In this document: in pieces, positions 1-39,943 of the stretch
Layout: each line of letters opens with the position of its first letter
Numbering within the stretch: the first letter of the stretch is position 1
IMG/VR virus record: IMGVR_UViG_3300048016_000221
Span: 1 to 39,943 of that record
DNA: 39,943 nt
Source of the DNA: a virus
Taxonomy: Duplodnaviria > Caudoviricetes
Strand: one strand, 5' to 3'
Program-made: the position numbers and the translations under genes
The notes under the pieces: generated by a model
Databases searched by the model: none
Told to the model about the DNA's origin: nothing
Seen by the model: the letters and a program-made list of their open reading frames with translations, nothing else

Positions 1-2
1 CC

Positions 3-284
3 TTCTGGCTGCTGGTCGGCATCAGTGCCTTCCTGCTCACCGCCTTCCTCGGACGCAGCACCTACCGGTCGCTGCGTTACACCGGCCACCAGCGACGCAA
101 CCTGCAAGCCCAGCGCGTCATGCTGCGTTTTTGCAAGAACCCCACACGAGCCAACTGGGCAGCGGCATGGGACTTCATCAGTGACCACGAGGTGTTGCTC
201 GCCGAACTCGACTGGCCGCTGGTGCAGCGGTTCACCCGCACGGCGGTCCAGGTCAACTTTTCACCGGAGGCGGGGCAGTCATGA
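3..284 (+). CDS. 5'-truncated hypothetical membrane protein
   Basis: Open frame from position 3 (FWLLVGISAFLLTAFLGRSTYR...EAGQS*) with a hydrophobic stretch; the TGA overlaps the ATG at 281 (ATGA). Not in the supplied track. Confidence 0.7.
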   Translation, partial: FWLLVGISAFLLTAFLGRSTYRSLRYTGHQRRNLQAQRVMLRFCKNPTRANWAAAWDFISDHEVLLAELDWPLVQRFTRTAVQVNFSPEAGQS

Positions 285-559
285 GCGACCAGACGAGAAG
301 CCTTACAAGTGCCTCGGCAATTTCAGCGCCGTTGGCGGATGATGAGCGTCGCTCCCAATACCTACCCCACTGGTCAACAACGGAGATGAACGCTATCGAC
401 AAGCTGGCGGCGCTCAAGGGCATGTTGCCGGTTCAAGTGGTGAGGCAGGCTTTACGGCAATATCACGCCGTCGCCCTCGGTGCCTGCCATCTCGCGTGGC
501 CTCCAATGGGTGAGGCGAACGACTTGGATCAGGCGGCGGCGAGCGAGAAGCGCCGATGA
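281..559 (+). CDS. Small protein, possible ribbon-helix-helix DNA-binding protein
   Basis: ATGA-coupled start; segment YLPHWSTTEMNAIDKLAALKGMLPVQVVRQALRQY has an RHH-like strand-helix-G-helix pattern; the C-terminus runs into an attC-like site. Confidence 0.5.
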   Translation: MSDQTRSLTSASAISAPLADDERRSQYLPHWSTTEMNAIDKLAALKGMLPVQVVRQALRQYHAVALGACHLAWPPMGEANDLDQAAASEKRR

Positions 560-606
560 CACGACAACCTAACTTCGAGCCGTCGCCTCCGGCGCAGGGT
601 TCAGCC
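514..606 (+). repeat. attC-like imperfect palindrome 1 (93 bp)
   Basis: GGCGAAC (514-520) ... GTTCAGC (599-605); inner arms AGGCGGCGGC (531-540) and GCCGTCGCCT (579-588); homologous to 810-902. Confidence 0.65.
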
Positions 607-619
607 AACATCCACGACC

Positions 620-814
620 ATGAAAATCATCCGAAGCGGAAAGACCAAGAAACCGAAATCAACTACTGCCGAGTGTAGAAACTGCGATTGCAAATTCTCA
701 TTCGAGAAATCCGAGGCGCGATATGTCCACGATCCACGCGGAGATAACGCCTACGTGGTGAAGTGTCCTGAATGCTCTCACGAGAACTGGATCGACCCTT
801 CGCTCGTTGGCTGA
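620..814 (+). CDS. Small zinc-ribbon protein (cassette-like)
   Basis: 64 aa with CxxCxC and CxxC; bounded by GTTCAGCCAAC (599-609) and its exact reverse complement GTTGGCTGAAC (806-816). Confidence 0.75.
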   Translation: MKIIRSGKTKKPKSTTAECRNCDCKFSFEKSEARYVHDPRGDNAYVVKCPECSHENWIDPSLVG

Positions 815-902
815 ACGTCGCTGGTGAGGCGACGGCGAGCGCAAAACTTTGATATGAAAACAGACTCCATACGAGCCGTTGCCTGCATCCGATTTGTTCG
901 GC
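810..902 (+). repeat. attC-like imperfect palindrome 2 (93 bp)
   Basis: GCTGAAC (810-816) ... GTTCGGC (896-902); inner arms AGGCGACGGC and GCCGTTGCCT; same length and arms as 514-606. Confidence 0.65.
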
Positions 903-1099
903 GGCTTTTTTGCAAACACGCGCTGGCATGGGTGCGGAATATCTACGGCGATGAGATCAACGCCACCAACGCTCGGACGCTCTGGATATGCGAGAAATGC
1001 GAGAAGCTGATCTATGACCGAGACTACATCACGAGGGAGATGGCCTGTGTGGTTTATAGTCCGCCGAACAAGGCATTATCTGAACCGCATGTGGATTAG
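854..1099 (+). CDS. Small Cys/His zinc-binding hypothetical protein (cassette-like)
   Basis: ATG at 854 lies inside attC-like site 2 (MKTDSIRAVACIRFVRRLFCKH...WICEKCEK); ends just after CCGCCGAACA (1061-1070). Confidence 0.6.
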   Translation: MKTDSIRAVACIRFVRRLFCKHALAWVRNIYGDEINATNARTLWICEKCEKLIYDRDYITREMACVVYSPPNKALSEPHVD

Positions 1100-1455
1100 A
1101 CGCAAGACTTCCGCTTCCGACCCGGCATGAACCCCGGCACCGCTTTAATTCTGCCTGTGGCCACCAGCCGCTTATAGCGCAGCTTCACGGTCTCCACTCG
1201 CACCCCCAGCATCGCGGCCATCAGCTTCGGCCCGAGGGTCCAGTCGAGTTGAACCCAGACATCCTTCGCCACGAACTTACGCTTGCAGCCGAGGCTCTTC
1301 CGCTTCCACGCGGCACGGGCCTCGATGTGCTTGTCACAGTAACCACGTTTGGGCGAGCGCGGGGAGGGCTTGCCGCCACACGCCGGACACTTTCGCAGAC
1401 CCGTCATGACAATCTGATATTTGTATTGAGGCGACAAATCGTTGAATTTCTTCAT
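1096..1455 (-). CDS. Zinc-finger plus helix-turn-helix DNA-binding protein
   Basis: CPAC...CDKH followed by DWTLGPKLMAAMLGVRVETVKLRYKRL (HTH-like); very basic; divergent from the portal gene. Confidence 0.6.
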   Translation of the reverse strand: MKKFNDLSPQYKYQIVMTGLRKCPACGGKPSPRSPKRGYCDKHIEARAAWKRKSLGCKRKFVAKDVWVQLDWTLGPKLMAAMLGVRVETVKLRYKRLVATGRIKAVPGFMPGRKRKSCV

Positions 1456-1538
1456 TGCAATGCTATGTGCCGTATGCCAGCATGGTCGTCAATCCACGGT
1501 TGCGGGGTCAAGCGATTTCGGCTCTACTGTGCGGCATT

Positions 1539-3860
1539 ATGTCCATTGCCACTTCATTCCTCGCCAAACTCTCCACCGAGAAGCCCTCTCCGCCGGTGCC
1601 GGACGTGACCGCAGCCACGCGCATCAAGCGCGCCTGCGATGTGGTCAGCCAGTGGCAGACCCTGTTCAACGAAGACTACATTGCCAGTCGCGACCGCGCC
1701 GTGGTGCAGTCGATGGCCGACCGCAATGCTCCGTACAGCGACTCGACGCTGCGCAGCCTTGGCATCACCGGCATCACCAATGTCAACTGGGGCGACCTCG
1801 GCATCGCCCAGCAGGAGGCTGAGAAGCCTTACAACTCAATCCTCAACTCGATGTCGAACTTCGGCATTGTCCCCTTCAAGGCCAGTGTGAAGCAGTCCGG
1901 CAGCTTCACTGACGCCGAGATCGGCGAGAAGGAAACCACCGTCGCCGAGGAACTGCATTGGATGATCACCCGCTGGCGCGACTTCCGTTTCCGCTGGAAG
2001 ATGCTGTCGCATTTCTACATCATGTGGGGAGTTGGCTTCACCTACCGCGACGATGACCTCGACTGGCGCTGGAGAGTATCCTCCCTGCAAGACGTGAAGA
2101 TTCCTCGCGGCACGCAGGCCAGTGTCAACGAAGTGGACCGCATTTTCCTCAAGGCGGACATGACGCCGTCCGACCTGTTCAGAAAGATTCAAGACCCCGA
2201 GATGGGCAGGCTGGCCGGATGGAACGCAGACGCCATCAACAAGTCCTGCGTCAACGCCCAGCCCAAGCCACTCAACACCCAGTCGCCGGAGGAAATGCAA
2301 GCGATGTGGAAGGACAACTCGGTGTTCAGCGGCAACACCAACATCGTGATTCAGGTGGTGCATGGCTTCGTCAAAGAAGTGGATGGCACCGTTAGCCACT
2401 ATATCGCCGACTACTCACTCAACTCGGAGGATGCCGGGTTCCTCTACGAGAAAAAGGGCAAATACGCCAGCATGTCGGAGTTCATCAACGCCTACCTCTT
2501 CGGTGTTGGCACCAACGGAGACTTTCACTCGATTCGCGGCAACGCCTTCAATCTGTTCCCCTCGGCATCCGCGCTGAACAAACTGCGCTGCAAGTTGGTG
2601 GACAAGGCCAACGATGAGGCCAACACCTTCCTCTCCACCGACAACGAAGATGCCACCATCGACAACATGATGGTTCCGCGTGGCCCCTACTTCCAGCTCT
2701 CCACCGGTGTCAGCTTTGTCGAACGCTCAACGCCTGCGGTTGCAGGCAACTTGGTTCCCGCCATTGAGGCGATGGCCGAGGTGTTTGGCAAGCAGTCCTC
2801 TGGCATGGCTCCGCGCACCACGTCGCAGGGCGAGCGAGGGCAGAAGACGAAGTACGAGCTTCAGCGCAAGGACGAGATGGACTCGACCCTCACCAGCGAC
2901 TCCATGGACATGTTCATCGAGGCATGGCATTGGGACTACCGCGAGATCGTGAAGCGCGTCATCAATCCTGATCTTCAGCCCGAGCACCCAGGTGGTGCCG
3001 AGGCATACGATTTCCGCCGCCGCTGCGAAGAACGAGGCATCCCCTATGAACTGCTCCAGCAGCTCGACTTCGACAGCATCCAGATCAACACCGGCATTGG
3101 ACGTGGTTCCTCCGCCGAGCGCCGGTCAGTGCTGGCTAATCTCAACGACCGCTACTATGGCCGTCTCGATCCTGAAGGTCAGAACATTCTCACCCGCGAC
3201 TCCATTGCCTCAGAGACCGATTACCGCTATGCCCTGACGTTGGTGCCTCGGCAAGCAGGTCAGCGTCCGCCGGTGGACAAGCAGATCGCTAATACCGAGA
3301 ACCAGGTGCTCAAGATGGGCGGGGACGCGGTGGTGGTGCAGAACCAGAACCACATCGTTCACGTCGGCACCCACCTCGAACTGCTGCAAGCCTTCAATGA
3401 TGCGCTATCCATGGTGCAGATTGAACTGAAAGACGCCATCCCAGTGATGCAGAAAGCCTCGGAGCACGCCGGAGAACACATGCAGTTCATCGACCCTGAG
3501 AGCGAACCCTATCGTCAGTTCAAGCAAGGGCTGCAACAGCTCAACGAGGTCATCACCAACGGCGCGAAACACTTGGAGGCCGACCAGCGGAAAGAAGCAC
3601 TCGCCAAGGGCGAAGCCGCGCCCGACACCAGCGACACTCCACCAGGCGTCTATGGTCAGGCGGTGGACGCTCGTGCCCGACTGGCGATGCAGGCACGCGA
3701 GCATCAGACCAGTGAGGAGATCAAGAAGCGCGAGGCTGACCAGAAGCTGCTCATCAACGACGTCTTCGCCCAGCAGAAACTCCAGCACGAAGCTGCCAAG
3801 TTCCAACTTCAAGCTGCCCAGCAACAGCAGAAAGCATCCCAGCCTAAAGCCACGCCATGA
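1539..3860 (+). CDS. Portal protein (head-tail connector)
   Basis: About 773 aa from the more plausible ATG at 1539 (MSIATSFL); first gene of the structural block, upstream of scaffold and capsid; helical, with a Q/A/E-rich coiled-coil C-terminal tail as in podovirus portals. Call rests mainly on size and synteny. Confidence 0.75.
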   Translation: MSIATSFLAKLSTEKPSPPVPDVTAATRIKRACDVVSQWQTLFNEDYIASRDRAVVQSMADRNAPYSDSTLRSLGITGITNVNWGDLGIAQQEAEKPYNSILNSMSNFGIVPFKASVKQSGSFTDAEIGEKETTVAEELHWMITRWRDFRFRWKMLSHFYIMWGVGFTYRDDDLDWRWRVSSLQDVKIPRGTQASVNEVDRIFLKADMTPSDLFRKIQDPEMGRLAGWNADAINKSCVNAQPKPLNTQSPEEMQAMWKDNSVFSGNTNIVIQVVHGFVKEVDGTVSHYIADYSLNSEDAGFLYEKKGKYASMSEFINAYLFGVGTNGDFHSIRGNAFNLFPSASALNKLRCKLVDKANDEANTFLSTDNEDATIDNMMVPRGPYFQLSTGVSFVERSTPAVAGNLVPAIEAMAEVFGKQSSGMAPRTTSQGERGQKTKYELQRKDEMDSTLTSDSMDMFIEAWHWDYREIVKRVINPDLQPEHPGGAEAYDFRRRCEERGIPYELLQQLDFDSIQINTGIGRGSSAERRSVLANLNDRYYGRLDPEGQNILTRDSIASETDYRYALTLVPRQAGQRPPVDKQIANTENQVLKMGGDAVVVQNQNHIVHVGTHLELLQAFNDALSMVQIELKDAIPVMQKASEHAGEHMQFIDPESEPYRQFKQGLQQLNEVITNGAKHLEADQRKEALAKGEAAPDTSDTPPGVYGQAVDARARLAMQAREHQTSEEIKKREADQKLLINDVFAQQKLQHEAAKFQLQAAQQQQKASQPKATP

Positions 3861-4219
3861 ATGAAGCCCTTCTAAGCAGCCCCGAGATCAACGAGTTCTG
3901 GACCTCCGTGCCACTCCAGGTCGCCCTCAAAGAGGAATTGCAACAGCCTGGGATCAAGGCCGCGCTGGCTGCCATCGCCAGCACCGTGTTGCCGCGCAAC
4001 ATCCCACCGTCCATTCCAGGCAACCACCCCGACACCGCCATCGCCCACCAGTTCTACCGCATGTTCGGAGTGCAGCAGGTTCTTTCCACCCTCGAAGCCA
4101 TGGCGCTGCCTAAAGGCAGACATCGGCTCAGCAATGGGGCACAACCTCTCACGGAGTTTGAGGGCAGCTTGCCCGCCGAGTACGCTGATCCGCGTCCGCC
4201 GGACCAGCGGGAGAAGTAG
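3857..4219 (+). CDS. Hypothetical protein between portal and scaffold
   Basis: 120 aa, ATGA-coupled to the portal stop. Confidence 0.7.
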   Translation: MNEALLSSPEINEFWTSVPLQVALKEELQQPGIKAALAAIASTVLPRNIPPSIPGNHPDTAIAHQFYRMFGVQQVLSTLEAMALPKGRHRLSNGAQPLTEFEGSLPAEYADPRPPDQREK

Positions 4220-4232
4220 AGCCTGAAAATTT

Positions 4233-5426
4233 ATGCCAGACCCCCTCGCACCCACTGAAACCCCGCCGTCTGTCGAACTCGACACCGACGGACTCTCCGC
4301 CGCACTCGCGGCCAGCACTCCCCAGATTGGCACTCCTCCAGGAGTTGCCACCCCGGATGTCACACCCGCCGAAGTATCACCTGCCGTTGAGGAGCAGCCG
4401 AAGGCGGTCAAGACCACCAGCGAAAAGAAACGCGGCTTGGACGCTCTTGCCGGGGAGAAGAAGGAAGAGCCGAAGCCTGAAGACAAGAAGCCCGAGGAGA
4501 CCATCGCCGAACCGGAGGTGGATACTTCCAAGTGGGGTCGGTCGCAGCAGGAGGCATTTGCCTCAATGCGTCAGGCCAAGAAACGCATGGAGGAGCAGGC
4601 CAAAACGGCTCAGATGAAGGCCGAGCGGCTGGAGAAAGAACTGCAAGCCGCCAAGGCTAACCCAAAGGATCGCCCGGAGACAGAGGCAGAACTTCAACGG
4701 TTGAGGAACTGGGAGAAAGCCTTGGAGGTGGAGAAGTCCGACGAGTGGAAAACTGCTATCGACGCACCAGTCCGTCGCTCCTTGGCTACCCTCGGCAAGA
4801 TTGCCGAGCGGGCCAAAATTGACCCCGCCAAGTTGGAAGCAGCCACCGACATCGAAGACGAGTTTGACCGGCTCGACGCCATCACGGAACTGTTCGACGC
4901 CGCCGAAGTGCCGGTGTCCGCACACCTCGTCAACACCGCCATTCAGGAAGCCAACAACCTGCATCCCATCTACGCCAAGGCGGCAGAGTTGAAGCGGAAT
5001 GCGCAGGAGACGCTGTCCAGCCTGAACCATCAGACCGAGCAACAGAAAGCCGCTGCCGCCAGAGCCGCCGACGCGGAGTACTCCAAGCACCATGAGCACA
5101 TCTACGGTCAACTGGCCGAGAAGATGCCCTCAATCTTTGGAGATACCGAGTTCGCTGCCGAGGTGAAGGCGGTGCGCCCTGGCACCGATCCCGCCGACCG
5201 AGCCTATGAGGCGCAGGCGGCAGCCATCCTGCCAAAAGTGTGGGAGAGGTGTCTGGCCGCTGAAGCGAAAGCTGACCGCGAGATGAAAGCGAAGCTGGCT
5301 CTGCTCGGCACTCGCGCCACCGTGACACCAACCGCCACTCCCCTAGCCAAGCCTCTCGGTGCCGACGACACCGAGCTGGATGAAGATTCTCTGGCCGACG
5401 CACTGAGGACGATCAAGAGCAGGTAG
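4233..5426 (+). CDS. Capsid scaffolding protein
   Basis: 397 aa; Pro/Glu/Thr-rich disordered N-terminus, long charged coiled coils, directly upstream of the capsid gene. Confidence 0.7.
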   Translation: MPDPLAPTETPPSVELDTDGLSAALAASTPQIGTPPGVATPDVTPAEVSPAVEEQPKAVKTTSEKKRGLDALAGEKKEEPKPEDKKPEETIAEPEVDTSKWGRSQQEAFASMRQAKKRMEEQAKTAQMKAERLEKELQAAKANPKDRPETEAELQRLRNWEKALEVEKSDEWKTAIDAPVRRSLATLGKIAERAKIDPAKLEAATDIEDEFDRLDAITELFDAAEVPVSAHLVNTAIQEANNLHPIYAKAAELKRNAQETLSSLNHQTEQQKAAAARAADAEYSKHHEHIYGQLAEKMPSIFGDTEFAAEVKAVRPGTDPADRAYEAQAAAILPKVWERCLAAEAKADREMKAKLALLGTRATVTPTATPLAKPLGADDTELDEDSLADALRTIKSR

Positions 5427-5451
5427 CTGCAACCCCCGCCACTCTCTCCCG

Positions 5452-5489
5452 AATCGCTGGTCGCCTCACGAGCACCAGCGATTTTTTTT
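5452..5489 (+). terminator. Rho-independent terminator after scaffold
   Basis: AATCGCTGGT (5452-5461) pairs with ACCAGCGATT (5474-5483) and is followed by a T run to 5489. Confidence 0.75.
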
Positions 5490-5491
5490 GT

Positions 5492-5519
5492 TTGACAGGA
5501 TGTAGCAATTATATACCCT
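5492..5519 (+). promoter_or_regulatory. Sigma70-like promoter for the capsid gene
   Basis: TTGACA (5492-5497) - 16 bp - TACCCT (5514-5519) in an AT-rich patch just after the terminator. Confidence 0.6.
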
Positions 5520-5691
5520 ACCCTTAATCGAAGTGTAAAAGCGTCCGCCCTTCACGGACATCAGGTTAGATTTGGAGCGTAATTCACGCCAGGCCACCTC
5601 CCCTGACAACAAGCAACTCGCCTTGCTTTGCGTCATCGGGGCTTCGCCACGGTCGTTGAGCAGGCATACCACCACTCAACTTCCTACCAAT

Positions 5692-6870
5692 ATGGCTGCT
5701 CCAGCTCTCGACAAATACTTCGCTTCCGACGCCTCTCGCATCGAGGGGAAAATCGACAAAATCATGCGCGTGGAGGGGCGTATCTCCGCCCTCCTCAAGA
5801 AGGATGTCCTGCCCGACGGCATGGGCTTCAACTTCAGCACCGTCATCACCAAGCGTTCCACCGGCACCGGCGGCGGTTGGGTGGCAGTGTCCACTCCCGA
5901 CGGCAGTGGCAACAACTGCGTGCCGACTCCCACCATCGTTGCTCCAGCGCGAACCCAGATCAGCTACTCGGCAGTGCAGACTGTCCAGTTCTCGGAAGAC
6001 ATCTGCTTCCGCGATCTGGCCGCAGCCTACGACGCGAAAGACCAGCTTGCCACCGACCGTGACAACTTCATCGCCAACGTCGTCGATCTCTGGGACATCC
6101 AGGACAAGGCGCAGTTCACCTACTGGGCCGGTCACAAGATCGTCTTCAACTCCTCCCTCACCGAGACGACCAACGGCACCACAATGCCTGCCGTCGCGGC
6201 GACCAGCACGATCAATCAAGGTCTGCTCGACGCGCTCTACAACCGCGCCACTCAAGACGGGGCTGGTCGTGAGTCTGCCTACGCCAAGCGTCAGGGCGCA
6301 CCGATCCTGCCGCTGATCCTCTCCCAGGAAGCGCATCGCACCCTCATCAAGGGCGACGACTCCATCCGCAATGACTTCCGCTGGGCTGACTCCGGCAAGG
6401 GTGACGGCGCTGTCCTGCTGCAAAGCTGGGGCATCGACCGTGAATATGGCGGCTACCACCACATCATCGACCAGCGCATGCCGCGCTGGGATTTGGTGGA
6501 TGGTGCGTGGGTCAGCCGTCCGTTCTACGCCAGCGCCGCCACCACCATCGGCAATGCGGCAGACGTGAGCGCGGCCTACACGGCAGCCACCTATGAGGAC
6601 GCCTACATCTTCAGCCCCGACGTGATGACTCGTCAGGTGCCGAAGCCCGCGACCTCATTCGGCTCGGGTTCCAGCGCCAAAGCCATCAGCTTCAACGGTG
6701 AAGTGGTCTGGCTCAACATCCCCAACAAGGACACCAACCCGTTCAGCGATACCGGCTTCTTCGCCGCCCGCCTCTACGCCGCCTACAAGCCCCGCAAGGT
6801 GCAGTATGGCTACGTCGTGCGCTTCCTGCGCTGCCCGAACGTGTCCGGCACCGTCTGCCCCGCCTACTAA
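5692..6870 (+). CDS. Major capsid protein
   Basis: 392 aa from ATG 5692 (MAAPALDKYF); follows the scaffold; strong C/G-ending codon bias; has its own promoter and terminator. Confidence 0.8.
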   Translation: MAAPALDKYFASDASRIEGKIDKIMRVEGRISALLKKDVLPDGMGFNFSTVITKRSTGTGGGWVAVSTPDGSGNNCVPTPTIVAPARTQISYSAVQTVQFSEDICFRDLAAAYDAKDQLATDRDNFIANVVDLWDIQDKAQFTYWAGHKIVFNSSLTETTNGTTMPAVAATSTINQGLLDALYNRATQDGAGRESAYAKRQGAPILPLILSQEAHRTLIKGDDSIRNDFRWADSGKGDGAVLLQSWGIDREYGGYHHIIDQRMPRWDLVDGAWVSRPFYASAATTIGNAADVSAAYTAATYEDAYIFSPDVMTRQVPKPATSFGSGSSAKAISFNGEVVWLNIPNKDTNPFSDTGFFAARLYAAYKPRKVQYGYVVRFLRCPNVSGTVCPAY

Positions 6871-6896
6871 GCGACAGGCCGACGACGGCAACTCTG

Positions 6897-6937
6897 AGGC
6901 GGGGACTTGTAAATCGCAGGTTCCCGCCTTTCTTTTA
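6897..6937 (+). terminator. Rho-independent terminator after capsid
   Basis: AGGCGGGGACTTGT-loop-GCAGGTTCCCGCCT followed by TTCTTTT. Confidence 0.75.
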
Positions 6938-6957
6938 GCCCTCAACTTTTTTACACC

Positions 6958-7173
6958 ATGATCCTCCCTCTCCCCACCGGCTTCGATGCTTCTCAATATG
7001 CGGAGGGTGAATCCTTCGACGTTAATATCACCGTCCATCTGACTCCCGAAGGGCTGGAAGTGGAAGCCATCGACGGCGTGCCAACTGAAACCACCGAGGC
7101 TCCCGCAGAGGAGGAGGTCGAAATGGACGAAGCCGCTCTCAACGAGGCCATGGGCCGGGGAGGGATGGCATGA
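6958..7173 (+). CDS. Small acidic head-associated protein
   Basis: 71 aa, Glu-rich; C-terminal VEMDEAALNEAM resembles motifs at both ends of the scaffold. Confidence 0.7.
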   Translation: MILPLPTGFDASQYAEGESFDVNITVHLTPEGLEVEAIDGVPTETTEAPAEEEVEMDEAALNEAMGRGGMA

Positions 7174-7301
7174 CCGTCACCAACATCACCGGTACGTCTG
7201 AAGACACCGCCGCACTCGCAGTCATCGGAGCCACGGCCTTCGCTGACACCGAGGTCGGCCTGCTGCAACAACTCCTCGTCGCCGTCGCCAACGCACCATG
7301 A
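7170..7301 (+). CDS. 43-aa peptide, paralogue of the N-terminus of the downstream fibre
   Basis: MTVTNITGTSEDTAALAVIGATAFADTEVGLLQQLLVAVANAP*; ATGA overlaps on both sides; 20/43 ungapped identities with the first 43 aa of 7298..8593. Below the ORF-track cutoff. Confidence 0.8.
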   Translation: MTVTNITGTSEDTAALAVIGATAFADTEVGLLQQLLVAVANAP

Positions 7302-8593
7302 GTGTATCCACCATCTACGGACCAACCGAAGCCGCCGCCGCTCGCGCATTGATTGGCGGCGACGTTATCGCCGACAACCGCAACGAACTGCTCAAGCAGA
7401 TCGTCGTTGCCGTTGCCAACCAGACGGGAGGCGGGGGCGGGGCATCCACCTTCGCCGCTCTCACGGACAAGGCTACCGCCGACATCCCTGCGATCAATGC
7501 TCCGCTGGCGACGGCTCTTGGCCTGCGCCTGCTGGCAAGTTCAAACCTTTCTGACCTCGCCAGCGCCAGCACTGCCAGGACGAACCTCGGCGTGACGGCC
7601 ACTGGAGCAGACACTGCCTACGCTTTCAGAGCCAACAACCTCTCTGACCTCGCCAGCGTCAGCACAGCCAGGTCGAACCTCGGTCTCGGCACACTCGCCA
7701 CTCAAGCCGCCTCCGCAGTCGCAATCACAGGCGGCACGGCGACGGGGTTGACTGGCCTCGGCCTGCGCAACGCTGGCACAGGCGCGTTCGACCTCACGCT
7801 GGCGCACAATGGCACGCTGACGGCGGGGAAGTCACTCACCCTCAACGTCAATGATGCAAGCCGGTCTGTCTCACTCAGCGGCAACCTCAGCTTCGTGAAT
7901 GACTTCACCTGCGCGGGCAACTTTGCCACGACGCTGACGGCCACGGCGACCACCAACGCGACGTTGCCAGCCGGGACGCAGAAGCTGGCGGCGCTCGGGC
8001 TGGCGCAGACGTTCACGGCGGAGCAGACGCTCGCTCCCTCTGGCGGCACGGCGGCGAACGCGCTCACGGCCAATGGCCGATGTGTCATCGCATCTGATGG
8101 CAGCGGATTCGACCTGCGGTTTGGCTCAAGCGGGATGTATTTGAGCAACATTTCAAACAATCGAATTTCCACCTATTCTGCGGCAGGGGTGAATGGTGTC
8201 ATCATTTGGTCTGGTGGCGATGTCACACTGGTTCAGAACGCTGCCGCGCTTTCGTTCCGCAATGGCGGCACTCAATTATATTCCGATGCCAACAACAGCA
8301 TCTCTCAGCGCAACTCCACCAACGCGCAGACGCAACTGACCTATGGCACCTACACCGACGCGAGCAATTATGTGCGCGCATCGTTGGCTGCCACCAGCAC
8401 GGCAGTCACGTTGGCGGCAGAGACGCTTGGCACTGGTGCCGACAACATCCCCGTGAACATCACTACGGCAGGGACAGGACTAACGGACTTCACGAATCAG
8501 GCCGCAAGTGTTGACGCGGCGGTTGTGTCAACACACTCAGCCCGAATGAAATTCGGGGGAGTTGAATACAAGATCATGCTGGCCACCCCATAA
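7298..8593 (+). CDS. Fibre protein (head fibre or tail fibre)
   Basis: Ala/Thr/Gly-rich; poly-Gly hinge after residue 43; two NLSDLAS.STAR.NLG phage fibre repeats; beta-rich C-terminal part. Confidence 0.75.
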   Translation: MSVSTIYGPTEAAAARALIGGDVIADNRNELLKQIVVAVANQTGGGGGASTFAALTDKATADIPAINAPLATALGLRLLASSNLSDLASASTARTNLGVTATGADTAYAFRANNLSDLASVSTARSNLGLGTLATQAASAVAITGGTATGLTGLGLRNAGTGAFDLTLAHNGTLTAGKSLTLNVNDASRSVSLSGNLSFVNDFTCAGNFATTLTATATTNATLPAGTQKLAALGLAQTFTAEQTLAPSGGTAANALTANGRCVIASDGSGFDLRFGSSGMYLSNISNNRISTYSAAGVNGVIIWSGGDVTLVQNAAALSFRNGGTQLYSDANNSISQRNSTNAQTQLTYGTYTDASNYVRASLAATSTAVTLAAETLGTGADNIPVNITTAGTGLTDFTNQAASVDAAVVSTHSARMKFGGVEYKIMLATP

Positions 8594-8597
8594 GACT

Positions 8598-8912
8598 ATG
8601 AACCTACCCATCGCTATCTCGACGCCTGTTGAACTCGCGGGCACTCAACTTTTGGCTTCCTTCGATTCTGTCGGCGGACGCATCCAAGGCGCACTCACCA
8701 GCGCCATTGCGGCGGCATCCGGCACCGCCGATTACACTGCGCAGGAATTTTGGAGCGCCCAGGGCACCAATGGTGCCGCCGTGCTCAATGTGTTCAGCAC
8801 ACTCGCCAAAGTCCTTGGCAGCGTATATCCCGAACTAATGGCGCCCGAGATTGCCAGTGCAGGCGATAACCTGATTGTTCACCCCGATGGCACAGTGACC
8901 ATGAAAGCCTAA
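8598..8912 (+). CDS. Hypothetical protein (possible fibre chaperone or accessory)
   Basis: ATG 8598 (MNLPIAIS) 4 nt after the fibre stop. Confidence 0.6.
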   Translation: MNLPIAISTPVELAGTQLLASFDSVGGRIQGALTSAIAAASGTADYTAQEFWSAQGTNGAAVLNVFSTLAKVLGSVYPELMAPEIASAGDNLIVHPDGTVTMKA

Positions 8913-8920
8913 CCTTTCCC

Positions 8921-9226
8921 ATGCCTCACACCCTCAACCTCACCAACGGTGTGCGCCTCTTGGCACACAACCTCCTTCACGTCCCGGATTCCTTCAAGAG
9001 TCCGAGCGAGATTCTGCGGGCTGCCCACCTCATTGAGAAACTGGCTTGCCCCACGGTGACGAACGAAGAGGCCACCGCCGAGTGGCATGACGACGGTGTG
9101 GCCACGCTGGAAGTCACCGAACCGCAGCGCGACTTGCTCAAGGCCGTGGTCGAAAAGCACTTCGCGAAACTGCCACCCTCGAAGCACGTCGTCAGCCTGC
9201 TGACGCAACTCGGATTTGCCGAATGA
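8921..9226 (+). CDS. Hypothetical protein
   Basis: 101 aa, operon spacing, normal codon bias. Confidence 0.65.
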   Translation: MPHTLNLTNGVRLLAHNLLHVPDSFKSPSEILRAAHLIEKLACPTVTNEEATAEWHDDGVATLEVTEPQRDLLKAVVEKHFAKLPPSKHVVSLLTQLGFAE

Positions 9227-9233
9227 TCTGACC

Positions 9234-9434
9234 ATGGTTGACGCCCCTCCAGCACCGACAGAGCACCTGACACGTCTCATCATGGGCGTGAGGGTGCCGT
9301 CGAATCTGACGGGGAGAATCTCGCTGAGACTCAAGGAGTCGGACCAGAAGCTCAAGGAATGCGCGGACGCGGTGGACTGCATTAACAACAAGTTGGCGGA
9401 GATCGCCCACATGGAGGAGGAACACATTGAATGA
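9234..9434 (+). CDS. Hypothetical protein
   Basis: ATG 9234 (MVDAPPAP); stop is ATGA-coupled to 9431. Confidence 0.55.
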   Translation: MVDAPPAPTEHLTRLIMGVRVPSNLTGRISLRLKESDQKLKECADAVDCINNKLAEIAHMEEEHIE

Positions 9435-9730
9435 GCGACGAAACATTGCGGGGACTGAAGGCGGCCAATGCGGAGCTGCTGCGCGAAAAAGCCGAGGCGG
9501 TCAAGGCGTGGCACGAGGAGATTCGCCACACGCTCGCGCACCTCGGCATGGAGGTCGCGACAATCAAAGCTCACATCACCGCGACGTTGCAGCTTCAGGA
9601 GCGCATGGAAACTCTCGAAGTGCGGCTCAAGACACTCGAAGATTTCAAACTCAAGGCGGTCAGCATTCTCGCCGGGGCCATCATGGTGCTCGGCCTGTTC
9701 TGGAAGTTGATCGACAAATTCTGGCCGTGA
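9431..9730 (+). CDS. Holin-like membrane protein (coiled coil plus C-terminal TM helix)
   Basis: ERMETLEVRLKTLEDFK coiled coil then AVSILAGAIMVLGLFW; upstream of the endolysin; XhlA-like holin architecture. Confidence 0.5.
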   Translation: MSDETLRGLKAANAELLREKAEAVKAWHEEIRHTLAHLGMEVATIKAHITATLQLQERMETLEVRLKTLEDFKLKAVSILAGAIMVLGLFWKLIDKFWP

Positions 9731-9799
9731 CCACCGCTGACCACCTCGCTATTGACGACGCCTTCGCCGCTGAACTTTTCGCCCTCGTAAAGTCACACT

Positions 9800-10063
9800 A
9801 TGCTCGAACTACTCCAACGCATTGAACGCCGATTGCTCACGCAGCATTCTCCGCTGTTGGCCGATGCCTACGAGGCGCTGCGCAACGCGGATGCCGCTGG
9901 CATCCACTCGTGTCACGACCATTGCCAGCGCCGCACCTGCGTTCAGCGCCGCCGCATCGTGGAGCTTGAAACCGCCATCCGTGAGACGTTGGCACGCAAC
10001 GCTCACCTCTCAGACGGCGACGACTGCACACTCAAGGAACTCAAGAGGGTTATCGCACCATGA
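9800..10063 (+). CDS. Hypothetical protein
   Basis: 87 aa with a His/Cys cluster (HSCHDHCQRRTC); stop is ATGA-coupled to 10060. Confidence 0.55.
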   Translation: MLELLQRIERRLLTQHSPLLADAYEALRNADAAGIHSCHDHCQRRTCVQRRRIVELETAIRETLARNAHLSDGDDCTLKELKRVIAP

Positions 10064-10548
10064 GAACACTACGCACACCAGCCATTGAGCCGATCAAGGA
10101 CGCCGACTTCGGGTTTGGCCTCTGGCCGTGGTCACGCGGCCCCATGTGGGAGCTGTTGGAGCCGTGGTCATTCACCGTGGACAACGGCGGCTTCACGGAG
10201 AGATATATCATCCCCGAAGGCTACCAGTTCGACAAGGCATCGGTGCCATCCTGCTTCTGGAGCTTCGGTTTCACTCCCGACGGCCTTTGCACCGTGCCTG
10301 CACTGGAGCATGACTTCCTCTGCGACATCTACTCCGGCGGCTCTGACTGGCTGCATACCAAGCTCGCTGCCGTCCCCATCGCGCCTCCCGCGCAGGTCAT
10401 TCACCGCCATTTCTACGACGCGCTCGTACGCTGGGGCATGCGACCATCGAAGGCCCGTGTGATGTGGGAAGGCGTTCGCAACTTCGGCCCCGGCGGGCGC
10501 ATGCGGCCCTCCTCGTGGTTCAAACGCAAAGCGCCCAAACTGCCATGA
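10060..10548 (+). CDS. DUF1353-family protein
   Basis: WELLEPWSF...IPEGYQFDKASVP...PALEHDFLC...MWEGVR.FG motifs characteristic of DUF1353, which is often found near lysis and tail genes. Confidence 0.75.
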   Translation: MRTLRTPAIEPIKDADFGFGLWPWSRGPMWELLEPWSFTVDNGGFTERYIIPEGYQFDKASVPSCFWSFGFTPDGLCTVPALEHDFLCDIYSGGSDWLHTKLAAVPIAPPAQVIHRHFYDALVRWGMRPSKARVMWEGVRNFGPGGRMRPSSWFKRKAPKLP

Positions 10549-10646
10549 CCGCATTCCTCACCACGCCTGAGATCGCTGGCACGCTGTTCGCAGCCGCCGC
10601 CATCGGAATTTTTGTCATCATCGCCCTCAAAAACCCATCGCCATGA
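10545..10646 (+). CDS. 33-aa single-TM peptide (possible lysis accessory or small holin)
   Basis: MTAFLTTPEIAGTLFAAAAIGIFVIIALKNPSP*; ATGA-coupled on both sides; immediately before the amidase. Confidence 0.6.
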   Translation: MTAFLTTPEIAGTLFAAAAIGIFVIIALKNPSP

Positions 10647-11227
10647 ACATCACCTCCGACCACTGGCTTGAAGGTGCCATTCGCCGTCCGCTCGTCGGCG
10701 GTTCAGCGATGCCGACGCGAAGATTCCTCGTGATTCATTTCACCTCGGGAGCTTCTGCCGAAAGCTCCATCAACTTCTGGCGCACGCCAGCGGCCAAAGG
10801 AGCCTCCGCTCACATCGTCATCGACCGTGACGGGACGATCTACCAATGTCGCCCGTTCAACACCACCTGTGGGCATGCGGGCAAGTCGTCGTGGAAGGGT
10901 TTCGACGGGCTGAACTCGTGCTCCATCGGCATCGAACTCGCCAATGCTGGCGATGACACCAAGCTGGCGAAACGGTGGTCGAAGCTGCCGCTCGTGAAGG
11001 CCAAGCATAAAAACGGCGGGACGGAGCAAGAGTGGGAGGCATACCCGTTGGCACAGGTCGCCGCCTGCGAGGCTGTCGCCAAGGCTCTCGTGGCACGCTA
11101 CAATTTGGACGATGCCGTTGGTCATGAGGACATCGCCCCCGCGAGAAAAAATGATCCCGGTCCTGCATTTCCAATGGAGTCTTTGCGCGTAGCATGTGGC
11201 TTCACCACCAAACTTCCAACTCCCTAA
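10643..11227 (+). CDS. Endolysin, N-acetylmuramoyl-L-alanine amidase (Amidase_2/AmpD-like)
   Basis: LVIHFT, ASAHIVIDRDG, HAG, NSCSIGIEL and GHEDIAPARKNDPG zinc-amidase motifs. Confidence 0.92.
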   Translation: MNITSDHWLEGAIRRPLVGGSAMPTRRFLVIHFTSGASAESSINFWRTPAAKGASAHIVIDRDGTIYQCRPFNTTCGHAGKSSWKGFDGLNSCSIGIELANAGDDTKLAKRWSKLPLVKAKHKNGGTEQEWEAYPLAQVAACEAVAKALVARYNLDDAVGHEDIAPARKNDPGPAFPMESLRVACGFTTKLPTP

Positions 11228-11233
11228 ACTGTC

Positions 11234-11629
11234 ATGGCTAAAACCGTATATCTCATCCGCCTCGACGGCACGTTCGCCCGGATCACGGACATTGTGGCAG
11301 ACCCAGAGTTGGTCAACATGACCGGCAAGGGAGAGCCGTATCGCGATACGTTCCAAAGCTCGGCCTCAGTAAGAGATCAAGTTGGCGGAGTTCACTCTTG
11401 GACGGGGCCAATGAATCTTTCTCAGCTAACTGGTGCCGCTGGAGTCATTACCCCGACTGGCACCGACTCTGATGATGTGTCACACGAACCTCCACGTCAG
11501 GCCGATCAGGTTTACACTTTCTGGAAGTTCACTTGGGCTACTGTCGCCGCCACCCCCCGGTTCACCTATGCCGAGTTCCGCCGTGGTGACATCATTGCCG
11601 ACACTGCTCCCAACACCGATCCATCCTGA
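11234..11629 (+). CDS. Hypothetical, probable virion structural protein
   Basis: 131 aa, Thr-rich and beta-like, within the structural operon. Confidence 0.55.
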   Translation: MAKTVYLIRLDGTFARITDIVADPELVNMTGKGEPYRDTFQSSASVRDQVGGVHSWTGPMNLSQLTGAAGVITPTGTDSDDVSHEPPRQADQVYTFWKFTWATVAATPRFTYAEFRRGDIIADTAPNTDPS

Positions 11630-12483
11630 TGTCCACGTTCAAGCCATCGAACCCGCCGAAGGCCAGAGCCACCACGTCCAAGCCGGATGAGGGCAAGTAC
11701 TTCAGCTTGGTGCCGACGCCCAACCCGCGAGAGATGGCGGTGGTGGTGCGGGAATCTGCGGCCACGTTCAACCCGACGCAGGTGCCGGAGATTGGCACGG
11801 CGTACAAGGACAGCTCGTTCTTGTCGGTGAGGCCGCGCATTCAACTGCAAGGCTTCAAAGACTACGTGCTGCTGAACTTCGGCAAGGACGGTGACAATCT
11901 CTGGTTCAAATATGGCAAGAACAAGGTGCTCTCCGATGAAGCTACCCGGTTCCGCACGTTCTTCACCACGCAGCGTTTTACGTGGCCCGCCGTGCTGGAG
12001 GACTTGTATGTGGTGCAGACGCGAGAATTTGAGCAGGCCGTGTATAACGGCACTGACACACAGACGCAGCCCAGCTACTTCCCGAGGTACACTTTCCGGC
12101 CCGCCGCTTCGGTGAGCACGGTAGTCTTGGTAGAGCAGTTTCTGTCTCCGACGCCATGGACCAGAGCCGACATCACCCATCGCCAGCCGATCCCGACTGG
12201 GGTGCATGCGAGCTGGGTAGGTTTGGAGTTTGATTTTCAAGAGTGTCTGCATCCAGCCATCGTGATCCCGGAGAAGGTGCCGGGTGCCAGCGTTGTTTCC
12301 GGCGTGGGAGTGTTGGCGGCACCGTCGGCCCGCAACCTTCAGCGGAAGTACCTTCCTGAGACAAACTTCCTCGACTGGGCATCTTTCATCTATGACGACT
12401 CCGTGCAGCCCACCGACGGGTTTTGGCTGCGCGAACGTGCCACCTACTACCCGCCAGCCCGTCCACAGGAGGCAACAGTATGA
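11629..12483 (+). CDS. Hypothetical, probable tail or virion structural protein
   Basis: 284 aa, Pro/Val/aromatic beta-rich; coupled to both neighbours. Confidence 0.55.
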
Positions 12484-13268
12484 TCCGCACCACCGCTGGA
12501 GAATTTCAACCTGACAGTCTGTTCCAACGGAAGAGCACTCCGCAAGGATATGGCGGCATCGGCGTGGACTTCTCCCGCTCAGGCAACGGGATTCATGCGG
12601 TGCCGAAACCGGTGATCAAATCAACGCAGATCGGTTCGGGACCACGCGGCGGGCCGGGGCCAACGGGAAGTCAAGGGCCAACAGGAGCAGCTTCGACAGT
12701 TCCAGGCCCCACGGGAAGTCAAGGGCCAACAGGTGCAGCTTCGACAGTTCCAGGCCCCACGGGGCTTCAAGGGCCTCAAGGGCCTCAAGGGCCAACAGGT
12801 GCAGCTTCGACAGTTCCAGGCCCCACGGGGCCTCAAGGACCGCAAGGGCCTCAAGGGCCAACAGGTGCAGCTTCGACAGTTCCAGGCCCCACGGGGCCTC
12901 AAGGACCGCAAGGGCCAACAGGTGCAGCTTCGACAGTTCCAGGCCCCACGGGACCCACGGGGCCAAAAGGCAGCTTCGTAAAAACGGACTCCGGCATCTA
13001 CGAGCTGGCGTGCGCCGAAGGAACCCGCCCGTATTTTTTCCACATCCGCCCTGTTTCTGAGGTCATACCAGAAGCATTCCTTGAAACTGTTACAGGCGAT
13101 CTGATGCGTTTTCCCTCCCATGACGGAAAGCATGAGCTTTGCTTCGCCATCCGCAAAGAGTTTCCTGATTGGTTCATGCCGCGCTCCAACGAGAAGCAGC
13201 GGTTGCATTCAGTGCGGTGGTGGGGCAACGAGTACCTGCCTCCTGAACAGCGAGGACCATCCGCATGA
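12480..13268 (+). CDS. Collagen-like fibre protein
   Basis: ATG 12480 overlaps the upstream TGA; central G-P-T/G-P-Q triplets interrupted five times by AASTVP; globular C-terminal domain. Confidence 0.85.
12675..12952 (+). repeat. Coding tandem repeat: five 41-bp units with variable 9-bp spacer units
   Basis: GGGCCAACAGGWGCAGCTTCGACAGTTCCAGGCCCCACGGG at 12675, 12723, 12789, 12855 and 12912 (periods 48, 66, 66, 57, i.e. 48+9n). Confidence 0.95.
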
Positions 13269-13885
13269 GCACTTCCACTGGCGACAACGAAAAACCCTAC
13301 TGCGTTGCGATTGTAGCAATGGGGCCGAGCCATGCTGAATATGTAGCTGAATGCCTTGCCAAGTCTTCGCGGTTTGCGGTTGCCGATGAAACGTGGGCCA
13401 TCAACGCCATGGGAGGAGTCATCAACCATGACCGCCTCATCTGCATGGATGCGCTGCCCTATTTTGCCAAAGCCGCTCGATCTGAGAACCCGCCACTTGC
13501 TGGATATGGTGACTGGCTGCACCGTCACCGGGGACCAGTTTACACTCAACGAGAGTACGAAGGTTTTCCCGGCTCGGTTGAGTACCCGTTGAAAGAGGTG
13601 CTGCATGCTTGTGGCTACGCCTATTTCAACAACACCGTCGCCTACGCGGTGGGCCTCGCCCTTCTGATGCAGGTCAAACACCTGAAGCTCTACGGGTGTG
13701 ACTTTACCGCAGGCCAACACGCCGATGGTCAGACCGGCAGGGCGTGCGTCGAGTATTGGTTGGCTAATTGCATCCACCGTGGCATGAAAGTCACCATTGC
13801 TTCCACATCCACCCTTTGTGATCAGAAGACCGGTCGAGTGCTTTATGGATACTCTTCTCCACCAAATAACGACGTGCCGGGTTGA
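13265..13885 (+). CDS. Maf/DUF115 (MptE-like, GT29-like fold) putative glycosyltransferase
   Basis: [45 protein letters not shown] match the GxGPS ... N ... D ... LxGxD pattern; ATGA-coupled to the collagen-like gene. Confidence 0.55.
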
Positions 13886-13915
13886 CCAGAGGTGCCAGCA
13901 GTGCTACACAAGCAC

Positions 13916-14431
13916 ATGAACCCAACAACAAACGACGTGAAACGCTTCAACTCCTACGCTGACAAAACCAATGTGCTCGGCTGCTGGCCTTGGCAGGGGG
14001 CAGTCAACTCATCGGGGTATGGCAAATTTTGGATGGGGGGCCAGACGGTGCCCGCACATCGAGTCTCGTTCATTTTGCATCAAGGTCCAATTCCTGATGG
14101 AAGCATCATAGTGCATTCTTGCGCAGACCGGACATGCGTTAATCCTGCACACCTTCAGGCGGGAACCCATCGGCAAAACATGCAAGACATGGTTCTCAAA
14201 GGCAACTCGTTGAAAGGAGAGAAAAACTTCTCCGCAAAACTAACTCAAGCGCAGGTGCAGAATATCATCCTCAGTCTCCAACAAAAAGTGCCTCATCGAG
14301 TTCTAGCTCGCACCTCTGGAGTATCCCGAAATACCATTCGAGGCATTGCCACCAAGAGGATTTGGACGCATGTGTGGAACCAGATGGCTGCTGTTTTGAA
14401 GGCCCCAAGTTCCGCTGAAACCCAGATTTGA
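13916..14431 (+). CDS. HNH endonuclease (HNH_3 type) with C-terminal HTH
   Basis: CWPWQG..GYGKF..AHRVSF..G.IPDG..HSC....CVNPAHL..GT..QNMQD..GEKNFSAKLT; more AT-rich than its flanks; ATG 13916 preferred. Confidence 0.9.
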   Translation: MNPTTNDVKRFNSYADKTNVLGCWPWQGAVNSSGYGKFWMGGQTVPAHRVSFILHQGPIPDGSIIVHSCADRTCVNPAHLQAGTHRQNMQDMVLKGNSLKGEKNFSAKLTQAQVQNIILSLQQKVPHRVLARTSGVSRNTIRGIATKRIWTHVWNQMAAVLKAPSSAETQI

Positions 14432-14455
14432 CTCCCGCCTGAAATCTCATACCCT
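14428..14455 (+). promoter_or_regulatory. Sigma70-like promoter, same architecture as the capsid promoter
   Basis: TTGACT (14428-14433) - 16 bp - TACCCT (14450-14455), 8 nt before ATG 14464. Confidence 0.55.
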
Positions 14456-14463
14456 CCACCGCT

Positions 14464-15771
14464 ATGACCACCGAAGAAGCACGCGCAGCACGCACCGCAC
14501 GCACAGCGCAGCAGCGCGGTGACGCGACAACCTTTCGCGGGTTCAGGAAGGACAACAACCCCGTCGATGAACAGGGCTATCGCGAAGACGGGCGGAAGCG
14601 GAGCAAAGGGTACTCACCTCCCCCGCCGTACAGCAACGTGGACTACTCGACCTACCTCAATCAAGGGTTGCGACACGAAGATGCGGTTCGGGCTGCGCAG
14701 AAGCTGCGCCGTGAGGGCAATAGGATCAGTCCTGACGGCAAGATCGTTCCCGACGACAATGTGTCTGACCGAGTAAAACGTCTGCGAGAAGAACACACCC
14801 GGCAAGCGAACGGCACCGCCCGAGAAGTGCGGCATTCCGTTAAAAAAGGCCCAACCGATCAGCAGCGTGGATGGGCGCAGAAGTTTCAGGAGGGCCAGCC
14901 CAAAGAGTCTCAACCAACCGTTCAGGACAAGGCGGGATTCAACCCCATGTCTCCCGGTGCTGATGAAGTGCCAGCAAGTTCTGCCGCCCCAAAACAGCCA
15001 CCCAATTTCTCCCGCTCCGCTCTGGTTGAAGGAGCAAAGCGTTCCGGCGATTTTGACGGTGTCCGCAAGGACTACAACACCAAAGCTGCGGGAACCGGCA
15101 TGCAGATGGATGGCAATGGCCTCATCAAGGAGAGGAGCAAAACCGCGTCCGGCCCTGATGGCACGTCTGACTATGCCCGCGACAAGTGGGGAGCTGCGGC
15201 GGAGGACATCCGTGCTCGCCGCGATTTCGCCTCGGGGCGCACCGTCACCACGTCTGGCACCACAGGCTTGTCTCCCGATCCGTCTGATCCTTTTCCAAAT
15301 ACGGGTGCGGCAAACTCCCCGCCTCCAACCCAAGCCGCCGATTTTCGTCGCACTATCGGCAGTAAATATGGCACCGGCAGCAACGTCAGTCGTCAACCCG
15401 GCGATCCCTCTGGCGGCACGATGCCTGACCCTCTCACCAACAAGCAGGTGCCAGTGCGCCAATGGGCGGCGGATCAAAGTGCAGTGCAAGCCACCAAGCA
15501 GGGGCCAGACACTGGGCGGGCAGGTGAGGACTTCTTCAAACCGGCGCAGGTTCGCCAGAGTGTGCAAGGTGGCACTTCAGGAGCCAAAGGCAGCACAGAC
15601 ACCGCCTCCACAACCCCCGGCCCTCCAGAGGTCAACGTCATCACCCCCAAGGATATTCCCGCTGACTCGCCTCTGGCTGCGTACGCAAACGCTCCAGCGG
15701 CAGCCGAAGAGGAGCGCCCCTTCAAGCCAGCGCAACTCCGCCGTAACCTGAAACGGAGGATGGTGGCGTGA
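14464..15771 (+). CDS. Disordered basic protein, probable internal virion or ejection protein
   Basis: 435 aa, R/G/P/S/T/Q-rich with few hydrophobics; FKPAQ(V/L)R occurs twice near the C-terminus; located in the tail/ejection block. Confidence 0.5.
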   Translation: MTTEEARAARTARTAQQRGDATTFRGFRKDNNPVDEQGYREDGRKRSKGYSPPPPYSNVDYSTYLNQGLRHEDAVRAAQKLRREGNRISPDGKIVPDDNVSDRVKRLREEHTRQANGTAREVRHSVKKGPTDQQRGWAQKFQEGQPKESQPTVQDKAGFNPMSPGADEVPASSAAPKQPPNFSRSALVEGAKRSGDFDGVRKDYNTKAAGTGMQMDGNGLIKERSKTASGPDGTSDYARDKWGAAAEDIRARRDFASGRTVTTSGTTGLSPDPSDPFPNTGAANSPPPTQAADFRRTIGSKYGTGSNVSRQPGDPSGGTMPDPLTNKQVPVRQWAADQSAVQATKQGPDTGRAGEDFFKPAQVRQSVQGGTSGAKGSTDTASTTPGPPEVNVITPKDIPADSPLAAYANAPAAAEEERPFKPAQLRRNLKRRMVA

Positions 15772-16706
15772 ACAGCCGCCTCACGCTGGCACAGGTGCGG
15801 GCTATCCTGTCACCGATGATCAACCCGGACGACCCGAACGACCCGTTGGTCCTGTCCATGATCAACGAGGTGTCGGAGAGGTACATCTACTCCGGCAAGT
15901 GGAAGGGCAGTGTCATCACGTTGCGGATCGCCTCCTCCACCGGTGTCATCACGCTGCCGTTCAACTATGCCGCCGTGCTGGCGATGACGTACAACAAGTG
16001 TCCCTTTCCCGTGTTCACCGAGTTCCATCAGTATGTGGAAGAAGGTCCAGGCAAGGTGGACGAGGCTTTGAACTGGCCGGGCATCCTGCTCGACCTCGGC
16101 GACGGCTTCTGCACGCAGACCGATCCCGCCGCTGCGAGCCTCATCCGCGTCTATTCGTCGGCGGCAGACAACGCTGACGTGGTACGTATCTACGGCAAGC
16201 TCAACGGCGCGATTGTCTATGACGCCTCGGGCAATGAGGGAGAGGCCGTCACACTCGCGGCCCCGTTCGTCACCACCACCAACCAGTTCGACGAGATCAC
16301 CGGCTTCACCAAGCCCCTCACCTCTGCCCGCGTTTACCTCAAAGGTTGGGACGGTGCGACCGAGACGTTGTTGGCGACCTACCAGCCCAACGAGACGGTG
16401 CCAGTGTATCGCCGCTACCAAACCGGCGTCTGTGAGCAGGAGATTCGCATCATCTGTCAGCGCCGGTTCATCCCCGTGGTGGCTGAGACGGACTTCGTAA
16501 TCCCCGGCAACATCTCCGCACTGCGGGCGGGCATCCAAGCGCGCCTGTTCGAGGACGCCACCGACCCTGATGCCGCCGATGCCTCGTTCACTCGCGGGTT
16601 GAATTTCCTCAATGACGAGGCCAAGGCGTCTCGCGGCGGCGGTCGTGCCACGCTCAATCTGAATCCCGCACCGTGGGCCATGTCCACGGCGCAAAACGCC
16701 ACCTGA
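15768..16706 (+). CDS. Putative head-tail adaptor / tail tubular protein A-like
   Basis: N-terminal helices (LTLAQVR...LSMINEVSER), ITLP motif, beta insertion, C-terminal helices (ALRAGIQARLFED...FTRGLNFLNDE); layout typical of podovirus adaptors. Confidence 0.5.
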   Translation: MNSRLTLAQVRAILSPMINPDDPNDPLVLSMINEVSERYIYSGKWKGSVITLRIASSTGVITLPFNYAAVLAMTYNKCPFPVFTEFHQYVEEGPGKVDEALNWPGILLDLGDGFCTQTDPAAASLIRVYSSAADNADVVRIYGKLNGAIVYDASGNEGEAVTLAAPFVTTTNQFDEITGFTKPLTSARVYLKGWDGATETLLATYQPNETVPVYRRYQTGVCEQEIRIICQRRFIPVVAETDFVIPGNISALRAGIQARLFEDATDPDAADASFTRGLNFLNDEAKASRGGGRATLNLNPAPWAMSTAQNAT

Positions 16707-16708
16707 CC

Positions 16709-18364
16709 ATGCCCCGAGACGCTTTCGCACAACTTGGCATCTCTCGCCGACCAGCCTTCCAGTTGTTCGGCACGCCGGACGTGTCTGCTGGAGCGGCAGG
16801 CGGTTGGACCCCAGCCGCTATTCAGGCCGTGGCAGACGAACAGATGCTGGCAGAAGAGGCCCGGGCGGCAGAGGACGAGCGCATCGCCCGCGAAGATGCT
16901 CGGGCCGACGCCGCCCGCAAGCGCGATGCCGAGGCCAAGGCAGATCAGTTTCAACAGATGCCGGTGTCATCGCGGCAGCGTTTTCTCGAAGAGGAAGGGC
17001 CAGCCATGGTCGCTTCGCCGCGCTACAACGAGATGCTGCGGCACCAGGAGCAGTTCGAGCCGTCGTATGCGGATAAAACCCTGGCCAAGAGCCTTGCTTT
17101 GAAGATTGAAGACCCTGACGACAGAAACAATTTCCTCGCCGATGTGGCCGCAGGCAAAGGCACTTTCGCGGCTCTTGAGGGAGTGGACAGGGCCAGGTTT
17201 AACCGCGTCCAGGAGTCGCGGCTGGGGGAAGTTGGGTTCGGTCGTGAAGAACGGGAGGCTCTCCGAGCAAACGGTCGGTACGATGAAGCTCAGGTCAACT
17301 TCGAGATCGCCAAAAGAAAGCGGGAGAACGAGCATGGTAGAGACCCCGAAGCAATTCGTCTCCGCGAACTGTACAAAAACGCCGCCGAGATGGTGACACA
17401 CAGCGCCAAGATGGACCTCATGGGCAAGGCAGACCCCGAACTGGTGAAGCGGATGACCGAGCACGGGAACGCGCTCGACAAATACCTGACCACCAAAGCA
17501 AAAGGGCAGCCGACCACCACGCCGGTTGGCACGGGCACGGTGCTGCGCCCTGTGGAGGCACCTGCTGCCTCGCCTCAAACCGTTCCCAGCACAACGACGC
17601 GTCCTTTCAAAGAAGTCATGGCGGGAGGTGCTACGCCGCTTGCTACGGTGGCGGCGCAACCTGCGGACATCCAAAAGCAGTTGGATGAGCACATGGATTC
17701 CCCCGAAGTGGATGACAAGTTCTTCTCCACGTTGATTGCCAACCCCAGCATCCCCATTGAAGCCAAGCAGAAGGCGCTGGAAAAGTTTCGCGCTTATGTG
17801 GCAAACCCGCCAGCCGATCCGGCGCTGGATGTGGCGGGCACGCTGGCACGTCGAGCCGACTTGAAAGACCTGCTGGTGAAAGCCGAGGAGGAAGTTAAAT
17901 TCCACCCTGAGCGGGAGAAATTCAACCAAGCGTGGGATGCTTCCAAAACAGAGATTGACCGCATGGTGGATAATTTCGCTAAGCGGCTCAACCTTCCTAA
18001 AAGCAGCGTTCTAAAATCCTTGGCCAAGGGGGCCACGCTCGAAATCCCCGGACGCGGACCCGTGCCAATGGAAGACCTTTTGGTGGAAGAGATGGATGCC
18101 GCTGCCGGGAAACCACTCGCTCCTGAAGCAGCCGCAAGAGGTGGAAACAAACCCCATCCTTTTTGGGGGATGGAAGCCTCCGCTTTGCAACCATTCAAGA
18201 GTTCGCGGTTTGCTGGACGGCTGGGAACGAAGGTCGGGCTATGGCCCGTCATGCAAACTCAGAGGTCAGTCCTCGATGCTTACTTGAAGGATCAACAGCC
18301 CGCCGCTAAACCCGTGGCTGCATCACCACCGGTCAGAATCAAGTCCATAACCCCCATCAACTAA
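16709..18364 (+). CDS. Probable internal virion (ejection) protein
   Basis: 551 aa from ATG 16709; helical and charged; immediately precedes the giant gene (TAA-ATG adjacent). Confidence 0.55.
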   Translation: MPRDAFAQLGISRRPAFQLFGTPDVSAGAAGGWTPAAIQAVADEQMLAEEARAAEDERIAREDARADAARKRDAEAKADQFQQMPVSSRQRFLEEEGPAMVASPRYNEMLRHQEQFEPSYADKTLAKSLALKIEDPDDRNNFLADVAAGKGTFAALEGVDRARFNRVQESRLGEVGFGREEREALRANGRYDEAQVNFEIAKRKRENEHGRDPEAIRLRELYKNAAEMVTHSAKMDLMGKADPELVKRMTEHGNALDKYLTTKAKGQPTTTPVGTGTVLRPVEAPAASPQTVPSTTTRPFKEVMAGGATPLATVAAQPADIQKQLDEHMDSPEVDDKFFSTLIANPSIPIEAKQKALEKFRAYVANPPADPALDVAGTLARRADLKDLLVKAEEEVKFHPEREKFNQAWDASKTEIDRMVDNFAKRLNLPKSSVLKSLAKGATLEIPGRGPVPMEDLLVEEMDAAAGKPLAPEAAARGGNKPHPFWGMEASALQPFKSSRFAGRLGTKVGLWPVMQTQRSVLDAYLKDQQPAAKPVAASPPVRIKSITPIN

Positions 18365-21300
18365 ATGCCTGCCTACGTCGTAGAACTGGAGGGCGGAAAG
18401 AAGTTCCGTGTCGAGGCCGACTCGCCACCCACTGAGCAAGATATTCAGCAGTTCTTGGGAGAGGAATCGTCGGCCAAAGAGGAGCCTTTTCTCGACGTGT
18501 CTGACATTCTCAGCGCGGCAGGAGGGGCGGTCAAGGGTCTGCCCACCACCGTACCCCACGCTTTCAGGCAACTCTACTCCGGTCTTGATAACCCGTGGGA
18601 GCGCAGCACAGGGTATGAGGAGTCACAGAAAGCGAATGACACCTACGGGCAGGAACTGGAAGCCGCTAACCAAGCCGCCGTAGAGTCTGGCGACATCTCC
18701 ACCATGTCGAGAGGCATGCGTCAGGCAGGACAGTCTCTCGGCTTCAGTGGTGGAGCCATGGCGGCAGGGCTGGTCGGCAGCACCCTTGGTGGTACAGCCT
18801 ACGGTGCTGTGGGGCGCAGTCTGGGCGCAGTCGCTGGTCCTGGAGGAGCCATTGCTGGCGAGGCAATTGGCCGAGGTGCCGGTGCTTTGGCGGCAGGCTA
18901 CGGCGCAGCCTACCGCATGGCCGGAGCGCAGTTCCTCGACGATGCCCGCAAGGAGGTGGACGCGAAGTTTTTGCAGGTCGCGGGCAGGTTGCCAAACGCG
19001 GAAGAACAGGCTGAAGCATATCGGGAACTCAAACCTTTGGCAGAGGCTTTCGGTCACGCTGAAGCCGGCCCCGAAGCTATTGGCAACCTCGCTATGGCTG
19101 GCGCTGGGAAGTACGTGTTTGGCTTGGGAAAGAAGACTATTGAGAAGCTGGCTGCGGGCGCACTCAAGAAAACTGGGGCTGTTGCAGGAGGACTTGCCAC
19201 CGAGCTTGGTGGAGAAACCGCCACACAAGTCGAACAGAACCGCATCGAAGCGGACAAGCAGGCGCTACTTCAAGGTCAAGAGCCTGTTGCGCCGACACCT
19301 CGAACAGTGGAGGAGTATGCCCAAGCCTTCAAAGAGGTGGCCCCGGCCACGCTTGCCACGATGGGCTTGATGAGTTCGGTGCCAGCCGCCATGAAAGGGG
19401 CGAGCCTTCTTCGAGATGCGCTGTCAGGTGCTTACGACAAGGACAAGGCAGCACAAGAAGCTGAGTTCCCCGGTTCGTCGCCCTCCGCTCAAGGCATCTC
19501 CGATGACGAGAGCCGCGCCAACTTTGCGGCTGGAGGAAAGCCGGTCATTGACCCGACAACCGGCGACGTGAAGTACCTGCCGCCCGGCGTCACCCTCGAA
19601 GCTGCGGCAGCCCAGCGCGGGGACATGCGCAAGACCGCCGAAGCGGCAGCCAAGCGGGGTATCCCCGTCGAAGTGGATGGTCAGGTCATCGCCTACATCC
19701 CGCCCGACTCCGACCTCACGCCTGAGCAGGTGGCCGACTTTGCCGGTGAACCTGACACGCTCAAAGCGATGGCCCGCAAAGGCCAGATCACGCTGCCCGA
19801 GATCATCGCGCCTATCCCCGGCGTGCCTGAAGAGATTACGACGGCGATGAATGAGCAAGTTGCTGCTGCGGCAGCACTGGCCCCCGGCACAGTGGAGGCG
19901 TTGAAAGCGTCTGAGGCGGCAACACCCCCGCCAACCCGTCGCCAGCAAATCCAAGCGCGGTTGGCCGAGATCGAGAACCAATATGGTCCTCGCGAAGACG
20001 TGATTGTAGGTGCTGACGGAAACCCGACGCAGACCCGTCCTCGTCGCATCAACACCACCGAGGAAGATGCACTGTTGAAAGAGGTAGAAGGCATCAATGC
20101 TGCGGAGAACACCGCTCCGGTGCAATCTCCACGCGATCCAGCCAATGACGCCGAAGCTGCCAAGACTAAGGAGTTTACGCAGGCTGAAATTGATGCAAAA
20201 GAGAAGATTGGCGAAGGCTCTGAAAGTGAGGTGTATGCTGACGGAGACAAGGTGCTCAAAGTGTCTGAGTCATACAACCAAGCGGAAACGCTGGCCGAGC
20301 GTGTTGAGTATGCACTAAGGGCTGAGAAGCTGCTCGGTAATCTCAGTGGCTTGCAGTACGCAGGATTCCGGCGTGGCCGCAATGGTGTCCTCAATCCAGT
20401 CTTTTCGCAAAGGAGGATAGATGGTCCGAGCGCGAGCAGAGCACAGGTTCAAGAATTGTTCAGGGATCATGGCTGGACCGAGAATAGTGACGGCACTTTC
20501 TACATCGACACGGAGGCAGGCCGAGTCTCGACGCTCAGTGACCTCTATGATGGAGGCAACATCATTGTTGCAGAGGGCAAAGTCATTCCTCGCGATGTCG
20601 CCACGGTGGTAGAAGCCACCCCTACGCCACAAGTTTCCCCCGTTACCCCAGCAACAGAAACCCACGCCGACGCAGCTATCGTTGCTGCCACAGCCACAGA
20701 GGTGGCACCGACTGTAACGGATGAAATTCAACCTTCGGTCTTGACACCGGCTGCGGCAGAGTCAACCGCAGAAATTCAACCGGACGTGGAGACGTTCGAG
20801 CAAAAGGCGATCCCTAAACTCAGCAACCGCATTCAAGAGTTAGGTGGTTTGCTGACTGACTCGGAAGCATTTGGTGACAGCGAGTTTTACGACGGCACTT
20901 TCCCAATTCCTAGAACGGGTGGAGTGTTCGCTGCCAAAAGCACAAACAAATACCGAACCGACCCTGAGTACGCTCACAAGGTGGACTCCGCCATCAAAGA
21001 CATCACTGACACGATGGTTCGCGCCAACAGGCAGCGAATGATTCTGACTGGGGTGCCGGGGTCAGGGAAATTCGACGTGAACTTCTCGGTCGAGAAAGCC
21101 CGTGCTACTTACGGGGTCAACGTGGTTCGCGCATGGAACAACGAGGCTCGGCAGAAGTATCCGTACACCAGCAGGCTCGGCAACGTATCAGTCCGCGAGT
21201 CGCTGCAAAACAGTCTCGACGCAGTGCTCGGTGCAATAGAAACCAAGCAGATCAAGCAGGGTGAAATCTCCATCGACACAGAGACGCACGACCGGAAAGG

Positions 21301-24300
21301 GTTCATCGTCGAAGACAATGGAGTAGGCATGTCCGACGTGGATATTGGGGAGAAGTTTCTCTCGCTGCACTCTACTGGCAAAGCAGTTCAAGGAAGATTC
21401 GGCGGGTTCGGGATTGCGAAAGCCGTCATCCTCGGACCAAGTGAAACTGCGACGTGGACGCTCCAAACTCGCGACAACGAGTTTGATCACGACGCCGCAC
21501 AGGCGAACGAAGTGGTGCGCGGCGTCCCGTATCGCCAGGGCACCAAGATCGACGTGGTGACGCAGGATCGAATCATCGACGACGGTGCCAAGAAGTACGT
21601 AGAAACCACCGAGCTTCCGAAGAATGTCGTAGTGAAGTTCAATGGAGAAGCACCTGTGTATCCCTTCAAAGGGATGCGCAGTCCCATGAAGAAGACCGTC
21701 AAGGTCAATGACTCCACCTCGTACGACATCTCCTACTACCCGAAAGCCCCCGAAGGGTATGAGAATGTGAACGTCATTCGCTTGGTGGACCAGAAGACAG
21801 GTGCCAAGCTCACCCAGTCTCTATCCCCAGCAGGCAGCTACAACTTCAAAGGCGCATTTGTCATCGACATCACGACTACGGCGACCCCAGGATCGTCGGA
21901 GTATCCGCTTACCGACTCGCGGATGGAGATCAAGTATGGAGCACCTATGGAGGCCATTCGCGGCATCACGGAAAAAGTGGCCGTTGATCCTTATTCCACC
22001 AACCGTGGAGACGTTCCGAGTACGATGCGCAACACCTCGGACATGTCTGAGTGGAAGGACACTATTGCGGACGCCTACAACCCAGACGGAGGGTACCATA
22101 AACTTTTTGAAGTCATAAGCAACATCTGGGAGAAAACTGGGCAGTACTCAGGGTCTTCCAGCAAGCCCATCACACGCATTGAAGACCTGCGCATCAAAGT
22201 CGATACGGGGTACAAAGGGTATCGCGGGGGCACGACTTTCCACGCCAAACACCTCGCCGCCTACGAAGCTGTTTCTCGCCTGATGGCCCCTGATGCGGGT
22301 GCTCGCGTGACAGAGTTCTATGGGATGCTGTCTAAATCCGTAGATGGCAGCACTCGTGGGGCGGAACACGCTGCGGGCGGAGTGATGGGGTTTAACTTCC
22401 TCAACATCGACAAGACCGCGCTCAAGAGTCCTGTCAGCTACGCGCTATATCTGCGCGACTTGGTGGCGCATGAACTCACTCACGATTTCCACGACAGGCA
22501 CAATGAGGAGTTCACCTCCAAGGAGATCGAAGTTCAACGGGCGACGGCGCATCTGTTCCCCGACATTCTCAAGATCGCCGAAGCCACCCTTGGTCAGGAA
22601 TCTGGCCTTGGTGGTAAGACAAAAACAGTCACCAAGACGGTAGAGAAACGGGTGGAGGTTCCGGTCATCGTTGAAAAGGTGGTCGAAGTCGAAGCACCAA
22701 AAAGGGAAACAACACCGGAGGAGAAATATCTCCCTCCGCAACAACTGCAATTCATCTATGAAAACGCCGAGTTACCAACCACCAGTGAGGCCACGGACGA
22801 CCTCTATTATCCAAGACAAGAAGTTGCTGGAAACCTCTGGAGCCAGCCAATCAGAACAAGTGGAAGCTCTGCTCGACTCAGCAGCGAGGCAAAAGACACT
22901 GGAATTGGGAGCCGGACTCAACAGTCGGATTCATCAGGCTTTCCTGTCTCTAAGTCGGGAAGTGTGGGAGCTGGCGCAGTCGATGCGGGCGAAGGGTTAG
23001 ACTCCAGCACCGCTGCTGACCTGCGCGCTGCCTCGGTAAAGGTCACTTTCACCCACTCTACGAAGACTGAGCCGGGCAAAGGGCAGCAGTCTGGCTACTT
23101 CCCCGGCACCTATGCTTATGAGGACGGTACGCCAGAAGGGCTTCGCAGAACTTCTGAGGGGGAGAAGTTCACAGGGTCTCTCAGTGAGTCAGACATCTAC
23201 ACTGCTCAGGATGCAGAGCAGTTGAAGAAGGATGCCGCGAAAGCGGGGTTCGGGTACCACACTGGCAACGGTAACGCCGAGGTGAAGTATCTCCAATCTC
23301 TCGGATACAAAGCCATGCGTCGAGGCTCAACAGGCGGCACGGAGATCATCGTCTTTGATCACAACGACGCAGGATTTCAACGTGTCGCAGCGTCCCCCGC
23401 CATCAGCGCCGACCTGCGTGCCGCTGAGGCCACCAACACCGCCTACGCCAAGCACCTTGGCCTGCCGACCGCGCCCACGGTGGTCGAAGATGCAGGTGCA
23501 ATGCTGAAGCAGGCGATGCAACGCGCCGCCGATTCTCCGGCGCTGAAGAACAGCCCGTTGCTGCGCATGATCGCCAAGATTCTGGCGCGGCTCGACTTCG
23601 CCGGGTTGTCCCTTGAAGTGGTTGCCGAAGGCAAGGGAGATTTCGCGGGCAGCTACAACAGCGCCACACAGCGCGTGATGCTTGACCTGCGTGCCGTCGC
23701 CCGTGACAACTTGACCCTGCCCGCGAACCTGATCCATGAGCTGCTGCATCACTTCACGATGGAGAAGATCGCCAACCCGCTGACAGCGGTGGAGCGTCGT
23801 GCGGTGGCGCAACTGGAGAAGATTCGTGCGGGCGTTGAGCAGTATCTCAAGCAGCAGGGACTCGCCGAAAAGTATGATTACGAGATCGGCTCCTTGCGTG
23901 AGTTCGTGACGCACCTCGGCACCCGTGAGGACTTCGTCGATCTGCTCAAGAACATCCCGGCCAACTTCGTGCCACGCGCCCCCGGCACCAAGTTCCGCTC
24001 GGTGCTCTCCGACATCTCCCGCTGGCTGGCGGAACTTCTGTCCAACCGGCAGGTCGAACGCGGCTCCGCGCTGGAGCAGGCTATGGAGGCCGCACTGGCG
24101 CTGGTCCAATCACCGCAGCACCAGTTTGGAGGCGACGGGGTAGCACGGTCGCCCACGACAGGCCGCAACGCCAAGCTCGTCGCGTCCCTTCCCTCTGAGG
24201 TAGTGGCAGCGGCGGAGCGCATCGTGAGCACGGGCACTATCTCGGATGAAGATGCCACCATCATCAAGCAGAGCGCCGTTGCCTCGCTCCTGGATGAGGC

Positions 24301-27300
24301 CGATGACGCTGCCACGGTGGACAATCTGCGCGACCTCCTGGGCGTGGCGGACAGCAACTACGACCAGCAGAACGCCCAAGGTGGTGCGGCGGTCAACCAA
24401 GCCTTCGCTCAGCGCGTGGCGCTGAAAGAGTTGTCCAAGCGCGTGCATCGCGAGAAAGCACTCTCAGCGGCAGACGAGCAGTGGATTCGCGAGAACGCGC
24501 CGATGTATCTCGGCAAGACTCGTGACGCGACCCTGCGCAATGTCTCCCGTTTCTACGTCAACACTTTGACTTCTGAGAGCGACCACATCGCACACACGAT
24601 GGCCGGTGAGAAGGCCGAAGTGCCGCAGTTCATGCGCGATTCGCTGGAGACGGCGAAGGCGATGGCCGCAGCAGGCAAAACCAGCGAAGAGATTCGCGCC
24701 GTCACCGGCTGGTTTCCCGGCAAGTATGACGGGAAGATGCGTTGGGAGGTGCCTGACGAGGGGGCAAAGTTGCATAAAGACTGGCAAAGCAAGGACACGG
24801 TTGGTGAAGCGATAGACCACCCTGACTTGTTCAGAGCGTACCCAGAAGCCAGAGACATATATCTCAAGGAGTTGCTGCATCCGGGTATGGAAGCCGCATC
24901 GTACCAGGATGGTGTCATCCGTTTCAGAAAGTCTGCGAACCTGTCCATCCTGCTTCACGAAGTTCAGCACTGGATTCAGGAGCAGGAAGGCTTTGCAAAA
25001 GGGGGCGATTTTCGGATGGCTTTTGCTGACCCGAGAATGGGTGTCGGCTCAAAAGAGGGCATCCGTGGTGCCACCCGAATCTTGAAGCGTATTTTGGCGA
25101 ACATGCGAAAGCCCCTGTCCATGGAGGAGTTCGCCAAGAGCGCGTGGCAGTCGGATGTCGTGACTCCCGAAATTGAGGAGTCCTACAAGGAATATCTGGA
25201 GACAAAAAAGAAAGCGGGCACCGACTACAATCTGGAGAGGCTGGCGCAAGAGACTGCCGCTAAAGAGTGGTATCGAAATCTCGCTGGCGAGATCGAAGCC
25301 CGCGATGTCCAAGCCCGGCAGAACTTCACCCCCGAGCAGCGCAAAGCCATCGCCCCCTACTCCAGCGAGAACATCGCCAAGGAAGACGCCATCGTCATGT
25401 TCGGCAGCAACGGGCCGCAGGAGTCCCGAGGATACCGCTCCCCCGCCGACCTGCTGGCTGAGACAGCGGGCAAGCTCAAAGGGGAGGCCGCTGCCAAGCC
25501 CGGTGGACTCAGCAGCATGTTCAACCCGAAGCCGGGCAGACCGGCCACCGGTGAGCGCACGCTCTTTGAGACGCCGAAGGCTGCCGATCCAGTTTCTTCC
25601 CGCGTCAGCAACAAAACTGCGAGCGAAACGACCGAAAGTAATGAGAATCCGTCGCAGGTAACAAATATCGCCAACGCTGTTGATGCGGCAACCAATGCCG
25701 TCAAGACGGCGACTTCTATCGCAGAGGCTTCACCAACTCTTGAGACTTTGACAGTCGATGAATTGAAGCAGGTGGCGAGGAACACCGGCTATCCGGCTAC
25801 CGGAAGCAAGAAGGAACTGGTGCAGCGGCTGCTCAGTGCCGTGAACTACCGGGCCTCTGCCGTGGCTATCCGAGGCGATGCGGTTGTGCCGAATGTTCCC
25901 GTGGCGCAGCGCACGCCAGAACAGCAGGCGCGGTTTGATGAGGAGATGCGCCAAGCGGAAGCTGCCGCACCAAAGGCACTAAAGGTCCGCAAACCCGACA
26001 GATCACAAGAGGCGTTCAACCGCAACATGGGAGCGATCAGGTCCAGCCCCCTCGACCTCGCCGCCGCCTACCAGTCCGCCGCGCAAGGCAGCAGCACTTC
26101 AATGCTGCCGCTGGATGCCGTGTTTGCCGCAGCGCAGGCGGTGAACCCGTCACTCACCGAGGCCGCGTTCATCGACAGCGTGAAGCAGGCGTACGACGCG
26201 GGCACCGTGCTGCTGGAAGGCGCGGGCAGCCAGCGGGAGGCCGACAACGCAGGCATGACCATCCCCGGCATGCCCGTGGGCACGGTGGTACGGATGATGG
26301 TGCCAGAATCAACCAGTCCAACTTATGCAGCACCCATCAACCCAGCACAATCCGATGAACACCGAGGAGGAACCTCTGACCCAGCGACAGGAGGCAGCCA
26401 AGATAATGCACCGGTTTCACCGGAGCTTGACGCCCGCAGAAAAGAAGCAATTTCCGCAGCAGTGGCTGAACACGACTGGGGAAACTACACGCGAGAGCAG
26501 AAGGTGGCGGCGGCAGAATCTTTCCTCACGAAGTGGGTATCTCCCGTTCGTGCATTGGAGTTCCCCGCTGATGTTGGAATCCGTGTCTCGGTTGGAGATG
26601 GCAGTGGAGCGAATGTCACGGTCCATGAGGTTCCTTCGCAACCAGTGGGTGTCGTCGTCAACGTAGGGCAGAGCCGAGTTATCGACAAATACGCAAACCT
26701 CGCCCCTGAGCAAGTGTTCGCTCACTTGTATGACTCCGCTCAGGAGGAGATAATTCATGTGGCCCACTACCTCGGCATCTACCGCCAGTGGCAGGCTACA
26801 CGAGTCAAAGGAGACACCACCAAATTCCTGCCGTATCTCAAGCGCAAGCTCAAGGAGACCTTTGATCAGATGAACCAGGCTCGCTTGGACCTGCAACAGA
26901 CCAACCCTGCTGCCGCCCAGAAGATCAAAGATGCCATGCTGGCGTCGTGGAACCTCTACCATCGTGACGACCCTGTTACCGGCATTGCCGGTTTGTGGAA
27001 CCGGCTGGAAGGCAAGCCAGAGGCGCAGATGGATTTCACGTCAGAGATGGTTCGCATGCTCACCCAGCTTAAACGCCAAGACTTCACTACCGAGACCGGC
27101 TGGCAGAAGTTCCGCAGCATGCTGGCGAAGTGGCTCACCGACGCCATCAACGCGCTGCGTGGTGCGCAGGACGTGTTCCGCTCAGGCATGGCCGGTGATC
27201 TGATCCAACGACAACTCGCTGACCTCGAAGCCGCGCTGGACGGCAGGCCGCTGCCACCGGGACCGGCGACGAAGCTGGCGCTGGACGTGCGCTTTGCTGA

Positions 27301-30300
27301 ACTCACGGCGTCACTGCCAGAGGAGATGACCGCTGAGGACATTGCCACCTTCAAGGCTGAGCACCCGGCTGAATATGCCGAGCTTGAGGCGATGCGGGCG
27401 GAGGTGCTGAAGGCTGGTGGGTGGGACGTGGGGCCGGTTTACCACGGAACATACGGCGGCGTGGCTGCTTTTGATGATCCCGTTTTTAACACACAGCGGG
27501 CTGGTGGTGTGTGGTTTTCTACCAATCGGGAGTATGCAGATGGTTTTGCTAGGGGTAGATCAGACGCTTTTTATGTAAAAGCTGATAACATATTGGATGT
27601 TGATTTGGACGTTATCGAGAAGCCTTCCGAAGACGACGTAAATGGCGCGGTAAATTCTGGTTATGACGCGCTACGGTATGAGGGGCAAGAAGGAGACAGT
27701 GACGGAGGGCAGATATTTGTCTTCGACCCCAACCAAATCAAATCCGCCGACCCGCTCTCACCCGGCCCGAAAATCCCGCCGAGCCAGTGGGGCGACGACT
27801 CTTCACCGCTGATCACCCGTGCGGCACCGATGCGCGCTGACACGGCACGGCAGCGGGAGGCCGATAAAGTGTTCGGCGTGATGAAGGAAGACGACCGTTT
27901 CGAGGAAGGCGTGGACATGTACGACCGGCTCAAGGCCAAGCCGTCGCAGCCTTCCGCTGGCAACAGCACGCCACCACGGTTTACCAACGCCGCGCAGTTT
28001 GCCGCCGAGTTTGAAGCGGCGTTCCTGCGAGGTGACTTCGACTACTTCCTGGAAGCCCTCAAGCAATCCGACCGTCACATCTATGTGCCGGAGATGAAGA
28101 AGTACCTGCTGGCGACGAAGCTCGACCCGACGGACAAATACGCCGCCGACCGATTGGACTGGTTCCGCAGCGCCATCGCAGGCACGGTGCCTGCCACGGC
28201 CAAGCCGCAGACCAAGACCAAGCCGCCTCCGCCTCCTGCCGGAGCCGCCGCGACACCGCCACCTCCTGCCGCGACACCGCCACCTCCTGCCGCGACACCG
28301 CCGCCCAAAGCAGGTGTCTCCAATCGCCCCATGCTGACTCTGAACCCTCCAGCGATGGGGCTGATTGCCCGGATGCTCGGCGCAGGCATTCGCATCAACG
28401 AGCTACTGCGTCGGGCACGCGGCACAGCCGTGGTCAATTTTGCCGACGGGTCCGAACTTCAACTCAGCGAACATCTGTTCAAAGACCCGGTGCAAGCGGC
28501 CAAGACTTTGGCGCACGAGATCGGTCATCTGTTTGATGCCATGCCTGCCAGCGGCATCGGCCAAAAGCTGGCAGGCAGAATTGCCCCGCTCGGAGACTTC
28601 CGCAAAGTATTCGGTGACGACCTTGCCGACTGGTCCATGGAAGGTGGCAAAAAGATGAAGCTCTCCAAGATCAACAGCCTGATCCTCGCCGAACTGGTGG
28701 CGCTGTCGAAGAAGTGGAGAGGCGACTTCACCTACAAGCCCGGCACCTATCGCAGCAAAGGCAGCGAACTGTACGCCGACTTCATCTCCGCCATCCTCAA
28801 TGACCCTCAGTGGGCGGCGAAGAATGCGCCGTATTCTACGTTGGGTTTCCTCAATGCGTTGGAAGACCAGCAGAAGCCGGAAGTTGATGAAGCCTACCGG
28901 CTGGTCGTCAGCCTCGTCCAAGGCGGCTCGCTCTACAAGGCACTGGCAGAGGCCGACGAGACCAAGTCCACGACCGCACTGGAACGGCTGATCGCGAAGT
29001 CCAGCGCCCTGATGCGGGCGAAGAAGACTCTCAACGACGCCACCCGTGGCCTGTACCGCTCCATGTTCGGCAAGTGGTTGCCCACCGCCATCCGCGATGG
29101 CGGTATCTGGAAGTCCTACTGGAAGCGCATCAAGAGCGTCGGCACTTTGAAAGACTACAACTGGGCGCAGGAAGAGGCTTCGCAGTTCGCAGTGCGCCAG
29201 ATCGCACGATTTGATGACGCCATGGCGAATGCCGTTGGTGTCCCGATGAAGCTGGCTGGCATCAGCCCGGAGTATCTGCAACGGCTGCAAACCAACAACC
29301 GCATCATCCATGAACGCCGCCGCGTGGGCGTGCTGATCGAGCAAGACCCGGCGAAAGCGCGGGAGCTTTTGAAGTGGATGATTGACGCTGGTTTGCTGGG
29401 CCAGGACGTGCAGGATGAAGTGGACGGCGCCGCCGACGCCGATCTCTATGCCATGACCGCCAAGGTGATTTACAAGCTGCACGAAAATGGTGAGAGTTTC
29501 GAGCGGGCGCTGAAAGCCGCACGGCGCAAGGACGCCCCTGCCGATGCCGAGAAAGCCTTGTATGCCTTCGATGTGTCCGGCTTCATGCTCAATCCCAATG
29601 TGCATACCATGGAGACTGCCGAGGCCGACAACGCCGACCTCAAGCAGACGCTCGGGCCGAACCTGTTTGGCGAGCTGGAGCGCATCAACGAGGGCTACCA
29701 CGATCTCATCAAGCGCACCATGATCGAGGCCAACAACCTCGGCCTGTTCCGCCCGAGCACCTGGGAAGACGTGATCGTGCCGAACTTCGGCGTGTACGTG
29801 CCGTTCATGCCGATCAAGTACTTCACCGGACGTGTGGGAGGCGGCATCGGCCCGGCGCGTGTTGGCACCGCGCACGACCTGATAGCCCCACATGTGGTGG
29901 GCACCCTCAAGATGCACGCGCTGATCCACCGCATGCAGCGGCAGAAGCAGGCGCACATCCTACTGGACTTCTTCAACACCAACGGCTTCAGCAACGACCT
30001 GGAGCCGGTGGAGGACGAGAACTTTGACCAAGCCAAGGCGGACGAACTCACCCGGCACTCGAAGCACACCATCTCCTACCTTCCCTACTGGGACAACGGT
30101 GAGTACAAGTGGGTGAAAATCAATGGCACGGATGCCGTGCCGCTGGTGCAAAACTCCGACCCTGACGATCTCGCTGCACTCTACAAGGTGATGCGCTCCA
30201 ACACCAACTTGTGGCGGTTGAACTTCACCATCTTCTCCATCGGCTTCAACATCAACAACGCCCTGCGCAACATCGCGTCCCCGGCTGCCGACATCGGCCC

Positions 30301-32008
30301 CAAAGCGGGGTATCGAGCCGCCAAGCAGCTTCTCTCCGCCTTCCCACACATGGCGAAGTGGGTGTGGGCAAAGGTGCGAGGCAAAGACCCAGCCTCCCTG
30401 GTGGCCGCGTCCATCGCGGTGGAGCACGCCCGTCACAGACCTGGCATGGTGGCGTCGAAAGAACTGCAAGAGTTCTACGACCGCAACATCCTCCAGCCGA
30501 TGCCGGATGTCGCCTCCCTGCGCATGACCGAGGAGGAGCTTGCTCGCAGTGTGATGGGAGCCATGTCCGCGCCGGAGTTCCTGCTGCAAGGAGTCCACAA
30601 GCCTGCCAAGGACGCCAACTGGTACGACAACACCATCAAACGACAGGTGCATGCCGCCGTGGACTTCCTGAGCTTCATTGGCTCGGTGTCCGAGGCGGCA
30701 CCCAAGATCGCTGCATACCAGACGCTGAAGGAGAAGAAAGACTCCACAGGCGCGGCGAAGTTCACCGACGCGGAAGCAACTTATCTTGCCACGCTTGAGG
30801 GCATCCCGCGCCCCAGTGTGGCCGGTGCCCACAACGCCACGTTGGAGATGGTGCTGATGTTCTTCCGTGTGGCCGTGCAATCGTGGCGTAAGCATCTCGT
30901 CATGGCAACGCAGCCCAAGACGCGGGCCGGATTCCTGATGCGCCACATGCTGTTTGAAGGAGCGAAGTTCGGCCTACAAGCCATGGCTGCCAACGGTGCC
31001 ATTGACTACCTCATCGCCATGGCAGCAGCGGCGGGGGACGATGATGACGACCCGGAGAAGCACAAGCAGGTGGACTGGGCGGAAGCCATGGGCCGACAAT
31101 CCAGTTACAAGCTCAGCCGTGGCGGCATCGGCCCGCTGATCTGCTGGGTGCTTCCTGATGGCAGCATCGAGCCGCCCTGGGGGCACAAGACCATTCCCGC
31201 CGACTGGACTCCCATCATGCCTCGTCTGCCCGGCACGGAACTTAGCCGTGAGGCCGACCCGTTGGCCTACTACGTCACGTCCAAGACGCTGGCTCCGTCC
31301 ATCGCCCCGGTGAATGAGGACATGTTCTGGAACGACTTCATGCGGACCATCGTTCCGGCACTCAACCCTTCGTTCGACGTGGTCTCCGACGCCATGAGTG
31401 TGGTGGGACCAACGCCGCCCCGCGACAGTTACCGGGGACGCGACAAGGTCGAACAGCGCATCTGGGATGAGGGCTACGTTGCCCGCCTGATTGGGTTGGG
31501 AGAGCATCACCTGAAATCATCTTTCGGCATCGGCTCAAACTCGTACGATACCCAACTGCCGGGCGCGTGGAACGTGCTCAAGCAGCCCGGCTTCAAATCG
31601 TTGATCACCAGCGACAACATGGTGGGAGTGCGTGAGGAGCAGAGGGCGCGTCGCGAAAACGACCTCACCAGCTCGTTCGCGCAGAACATGGTGGGTGAAA
31701 AGTTCGGCGTCATCAAGAACACCTTCAACCGCCTCAAGGCCAAGGAAACGCCGAAGACACCACAAGAGGAAGCAATCTACAAGACTCTGGGGCCGATCAT
31801 GTCGCGGGCTTTCTACGGCACCGAGAAGCGCGACGGGCTTTACGACGTTCTGCAAAGGTATGCCCGCATGAGAGCGAAGGGTTTGCAGGACACGTCGGGC
31901 GGCAAGGTCTTGAAGGCCGAAGCCGAGCAGGCCGTGCTGGATTTGGAGACCATTGCCACGGAGCTTCAACCAACCTTGGAATACCTCCGCACTCACACCC
32001 TGCCATGA
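18365..32008 (+). CDS. Giant (4547 aa) polyvalent virion/ejection protein
   Basis: Gly/Ala hydrophobic N-terminal region; kinase-like (IGEGSESEVY..VLKV..DLYDGGNII, about 20200-20600); GHKL ATPase (RESLQNSLDA, EDNGVGM, GGFGIAK, GTKI, about 21190-21550); HExxH at 22469, 23735, 24956 and 28514, EExxH at 26744; ART-like at about 23035-23370 and 27440-27750 (VYHGT..WFS..GYDA..VFDPNQIKSA); LPD23 (TGWFPGKYDGKMRWEVPD, about 24600-24770); SAP at 25739-25834; LPD38-type C-terminal region. Confidence 0.88.
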   Translation: MPAYVVELEGGKKFRVEADSPPTEQDIQQFLGEESSAKEEPFLDVSDILSAAGGAVKGLPTTVPHAFRQLYSGLDNPWERSTGYEESQKANDTYGQELEAANQAAVESGDISTMSRGMRQAGQSLGFSGGAMAAGLVGSTLGGTAYGAVGRSLGAVAGPGGAIAGEAIGRGAGALAAGYGAAYRMAGAQFLDDARKEVDAKFLQVAGRLPNAEEQAEAYRELKPLAEAFGHAEAGPEAIGNLAMAGAGKYVFGLGKKTIEKLAAGALKKTGAVAGGLATELGGETATQVEQNRIEADKQALLQGQEPVAPTPRTVEEYAQAFKEVAPATLATMGLMSSVPAAMKGASLLRDALSGAYDKDKAAQEAEFPGSSPSAQGISDDESRANFAAGGKPVIDPTTGDVKYLPPGVTLEAAAAQRGDMRKTAEAAAKRGIPVEVDGQVIAYIPPDSDLTPEQVADFAGEPDTLKAMARKGQITLPEIIAPIPGVPEEITTAMNEQVAAAAALAPGTVEALKASEAATPPPTRRQQIQARLAEIENQYGPREDVIVGADGNPTQTRPRRINTTEEDALLKEVEGINAAENTAPVQSPRDPANDAEAAKTKEFTQAEIDAKEKIGEGSESEVYADGDKVLKVSESYNQAETLAERVEYALRAEKLLGNLSGLQYAGFRRGRNGVLNPVFSQRRIDGPSASRAQVQELFRDHGWTENSDGTFYIDTEAGRVSTLSDLYDGGNIIVAEGKVIPRDVATVVEATPTPQVSPVTPATETHADAAIVAATATEVAPTVTDEIQPSVLTPAAAESTAEIQPDVETFEQKAIPKLSNRIQELGGLLTDSEAFGDSEFYDGTFPIPRTGGVFAAKSTNKYRTDPEYAHKVDSAIKDITDTMVRANRQRMILTGVPGSGKFDVNFSVEKARATYGVNVVRAWNNEARQKYPYTSRLGNVSVRESLQNSLDAVLGAIETKQIKQGEISIDTETHDRKGFIVEDNGVGMSDVDIGEKFLSLHSTGKAVQGRFGGFGIAKAVILGPSETATWTLQTRDNEFDHDAAQANEVVRGVPYRQGTKIDVVTQDRIIDDGAKKYVETTELPKNVVVKFNGEAPVYPFKGMRSPMKKTVKVNDSTSYDISYYPKAPEGYENVNVIRLVDQKTGAKLTQSLSPAGSYNFKGAFVIDITTTATPGSSEYPLTDSRMEIKYGAPMEAIRGITEKVAVDPYSTNRGDVPSTMRNTSDMSEWKDTIADAYNPDGGYHKLFEVISNIWEKTGQYSGSSSKPITRIEDLRIKVDTGYKGYRGGTTFHAKHLAAYEAVSRLMAPDAGARVTEFYGMLSKSVDGSTRGAEHAAGGVMGFNFLNIDKTALKSPVSYALYLRDLVAHELTHDFHDRHNEEFTSKEIEVQRATAHLFPDILKIAEATLGQESGLGGKTKTVTKTVEKRVEVPVIVEKVVEVEAPKRETTPEEKYLPPQQLQFIYENAELPTTSEATDDLYYPRQEVAGNLWSQPIRTSGSSARLSSEAKDTGIGSRTQQSDSSGFPVSKSGSVGAGAVDAGEGLDSSTAADLRAASVKVTFTHSTKTEPGKGQQSGYFPGTYAYEDGTPEGLRRTSEGEKFTGSLSESDIYTAQDAEQLKKDAAKAGFGYHTGNGNAEVKYLQSLGYKAMRRGSTGGTEIIVFDHNDAGFQRVAASPAISADLRAAEATNTAYAKHLGLPTAPTVVEDAGAMLKQAMQRAADSPALKNSPLLRMIAKILARLDFAGLSLEVVAEGKGDFAGSYNSATQRVMLDLRAVARDNLTLPANLIHELLHHFTMEKIANPLTAVERRAVAQLEKIRAGVEQYLKQQGLAEKYDYEIGSLREFVTHLGTREDFVDLLKNIPANFVPRAPGTKFRSVLSDISRWLAELLSNRQVERGSALEQAMEAALALVQSPQHQFGGDGVARSPTTGRNAKLVASLPSEVVAAAERIVSTGTISDEDATIIKQSAVASLLDEADDAATVDNLRDLLGVADSNYDQQNAQGGAAVNQAFAQRVALKELSKRVHREKALSAADEQWIRENAPMYLGKTRDATLRNVSRFYVNTLTSESDHIAHTMAGEKAEVPQFMRDSLETAKAMAAAGKTSEEIRAVTGWFPGKYDGKMRWEVPDEGAKLHKDWQSKDTVGEAIDHPDLFRAYPEARDIYLKELLHPGMEAASYQDGVIRFRKSANLSILLHEVQHWIQEQEGFAKGGDFRMAFADPRMGVGSKEGIRGATRILKRILANMRKPLSMEEFAKSAWQSDVVTPEIEESYKEYLETKKKAGTDYNLERLAQETAAKEWYRNLAGEIEARDVQARQNFTPEQRKAIAPYSSENIAKEDAIVMFGSNGPQESRGYRSPADLLAETAGKLKGEAAAKPGGLSSMFNPKPGRPATGERTLFETPKAADPVSSRVSNKTASETTESNENPSQVTNIANAVDAATNAVKTATSIAEASPTLETLTVDELKQVARNTGYPATGSKKELVQRLLSAVNYRASAVAIRGDAVVPNVPVAQRTPEQQARFDEEMRQAEAAAPKALKVRKPDRSQEAFNRNMGAIRSSPLDLAAAYQSAAQGSSTSMLPLDAVFAAAQAVNPSLTEAAFIDSVKQAYDAGTVLLEGAGSQREADNAGMTIPGMPVGTVVRMMVPESTSPTYAAPINPAQSDEHRGGTSDPATGGSQDNAPVSPELDARRKEAISAAVAEHDWGNYTREQKVAAAESFLTKWVSPVRALEFPADVGIRVSVGDGSGANVTVHEVPSQPVGVVVNVGQSRVIDKYANLAPEQVFAHLYDSAQEEIIHVAHYLGIYRQWQATRVKGDTTKFLPYLKRKLKETFDQMNQARLDLQQTNPAAAQKIKDAMLASWNLYHRDDPVTGIAGLWNRLEGKPEAQMDFTSEMVRMLTQLKRQDFTTETGWQKFRSMLAKWLTDAINALRGAQDVFRSGMAGDLIQRQLADLEAALDGRPLPPGPATKLALDVRFAELTASLPEEMTAEDIATFKAEHPAEYAELEAMRAEVLKAGGWDVGPVYHGTYGGVAAFDDPVFNTQRAGGVWFSTNREYADGFARGRSDAFYVKADNILDVDLDVIEKPSEDDVNGAVNSGYDALRYEGQEGDSDGGQIFVFDPNQIKSADPLSPGPKIPPSQWGDDSSPLITRAAPMRADTARQREADKVFGVMKEDDRFEEGVDMYDRLKAKPSQPSAGNSTPPRFTNAAQFAAEFEAAFLRGDFDYFLEALKQSDRHIYVPEMKKYLLATKLDPTDKYAADRLDWFRSAIAGTVPATAKPQTKTKPPPPPAGAAATPPPPAATPPPPAATPPPKAGVSNRPMLTLNPPAMGLIARMLGAGIRINELLRRARGTAVVNFADGSELQLSEHLFKDPVQAAKTLAHEIGHLFDAMPASGIGQKLAGRIAPLGDFRKVFGDDLADWSMEGGKKMKLSKINSLILAELVALSKKWRGDFTYKPGTYRSKGSELYADFISAILNDPQWAAKNAPYSTLGFLNALEDQQKPEVDEAYRLVVSLVQGGSLYKALAEADETKSTTALERLIAKSSALMRAKKTLNDATRGLYRSMFGKWLPTAIRDGGIWKSYWKRIKSVGTLKDYNWAQEEASQFAVRQIARFDDAMANAVGVPMKLAGISPEYLQRLQTNNRIIHERRRVGVLIEQDPAKARELLKWMIDAGLLGQDVQDEVDGAADADLYAMTAKVIYKLHENGESFERALKAARRKDAPADAEKALYAFDVSGFMLNPNVHTMETAEADNADLKQTLGPNLFGELERINEGYHDLIKRTMIEANNLGLFRPSTWEDVIVPNFGVYVPFMPIKYFTGRVGGGIGPARVGTAHDLIAPHVVGTLKMHALIHRMQRQKQAHILLDFFNTNGFSNDLEPVEDENFDQAKADELTRHSKHTISYLPYWDNGEYKWVKINGTDAVPLVQNSDPDDLAALYKVMRSNTNLWRLNFTIFSIGFNINNALRNIASPAADIGPKAGYRAAKQLLSAFPHMAKWVWAKVRGKDPASLVAASIAVEHARHRPGMVASKELQEFYDRNILQPMPDVASLRMTEEELARSVMGAMSAPEFLLQGVHKPAKDANWYDNTIKRQVHAAVDFLSFIGSVSEAAPKIAAYQTLKEKKDSTGAAKFTDAEATYLATLEGIPRPSVAGAHNATLEMVLMFFRVAVQSWRKHLVMATQPKTRAGFLMRHMLFEGAKFGLQAMAANGAIDYLIAMAAAAGDDDDDPEKHKQVDWAEAMGRQSSYKLSRGGIGPLICWVLPDGSIEPPWGHKTIPADWTPIMPRLPGTELSREADPLAYYVTSKTLAPSIAPVNEDMFWNDFMRTIVPALNPSFDVVSDAMSVVGPTPPRDSYRGRDKVEQRIWDEGYVARLIGLGEHHLKSSFGIGSNSYDTQLPGAWNVLKQPGFKSLITSDNMVGVREEQRARRENDLTSSFAQNMVGEKFGVIKNTFNRLKAKETPKTPQEEAIYKTLGPIMSRAFYGTEKRDGLYDVLQRYARMRAKGLQDTSGGKVLKAEAEQAVLDLETIATELQPTLEYLRTHTLP
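22758..23000 (+). CDS. Putative overprinted 80-aa gene in the +1 frame of the giant gene
   Basis: MKTPSYQPPVRPRTTSIIQDKKLLETSGASQSEQVEALLDSAARQKTLELGAGLNSRIHQAFLSLSREVWELAQSMRAKG*; coincides with an S/G-rich linker in the main frame. Confidence 0.4.
   Translation: MKTPSYQPPVRPRTTSIIQDKKLLETSGASQSEQVEALLDSAARQKTLELGAGLNSRIHQAFLSLSREVWELAQSMRAKG
28247..28302 (+). repeat. 21-bp coding tandem repeat (AATPPPP), about 2.7 copies
   Basis: GCCGCGACACCGCCACCTCCT at 28247 and 28268, partial copy at 28289. Confidence 0.9.
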
Positions 32009-32592
32009 AACGCCCCGCCAACGAAGCCATCGTCCCGTCCGGCGGTCGCTGGAAATACCTCGACCCGCTTACCGGTGTGCCGTTCTCCACCGACAACCTG
32101 ACCGTGCTGTTGCAGGAGGTGCGGGGCCAGCGCAAAGCCAATGGCATTGAGATCGAGAGCGGCTGGGAGATCGCAGTGCTGGATGAACTCTGTGAACAGA
32201 ACTCCAATGTCGAGTGCCACGATGTGGAGAACCCGGAGATTCCCATGACCGGGGACGACGTGAAACGGTTCCTGCTCACGCTCAAAGAGCAGCTCGGCAA
32301 AGAACTCGTGAGCGAGGAAGAGCATCGCCGCCGTGCGGACATCTGTCTCACCTGCCCCAAGTTGGGCTACGTCTCCTGCACCTTCCCGTGTGGCTGGGTC
32401 GCCGGTATGCTCACTGAGTTGCTAGGAGGTAGGCGGATTCACCGGCCAGCGGAGTTCTACAAGCGCGGCTGCAAAGCGTGTGGGTGCGACGTGACGAGCA
32501 AGTCGTACTACCCTCTCGACGTGCTCAAGACTGTTGACGAGAAGCTGGGGAAGAACCCTGACTATTGGGAGCACTGTTGGATGCGGAACTAA
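32005..32592 (+). CDS. Cys-rich zinc-binding hypothetical protein
   Basis: RADICLTCP, CTFPC, CKACGC and CW motifs; N-terminal PSGGRWKY module; ATGA-coupled to the giant gene. Confidence 0.7.
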   Translation: MKRPANEAIVPSGGRWKYLDPLTGVPFSTDNLTVLLQEVRGQRKANGIEIESGWEIAVLDELCEQNSNVECHDVENPEIPMTGDDVKRFLLTLKEQLGKELVSEEEHRRRADICLTCPKLGYVSCTFPCGWVAGMLTELLGGRRIHRPAEFYKRGCKACGCDVTSKSYYPLDVLKTVDEKLGKNPDYWEHCWMRN

Positions 32593-32747
32593 CGCCAAGG
32601 CCGGTAGGTGGTTTGGCAAGCAGCCAATAGGCAGCCAAAGACGACCCCGATACAGATGGCGATGACCATGTCCTCAGAGGTCAAAGTTTCTGGCACTGCC
32701 TCAGCAGCTTCGCCACCGTACTGATACCAAGAGAACGCGATATTCAT
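32589..32747 (-). CDS. 52-aa membrane peptide
   Basis: MNIAFSWYQYGGEAAEAVPETLTSEDMVIAICIGVVFGCLLAACQTTYRPWR*; its stop overlaps the convergent stop at 32590-32592. Not in the track. Confidence 0.5.
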   Translation of the reverse strand: MNIAFSWYQYGGEAAEAVPETLTSEDMVIAICIGVVFGCLLAACQTTYRPWR

Positions 32748-32765
32748 GGTTTTGTCTGTTGAATG

Positions 32766-32890
32766 TTGGAAGGTTGAATTGAGCGGGCGGTGTGTATCAC
32801 CGCTGTCAGCGTGACGTATCTGTTAGCTCTCGGGTTACAAGTCCGCGCCTTCAAACCGTCTCACGCCGCCGCTCAATTCAGCCCTTCCAA
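32766..32890 (-). ncRNA. tRNA-like structured RNA (Thr-UGU-like loop, long closing stem)
   Basis: Minus strand: TGAGCGG/CCGCTCA acceptor-like stem within a 12-bp perfect (about 21-bp imperfect) inverted repeat; loop CTTGTAA; GCGGT-GATACAC-ACCGC 5-bp/7-nt T-arm-like hairpin; no TTC and no CCA. Confidence 0.45.
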
Positions 32891-32891
32891 T

Positions 32892-32970
32892 TGGAGCGAG
32901 GGGGGGGGATTTGCACCCTCGTCTCTGCCGCCGAGAGCAGCAGCTCTGGAACTACTCCAGTCACCCAAGC
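32892..32970 (-). tRNA. Aberrant tRNA or pseudo-tRNA, anticodon CTC (Glu)
   Basis: GCTTGGG TG A CTGGA-GTAGT-TCCAG AG CTGCTG-CTCTCGG-CGGCAG AGAC GAGGG-TGCAAAT-CCCCC CCCCTCGC T CCA; encoded CCA; two acceptor mismatches and a non-canonical T-loop. Confidence 0.55.
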
Positions 32971-32976
32971 GGAATT

Positions 32977-33004
32977 AGTATGCAGAAACTTCGCGGTCTG
33001 TCAA
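32977..33004 (-). promoter_or_regulatory. Sigma70-like promoter for the tRNA-like pair
   Basis: TTGACA (33004-32999) - 16 bp - CATACT (32982-32977); the predicted +1 falls at about 32970, the first base of the tRNA-like element. Confidence 0.55.
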
Positions 33005-34245
33005 TCCTTTGTGATGTTGATCGTGCTCTGCACCCAGCCCGCCGTCGCCACGATGTAGCCGTTGGTGGCGAACGTGCCGACGAGGTCGGGGACGCCGACC
33101 TTCAGCTTGGCAGCCAGGTCGTTGATCCGCATCTTCTTGCCGTTGAGGGCTTTCTCAATGTCGGCACGGGTGATGGTCTTGGATTCCTTGACCTTGGTGA
33201 CGGTATGCACGGGAGGCTTTGGTGCGACCACGGGGACGACCGTCTCCGGCTCGGGAGCCTGCGAGGGTTGCTTGTCCTCGCTGCCCCAGAAGCCGTCGTC
33301 CGCCACTCCAGCAGGGGAGGGGATGCCGGGAGCCTCACCAACACCTTTGTCGTAGATACCGGCAGGGGAGGGGATGCCGTCCGCTCCTTCGGGTCCAGGA
33401 GTATCGAAAGCTGGGTCAAAGAAGGTGGTCGCCTTCTTCAGAGCCGCGATCTTCCCTGCGCTTTGTGTAGGGTGACGCATCATCCCCAGCACGATCTTTG
33501 CCAGTGAGCCGTCCTTGCAGCCGTGAATCAGCAGCGCCTGCGCAGGCACCATTCCGCCACGCTTGCGCACAACTCTTTCGCCGTGATCCACTGACTGGCA
33601 GAGGAGTTCTCCCCCTTCCAGGTGATAGTTCTCCGTCGCCCACATGTCGGCGATGAGCGGGGTGTCGGACACGCCGATGTTCTTGATCGCCCAGCGCAGG
33701 TAGATGTCCCACGGGATGCGCGGGTTCATCCACGCCGGTTTGGCGAGGTCGGCGATGAGTGGCTTGATACGCTCGTCGCGTTCCATGTGAGCCGGATAGA
33801 TGCCGCAGCCCATCATCATGGTGTCACCACCCTTGAACATCAGTTTGCCGTTGTCCTCGAACGGCGTCAGCACGACGTTACCCATGAACGGGGTGCCGCG
33901 CATGCGGTAGTCATCGAGCAGTTTGTCGGCCCAGCGCGGCGATACGGGCAGCATGTCCGGTTCCATCAGCAGGAATGGCTCAGAGTTGCCCGTCAGGCCG
34001 AAGGCATCTACCACCGCAGCAAAGTGGTTGTTGCACGCCACCGGAGGACCGCCCTCGAAGTCGCGGTTGAGGGGATGCACCTGTGCGCCGAGGCGCTCCG
34101 CCGCTTCATAGGCGGCATCTTTGGCAGCAAGCGTGGGGAAGTAGATCACCTGATGCTCTTCCAAGCCGCCCATCTTGAGCAGGCAGTCAGCTTGGGCGGG
34201 GAGAAGGTGCTTGTCGTGGGCGGATACGGGGATGGCGATTTTCAT
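33001..34245 (-). CDS. Putative GT-A-fold glycosyltransferase with a Pro-rich linker and small basic C-terminal domain
   Basis: KIAIPVS N-terminal strand, FLLMEPD (ExD metal-binding motif after hydrophobics), GCGIYP, WDIY, LIHGCKDGS; two GIPSPAG repeats; position in a GT cluster. Confidence 0.5.
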   Translation of the reverse strand: MKIAIPVSAHDKHLLPAQADCLLKMGGLEEHQVIYFPTLAAKDAAYEAAERLGAQVHPLNRDFEGGPPVACNNHFAAVVDAFGLTGNSEPFLLMEPDMLPVSPRWADKLLDDYRMRGTPFMGNVVLTPFEDNGKLMFKGGDTMMMGCGIYPAHMERDERIKPLIADLAKPAWMNPRIPWDIYLRWAIKNIGVSDTPLIADMWATENYHLEGGELLCQSVDHGERVVRKRGGMVPAQALLIHGCKDGSLAKIVLGMMRHPTQSAGKIAALKKATTFFDPAFDTPGPEGADGIPSPAGIYDKGVGEAPGIPSPAGVADDGFWGSEDKQPSQAPEPETVVPVVAPKPPVHTVTKVKESKTITRADIEKALNGKKMRINDLAAKLKVGVPDLVGTFATNGYIVATAGWVQSTINITKD

Positions 34246-34637
34246 GCTTGGAGGATGTATTGAGGGACTTGGACGTACTGGCCGTCTTTGAAGTTGTAGC
34301 GCGGTGAGAAGGAGTCCGTGAGCGTGTTCAGCGTTCGCGGCAGTTGGTGCAGGGCTTCGTGACTGCCCACTACGAAAGCATGTTCAGACATCGGTACGCC
34401 TCCGGGCAACGTCAGATCAATGTCGTAACGTAGCGGCTCTTGCGGATGGCGGAGAATCCTCACTGCGTAGCTTTGCTCCGAGGACAGGATGAAAATGTCC
34501 TCATAGGCCGCATTCACGTACTCCGGGTTGAGGACACACTGCGCAGCCTTGGGCATCAACGGACGCAAGCCGGTCAACTCGATGGCTGCGGCACACGCGG
34601 CTCCGGCGAGGAGTTTGAAGAGGGAGCGGCGGTTCAT
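34242..34637 (-). CDS. Twin-arginine-signal protein with permuted major-capsid-like segments
   Basis: MNRRSLFKLLAGAACAAA Tat-like signal; LNPEYVNAAYEDIFILS and DSFSPRYNFKDGQYVQVPQY match two capsid segments; ATGA-coupled to 34245 and 4-bp overlap with 34634. Confidence 0.7.
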   Translation of the reverse strand: MNRRSLFKLLAGAACAAAIELTGLRPLMPKAAQCVLNPEYVNAAYEDIFILSSEQSYAVRILRHPQEPLRYDIDLTLPGGVPMSEHAFVVGSHEALHQLPRTLNTLTDSFSPRYNFKDGQYVQVPQYILQA

Positions 34638-35635
34638 GGTCGGCTGTTCTCGATGGCTTGTTCAAACTTGAGGTATCTGGCCCGCTCGCCAGGGTCGGCG
34701 AAGAAGTCAGGACACCTTTCCACATTGGCAGAATATACACGGTCGCCTGCTTCTGCAATGGAGAGATTTTCCCTTTGTGCAACTTCCTTCACCAGCAATT
34801 CAAAGACCGGGCTGGGCAGGTACTCGGCGTAGCGCCAACCTCCTCCCGGTGGAGTGACGTGGGTTCGCCTCTCCGCTGGCGGACGCTTGCCGCGCAGCAC
34901 GGTGCCGTCAGGCAATGTGACCACCCCGTCGGCGACGTAGGTGGCGTTGGGTCGCACATAGACGCAGTCGGGCAGCTCCAGGTTGGACTCTTGAATGCTG
35001 TGATGCTTCATGCCTTCTGCGAGAGCATAAGCGCACGACTGGTTGCCGATGAACAGGTCCGAGCCTTTGATCACCTGCGCCATCTCCAGCAGGTTGGCGG
35101 TGGGGTGGTGGCTGACATAGCCGTGGTTGTTGACGAACTCGCGCCATTCGTGCTCCAGCCCGATGAACAACAGTCGGCTGCCGTAGTGCGCTACGATCTC
35201 CGTCCACGGGAACCGGTCATTGCGGTAGCGGCTAGTGCGGTTGATCACCACTCGCCCGCGTGGCACGGCAGACGGCTCGACGCCGTGCAGCCACGGCTCT
35301 TTGGCAGTGAAGCCGCGACCGATGCCGTGCTTTTTGATCAGGTGATTCAGGTGCGCCTGCATCAACGTCTCGCCGGGGGAGAAGTGCCGTTCGCGGAAGT
35401 CCTCACTGCGCCAGTCCACTGGATCATCTTGGCCGATGAGGTTGATGTCACGGATGTAGGGTTGCAGGCGCACCAACTTTTCGAGATTGGCAAACAGGCG
35501 TTGCAACCCTTCATCGTCTTTGGCCTTGGTCCACTTGGACGACCGCAGCGATAGCGTGTGCGGGCCACCGGGTATCTGACTGATGATATTCAGAAGATAT
35601 ATGCAGTCACCATTGTCCCCCGTGCTAGAGATCAT
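34634..35635 (-). CDS. GT9-like (ADP-heptose:LPS heptosyltransferase-like, GT-B) glycosyltransferase
   Basis: ATG 35635 (MISSTGDNGDCIY; the GD.GD motif resembles the GT9 xGD start), LVRLQPYI, RFPW, LLEMAQVIKGSDLFIGNQSCAYALAEG (GT9 DLxIGNDSG..HLA). Confidence 0.7.
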   Translation of the reverse strand: MISSTGDNGDCIYLLNIISQIPGGPHTLSLRSSKWTKAKDDEGLQRLFANLEKLVRLQPYIRDINLIGQDDPVDWRSEDFRERHFSPGETLMQAHLNHLIKKHGIGRGFTAKEPWLHGVEPSAVPRGRVVINRTSRYRNDRFPWTEIVAHYGSRLLFIGLEHEWREFVNNHGYVSHHPTANLLEMAQVIKGSDLFIGNQSCAYALAEGMKHHSIQESNLELPDCVYVRPNATYVADGVVTLPDGTVLRGKRPPAERRTHVTPPGGGWRYAEYLPSPVFELLVKEVAQRENLSIAEAGDRVYSANVERCPDFFADPGERARYLKFEQAIENSRP

Positions 35636-36941
35636 GCCTGTATCCTCCTTGGTACGCTTCCCGCACGAAGTTCGGCGTGGTGGTGGCCGGATATTCTTCC
35701 CCGGTGCAGTGAACGCCAGTGATGCCAATGTGGTAGGAACGGGAGGCGGTGGGTAGGAGGCACTTCAAGCCGCTCTTGGGCCGCACGCGCAGGCTGATGT
35801 TCCAGTCCCAGCCGGAGGAGGTTTCGTCGGCGTTGCCGCTGGTGTAGTCGAAGTCCCAAGTGTCTCTCAAATGGGCGTCCCACATTCGGCGCGAGGTGCC
35901 CCAGATGTTGCCGGTGAAGGTGTCTTCCAGCACGAACTTTGAAGGGTCGGTATCGCTTGATGCCCCGACGTTCTTGGCGCAGACGGCGAGTGCTTCCTGC
36001 CGACGTGTAGCCTCGAAGAAGTTCAGGATGTCTGGCGACACCAGAAAGTCGTCCTCGGCCAAAATCACGAAAGGGGCGAGTTGCACCTTGAACATGTTCT
36101 CGAACAGGTGCCAAGGGTTGCGCAGCACCCCCAGCCGCTCGCGGTTGTGGTGTAGAATGACGGGCACTGGGCAGAGCATTTCAAAAGCCTGGATAACCGC
36201 CACGGTGGCGCGCTTGTCTTCGTGTGGCTCGATGAAGAAATGCACTGCTGACACGAGGGGCAGTTCGGTGTTCAGCCATGATTTCAGCGATCTCTCCAGC
36301 AACTCCGACCTGCCGCAGACGGTGAAGGCCAGCGCCATCTGCTTGTGCAACTGCTGCCGCGCTAGGCTACCTTGCCGGTAGCGTTCAGACGAGTTGCTGT
36401 TGCGCGACACTTCATCCTCCGCGCCATACCCCTGTGATGGGTTGGCATGCAGGAACTCCACGTCGGAAGCGTCCACGAAGCCACGGGCAACGGCTTGGTC
36501 GGTGAAGAAGTCGTCGCAGTACACCGAGTAGAACTTCGGATGGAACAGGTACCCCAGCTCCTGGTAGAATGTTCGTGAGATGATCGGATGACAGATCAGG
36601 CCGTCCTTGCGGTGCTTGTCGCCCACCTTGAGCACGTCGGCACCGGCCATGCGCGATATGATGATCTCGTCCCAGCCGTGCGGTGGCTCCCAGTCATCAT
36701 CCAGCGTCACCAGGATGTCACCTGTGCTGTCAGCCGCCGCCACGTTCCAAGCGCGCACCGGGCCTTGTGGCGACCACACCACCACGGCACCGGGGAACTC
36801 TGCACGGCTGGCAACGTCATCGGCGTCAACGGCGGTGACGACCTCAATGCTGGCACGGTTGTCGGCACGCGAGAGCCAGAGTTCCTGGCACTTGCGGGCA
36901 GCGGCGGGACGACGGGTGGCGTGGAGGAGGGAAATTTTCAC
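35625..36941 (-). CDS. Two-domain GT-A glycosyltransferase (GT2-like plus GT13/GnT-I-like)
   Basis: Domain 1: KISLLHATRR..DADD..WNVAAADSTGDILVTLDDDW..YCDD. Domain 2: FTVCGRSELLERSLKSW..LGV..FVILAEDDFLVSPD..WGT..W..GWDW..SRSYHIG. Confidence 0.8.
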   Translation of the reverse strand: MKISLLHATRRPAAARKCQELWLSRADNRASIEVVTAVDADDVASRAEFPGAVVVWSPQGPVRAWNVAAADSTGDILVTLDDDWEPPHGWDEIIISRMAGADVLKVGDKHRKDGLICHPIISRTFYQELGYLFHPKFYSVYCDDFFTDQAVARGFVDASDVEFLHANPSQGYGAEDEVSRNSNSSERYRQGSLARQQLHKQMALAFTVCGRSELLERSLKSWLNTELPLVSAVHFFIEPHEDKRATVAVIQAFEMLCPVPVILHHNRERLGVLRNPWHLFENMFKVQLAPFVILAEDDFLVSPDILNFFEATRRQEALAVCAKNVGASSDTDPSKFVLEDTFTGNIWGTSRRMWDAHLRDTWDFDYTSGNADETSSGWDWNISLRVRPKSGLKCLLPTASRSYHIGITGVHCTGEEYPATTTPNFVREAYQGGYRHDL

Positions 36942-37354
36942 AGTGGCAGGGCGAGTTGAGTGCCGTCGTCAGGTTCGACTTGTGGCATAGGCACGAGTTT
37001 TCTCACCAGCTCCGGCAGCTTCAGTGCCAGCACGTCTTCCTGAATGGAGCCGTCGTCCGAGGTGTAGGCTTCGACGCCGATGGCGGCACCGCATTCGTCG
37101 ATGATGCCACGGTAAAACTCGACACCCTTGTAGGCGTGTGCAGCGGTCTGCATCCAAGCCGCCAGTCGGCGAGCGAAGGCGGCGGCGAGACGCGCATCCA
37201 TTGGGATGTCCTTGGTTTCCTCATCGGTCCAGCACTGTGCCGTTATTTGGATAGCTTCCTCCTTGTAGTCGTAGGGCTGCGGTGTGTCGCCTTCAACGAG
37301 TGGCGGCGGTTCTGGCACTGCGTGAGGAGCGCCGTTGGGGAGGAAGAGTTTCAT
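36938..37354 (-). CDS. Hypothetical phage protein
   Basis: 138 aa, coupled to both neighbours. Confidence 0.7.
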   Translation of the reverse strand: MKLFLPNGAPHAVPEPPPLVEGDTPQPYDYKEEAIQITAQCWTDEETKDIPMDARLAAAFARRLAAWMQTAAHAYKGVEFYRGIIDECGAAIGVEAYTSDDGSIQEDVLALKLPELVRKLVPMPQVEPDDGTQLALPL

Positions 37355-37503
37355 ACGAGTTTTGCGTTGGTGGTAAGACGCCGCACCTGCTTTTCAAGGG
37401 TTTCGATCTGCTCTTGCAGCACCAGCAGGATGTCGAGTATGTCTTGCGTGGTGTCCTCGCTGGGAACCAAGTCACATTCAAGTATCTGTTCGCGGATGGT
37501 CAT
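37351..37503 (-). CDS. 50-aa coiled-coil hypothetical protein
   Basis: MTIREQILECDLVPSEDTTQDILDILLVLQEQIETLEKQVRRLTTNAKLV*; ATGA overlap with 37354. Not in the track. Confidence 0.65.
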   Translation of the reverse strand: MTIREQILECDLVPSEDTTQDILDILLVLQEQIETLEKQVRRLTTNAKLV

Positions 37504-37533
37504 GCTCGGGTTTCACGGATGATAGGATGAATG

Positions 37534-39528
37534 TCAACTGAATCTTGTCTGATCAGCAAACCCACCCACGCTGCTGAGCGTTGGCACGTTCAAATCGGAG
37601 AACCTAGCCTTCCCCGTGCGTCCGGTCACTGCCGCTTCCAGGGCGGCGTGGCGCTCCGCAGCACGGCTCAGGGGGGATGACGGCAGCGGCTTGCGCGGAG
37701 CGGCTCGCACCAGCGAGGACAGCCCGTGGCGGCGACGGGCAATCTCGATGCAACCAAAGAAGGCATCGGCGCGGTCAGGGCTGCGCCCGTTGGTGCGCTG
37801 CTTCATAATCTTCTTGGACTCCACCTCGACCTTCTCCCGATCCACCAGCTTGTACATTCTCGCGCACATCTGAATGCAGGTCTCGGGGTCGAGACCGCGA
37901 ATCTGTCCCGCCTTCATAAAATCCTTGCCGACGTACCACAACTCACTCACGCGGTTGGCGAACCGGTCCTTCCCGCTGCGCGAGTTGGTGGTGCCGACGG
38001 TCTTGTCCGATGGCGCTCCGGCGAAGCTCACCATCTGGAATCCCCGGCCCATGGTGATCGCCATGAGCGAGGAGAACGGGTCGCCTGCCCCCGTGCTATC
38101 CACCCCCCGATCCTCCACTTTGATCCCGCGTTTGGTGCATTCTTCATGGAACAGATTCACCAACTGCTGGTTGCGATCCACCTCCTTGTTGCTGGCGTCC
38201 ACCCTCGCCATAAGGTTGATAGTCTCCACCCGTTCGATGCCCTTGACGTTGCGCTGGTGGATGGGTGAATAGTACTCGCCGATGCGGCAGACACACATGG
38301 GCGCTTCATCGCCACCGTGGCTGAAAGCTGGATCGAGGAAGGCATTCATCACTGAGGAGTTCAGCCAGGTGGACACCTTGCCCTGGCTACCGCTGGAGAT
38401 GATCTCCACCTCGGTGTAGATGGCGTTGGCGTCGCCATCGGGAGACAGGTAGCCGCGCACCATGCGGTAGTACTCCGGCGAGCGGGGGCCAAGGCTCTCG
38501 CGCAGGTCCGTGACGGTGCGCAGACTGAGAATGCCTTTCCACACTTCCCGACCGGCGAGCACGTTGGGACTCTTCTCACCATCGAAGCGGATGCAGTAGC
38601 CGCGCTTGGTCTTCCAGCCGTCGAAGGTCTCATCTACCGTGGACCAGCCTTCATCCGGCTCCATGAACACGCCGAGCGGATCAAAGGGCGATGTCGGGTT
38701 GCCGATGCCGATGAATTGCAGGTACTCGTTGGACTGCAAGTTGGTGATGGCGGTGTTGTAGAGCGTGTGCGTGAGCAGCGGCAATTCATCCGCGATGAAG
38801 ATCACACAGCGGTTCTTGAAGCCAATCTTGGTGGAGGCATCTTTGTCCTGCCCCTTGCCCCCAGCAACGAGTGTGATCCCCGAGAGCTGGTTCTGGCGAC
38901 CATCAGGATTCACCCGCACGATCTTCCCGGTGGATGAGATGAGCTTGGCCTGCATGTACTGCTCGCCGCCGAAGAAGCGGCAAATTTCCGCCCAGTAACC
39001 TTCGACCACGCCCCAGATACGACCGCGAGACTCGTCCAGCGAGGTCGAGGTGATGAACACCTTCACATACTCAGGTGACGCAATCGGCGCATCGGGGAAG
39101 CGCGCACCAATAAGGAAGCGGCCAATGGCGTAGAGGGCGAAAAATTCAGACTTGGAGCATGAAGCGTGACCGGCGACGGCGAGGAAGTTGTTCTTGTAGG
39201 CTTCCTCCAACATCCGCATGGCGTACGGGTTCCACTCGAAGCGGTAGCGCGGGTTCGTCTCAGGCCGGTCCAGCATCAACGTGATGAACCGGCGGAAGTG
39301 CCACGTCCACGGGTTCAACTGGCTGCCGGGGAGGGCCACCACGGCGCCGTAATTGCCACAGATGTACTTCTCAATGGCGACCTCCTGCAACAGGTCATAG
39401 CCTGCCGAGGTCTTGGGCACTCCGGGGAGCCGCTTCCACCATCGACCATATCGGGCGACGTGCGTGCGCCCGCTGGCGGCGGGCTGCGGCGGGACCGGCT
39501 TGGCTTTGGTGGGGGCGGCAGGCATCAA
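37534..39528 (-). CDS. terL: Terminase large subunit
   Basis: LAVAGHASCSKS (Walker A variant), VIFIADE (Walker B), GIGNP (motif III), RFDGEKSPN, nuclease motifs FLDPAF..GGD, VDSTGAG and SPDRADA. Confidence 0.9.
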   Translation of the reverse strand: MMPAAPTKAKPVPPQPAASGRTHVARYGRWWKRLPGVPKTSAGYDLLQEVAIEKYICGNYGAVVALPGSQLNPWTWHFRRFITLMLDRPETNPRYRFEWNPYAMRMLEEAYKNNFLAVAGHASCSKSEFFALYAIGRFLIGARFPDAPIASPEYVKVFITSTSLDESRGRIWGVVEGYWAEICRFFGGEQYMQAKLISSTGKIVRVNPDGRQNQLSGITLVAGGKGQDKDASTKIGFKNRCVIFIADELPLLTHTLYNTAITNLQSNEYLQFIGIGNPTSPFDPLGVFMEPDEGWSTVDETFDGWKTKRGYCIRFDGEKSPNVLAGREVWKGILSLRTVTDLRESLGPRSPEYYRMVRGYLSPDGDANAIYTEVEIISSGSQGKVSTWLNSSVMNAFLDPAFSHGGDEAPMCVCRIGEYYSPIHQRNVKGIERVETINLMARVDASNKEVDRNQQLVNLFHEECTKRGIKVEDRGVDSTGAGDPFSSLMAITMGRGFQMVSFAGAPSDKTVGTTNSRSGKDRFANRVSELWYVGKDFMKAGQIRGLDPETCIQMCARMYKLVDREKVEVESKKIMKQRTNGRSPDRADAFFGCIEIARRRHGLSSLVRAAPRKPLPSSPLSRAAERHAALEAAVTGRTGKARFSDLNVPTLSSVGGFADQTRFS

Positions 39529-39719
39529 GGCATGAGTTTGAGTGTTGCGACGGCTTTTGCCGTCTGCTTGTCGTACCCGGCCAGTACGCTACGCACCCGC
39601 GCCACGTCCAGCGGTTGCAGTTCGCCGGGATCGCAGACCAGCCACGCTTTCACCTCGGCTTGCAGACCGATGGCAGCGCCCATCGTGGCGAGTTGGTCGA
39701 TGAGTTGCTCGATGGTCAC
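39525..39719 (-). CDS. Hypothetical protein
   Basis: 64 aa, coupled to terL and to the DUF5664 gene. Confidence 0.6.
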   Translation of the reverse strand: MTIEQLIDQLATMGAAIGLQAEVKAWLVCDPGELQPLDVARVRSVLAGYDKQTAKAVATLKLMP

Positions 39720-39943
39720 GGCTTCGGGTTGGTAGAGGGTGGCCGGTTGTCCACCAGCGTCCCGTGCTGGCGGGCGTCCAGCACGATGCCACAGCCAGCG
39801 GCCACGCAGCCGAGGTGGTGTGCGCCGGAGTCGGGGTCAACGTCCTCGCCGTCGATCAGCATGTCAATGTGACGCTTCATCGCGCCGAGGTAGATCATCA
39901 TCTCCACCTTGTTGGTGCGCCAGTTGAAGATACCGTACTTGGC
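39716..39943 (-). CDS. 5'-truncated DUF5664 (dATP/dGTP diphosphohydrolase domain) protein
   Basis: Frame is open to the window edge: AKYGIFNWRTNK..Y..AMKRHI....GEDVDPDSGAHHL..AA, the family signature. Confidence 0.8.
   Translation of the reverse strand, partial: AKYGIFNWRTNKVEMMIYLGAMKRHIDMLIDGEDVDPDSGAHHLGCVAAGCGIVLDARQHGTLVDNRPPSTNPKP

What the first reader, a model, noticed from the sequence alone, without database searches (positions are those of the whole stretch)
34242..34637. Tat-signal protein that is a circularly permuted fragment of the phage's own major capsid, embedded in the glycosyltransferase operon
Seen: the 131-aa protein begins with a twin-arginine-like signal (MNRRSLFKLLAGAACAAA). 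Its aa 108-127 DSFSPRYNFKDGQYVQVPQY align ungapped to capsid aa 260-279 DQRMPRWDLVDGAWVSRPFY (nt 6469-6528; 8/20 identical plus W/Y twice, D/N, L/F). Its aa 36-52 LNPEYVNAAYEDIFILS align to capsid aa 292-308 VSAAYTAATYEDAYIFS (nt 6565-6615; 7/17). The two blocks are in the opposite order. In the capsid they flank a Ser/Thr-rich loop (ASAATTIGNAAD) that the small protein lacks. Inference: a stand-alone mimic of one capsid subdomain, possibly exported. It could be a decoy against host capsid-sensing immunity, a superinfection-exclusion factor, or an adaptor or regulator for the flanking GTs acting on that loop. I know of no described system with this architecture.
Basis: partly seen in the sequence, partly recalled or inferred. 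Interest (0 to 1): 0.85.

Follow-up and report, generated by a model that had tools for sequence, protein, structure and literature searches.

The report
Reshuffled mini copy of capsid domain
A small optional gene of a freshwater phage joins an export-like leader to four re-ordered pieces of its type of head-shell protein, which are predicted to rebuild one shell domain in miniature and likely serve as a decoy; this gene design seems undescribed and its function is untested.

Summary
The 131-aa protein carries four capsid-derived pieces, not two: capsid aa 289-309, 372-383, 205-219 and 255-281, in circular order. They correspond to the predicted A-domain strands and surface insertion of an HK97-fold major capsid protein. 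The two extra pieces are significant only at family-profile level (shuffles: 0 of 1000).

I found 74 family members. Of 73 scored, 52 hold both main blocks, all in permuted order. The gene is under purifying selection, and the same leader carries other capsid pieces in relatives.

- It is not a recent copy of the phage's own capsid, which ranks 85 of 91 for similarity.
- A glycosyltransferase role is unlikely: the upstream neighbour gene is in 27 of 27 near-complete relatives, the intact small gene in 1.
- The leader is Tat-like but atypical, and export is untested.

Best guess (0.4): a leader-tethered or exported decoy for host capsid-sensing immunity. Main rival (0.25): interference with related phages' head assembly. 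The scan found this leader-plus-capsid-fragment design before on other DNA (at least 16 genomes); six literature searches found no description.

The parts
34242..34637 (-). Small gene, 131 aa: RR leader plus circularly permuted mini A-domain; overlaps both neighbours by 4 bases (ATGA)
   Evidence: AlphaFold2 mean pLDDT 88.2; identical pieces of the gene in three other freshwater metagenomes
34569..34637 (-). Leader, aa 1-23: N-R-R-x-L-F-K, 11 uncharged residues, conserved Glu; predicted helix 3-22; not capsid-derived
   Evidence: P 0.92 against capsid; 65% mean pairwise identity, the most conserved part
34479..34541 (-). Piece 1, aa 33-53, matching capsid aa 289-309 (end of the insertion and the following strand)
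34440..34475 (-). Piece 2, aa 55-66, matching capsid aa 372-383 (last strand of the capsid); new in this report
   Evidence: 0 of 1000 shuffles, family profile; P 0.19 for the single protein
34338..34382 (-). Piece 3, aa 86-100, matching capsid aa 205-219 (strand plus helix); new in this report
   Evidence: P 0.015 for aa 86-100, 0.001 for aa 87-98; second-best diagonal, 0 of 1000 shuffles
34251..34331 (-). Piece 4, aa 103-129, matching capsid aa 255-281 (strand and first half of the insertion)
5692..6870 (+). Major capsid protein, 392 aa, HK97 fold, closest to N4-like and cyanopodophage capsids
   Evidence: AlphaFold2 pLDDT 80.2; Foldseek 9lbz E 4.6e-11; VIA-align 9d82_A Z 18.0, rmsd 3.9, 294 aligned
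6304..6348 (+). Capsid aa 205-219, counterpart of piece 3
6454..6534 (+). Capsid aa 255-281, counterpart of piece 4
6529..6564 (+). Capsid aa 280-291, hairpin with a conserved Thr-rich tip; the point at which the permutation opens the chain
6556..6618 (+). Capsid aa 289-309, counterpart of piece 1
6805..6840 (+). Capsid aa 372-383, counterpart of piece 2
34634..35635 (-). Upstream neighbour; core gene of this phage group; GT-like only by recalled motifs, no profile hit
33001..34245 (-). Downstream neighbour; with the upstream gene it bounds a slot that holds changing accessory genes or nothing
35625..36941 (-). Glycosyltransferase (GT2 / GNT-I-like), two genes upstream

Best explanation
The gene encodes a conserved twin-arginine-type leader fused to four circularly permuted capsid pieces that are predicted to fold as a monomeric mini A-domain, which likely acts as a decoy that binds a host capsid-sensing immune protein and would hold it at the membrane or send it out of the cytoplasm. 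Shown: the four pieces and their cyclic order, the family, purifying selection, the gene being optional, and the swapping of different capsid pieces behind one leader. Predicted: the fold, and that the pieces are the A-domain sheet plus its outer insertion. Inferred: expression with the terminase-side operon; binding to a host sensor without switching it on, because the fragment lacks the E-loop and P-domain and cannot form shells; and routing by the leader to the Tat machinery or inner membrane. Tat carrying bound partners is recalled knowledge. Origin, inferred: an old duplication of a capsid gene in this phage group, opened at the insertion's hairpin tip and trimmed of everything outside the A-domain, then moved between phages as a cassette.
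For: Four diagonals in an unbiased sliding scan (offsets 256, 317, 119, 152); the best and second-best diagonals outside the two known blocks are reached by 0 of 1000 shuffles. Strand and helix patterns match between the two models. P22's A-domain is likewise built of three separate segments, with its I-domain inserted (PMC9965877, passages). In 52 of 52 members holding both main blocks the order is permuted. pS 0.72-0.79 against pN 0.26-0.35 over 27 pairs. The gene is optional and sits in a variable slot. The same leader carries P-domain pieces (P0013, P0131, P0134) or pieces of capsid aa 25-56 (P0156, P0136); this fits baits for different sensors better than one assembly interface. Capsid proteins are known triggers of Thoeris and CapRel, with Thoeris escape sites in different capsid regions (PMC12578639 and PMC13728456, passages). 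The payload stays near the family-typical sequence while the own capsid has drifted.
Against: No host, sensor or binding partner was identified, and no cultured relative was found. A capsid mimic could trigger a sensor instead of blocking it. The leader departs from the Tat consensus: Phe two places after RR in 0 of 70, an uncharged stretch of only 11 residues in 54 of 70, and weak hits to TIGR01409 (1 of 41, E 0.012) and PF10518 (5 of 41, best E 0.022) with none for this protein. Leaderless members exist (G012). Most members keep only the two main blocks; single-sequence scoring found all four in order in 2 of 73. Resemblance to other phages' capsids fits the interference rival equally well. 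L015 versus L016 differ by 2 non-synonymous and 0 synonymous changes (too few to weigh).
Confidence: 0.4

Rival explanations
1. Interference with related phages: the mini A-domain binds capsid subunits of a co-infecting or superinfecting relative through A-domain contacts, caps growing capsomers, and the leader drags them to the membrane.
For: The payload resembles other lineages' capsids more than its own in this phage and in G003 (ranks 85 and 82 of 91). A-domains pack around capsomer centres, and a capsid homologue (Ccm) is a known interference device (PMC8569155, passages). The gene is optional.
Against: Own-capsid ranks in the other four pairs are 31, 21, 87 and 38 of 91, which is no clear pattern, and distance from the own capsid may only mean that this capsid lineage is derived. 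The gene is translationally coupled in the terminase-side operon, so it would be made together with the phage's own heads. No prophage form was found in bacterial genomes. Payloads from several capsid regions would each need to work.
Confidence: 0.25
2. A minor morphogenesis factor for the phage's own head: a membrane-tethered seed, folding helper or minor virion protein that uses A-domain contacts.
For: Position in the terminase-side operon; confident fold.
Against: Intact in only 1 of 27 near-complete relatives; no sign of tracking the own capsid sequence.
Confidence: 0.1
3. An adaptor, regulator or substrate mimic for the neighbouring glycosyltransferases acting on the capsid's Thr-rich hairpin.
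For: In 5 of 9 distinct contexts (window, L007 lineage, L019, L014, L015/16) the gene lies within or just before this gene cluster, and L021 follows genes also found upstream in the L007 cluster. The hairpin tip is conserved across capsids.
Against: The upstream neighbour is in 27 of 27 near-complete records, mostly without the small gene. The slot also holds unrelated genes or nothing. Members lie among small ORFs (L017), beside an endolysin-like gene (G015) or among replication genes (G012). The protein lacks the Thr-rich tip.
Confidence: 0.07
4. Non-adaptive debris from capsid gene duplication.
For: Leader-only stubs and unrelated tails exist (G009, G017, G029); the linker varies widely.
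Against: Synonymous sites near saturation with blocks conserved; invariant permuted order in 52 of 52; the pieces kept are those that rebuild a domain.
Confidence: 0.05

Closest known systems
A-domain of HK97-fold major capsid proteins, with its insertion (P22 gp5 I-domain site; N4 gp56 outer A-domain loops)
   Same: Sequence homology to the four predicted A-domain strands, the first helix and the insertion of this phage group's capsid. P22's A-domain is made of three separate segments with the I-domain inserted (PMC9965877, passages). N4's A-domain has loops that protrude on the outer surface (PMC11768535, passages).
   Different: Stand-alone, circularly permuted, without N-arm, E-loop or P-domain, and fused to a leader. 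The equivalence of this insertion to the P22 and N4 ones is inferred from position, not from superposition.
Twin-arginine (Tat) signal peptides (TIGR01409, PF10518)
   Same: N-terminal RR motif, basic residue at +4, hydrophobic helix. This protein fits the TatP pattern quoted in PMC6085387 (passages); 35 of 70 members do.
   Different: Leu/Ile-Phe instead of Phe-Leu; short uncharged stretch ended by a conserved Glu; more conserved than its own cargo (65% against 42-49%), which is unusual for a signal peptide (recalled).
Ccm of SaPIbov5 (capsid homologue used for phage interference)
   Same: A capsid-derived accessory protein encoded apart from the capsid gene (PMC8569155, passages).
   Different: Ccm keeps the whole HK97 fold, forms pentamers in the shell and is encoded by a satellite. 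This protein is a leader-tagged fragment encoded by the phage itself.
Capsid-sensing defences (Thoeris ThsB1/B2 of Staphylococcus, CapRel SJ46) and phage anti-defence proteins
   Same: They supply the logic for a capsid decoy: major capsid protein is the trigger (PMC12578639, PMC13728456, passages).
   Different: The passages I read describe escape by point mutation or inhibitors of other origin; none describes a capsid fragment used as bait. No such system was linked to this phage here.

Membership tests
HK97-fold major capsid protein (gene 5692-6870) | HK97 fold over the whole chain | tested here: met
   Model pLDDT 80.2; top Foldseek and VIA-align rows are phage capsids, best Z 18.0, rmsd 3.9, 294 aligned
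HK97-fold capsid protein or Ccm-like paralogue (small gene) | N-arm, E-loop, P-domain and A-domain in one chain | tested here: not met
   Only capsid aa about 205-220, 254-283, 285-312 and 371-386 are matched in the sliding scan
Capsid A-domain mimic (small gene) | Sequence homology to all A-domain segments | tested here: met
   with a profile of 10 long members chosen by me from the 55 true members then in hand; pieces 2 and 3 are not significant for the single protein
Capsid A-domain mimic (small gene) | Same secondary-structure elements as the capsid region | tested here: met
   Small E34-36/H38-41/E45-52, E56-62, E87-91/H93-97, E104-107/E113-117/E120-124/E127-129 against capsid E288-292/H294-297/E301-306, E374-379, E203-210/H212-221, E255-259/E265-269/E272-276/E279-283
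Capsid A-domain mimic (small gene) | Three-dimensional superposition with permutation | not testable with these tools
   The two models cannot be superposed here. Library searches were inconclusive: no Foldseek hit at E 0.001 in PDB or BFVD; best VIA-align row Z 3.2, rmsd 9.3, 92 aligned
Tat signal peptide | Twin arginine near the N-terminus | tested here: met
   70 of 74 members; the other four are one KR, two that start later, one with a long upstream extension
Tat signal peptide | RR-x-F-L-K consensus (Phe two places after RR) | tested here: not met
   0 of 70; Leu 35, Ile 34, Thr 1. The looser TatP pattern (PMC6085387) is met by this protein and 35 of 70
Tat signal peptide | Uncharged hydrophobic region of sufficient length | tested here: inconclusive
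   11 residues then Glu/Asp in 54 of 70; a threshold of about 13 for TATFIND is recalled, not read
Tat signal peptide | Curated profile score (TIGR01409, PF10518) | tested here: inconclusive
   No hit for this protein; weak hits in 1 and 5 of 41 members
Tat signal peptide | TatC-dependent export and cleavage | not testable with these tools
   Needs a reporter assay
Anti-defence decoy | Binds a defence sensor and blocks it | not testable with these tools
   Host and sensor unknown; no PADLOC hit for 4 proteins tried, which says nothing on anti-defence

The most novel reading that the evidence does not exclude
Phages keep a modular kit in which an almost invariant RR leader is fused to refolded miniatures of their own immune triggers. 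Here it is a circularly permuted capsid A-domain; in relatives P-domain or E-loop pieces, and leaderless P-domain minis in the same slot. The mini-proteins bait capsid-sensing receptors and use the host Tat machinery to remove them from the cytoplasm. The payloads would then map which capsid surfaces bacteria sense.
Probability: 0.3. Interest if true: 0.92.

Novelty: categorically new. Interest (0 to 1): 0.75.

Why it matters
Whatever its job, it is a natural, selected case of a discontinuous capsid domain excised, circularly permuted and made to stand alone, and no library or paper I searched covers it. If it is a decoy, it adds a new class of counter-defence and points to the capsid surfaces that bacterial sensors read, a question that is open for most systems. 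If it interferes with relatives, it is a phage-versus-phage weapon aimed at head assembly. The small, confidently predicted domain and the swappable leader make both ideas directly testable in laboratory strains.

Tried and rejected
Complex prediction of the payload with the capsid was not available, so binding was not modelled.

Fold searches with the small model gave nothing significant. The top VIA-align row is a capsid (3j4u) but at Z 3.2, rmsd 9.3, which I do not count. The ESM Atlas gave only leads under 0.9; a second look-up did not complete.

No relatives of the capsid or the small protein turned up in GTDB genomes, in 50,697 GenBank phages or among PDB sequences (capsid profile only), so the host is unknown. 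No RNA holder was listed. A second read-laying run did not complete.

No DNA-level similarity beyond chance-length words between the small gene and the own capsid gene (best in-block hit E 0.19), so a recent copy is rejected.

The leader and aa 67-85 do not match the capsid (P 0.92 and 0.83). The alternative tails in G017 and G029 match neither the capsid nor anything else in the window. The promoter scan found no site just upstream of the gene.

Rows dropped: P0115 (1477 aa repeat protein, spurious) was left out of family counts; P0119 was skipped by the script; block B was not anchored for G015 and G012, so their ranks rest on block A alone; L015/L016 was left out of the pooled pS/pN.

Literature searches aimed at this design listed no paper describing it. 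I saw listings and abstract starts only, except PMC13728456. The library lacks most subscription papers, and I opened no supplements.

Full report
Observation. The window is a virus record (G000, 61% complete). The ORF 34242-34637(-) encodes 131 aa and overlaps both neighbours by ATGA. Contigs of three other freshwater metagenomes carry pieces of the gene with no differences, and one bridges the junction to the downstream gene; a fourth run may be the source of the window. The gene at 5692-6870 is an HK97-fold major capsid protein: AlphaFold2 pLDDT 80.2, best matches N4-like capsids (Foldseek E 4.6e-11; VIA-align Z 18.0, rmsd 3.9, 294 aligned).

More than chance. A capsid profile hits both blocks in most members of the small family. 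The payload profile without the leader hits only the gene and the capsid (E 1.5e-9) among 640 six-frame segments of the window. In 50 phage records (49 picked from the 70 capsid loci, plus one found through the small gene) the family profile matches only capsid frames and small-family ORFs.

Four pieces, not two. The model of the small protein is confident (pLDDT 88.2) and has more strands than two blocks explain. I built a profile from 10 long members, chosen by me from the 55 then in hand after noticing the likeness, and slid 10-residue windows along the capsid profile. Four runs stand out: small 29-56 to capsid 285-312, 54-69 to 371-386, 86-101 to 205-220, and 102-131 to 254-283. Outside the two known blocks the best and second-best diagonals score 16.5 and 12.6; 0 of 1000 column shuffles reach either, and a reversed capsid profile gives 7.9. 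Segment tests agree, although aa 86-100 is weaker (P 0.015), and for the single protein the two new pieces are not significant. The order is that of a circle: start at the hairpin tip near aa 287, run to the C-terminus skipping the P-domain excursion, wrap round, skip the first 204 residues and two helices, and end at aa 283. Each piece has the same predicted strands and helices in both models. By position these are the A-domain sheet and its insertion (HK97 layout recalled). P22's A-domain is also made of three segments with the I-domain inserted (PMC9965877, passages), and N4's A-domain loops protrude outward (PMC11768535, passages). I could not superpose the models, and fold searches were uninformative.

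The family. Three searches gave 74 members of 51-170 aa (P0115 dropped as spurious). The search without length limits returned no fused form among 50 hits. Of 73 scored, 52 hold both main blocks, all in permuted order; most are short forms and 2 show all four pieces in order by single-sequence scoring. The same leader carries other capsid pieces in some members: aa about 329-351 (P0013, P0131, P0134), aa 25-48 (P0156) and aa 45-56 (P0136). A different leader carries the same permuted payload in G015, a leaderless form exists in G012, and leader-only or unrelated tails occur in G009, G017 and G029. Synonymous sites are near saturation (pS 0.72-0.79) with pN 0.26-0.35 over 27 pairs, and the leader is the most conserved part.

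Not a copy of the own capsid. Among 91 distinct capsid block pairs the window's own ranks 85th, 13/35 identical against 24/35 for the best. In five other phages the own capsid ranks 82, 31, 21, 87 and 38, the last two on one block only. This may reflect an old origin, transfer between phages, or aim at foreign capsids.

Context. The upstream neighbour is present in 27 of 27 near-complete relatives. The intact small gene is in 1 of those 27, with one leaderless form and one stub; forms with other leaders and payloads can be missed by this profile. The slot between the two neighbours is variable: in 11 loci read it was empty in four and held other genes in seven. Two of those (G005, G002) end in a match to capsid aa 337-363, as does the extra gene of the L007 lineage. 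Only one gene of the cluster is a glycosyltransferase by profile. A glycosyltransferase-adaptor role is therefore unlikely.

The leader. It reads N-R-R-x-[LI]-F-K, then 11 uncharged residues and an acidic residue in 54 of 70 members. It fits the TatP pattern, and similar short RR-x-L-L leaders are listed among predicted Tat signals of Pseudomonas (PMC6085387, passages). It misses the usual Phe position and scores only weakly on Tat profiles. I call it Tat-like; export, membrane tethering or binding to another partner all remain possible.

Mechanism. I commit to a decoy (0.4): an optional, modular gene that displays conserved capsid surfaces without being able to build shells, with a leader that would remove whatever binds it. 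Capsid proteins trigger Thoeris and CapRel, escape sites lie in different capsid regions, and one study cited in a review found that triggering capsids need to oligomerise (PMC12578639 and PMC13728456, passages). Every step from binding onward is inferred. Interference with related phages' head assembly (0.25) fits the distance from the own capsid and has a precedent in Ccm (PMC8569155, passages). An own-assembly role (0.1), a glycosyltransferase adaptor (0.07) and debris (0.05) fit worse.

Novelty. No family library or phage collection holds it, and six literature searches listed no description. The scan itself noted the broad design in at least 16 other genomes, some also permuted; a sequence look-up found no look-alike of this protein there. 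These notes are unchecked and are not support. In the excerpts I saw, none describes a four-piece rebuilt A-domain.

Noticed in passing
L007:10363-10854(+) (P0137; same in L008-L013); G005 slot gene (L138); G002 slot gene (L142): Leaderless genes of 107-163 aa in the same slot end in a match to capsid aa 337-363, a P-domain strand region (24-residue scores 25.4, 36.6, 14.1; shuffle P 0.000, 0.000, 0.006). They look like a second kind of capsid-mimic mini-gene.
   Followed up: partly
P0013, P0131, P0134, P0136, P0156, P0155, P0111: The same leader carries single capsid pieces from the P-domain, the aa 25-56 region, or only the first half of the insertion.
   Followed up: partly
L099:1207-1611(-) (G017) and L125:1987-2220(+) (G029): The family leader fused to tails with no match to the capsid or to the window; G017's gene sits in the same slot as the window's gene.
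   Followed up: partly
window 34634-35635(-) C-terminal part and 32005-32592(+): The neighbour's C-terminal domain shares a short PPGGGWRY-like motif with the N-terminus of the 195-aa Cys-rich gene after the giant ORF (BLASTP E 0.018).
   Followed up: partly
window 18365-32008(+): A 4547-aa ORF, by size and place likely an ejection protein (inferred), containing what look like inserted enzyme domains, including a GHKL-type ATPase motif (read by eye); the L007 counterpart is 2360 aa.
   Followed up: no
window 13892-14431(+): HNH endonuclease among the tail genes (PF13392, E 2.9e-13).
   Followed up: no
L140, L141, L143 (G013, G011, G012), slot after the neighbour gene: The slot holds a 128-aa gene that looks like a MazG-type nucleotide pyrophosphatase (recalled motifs, not tested).
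   Followed up: no
window 6529-6564(+): The Thr-rich hairpin tip is conserved in nearly all 80 capsids aligned; it could be a contact or glycosylation site independent of the small gene.
   Followed up: no
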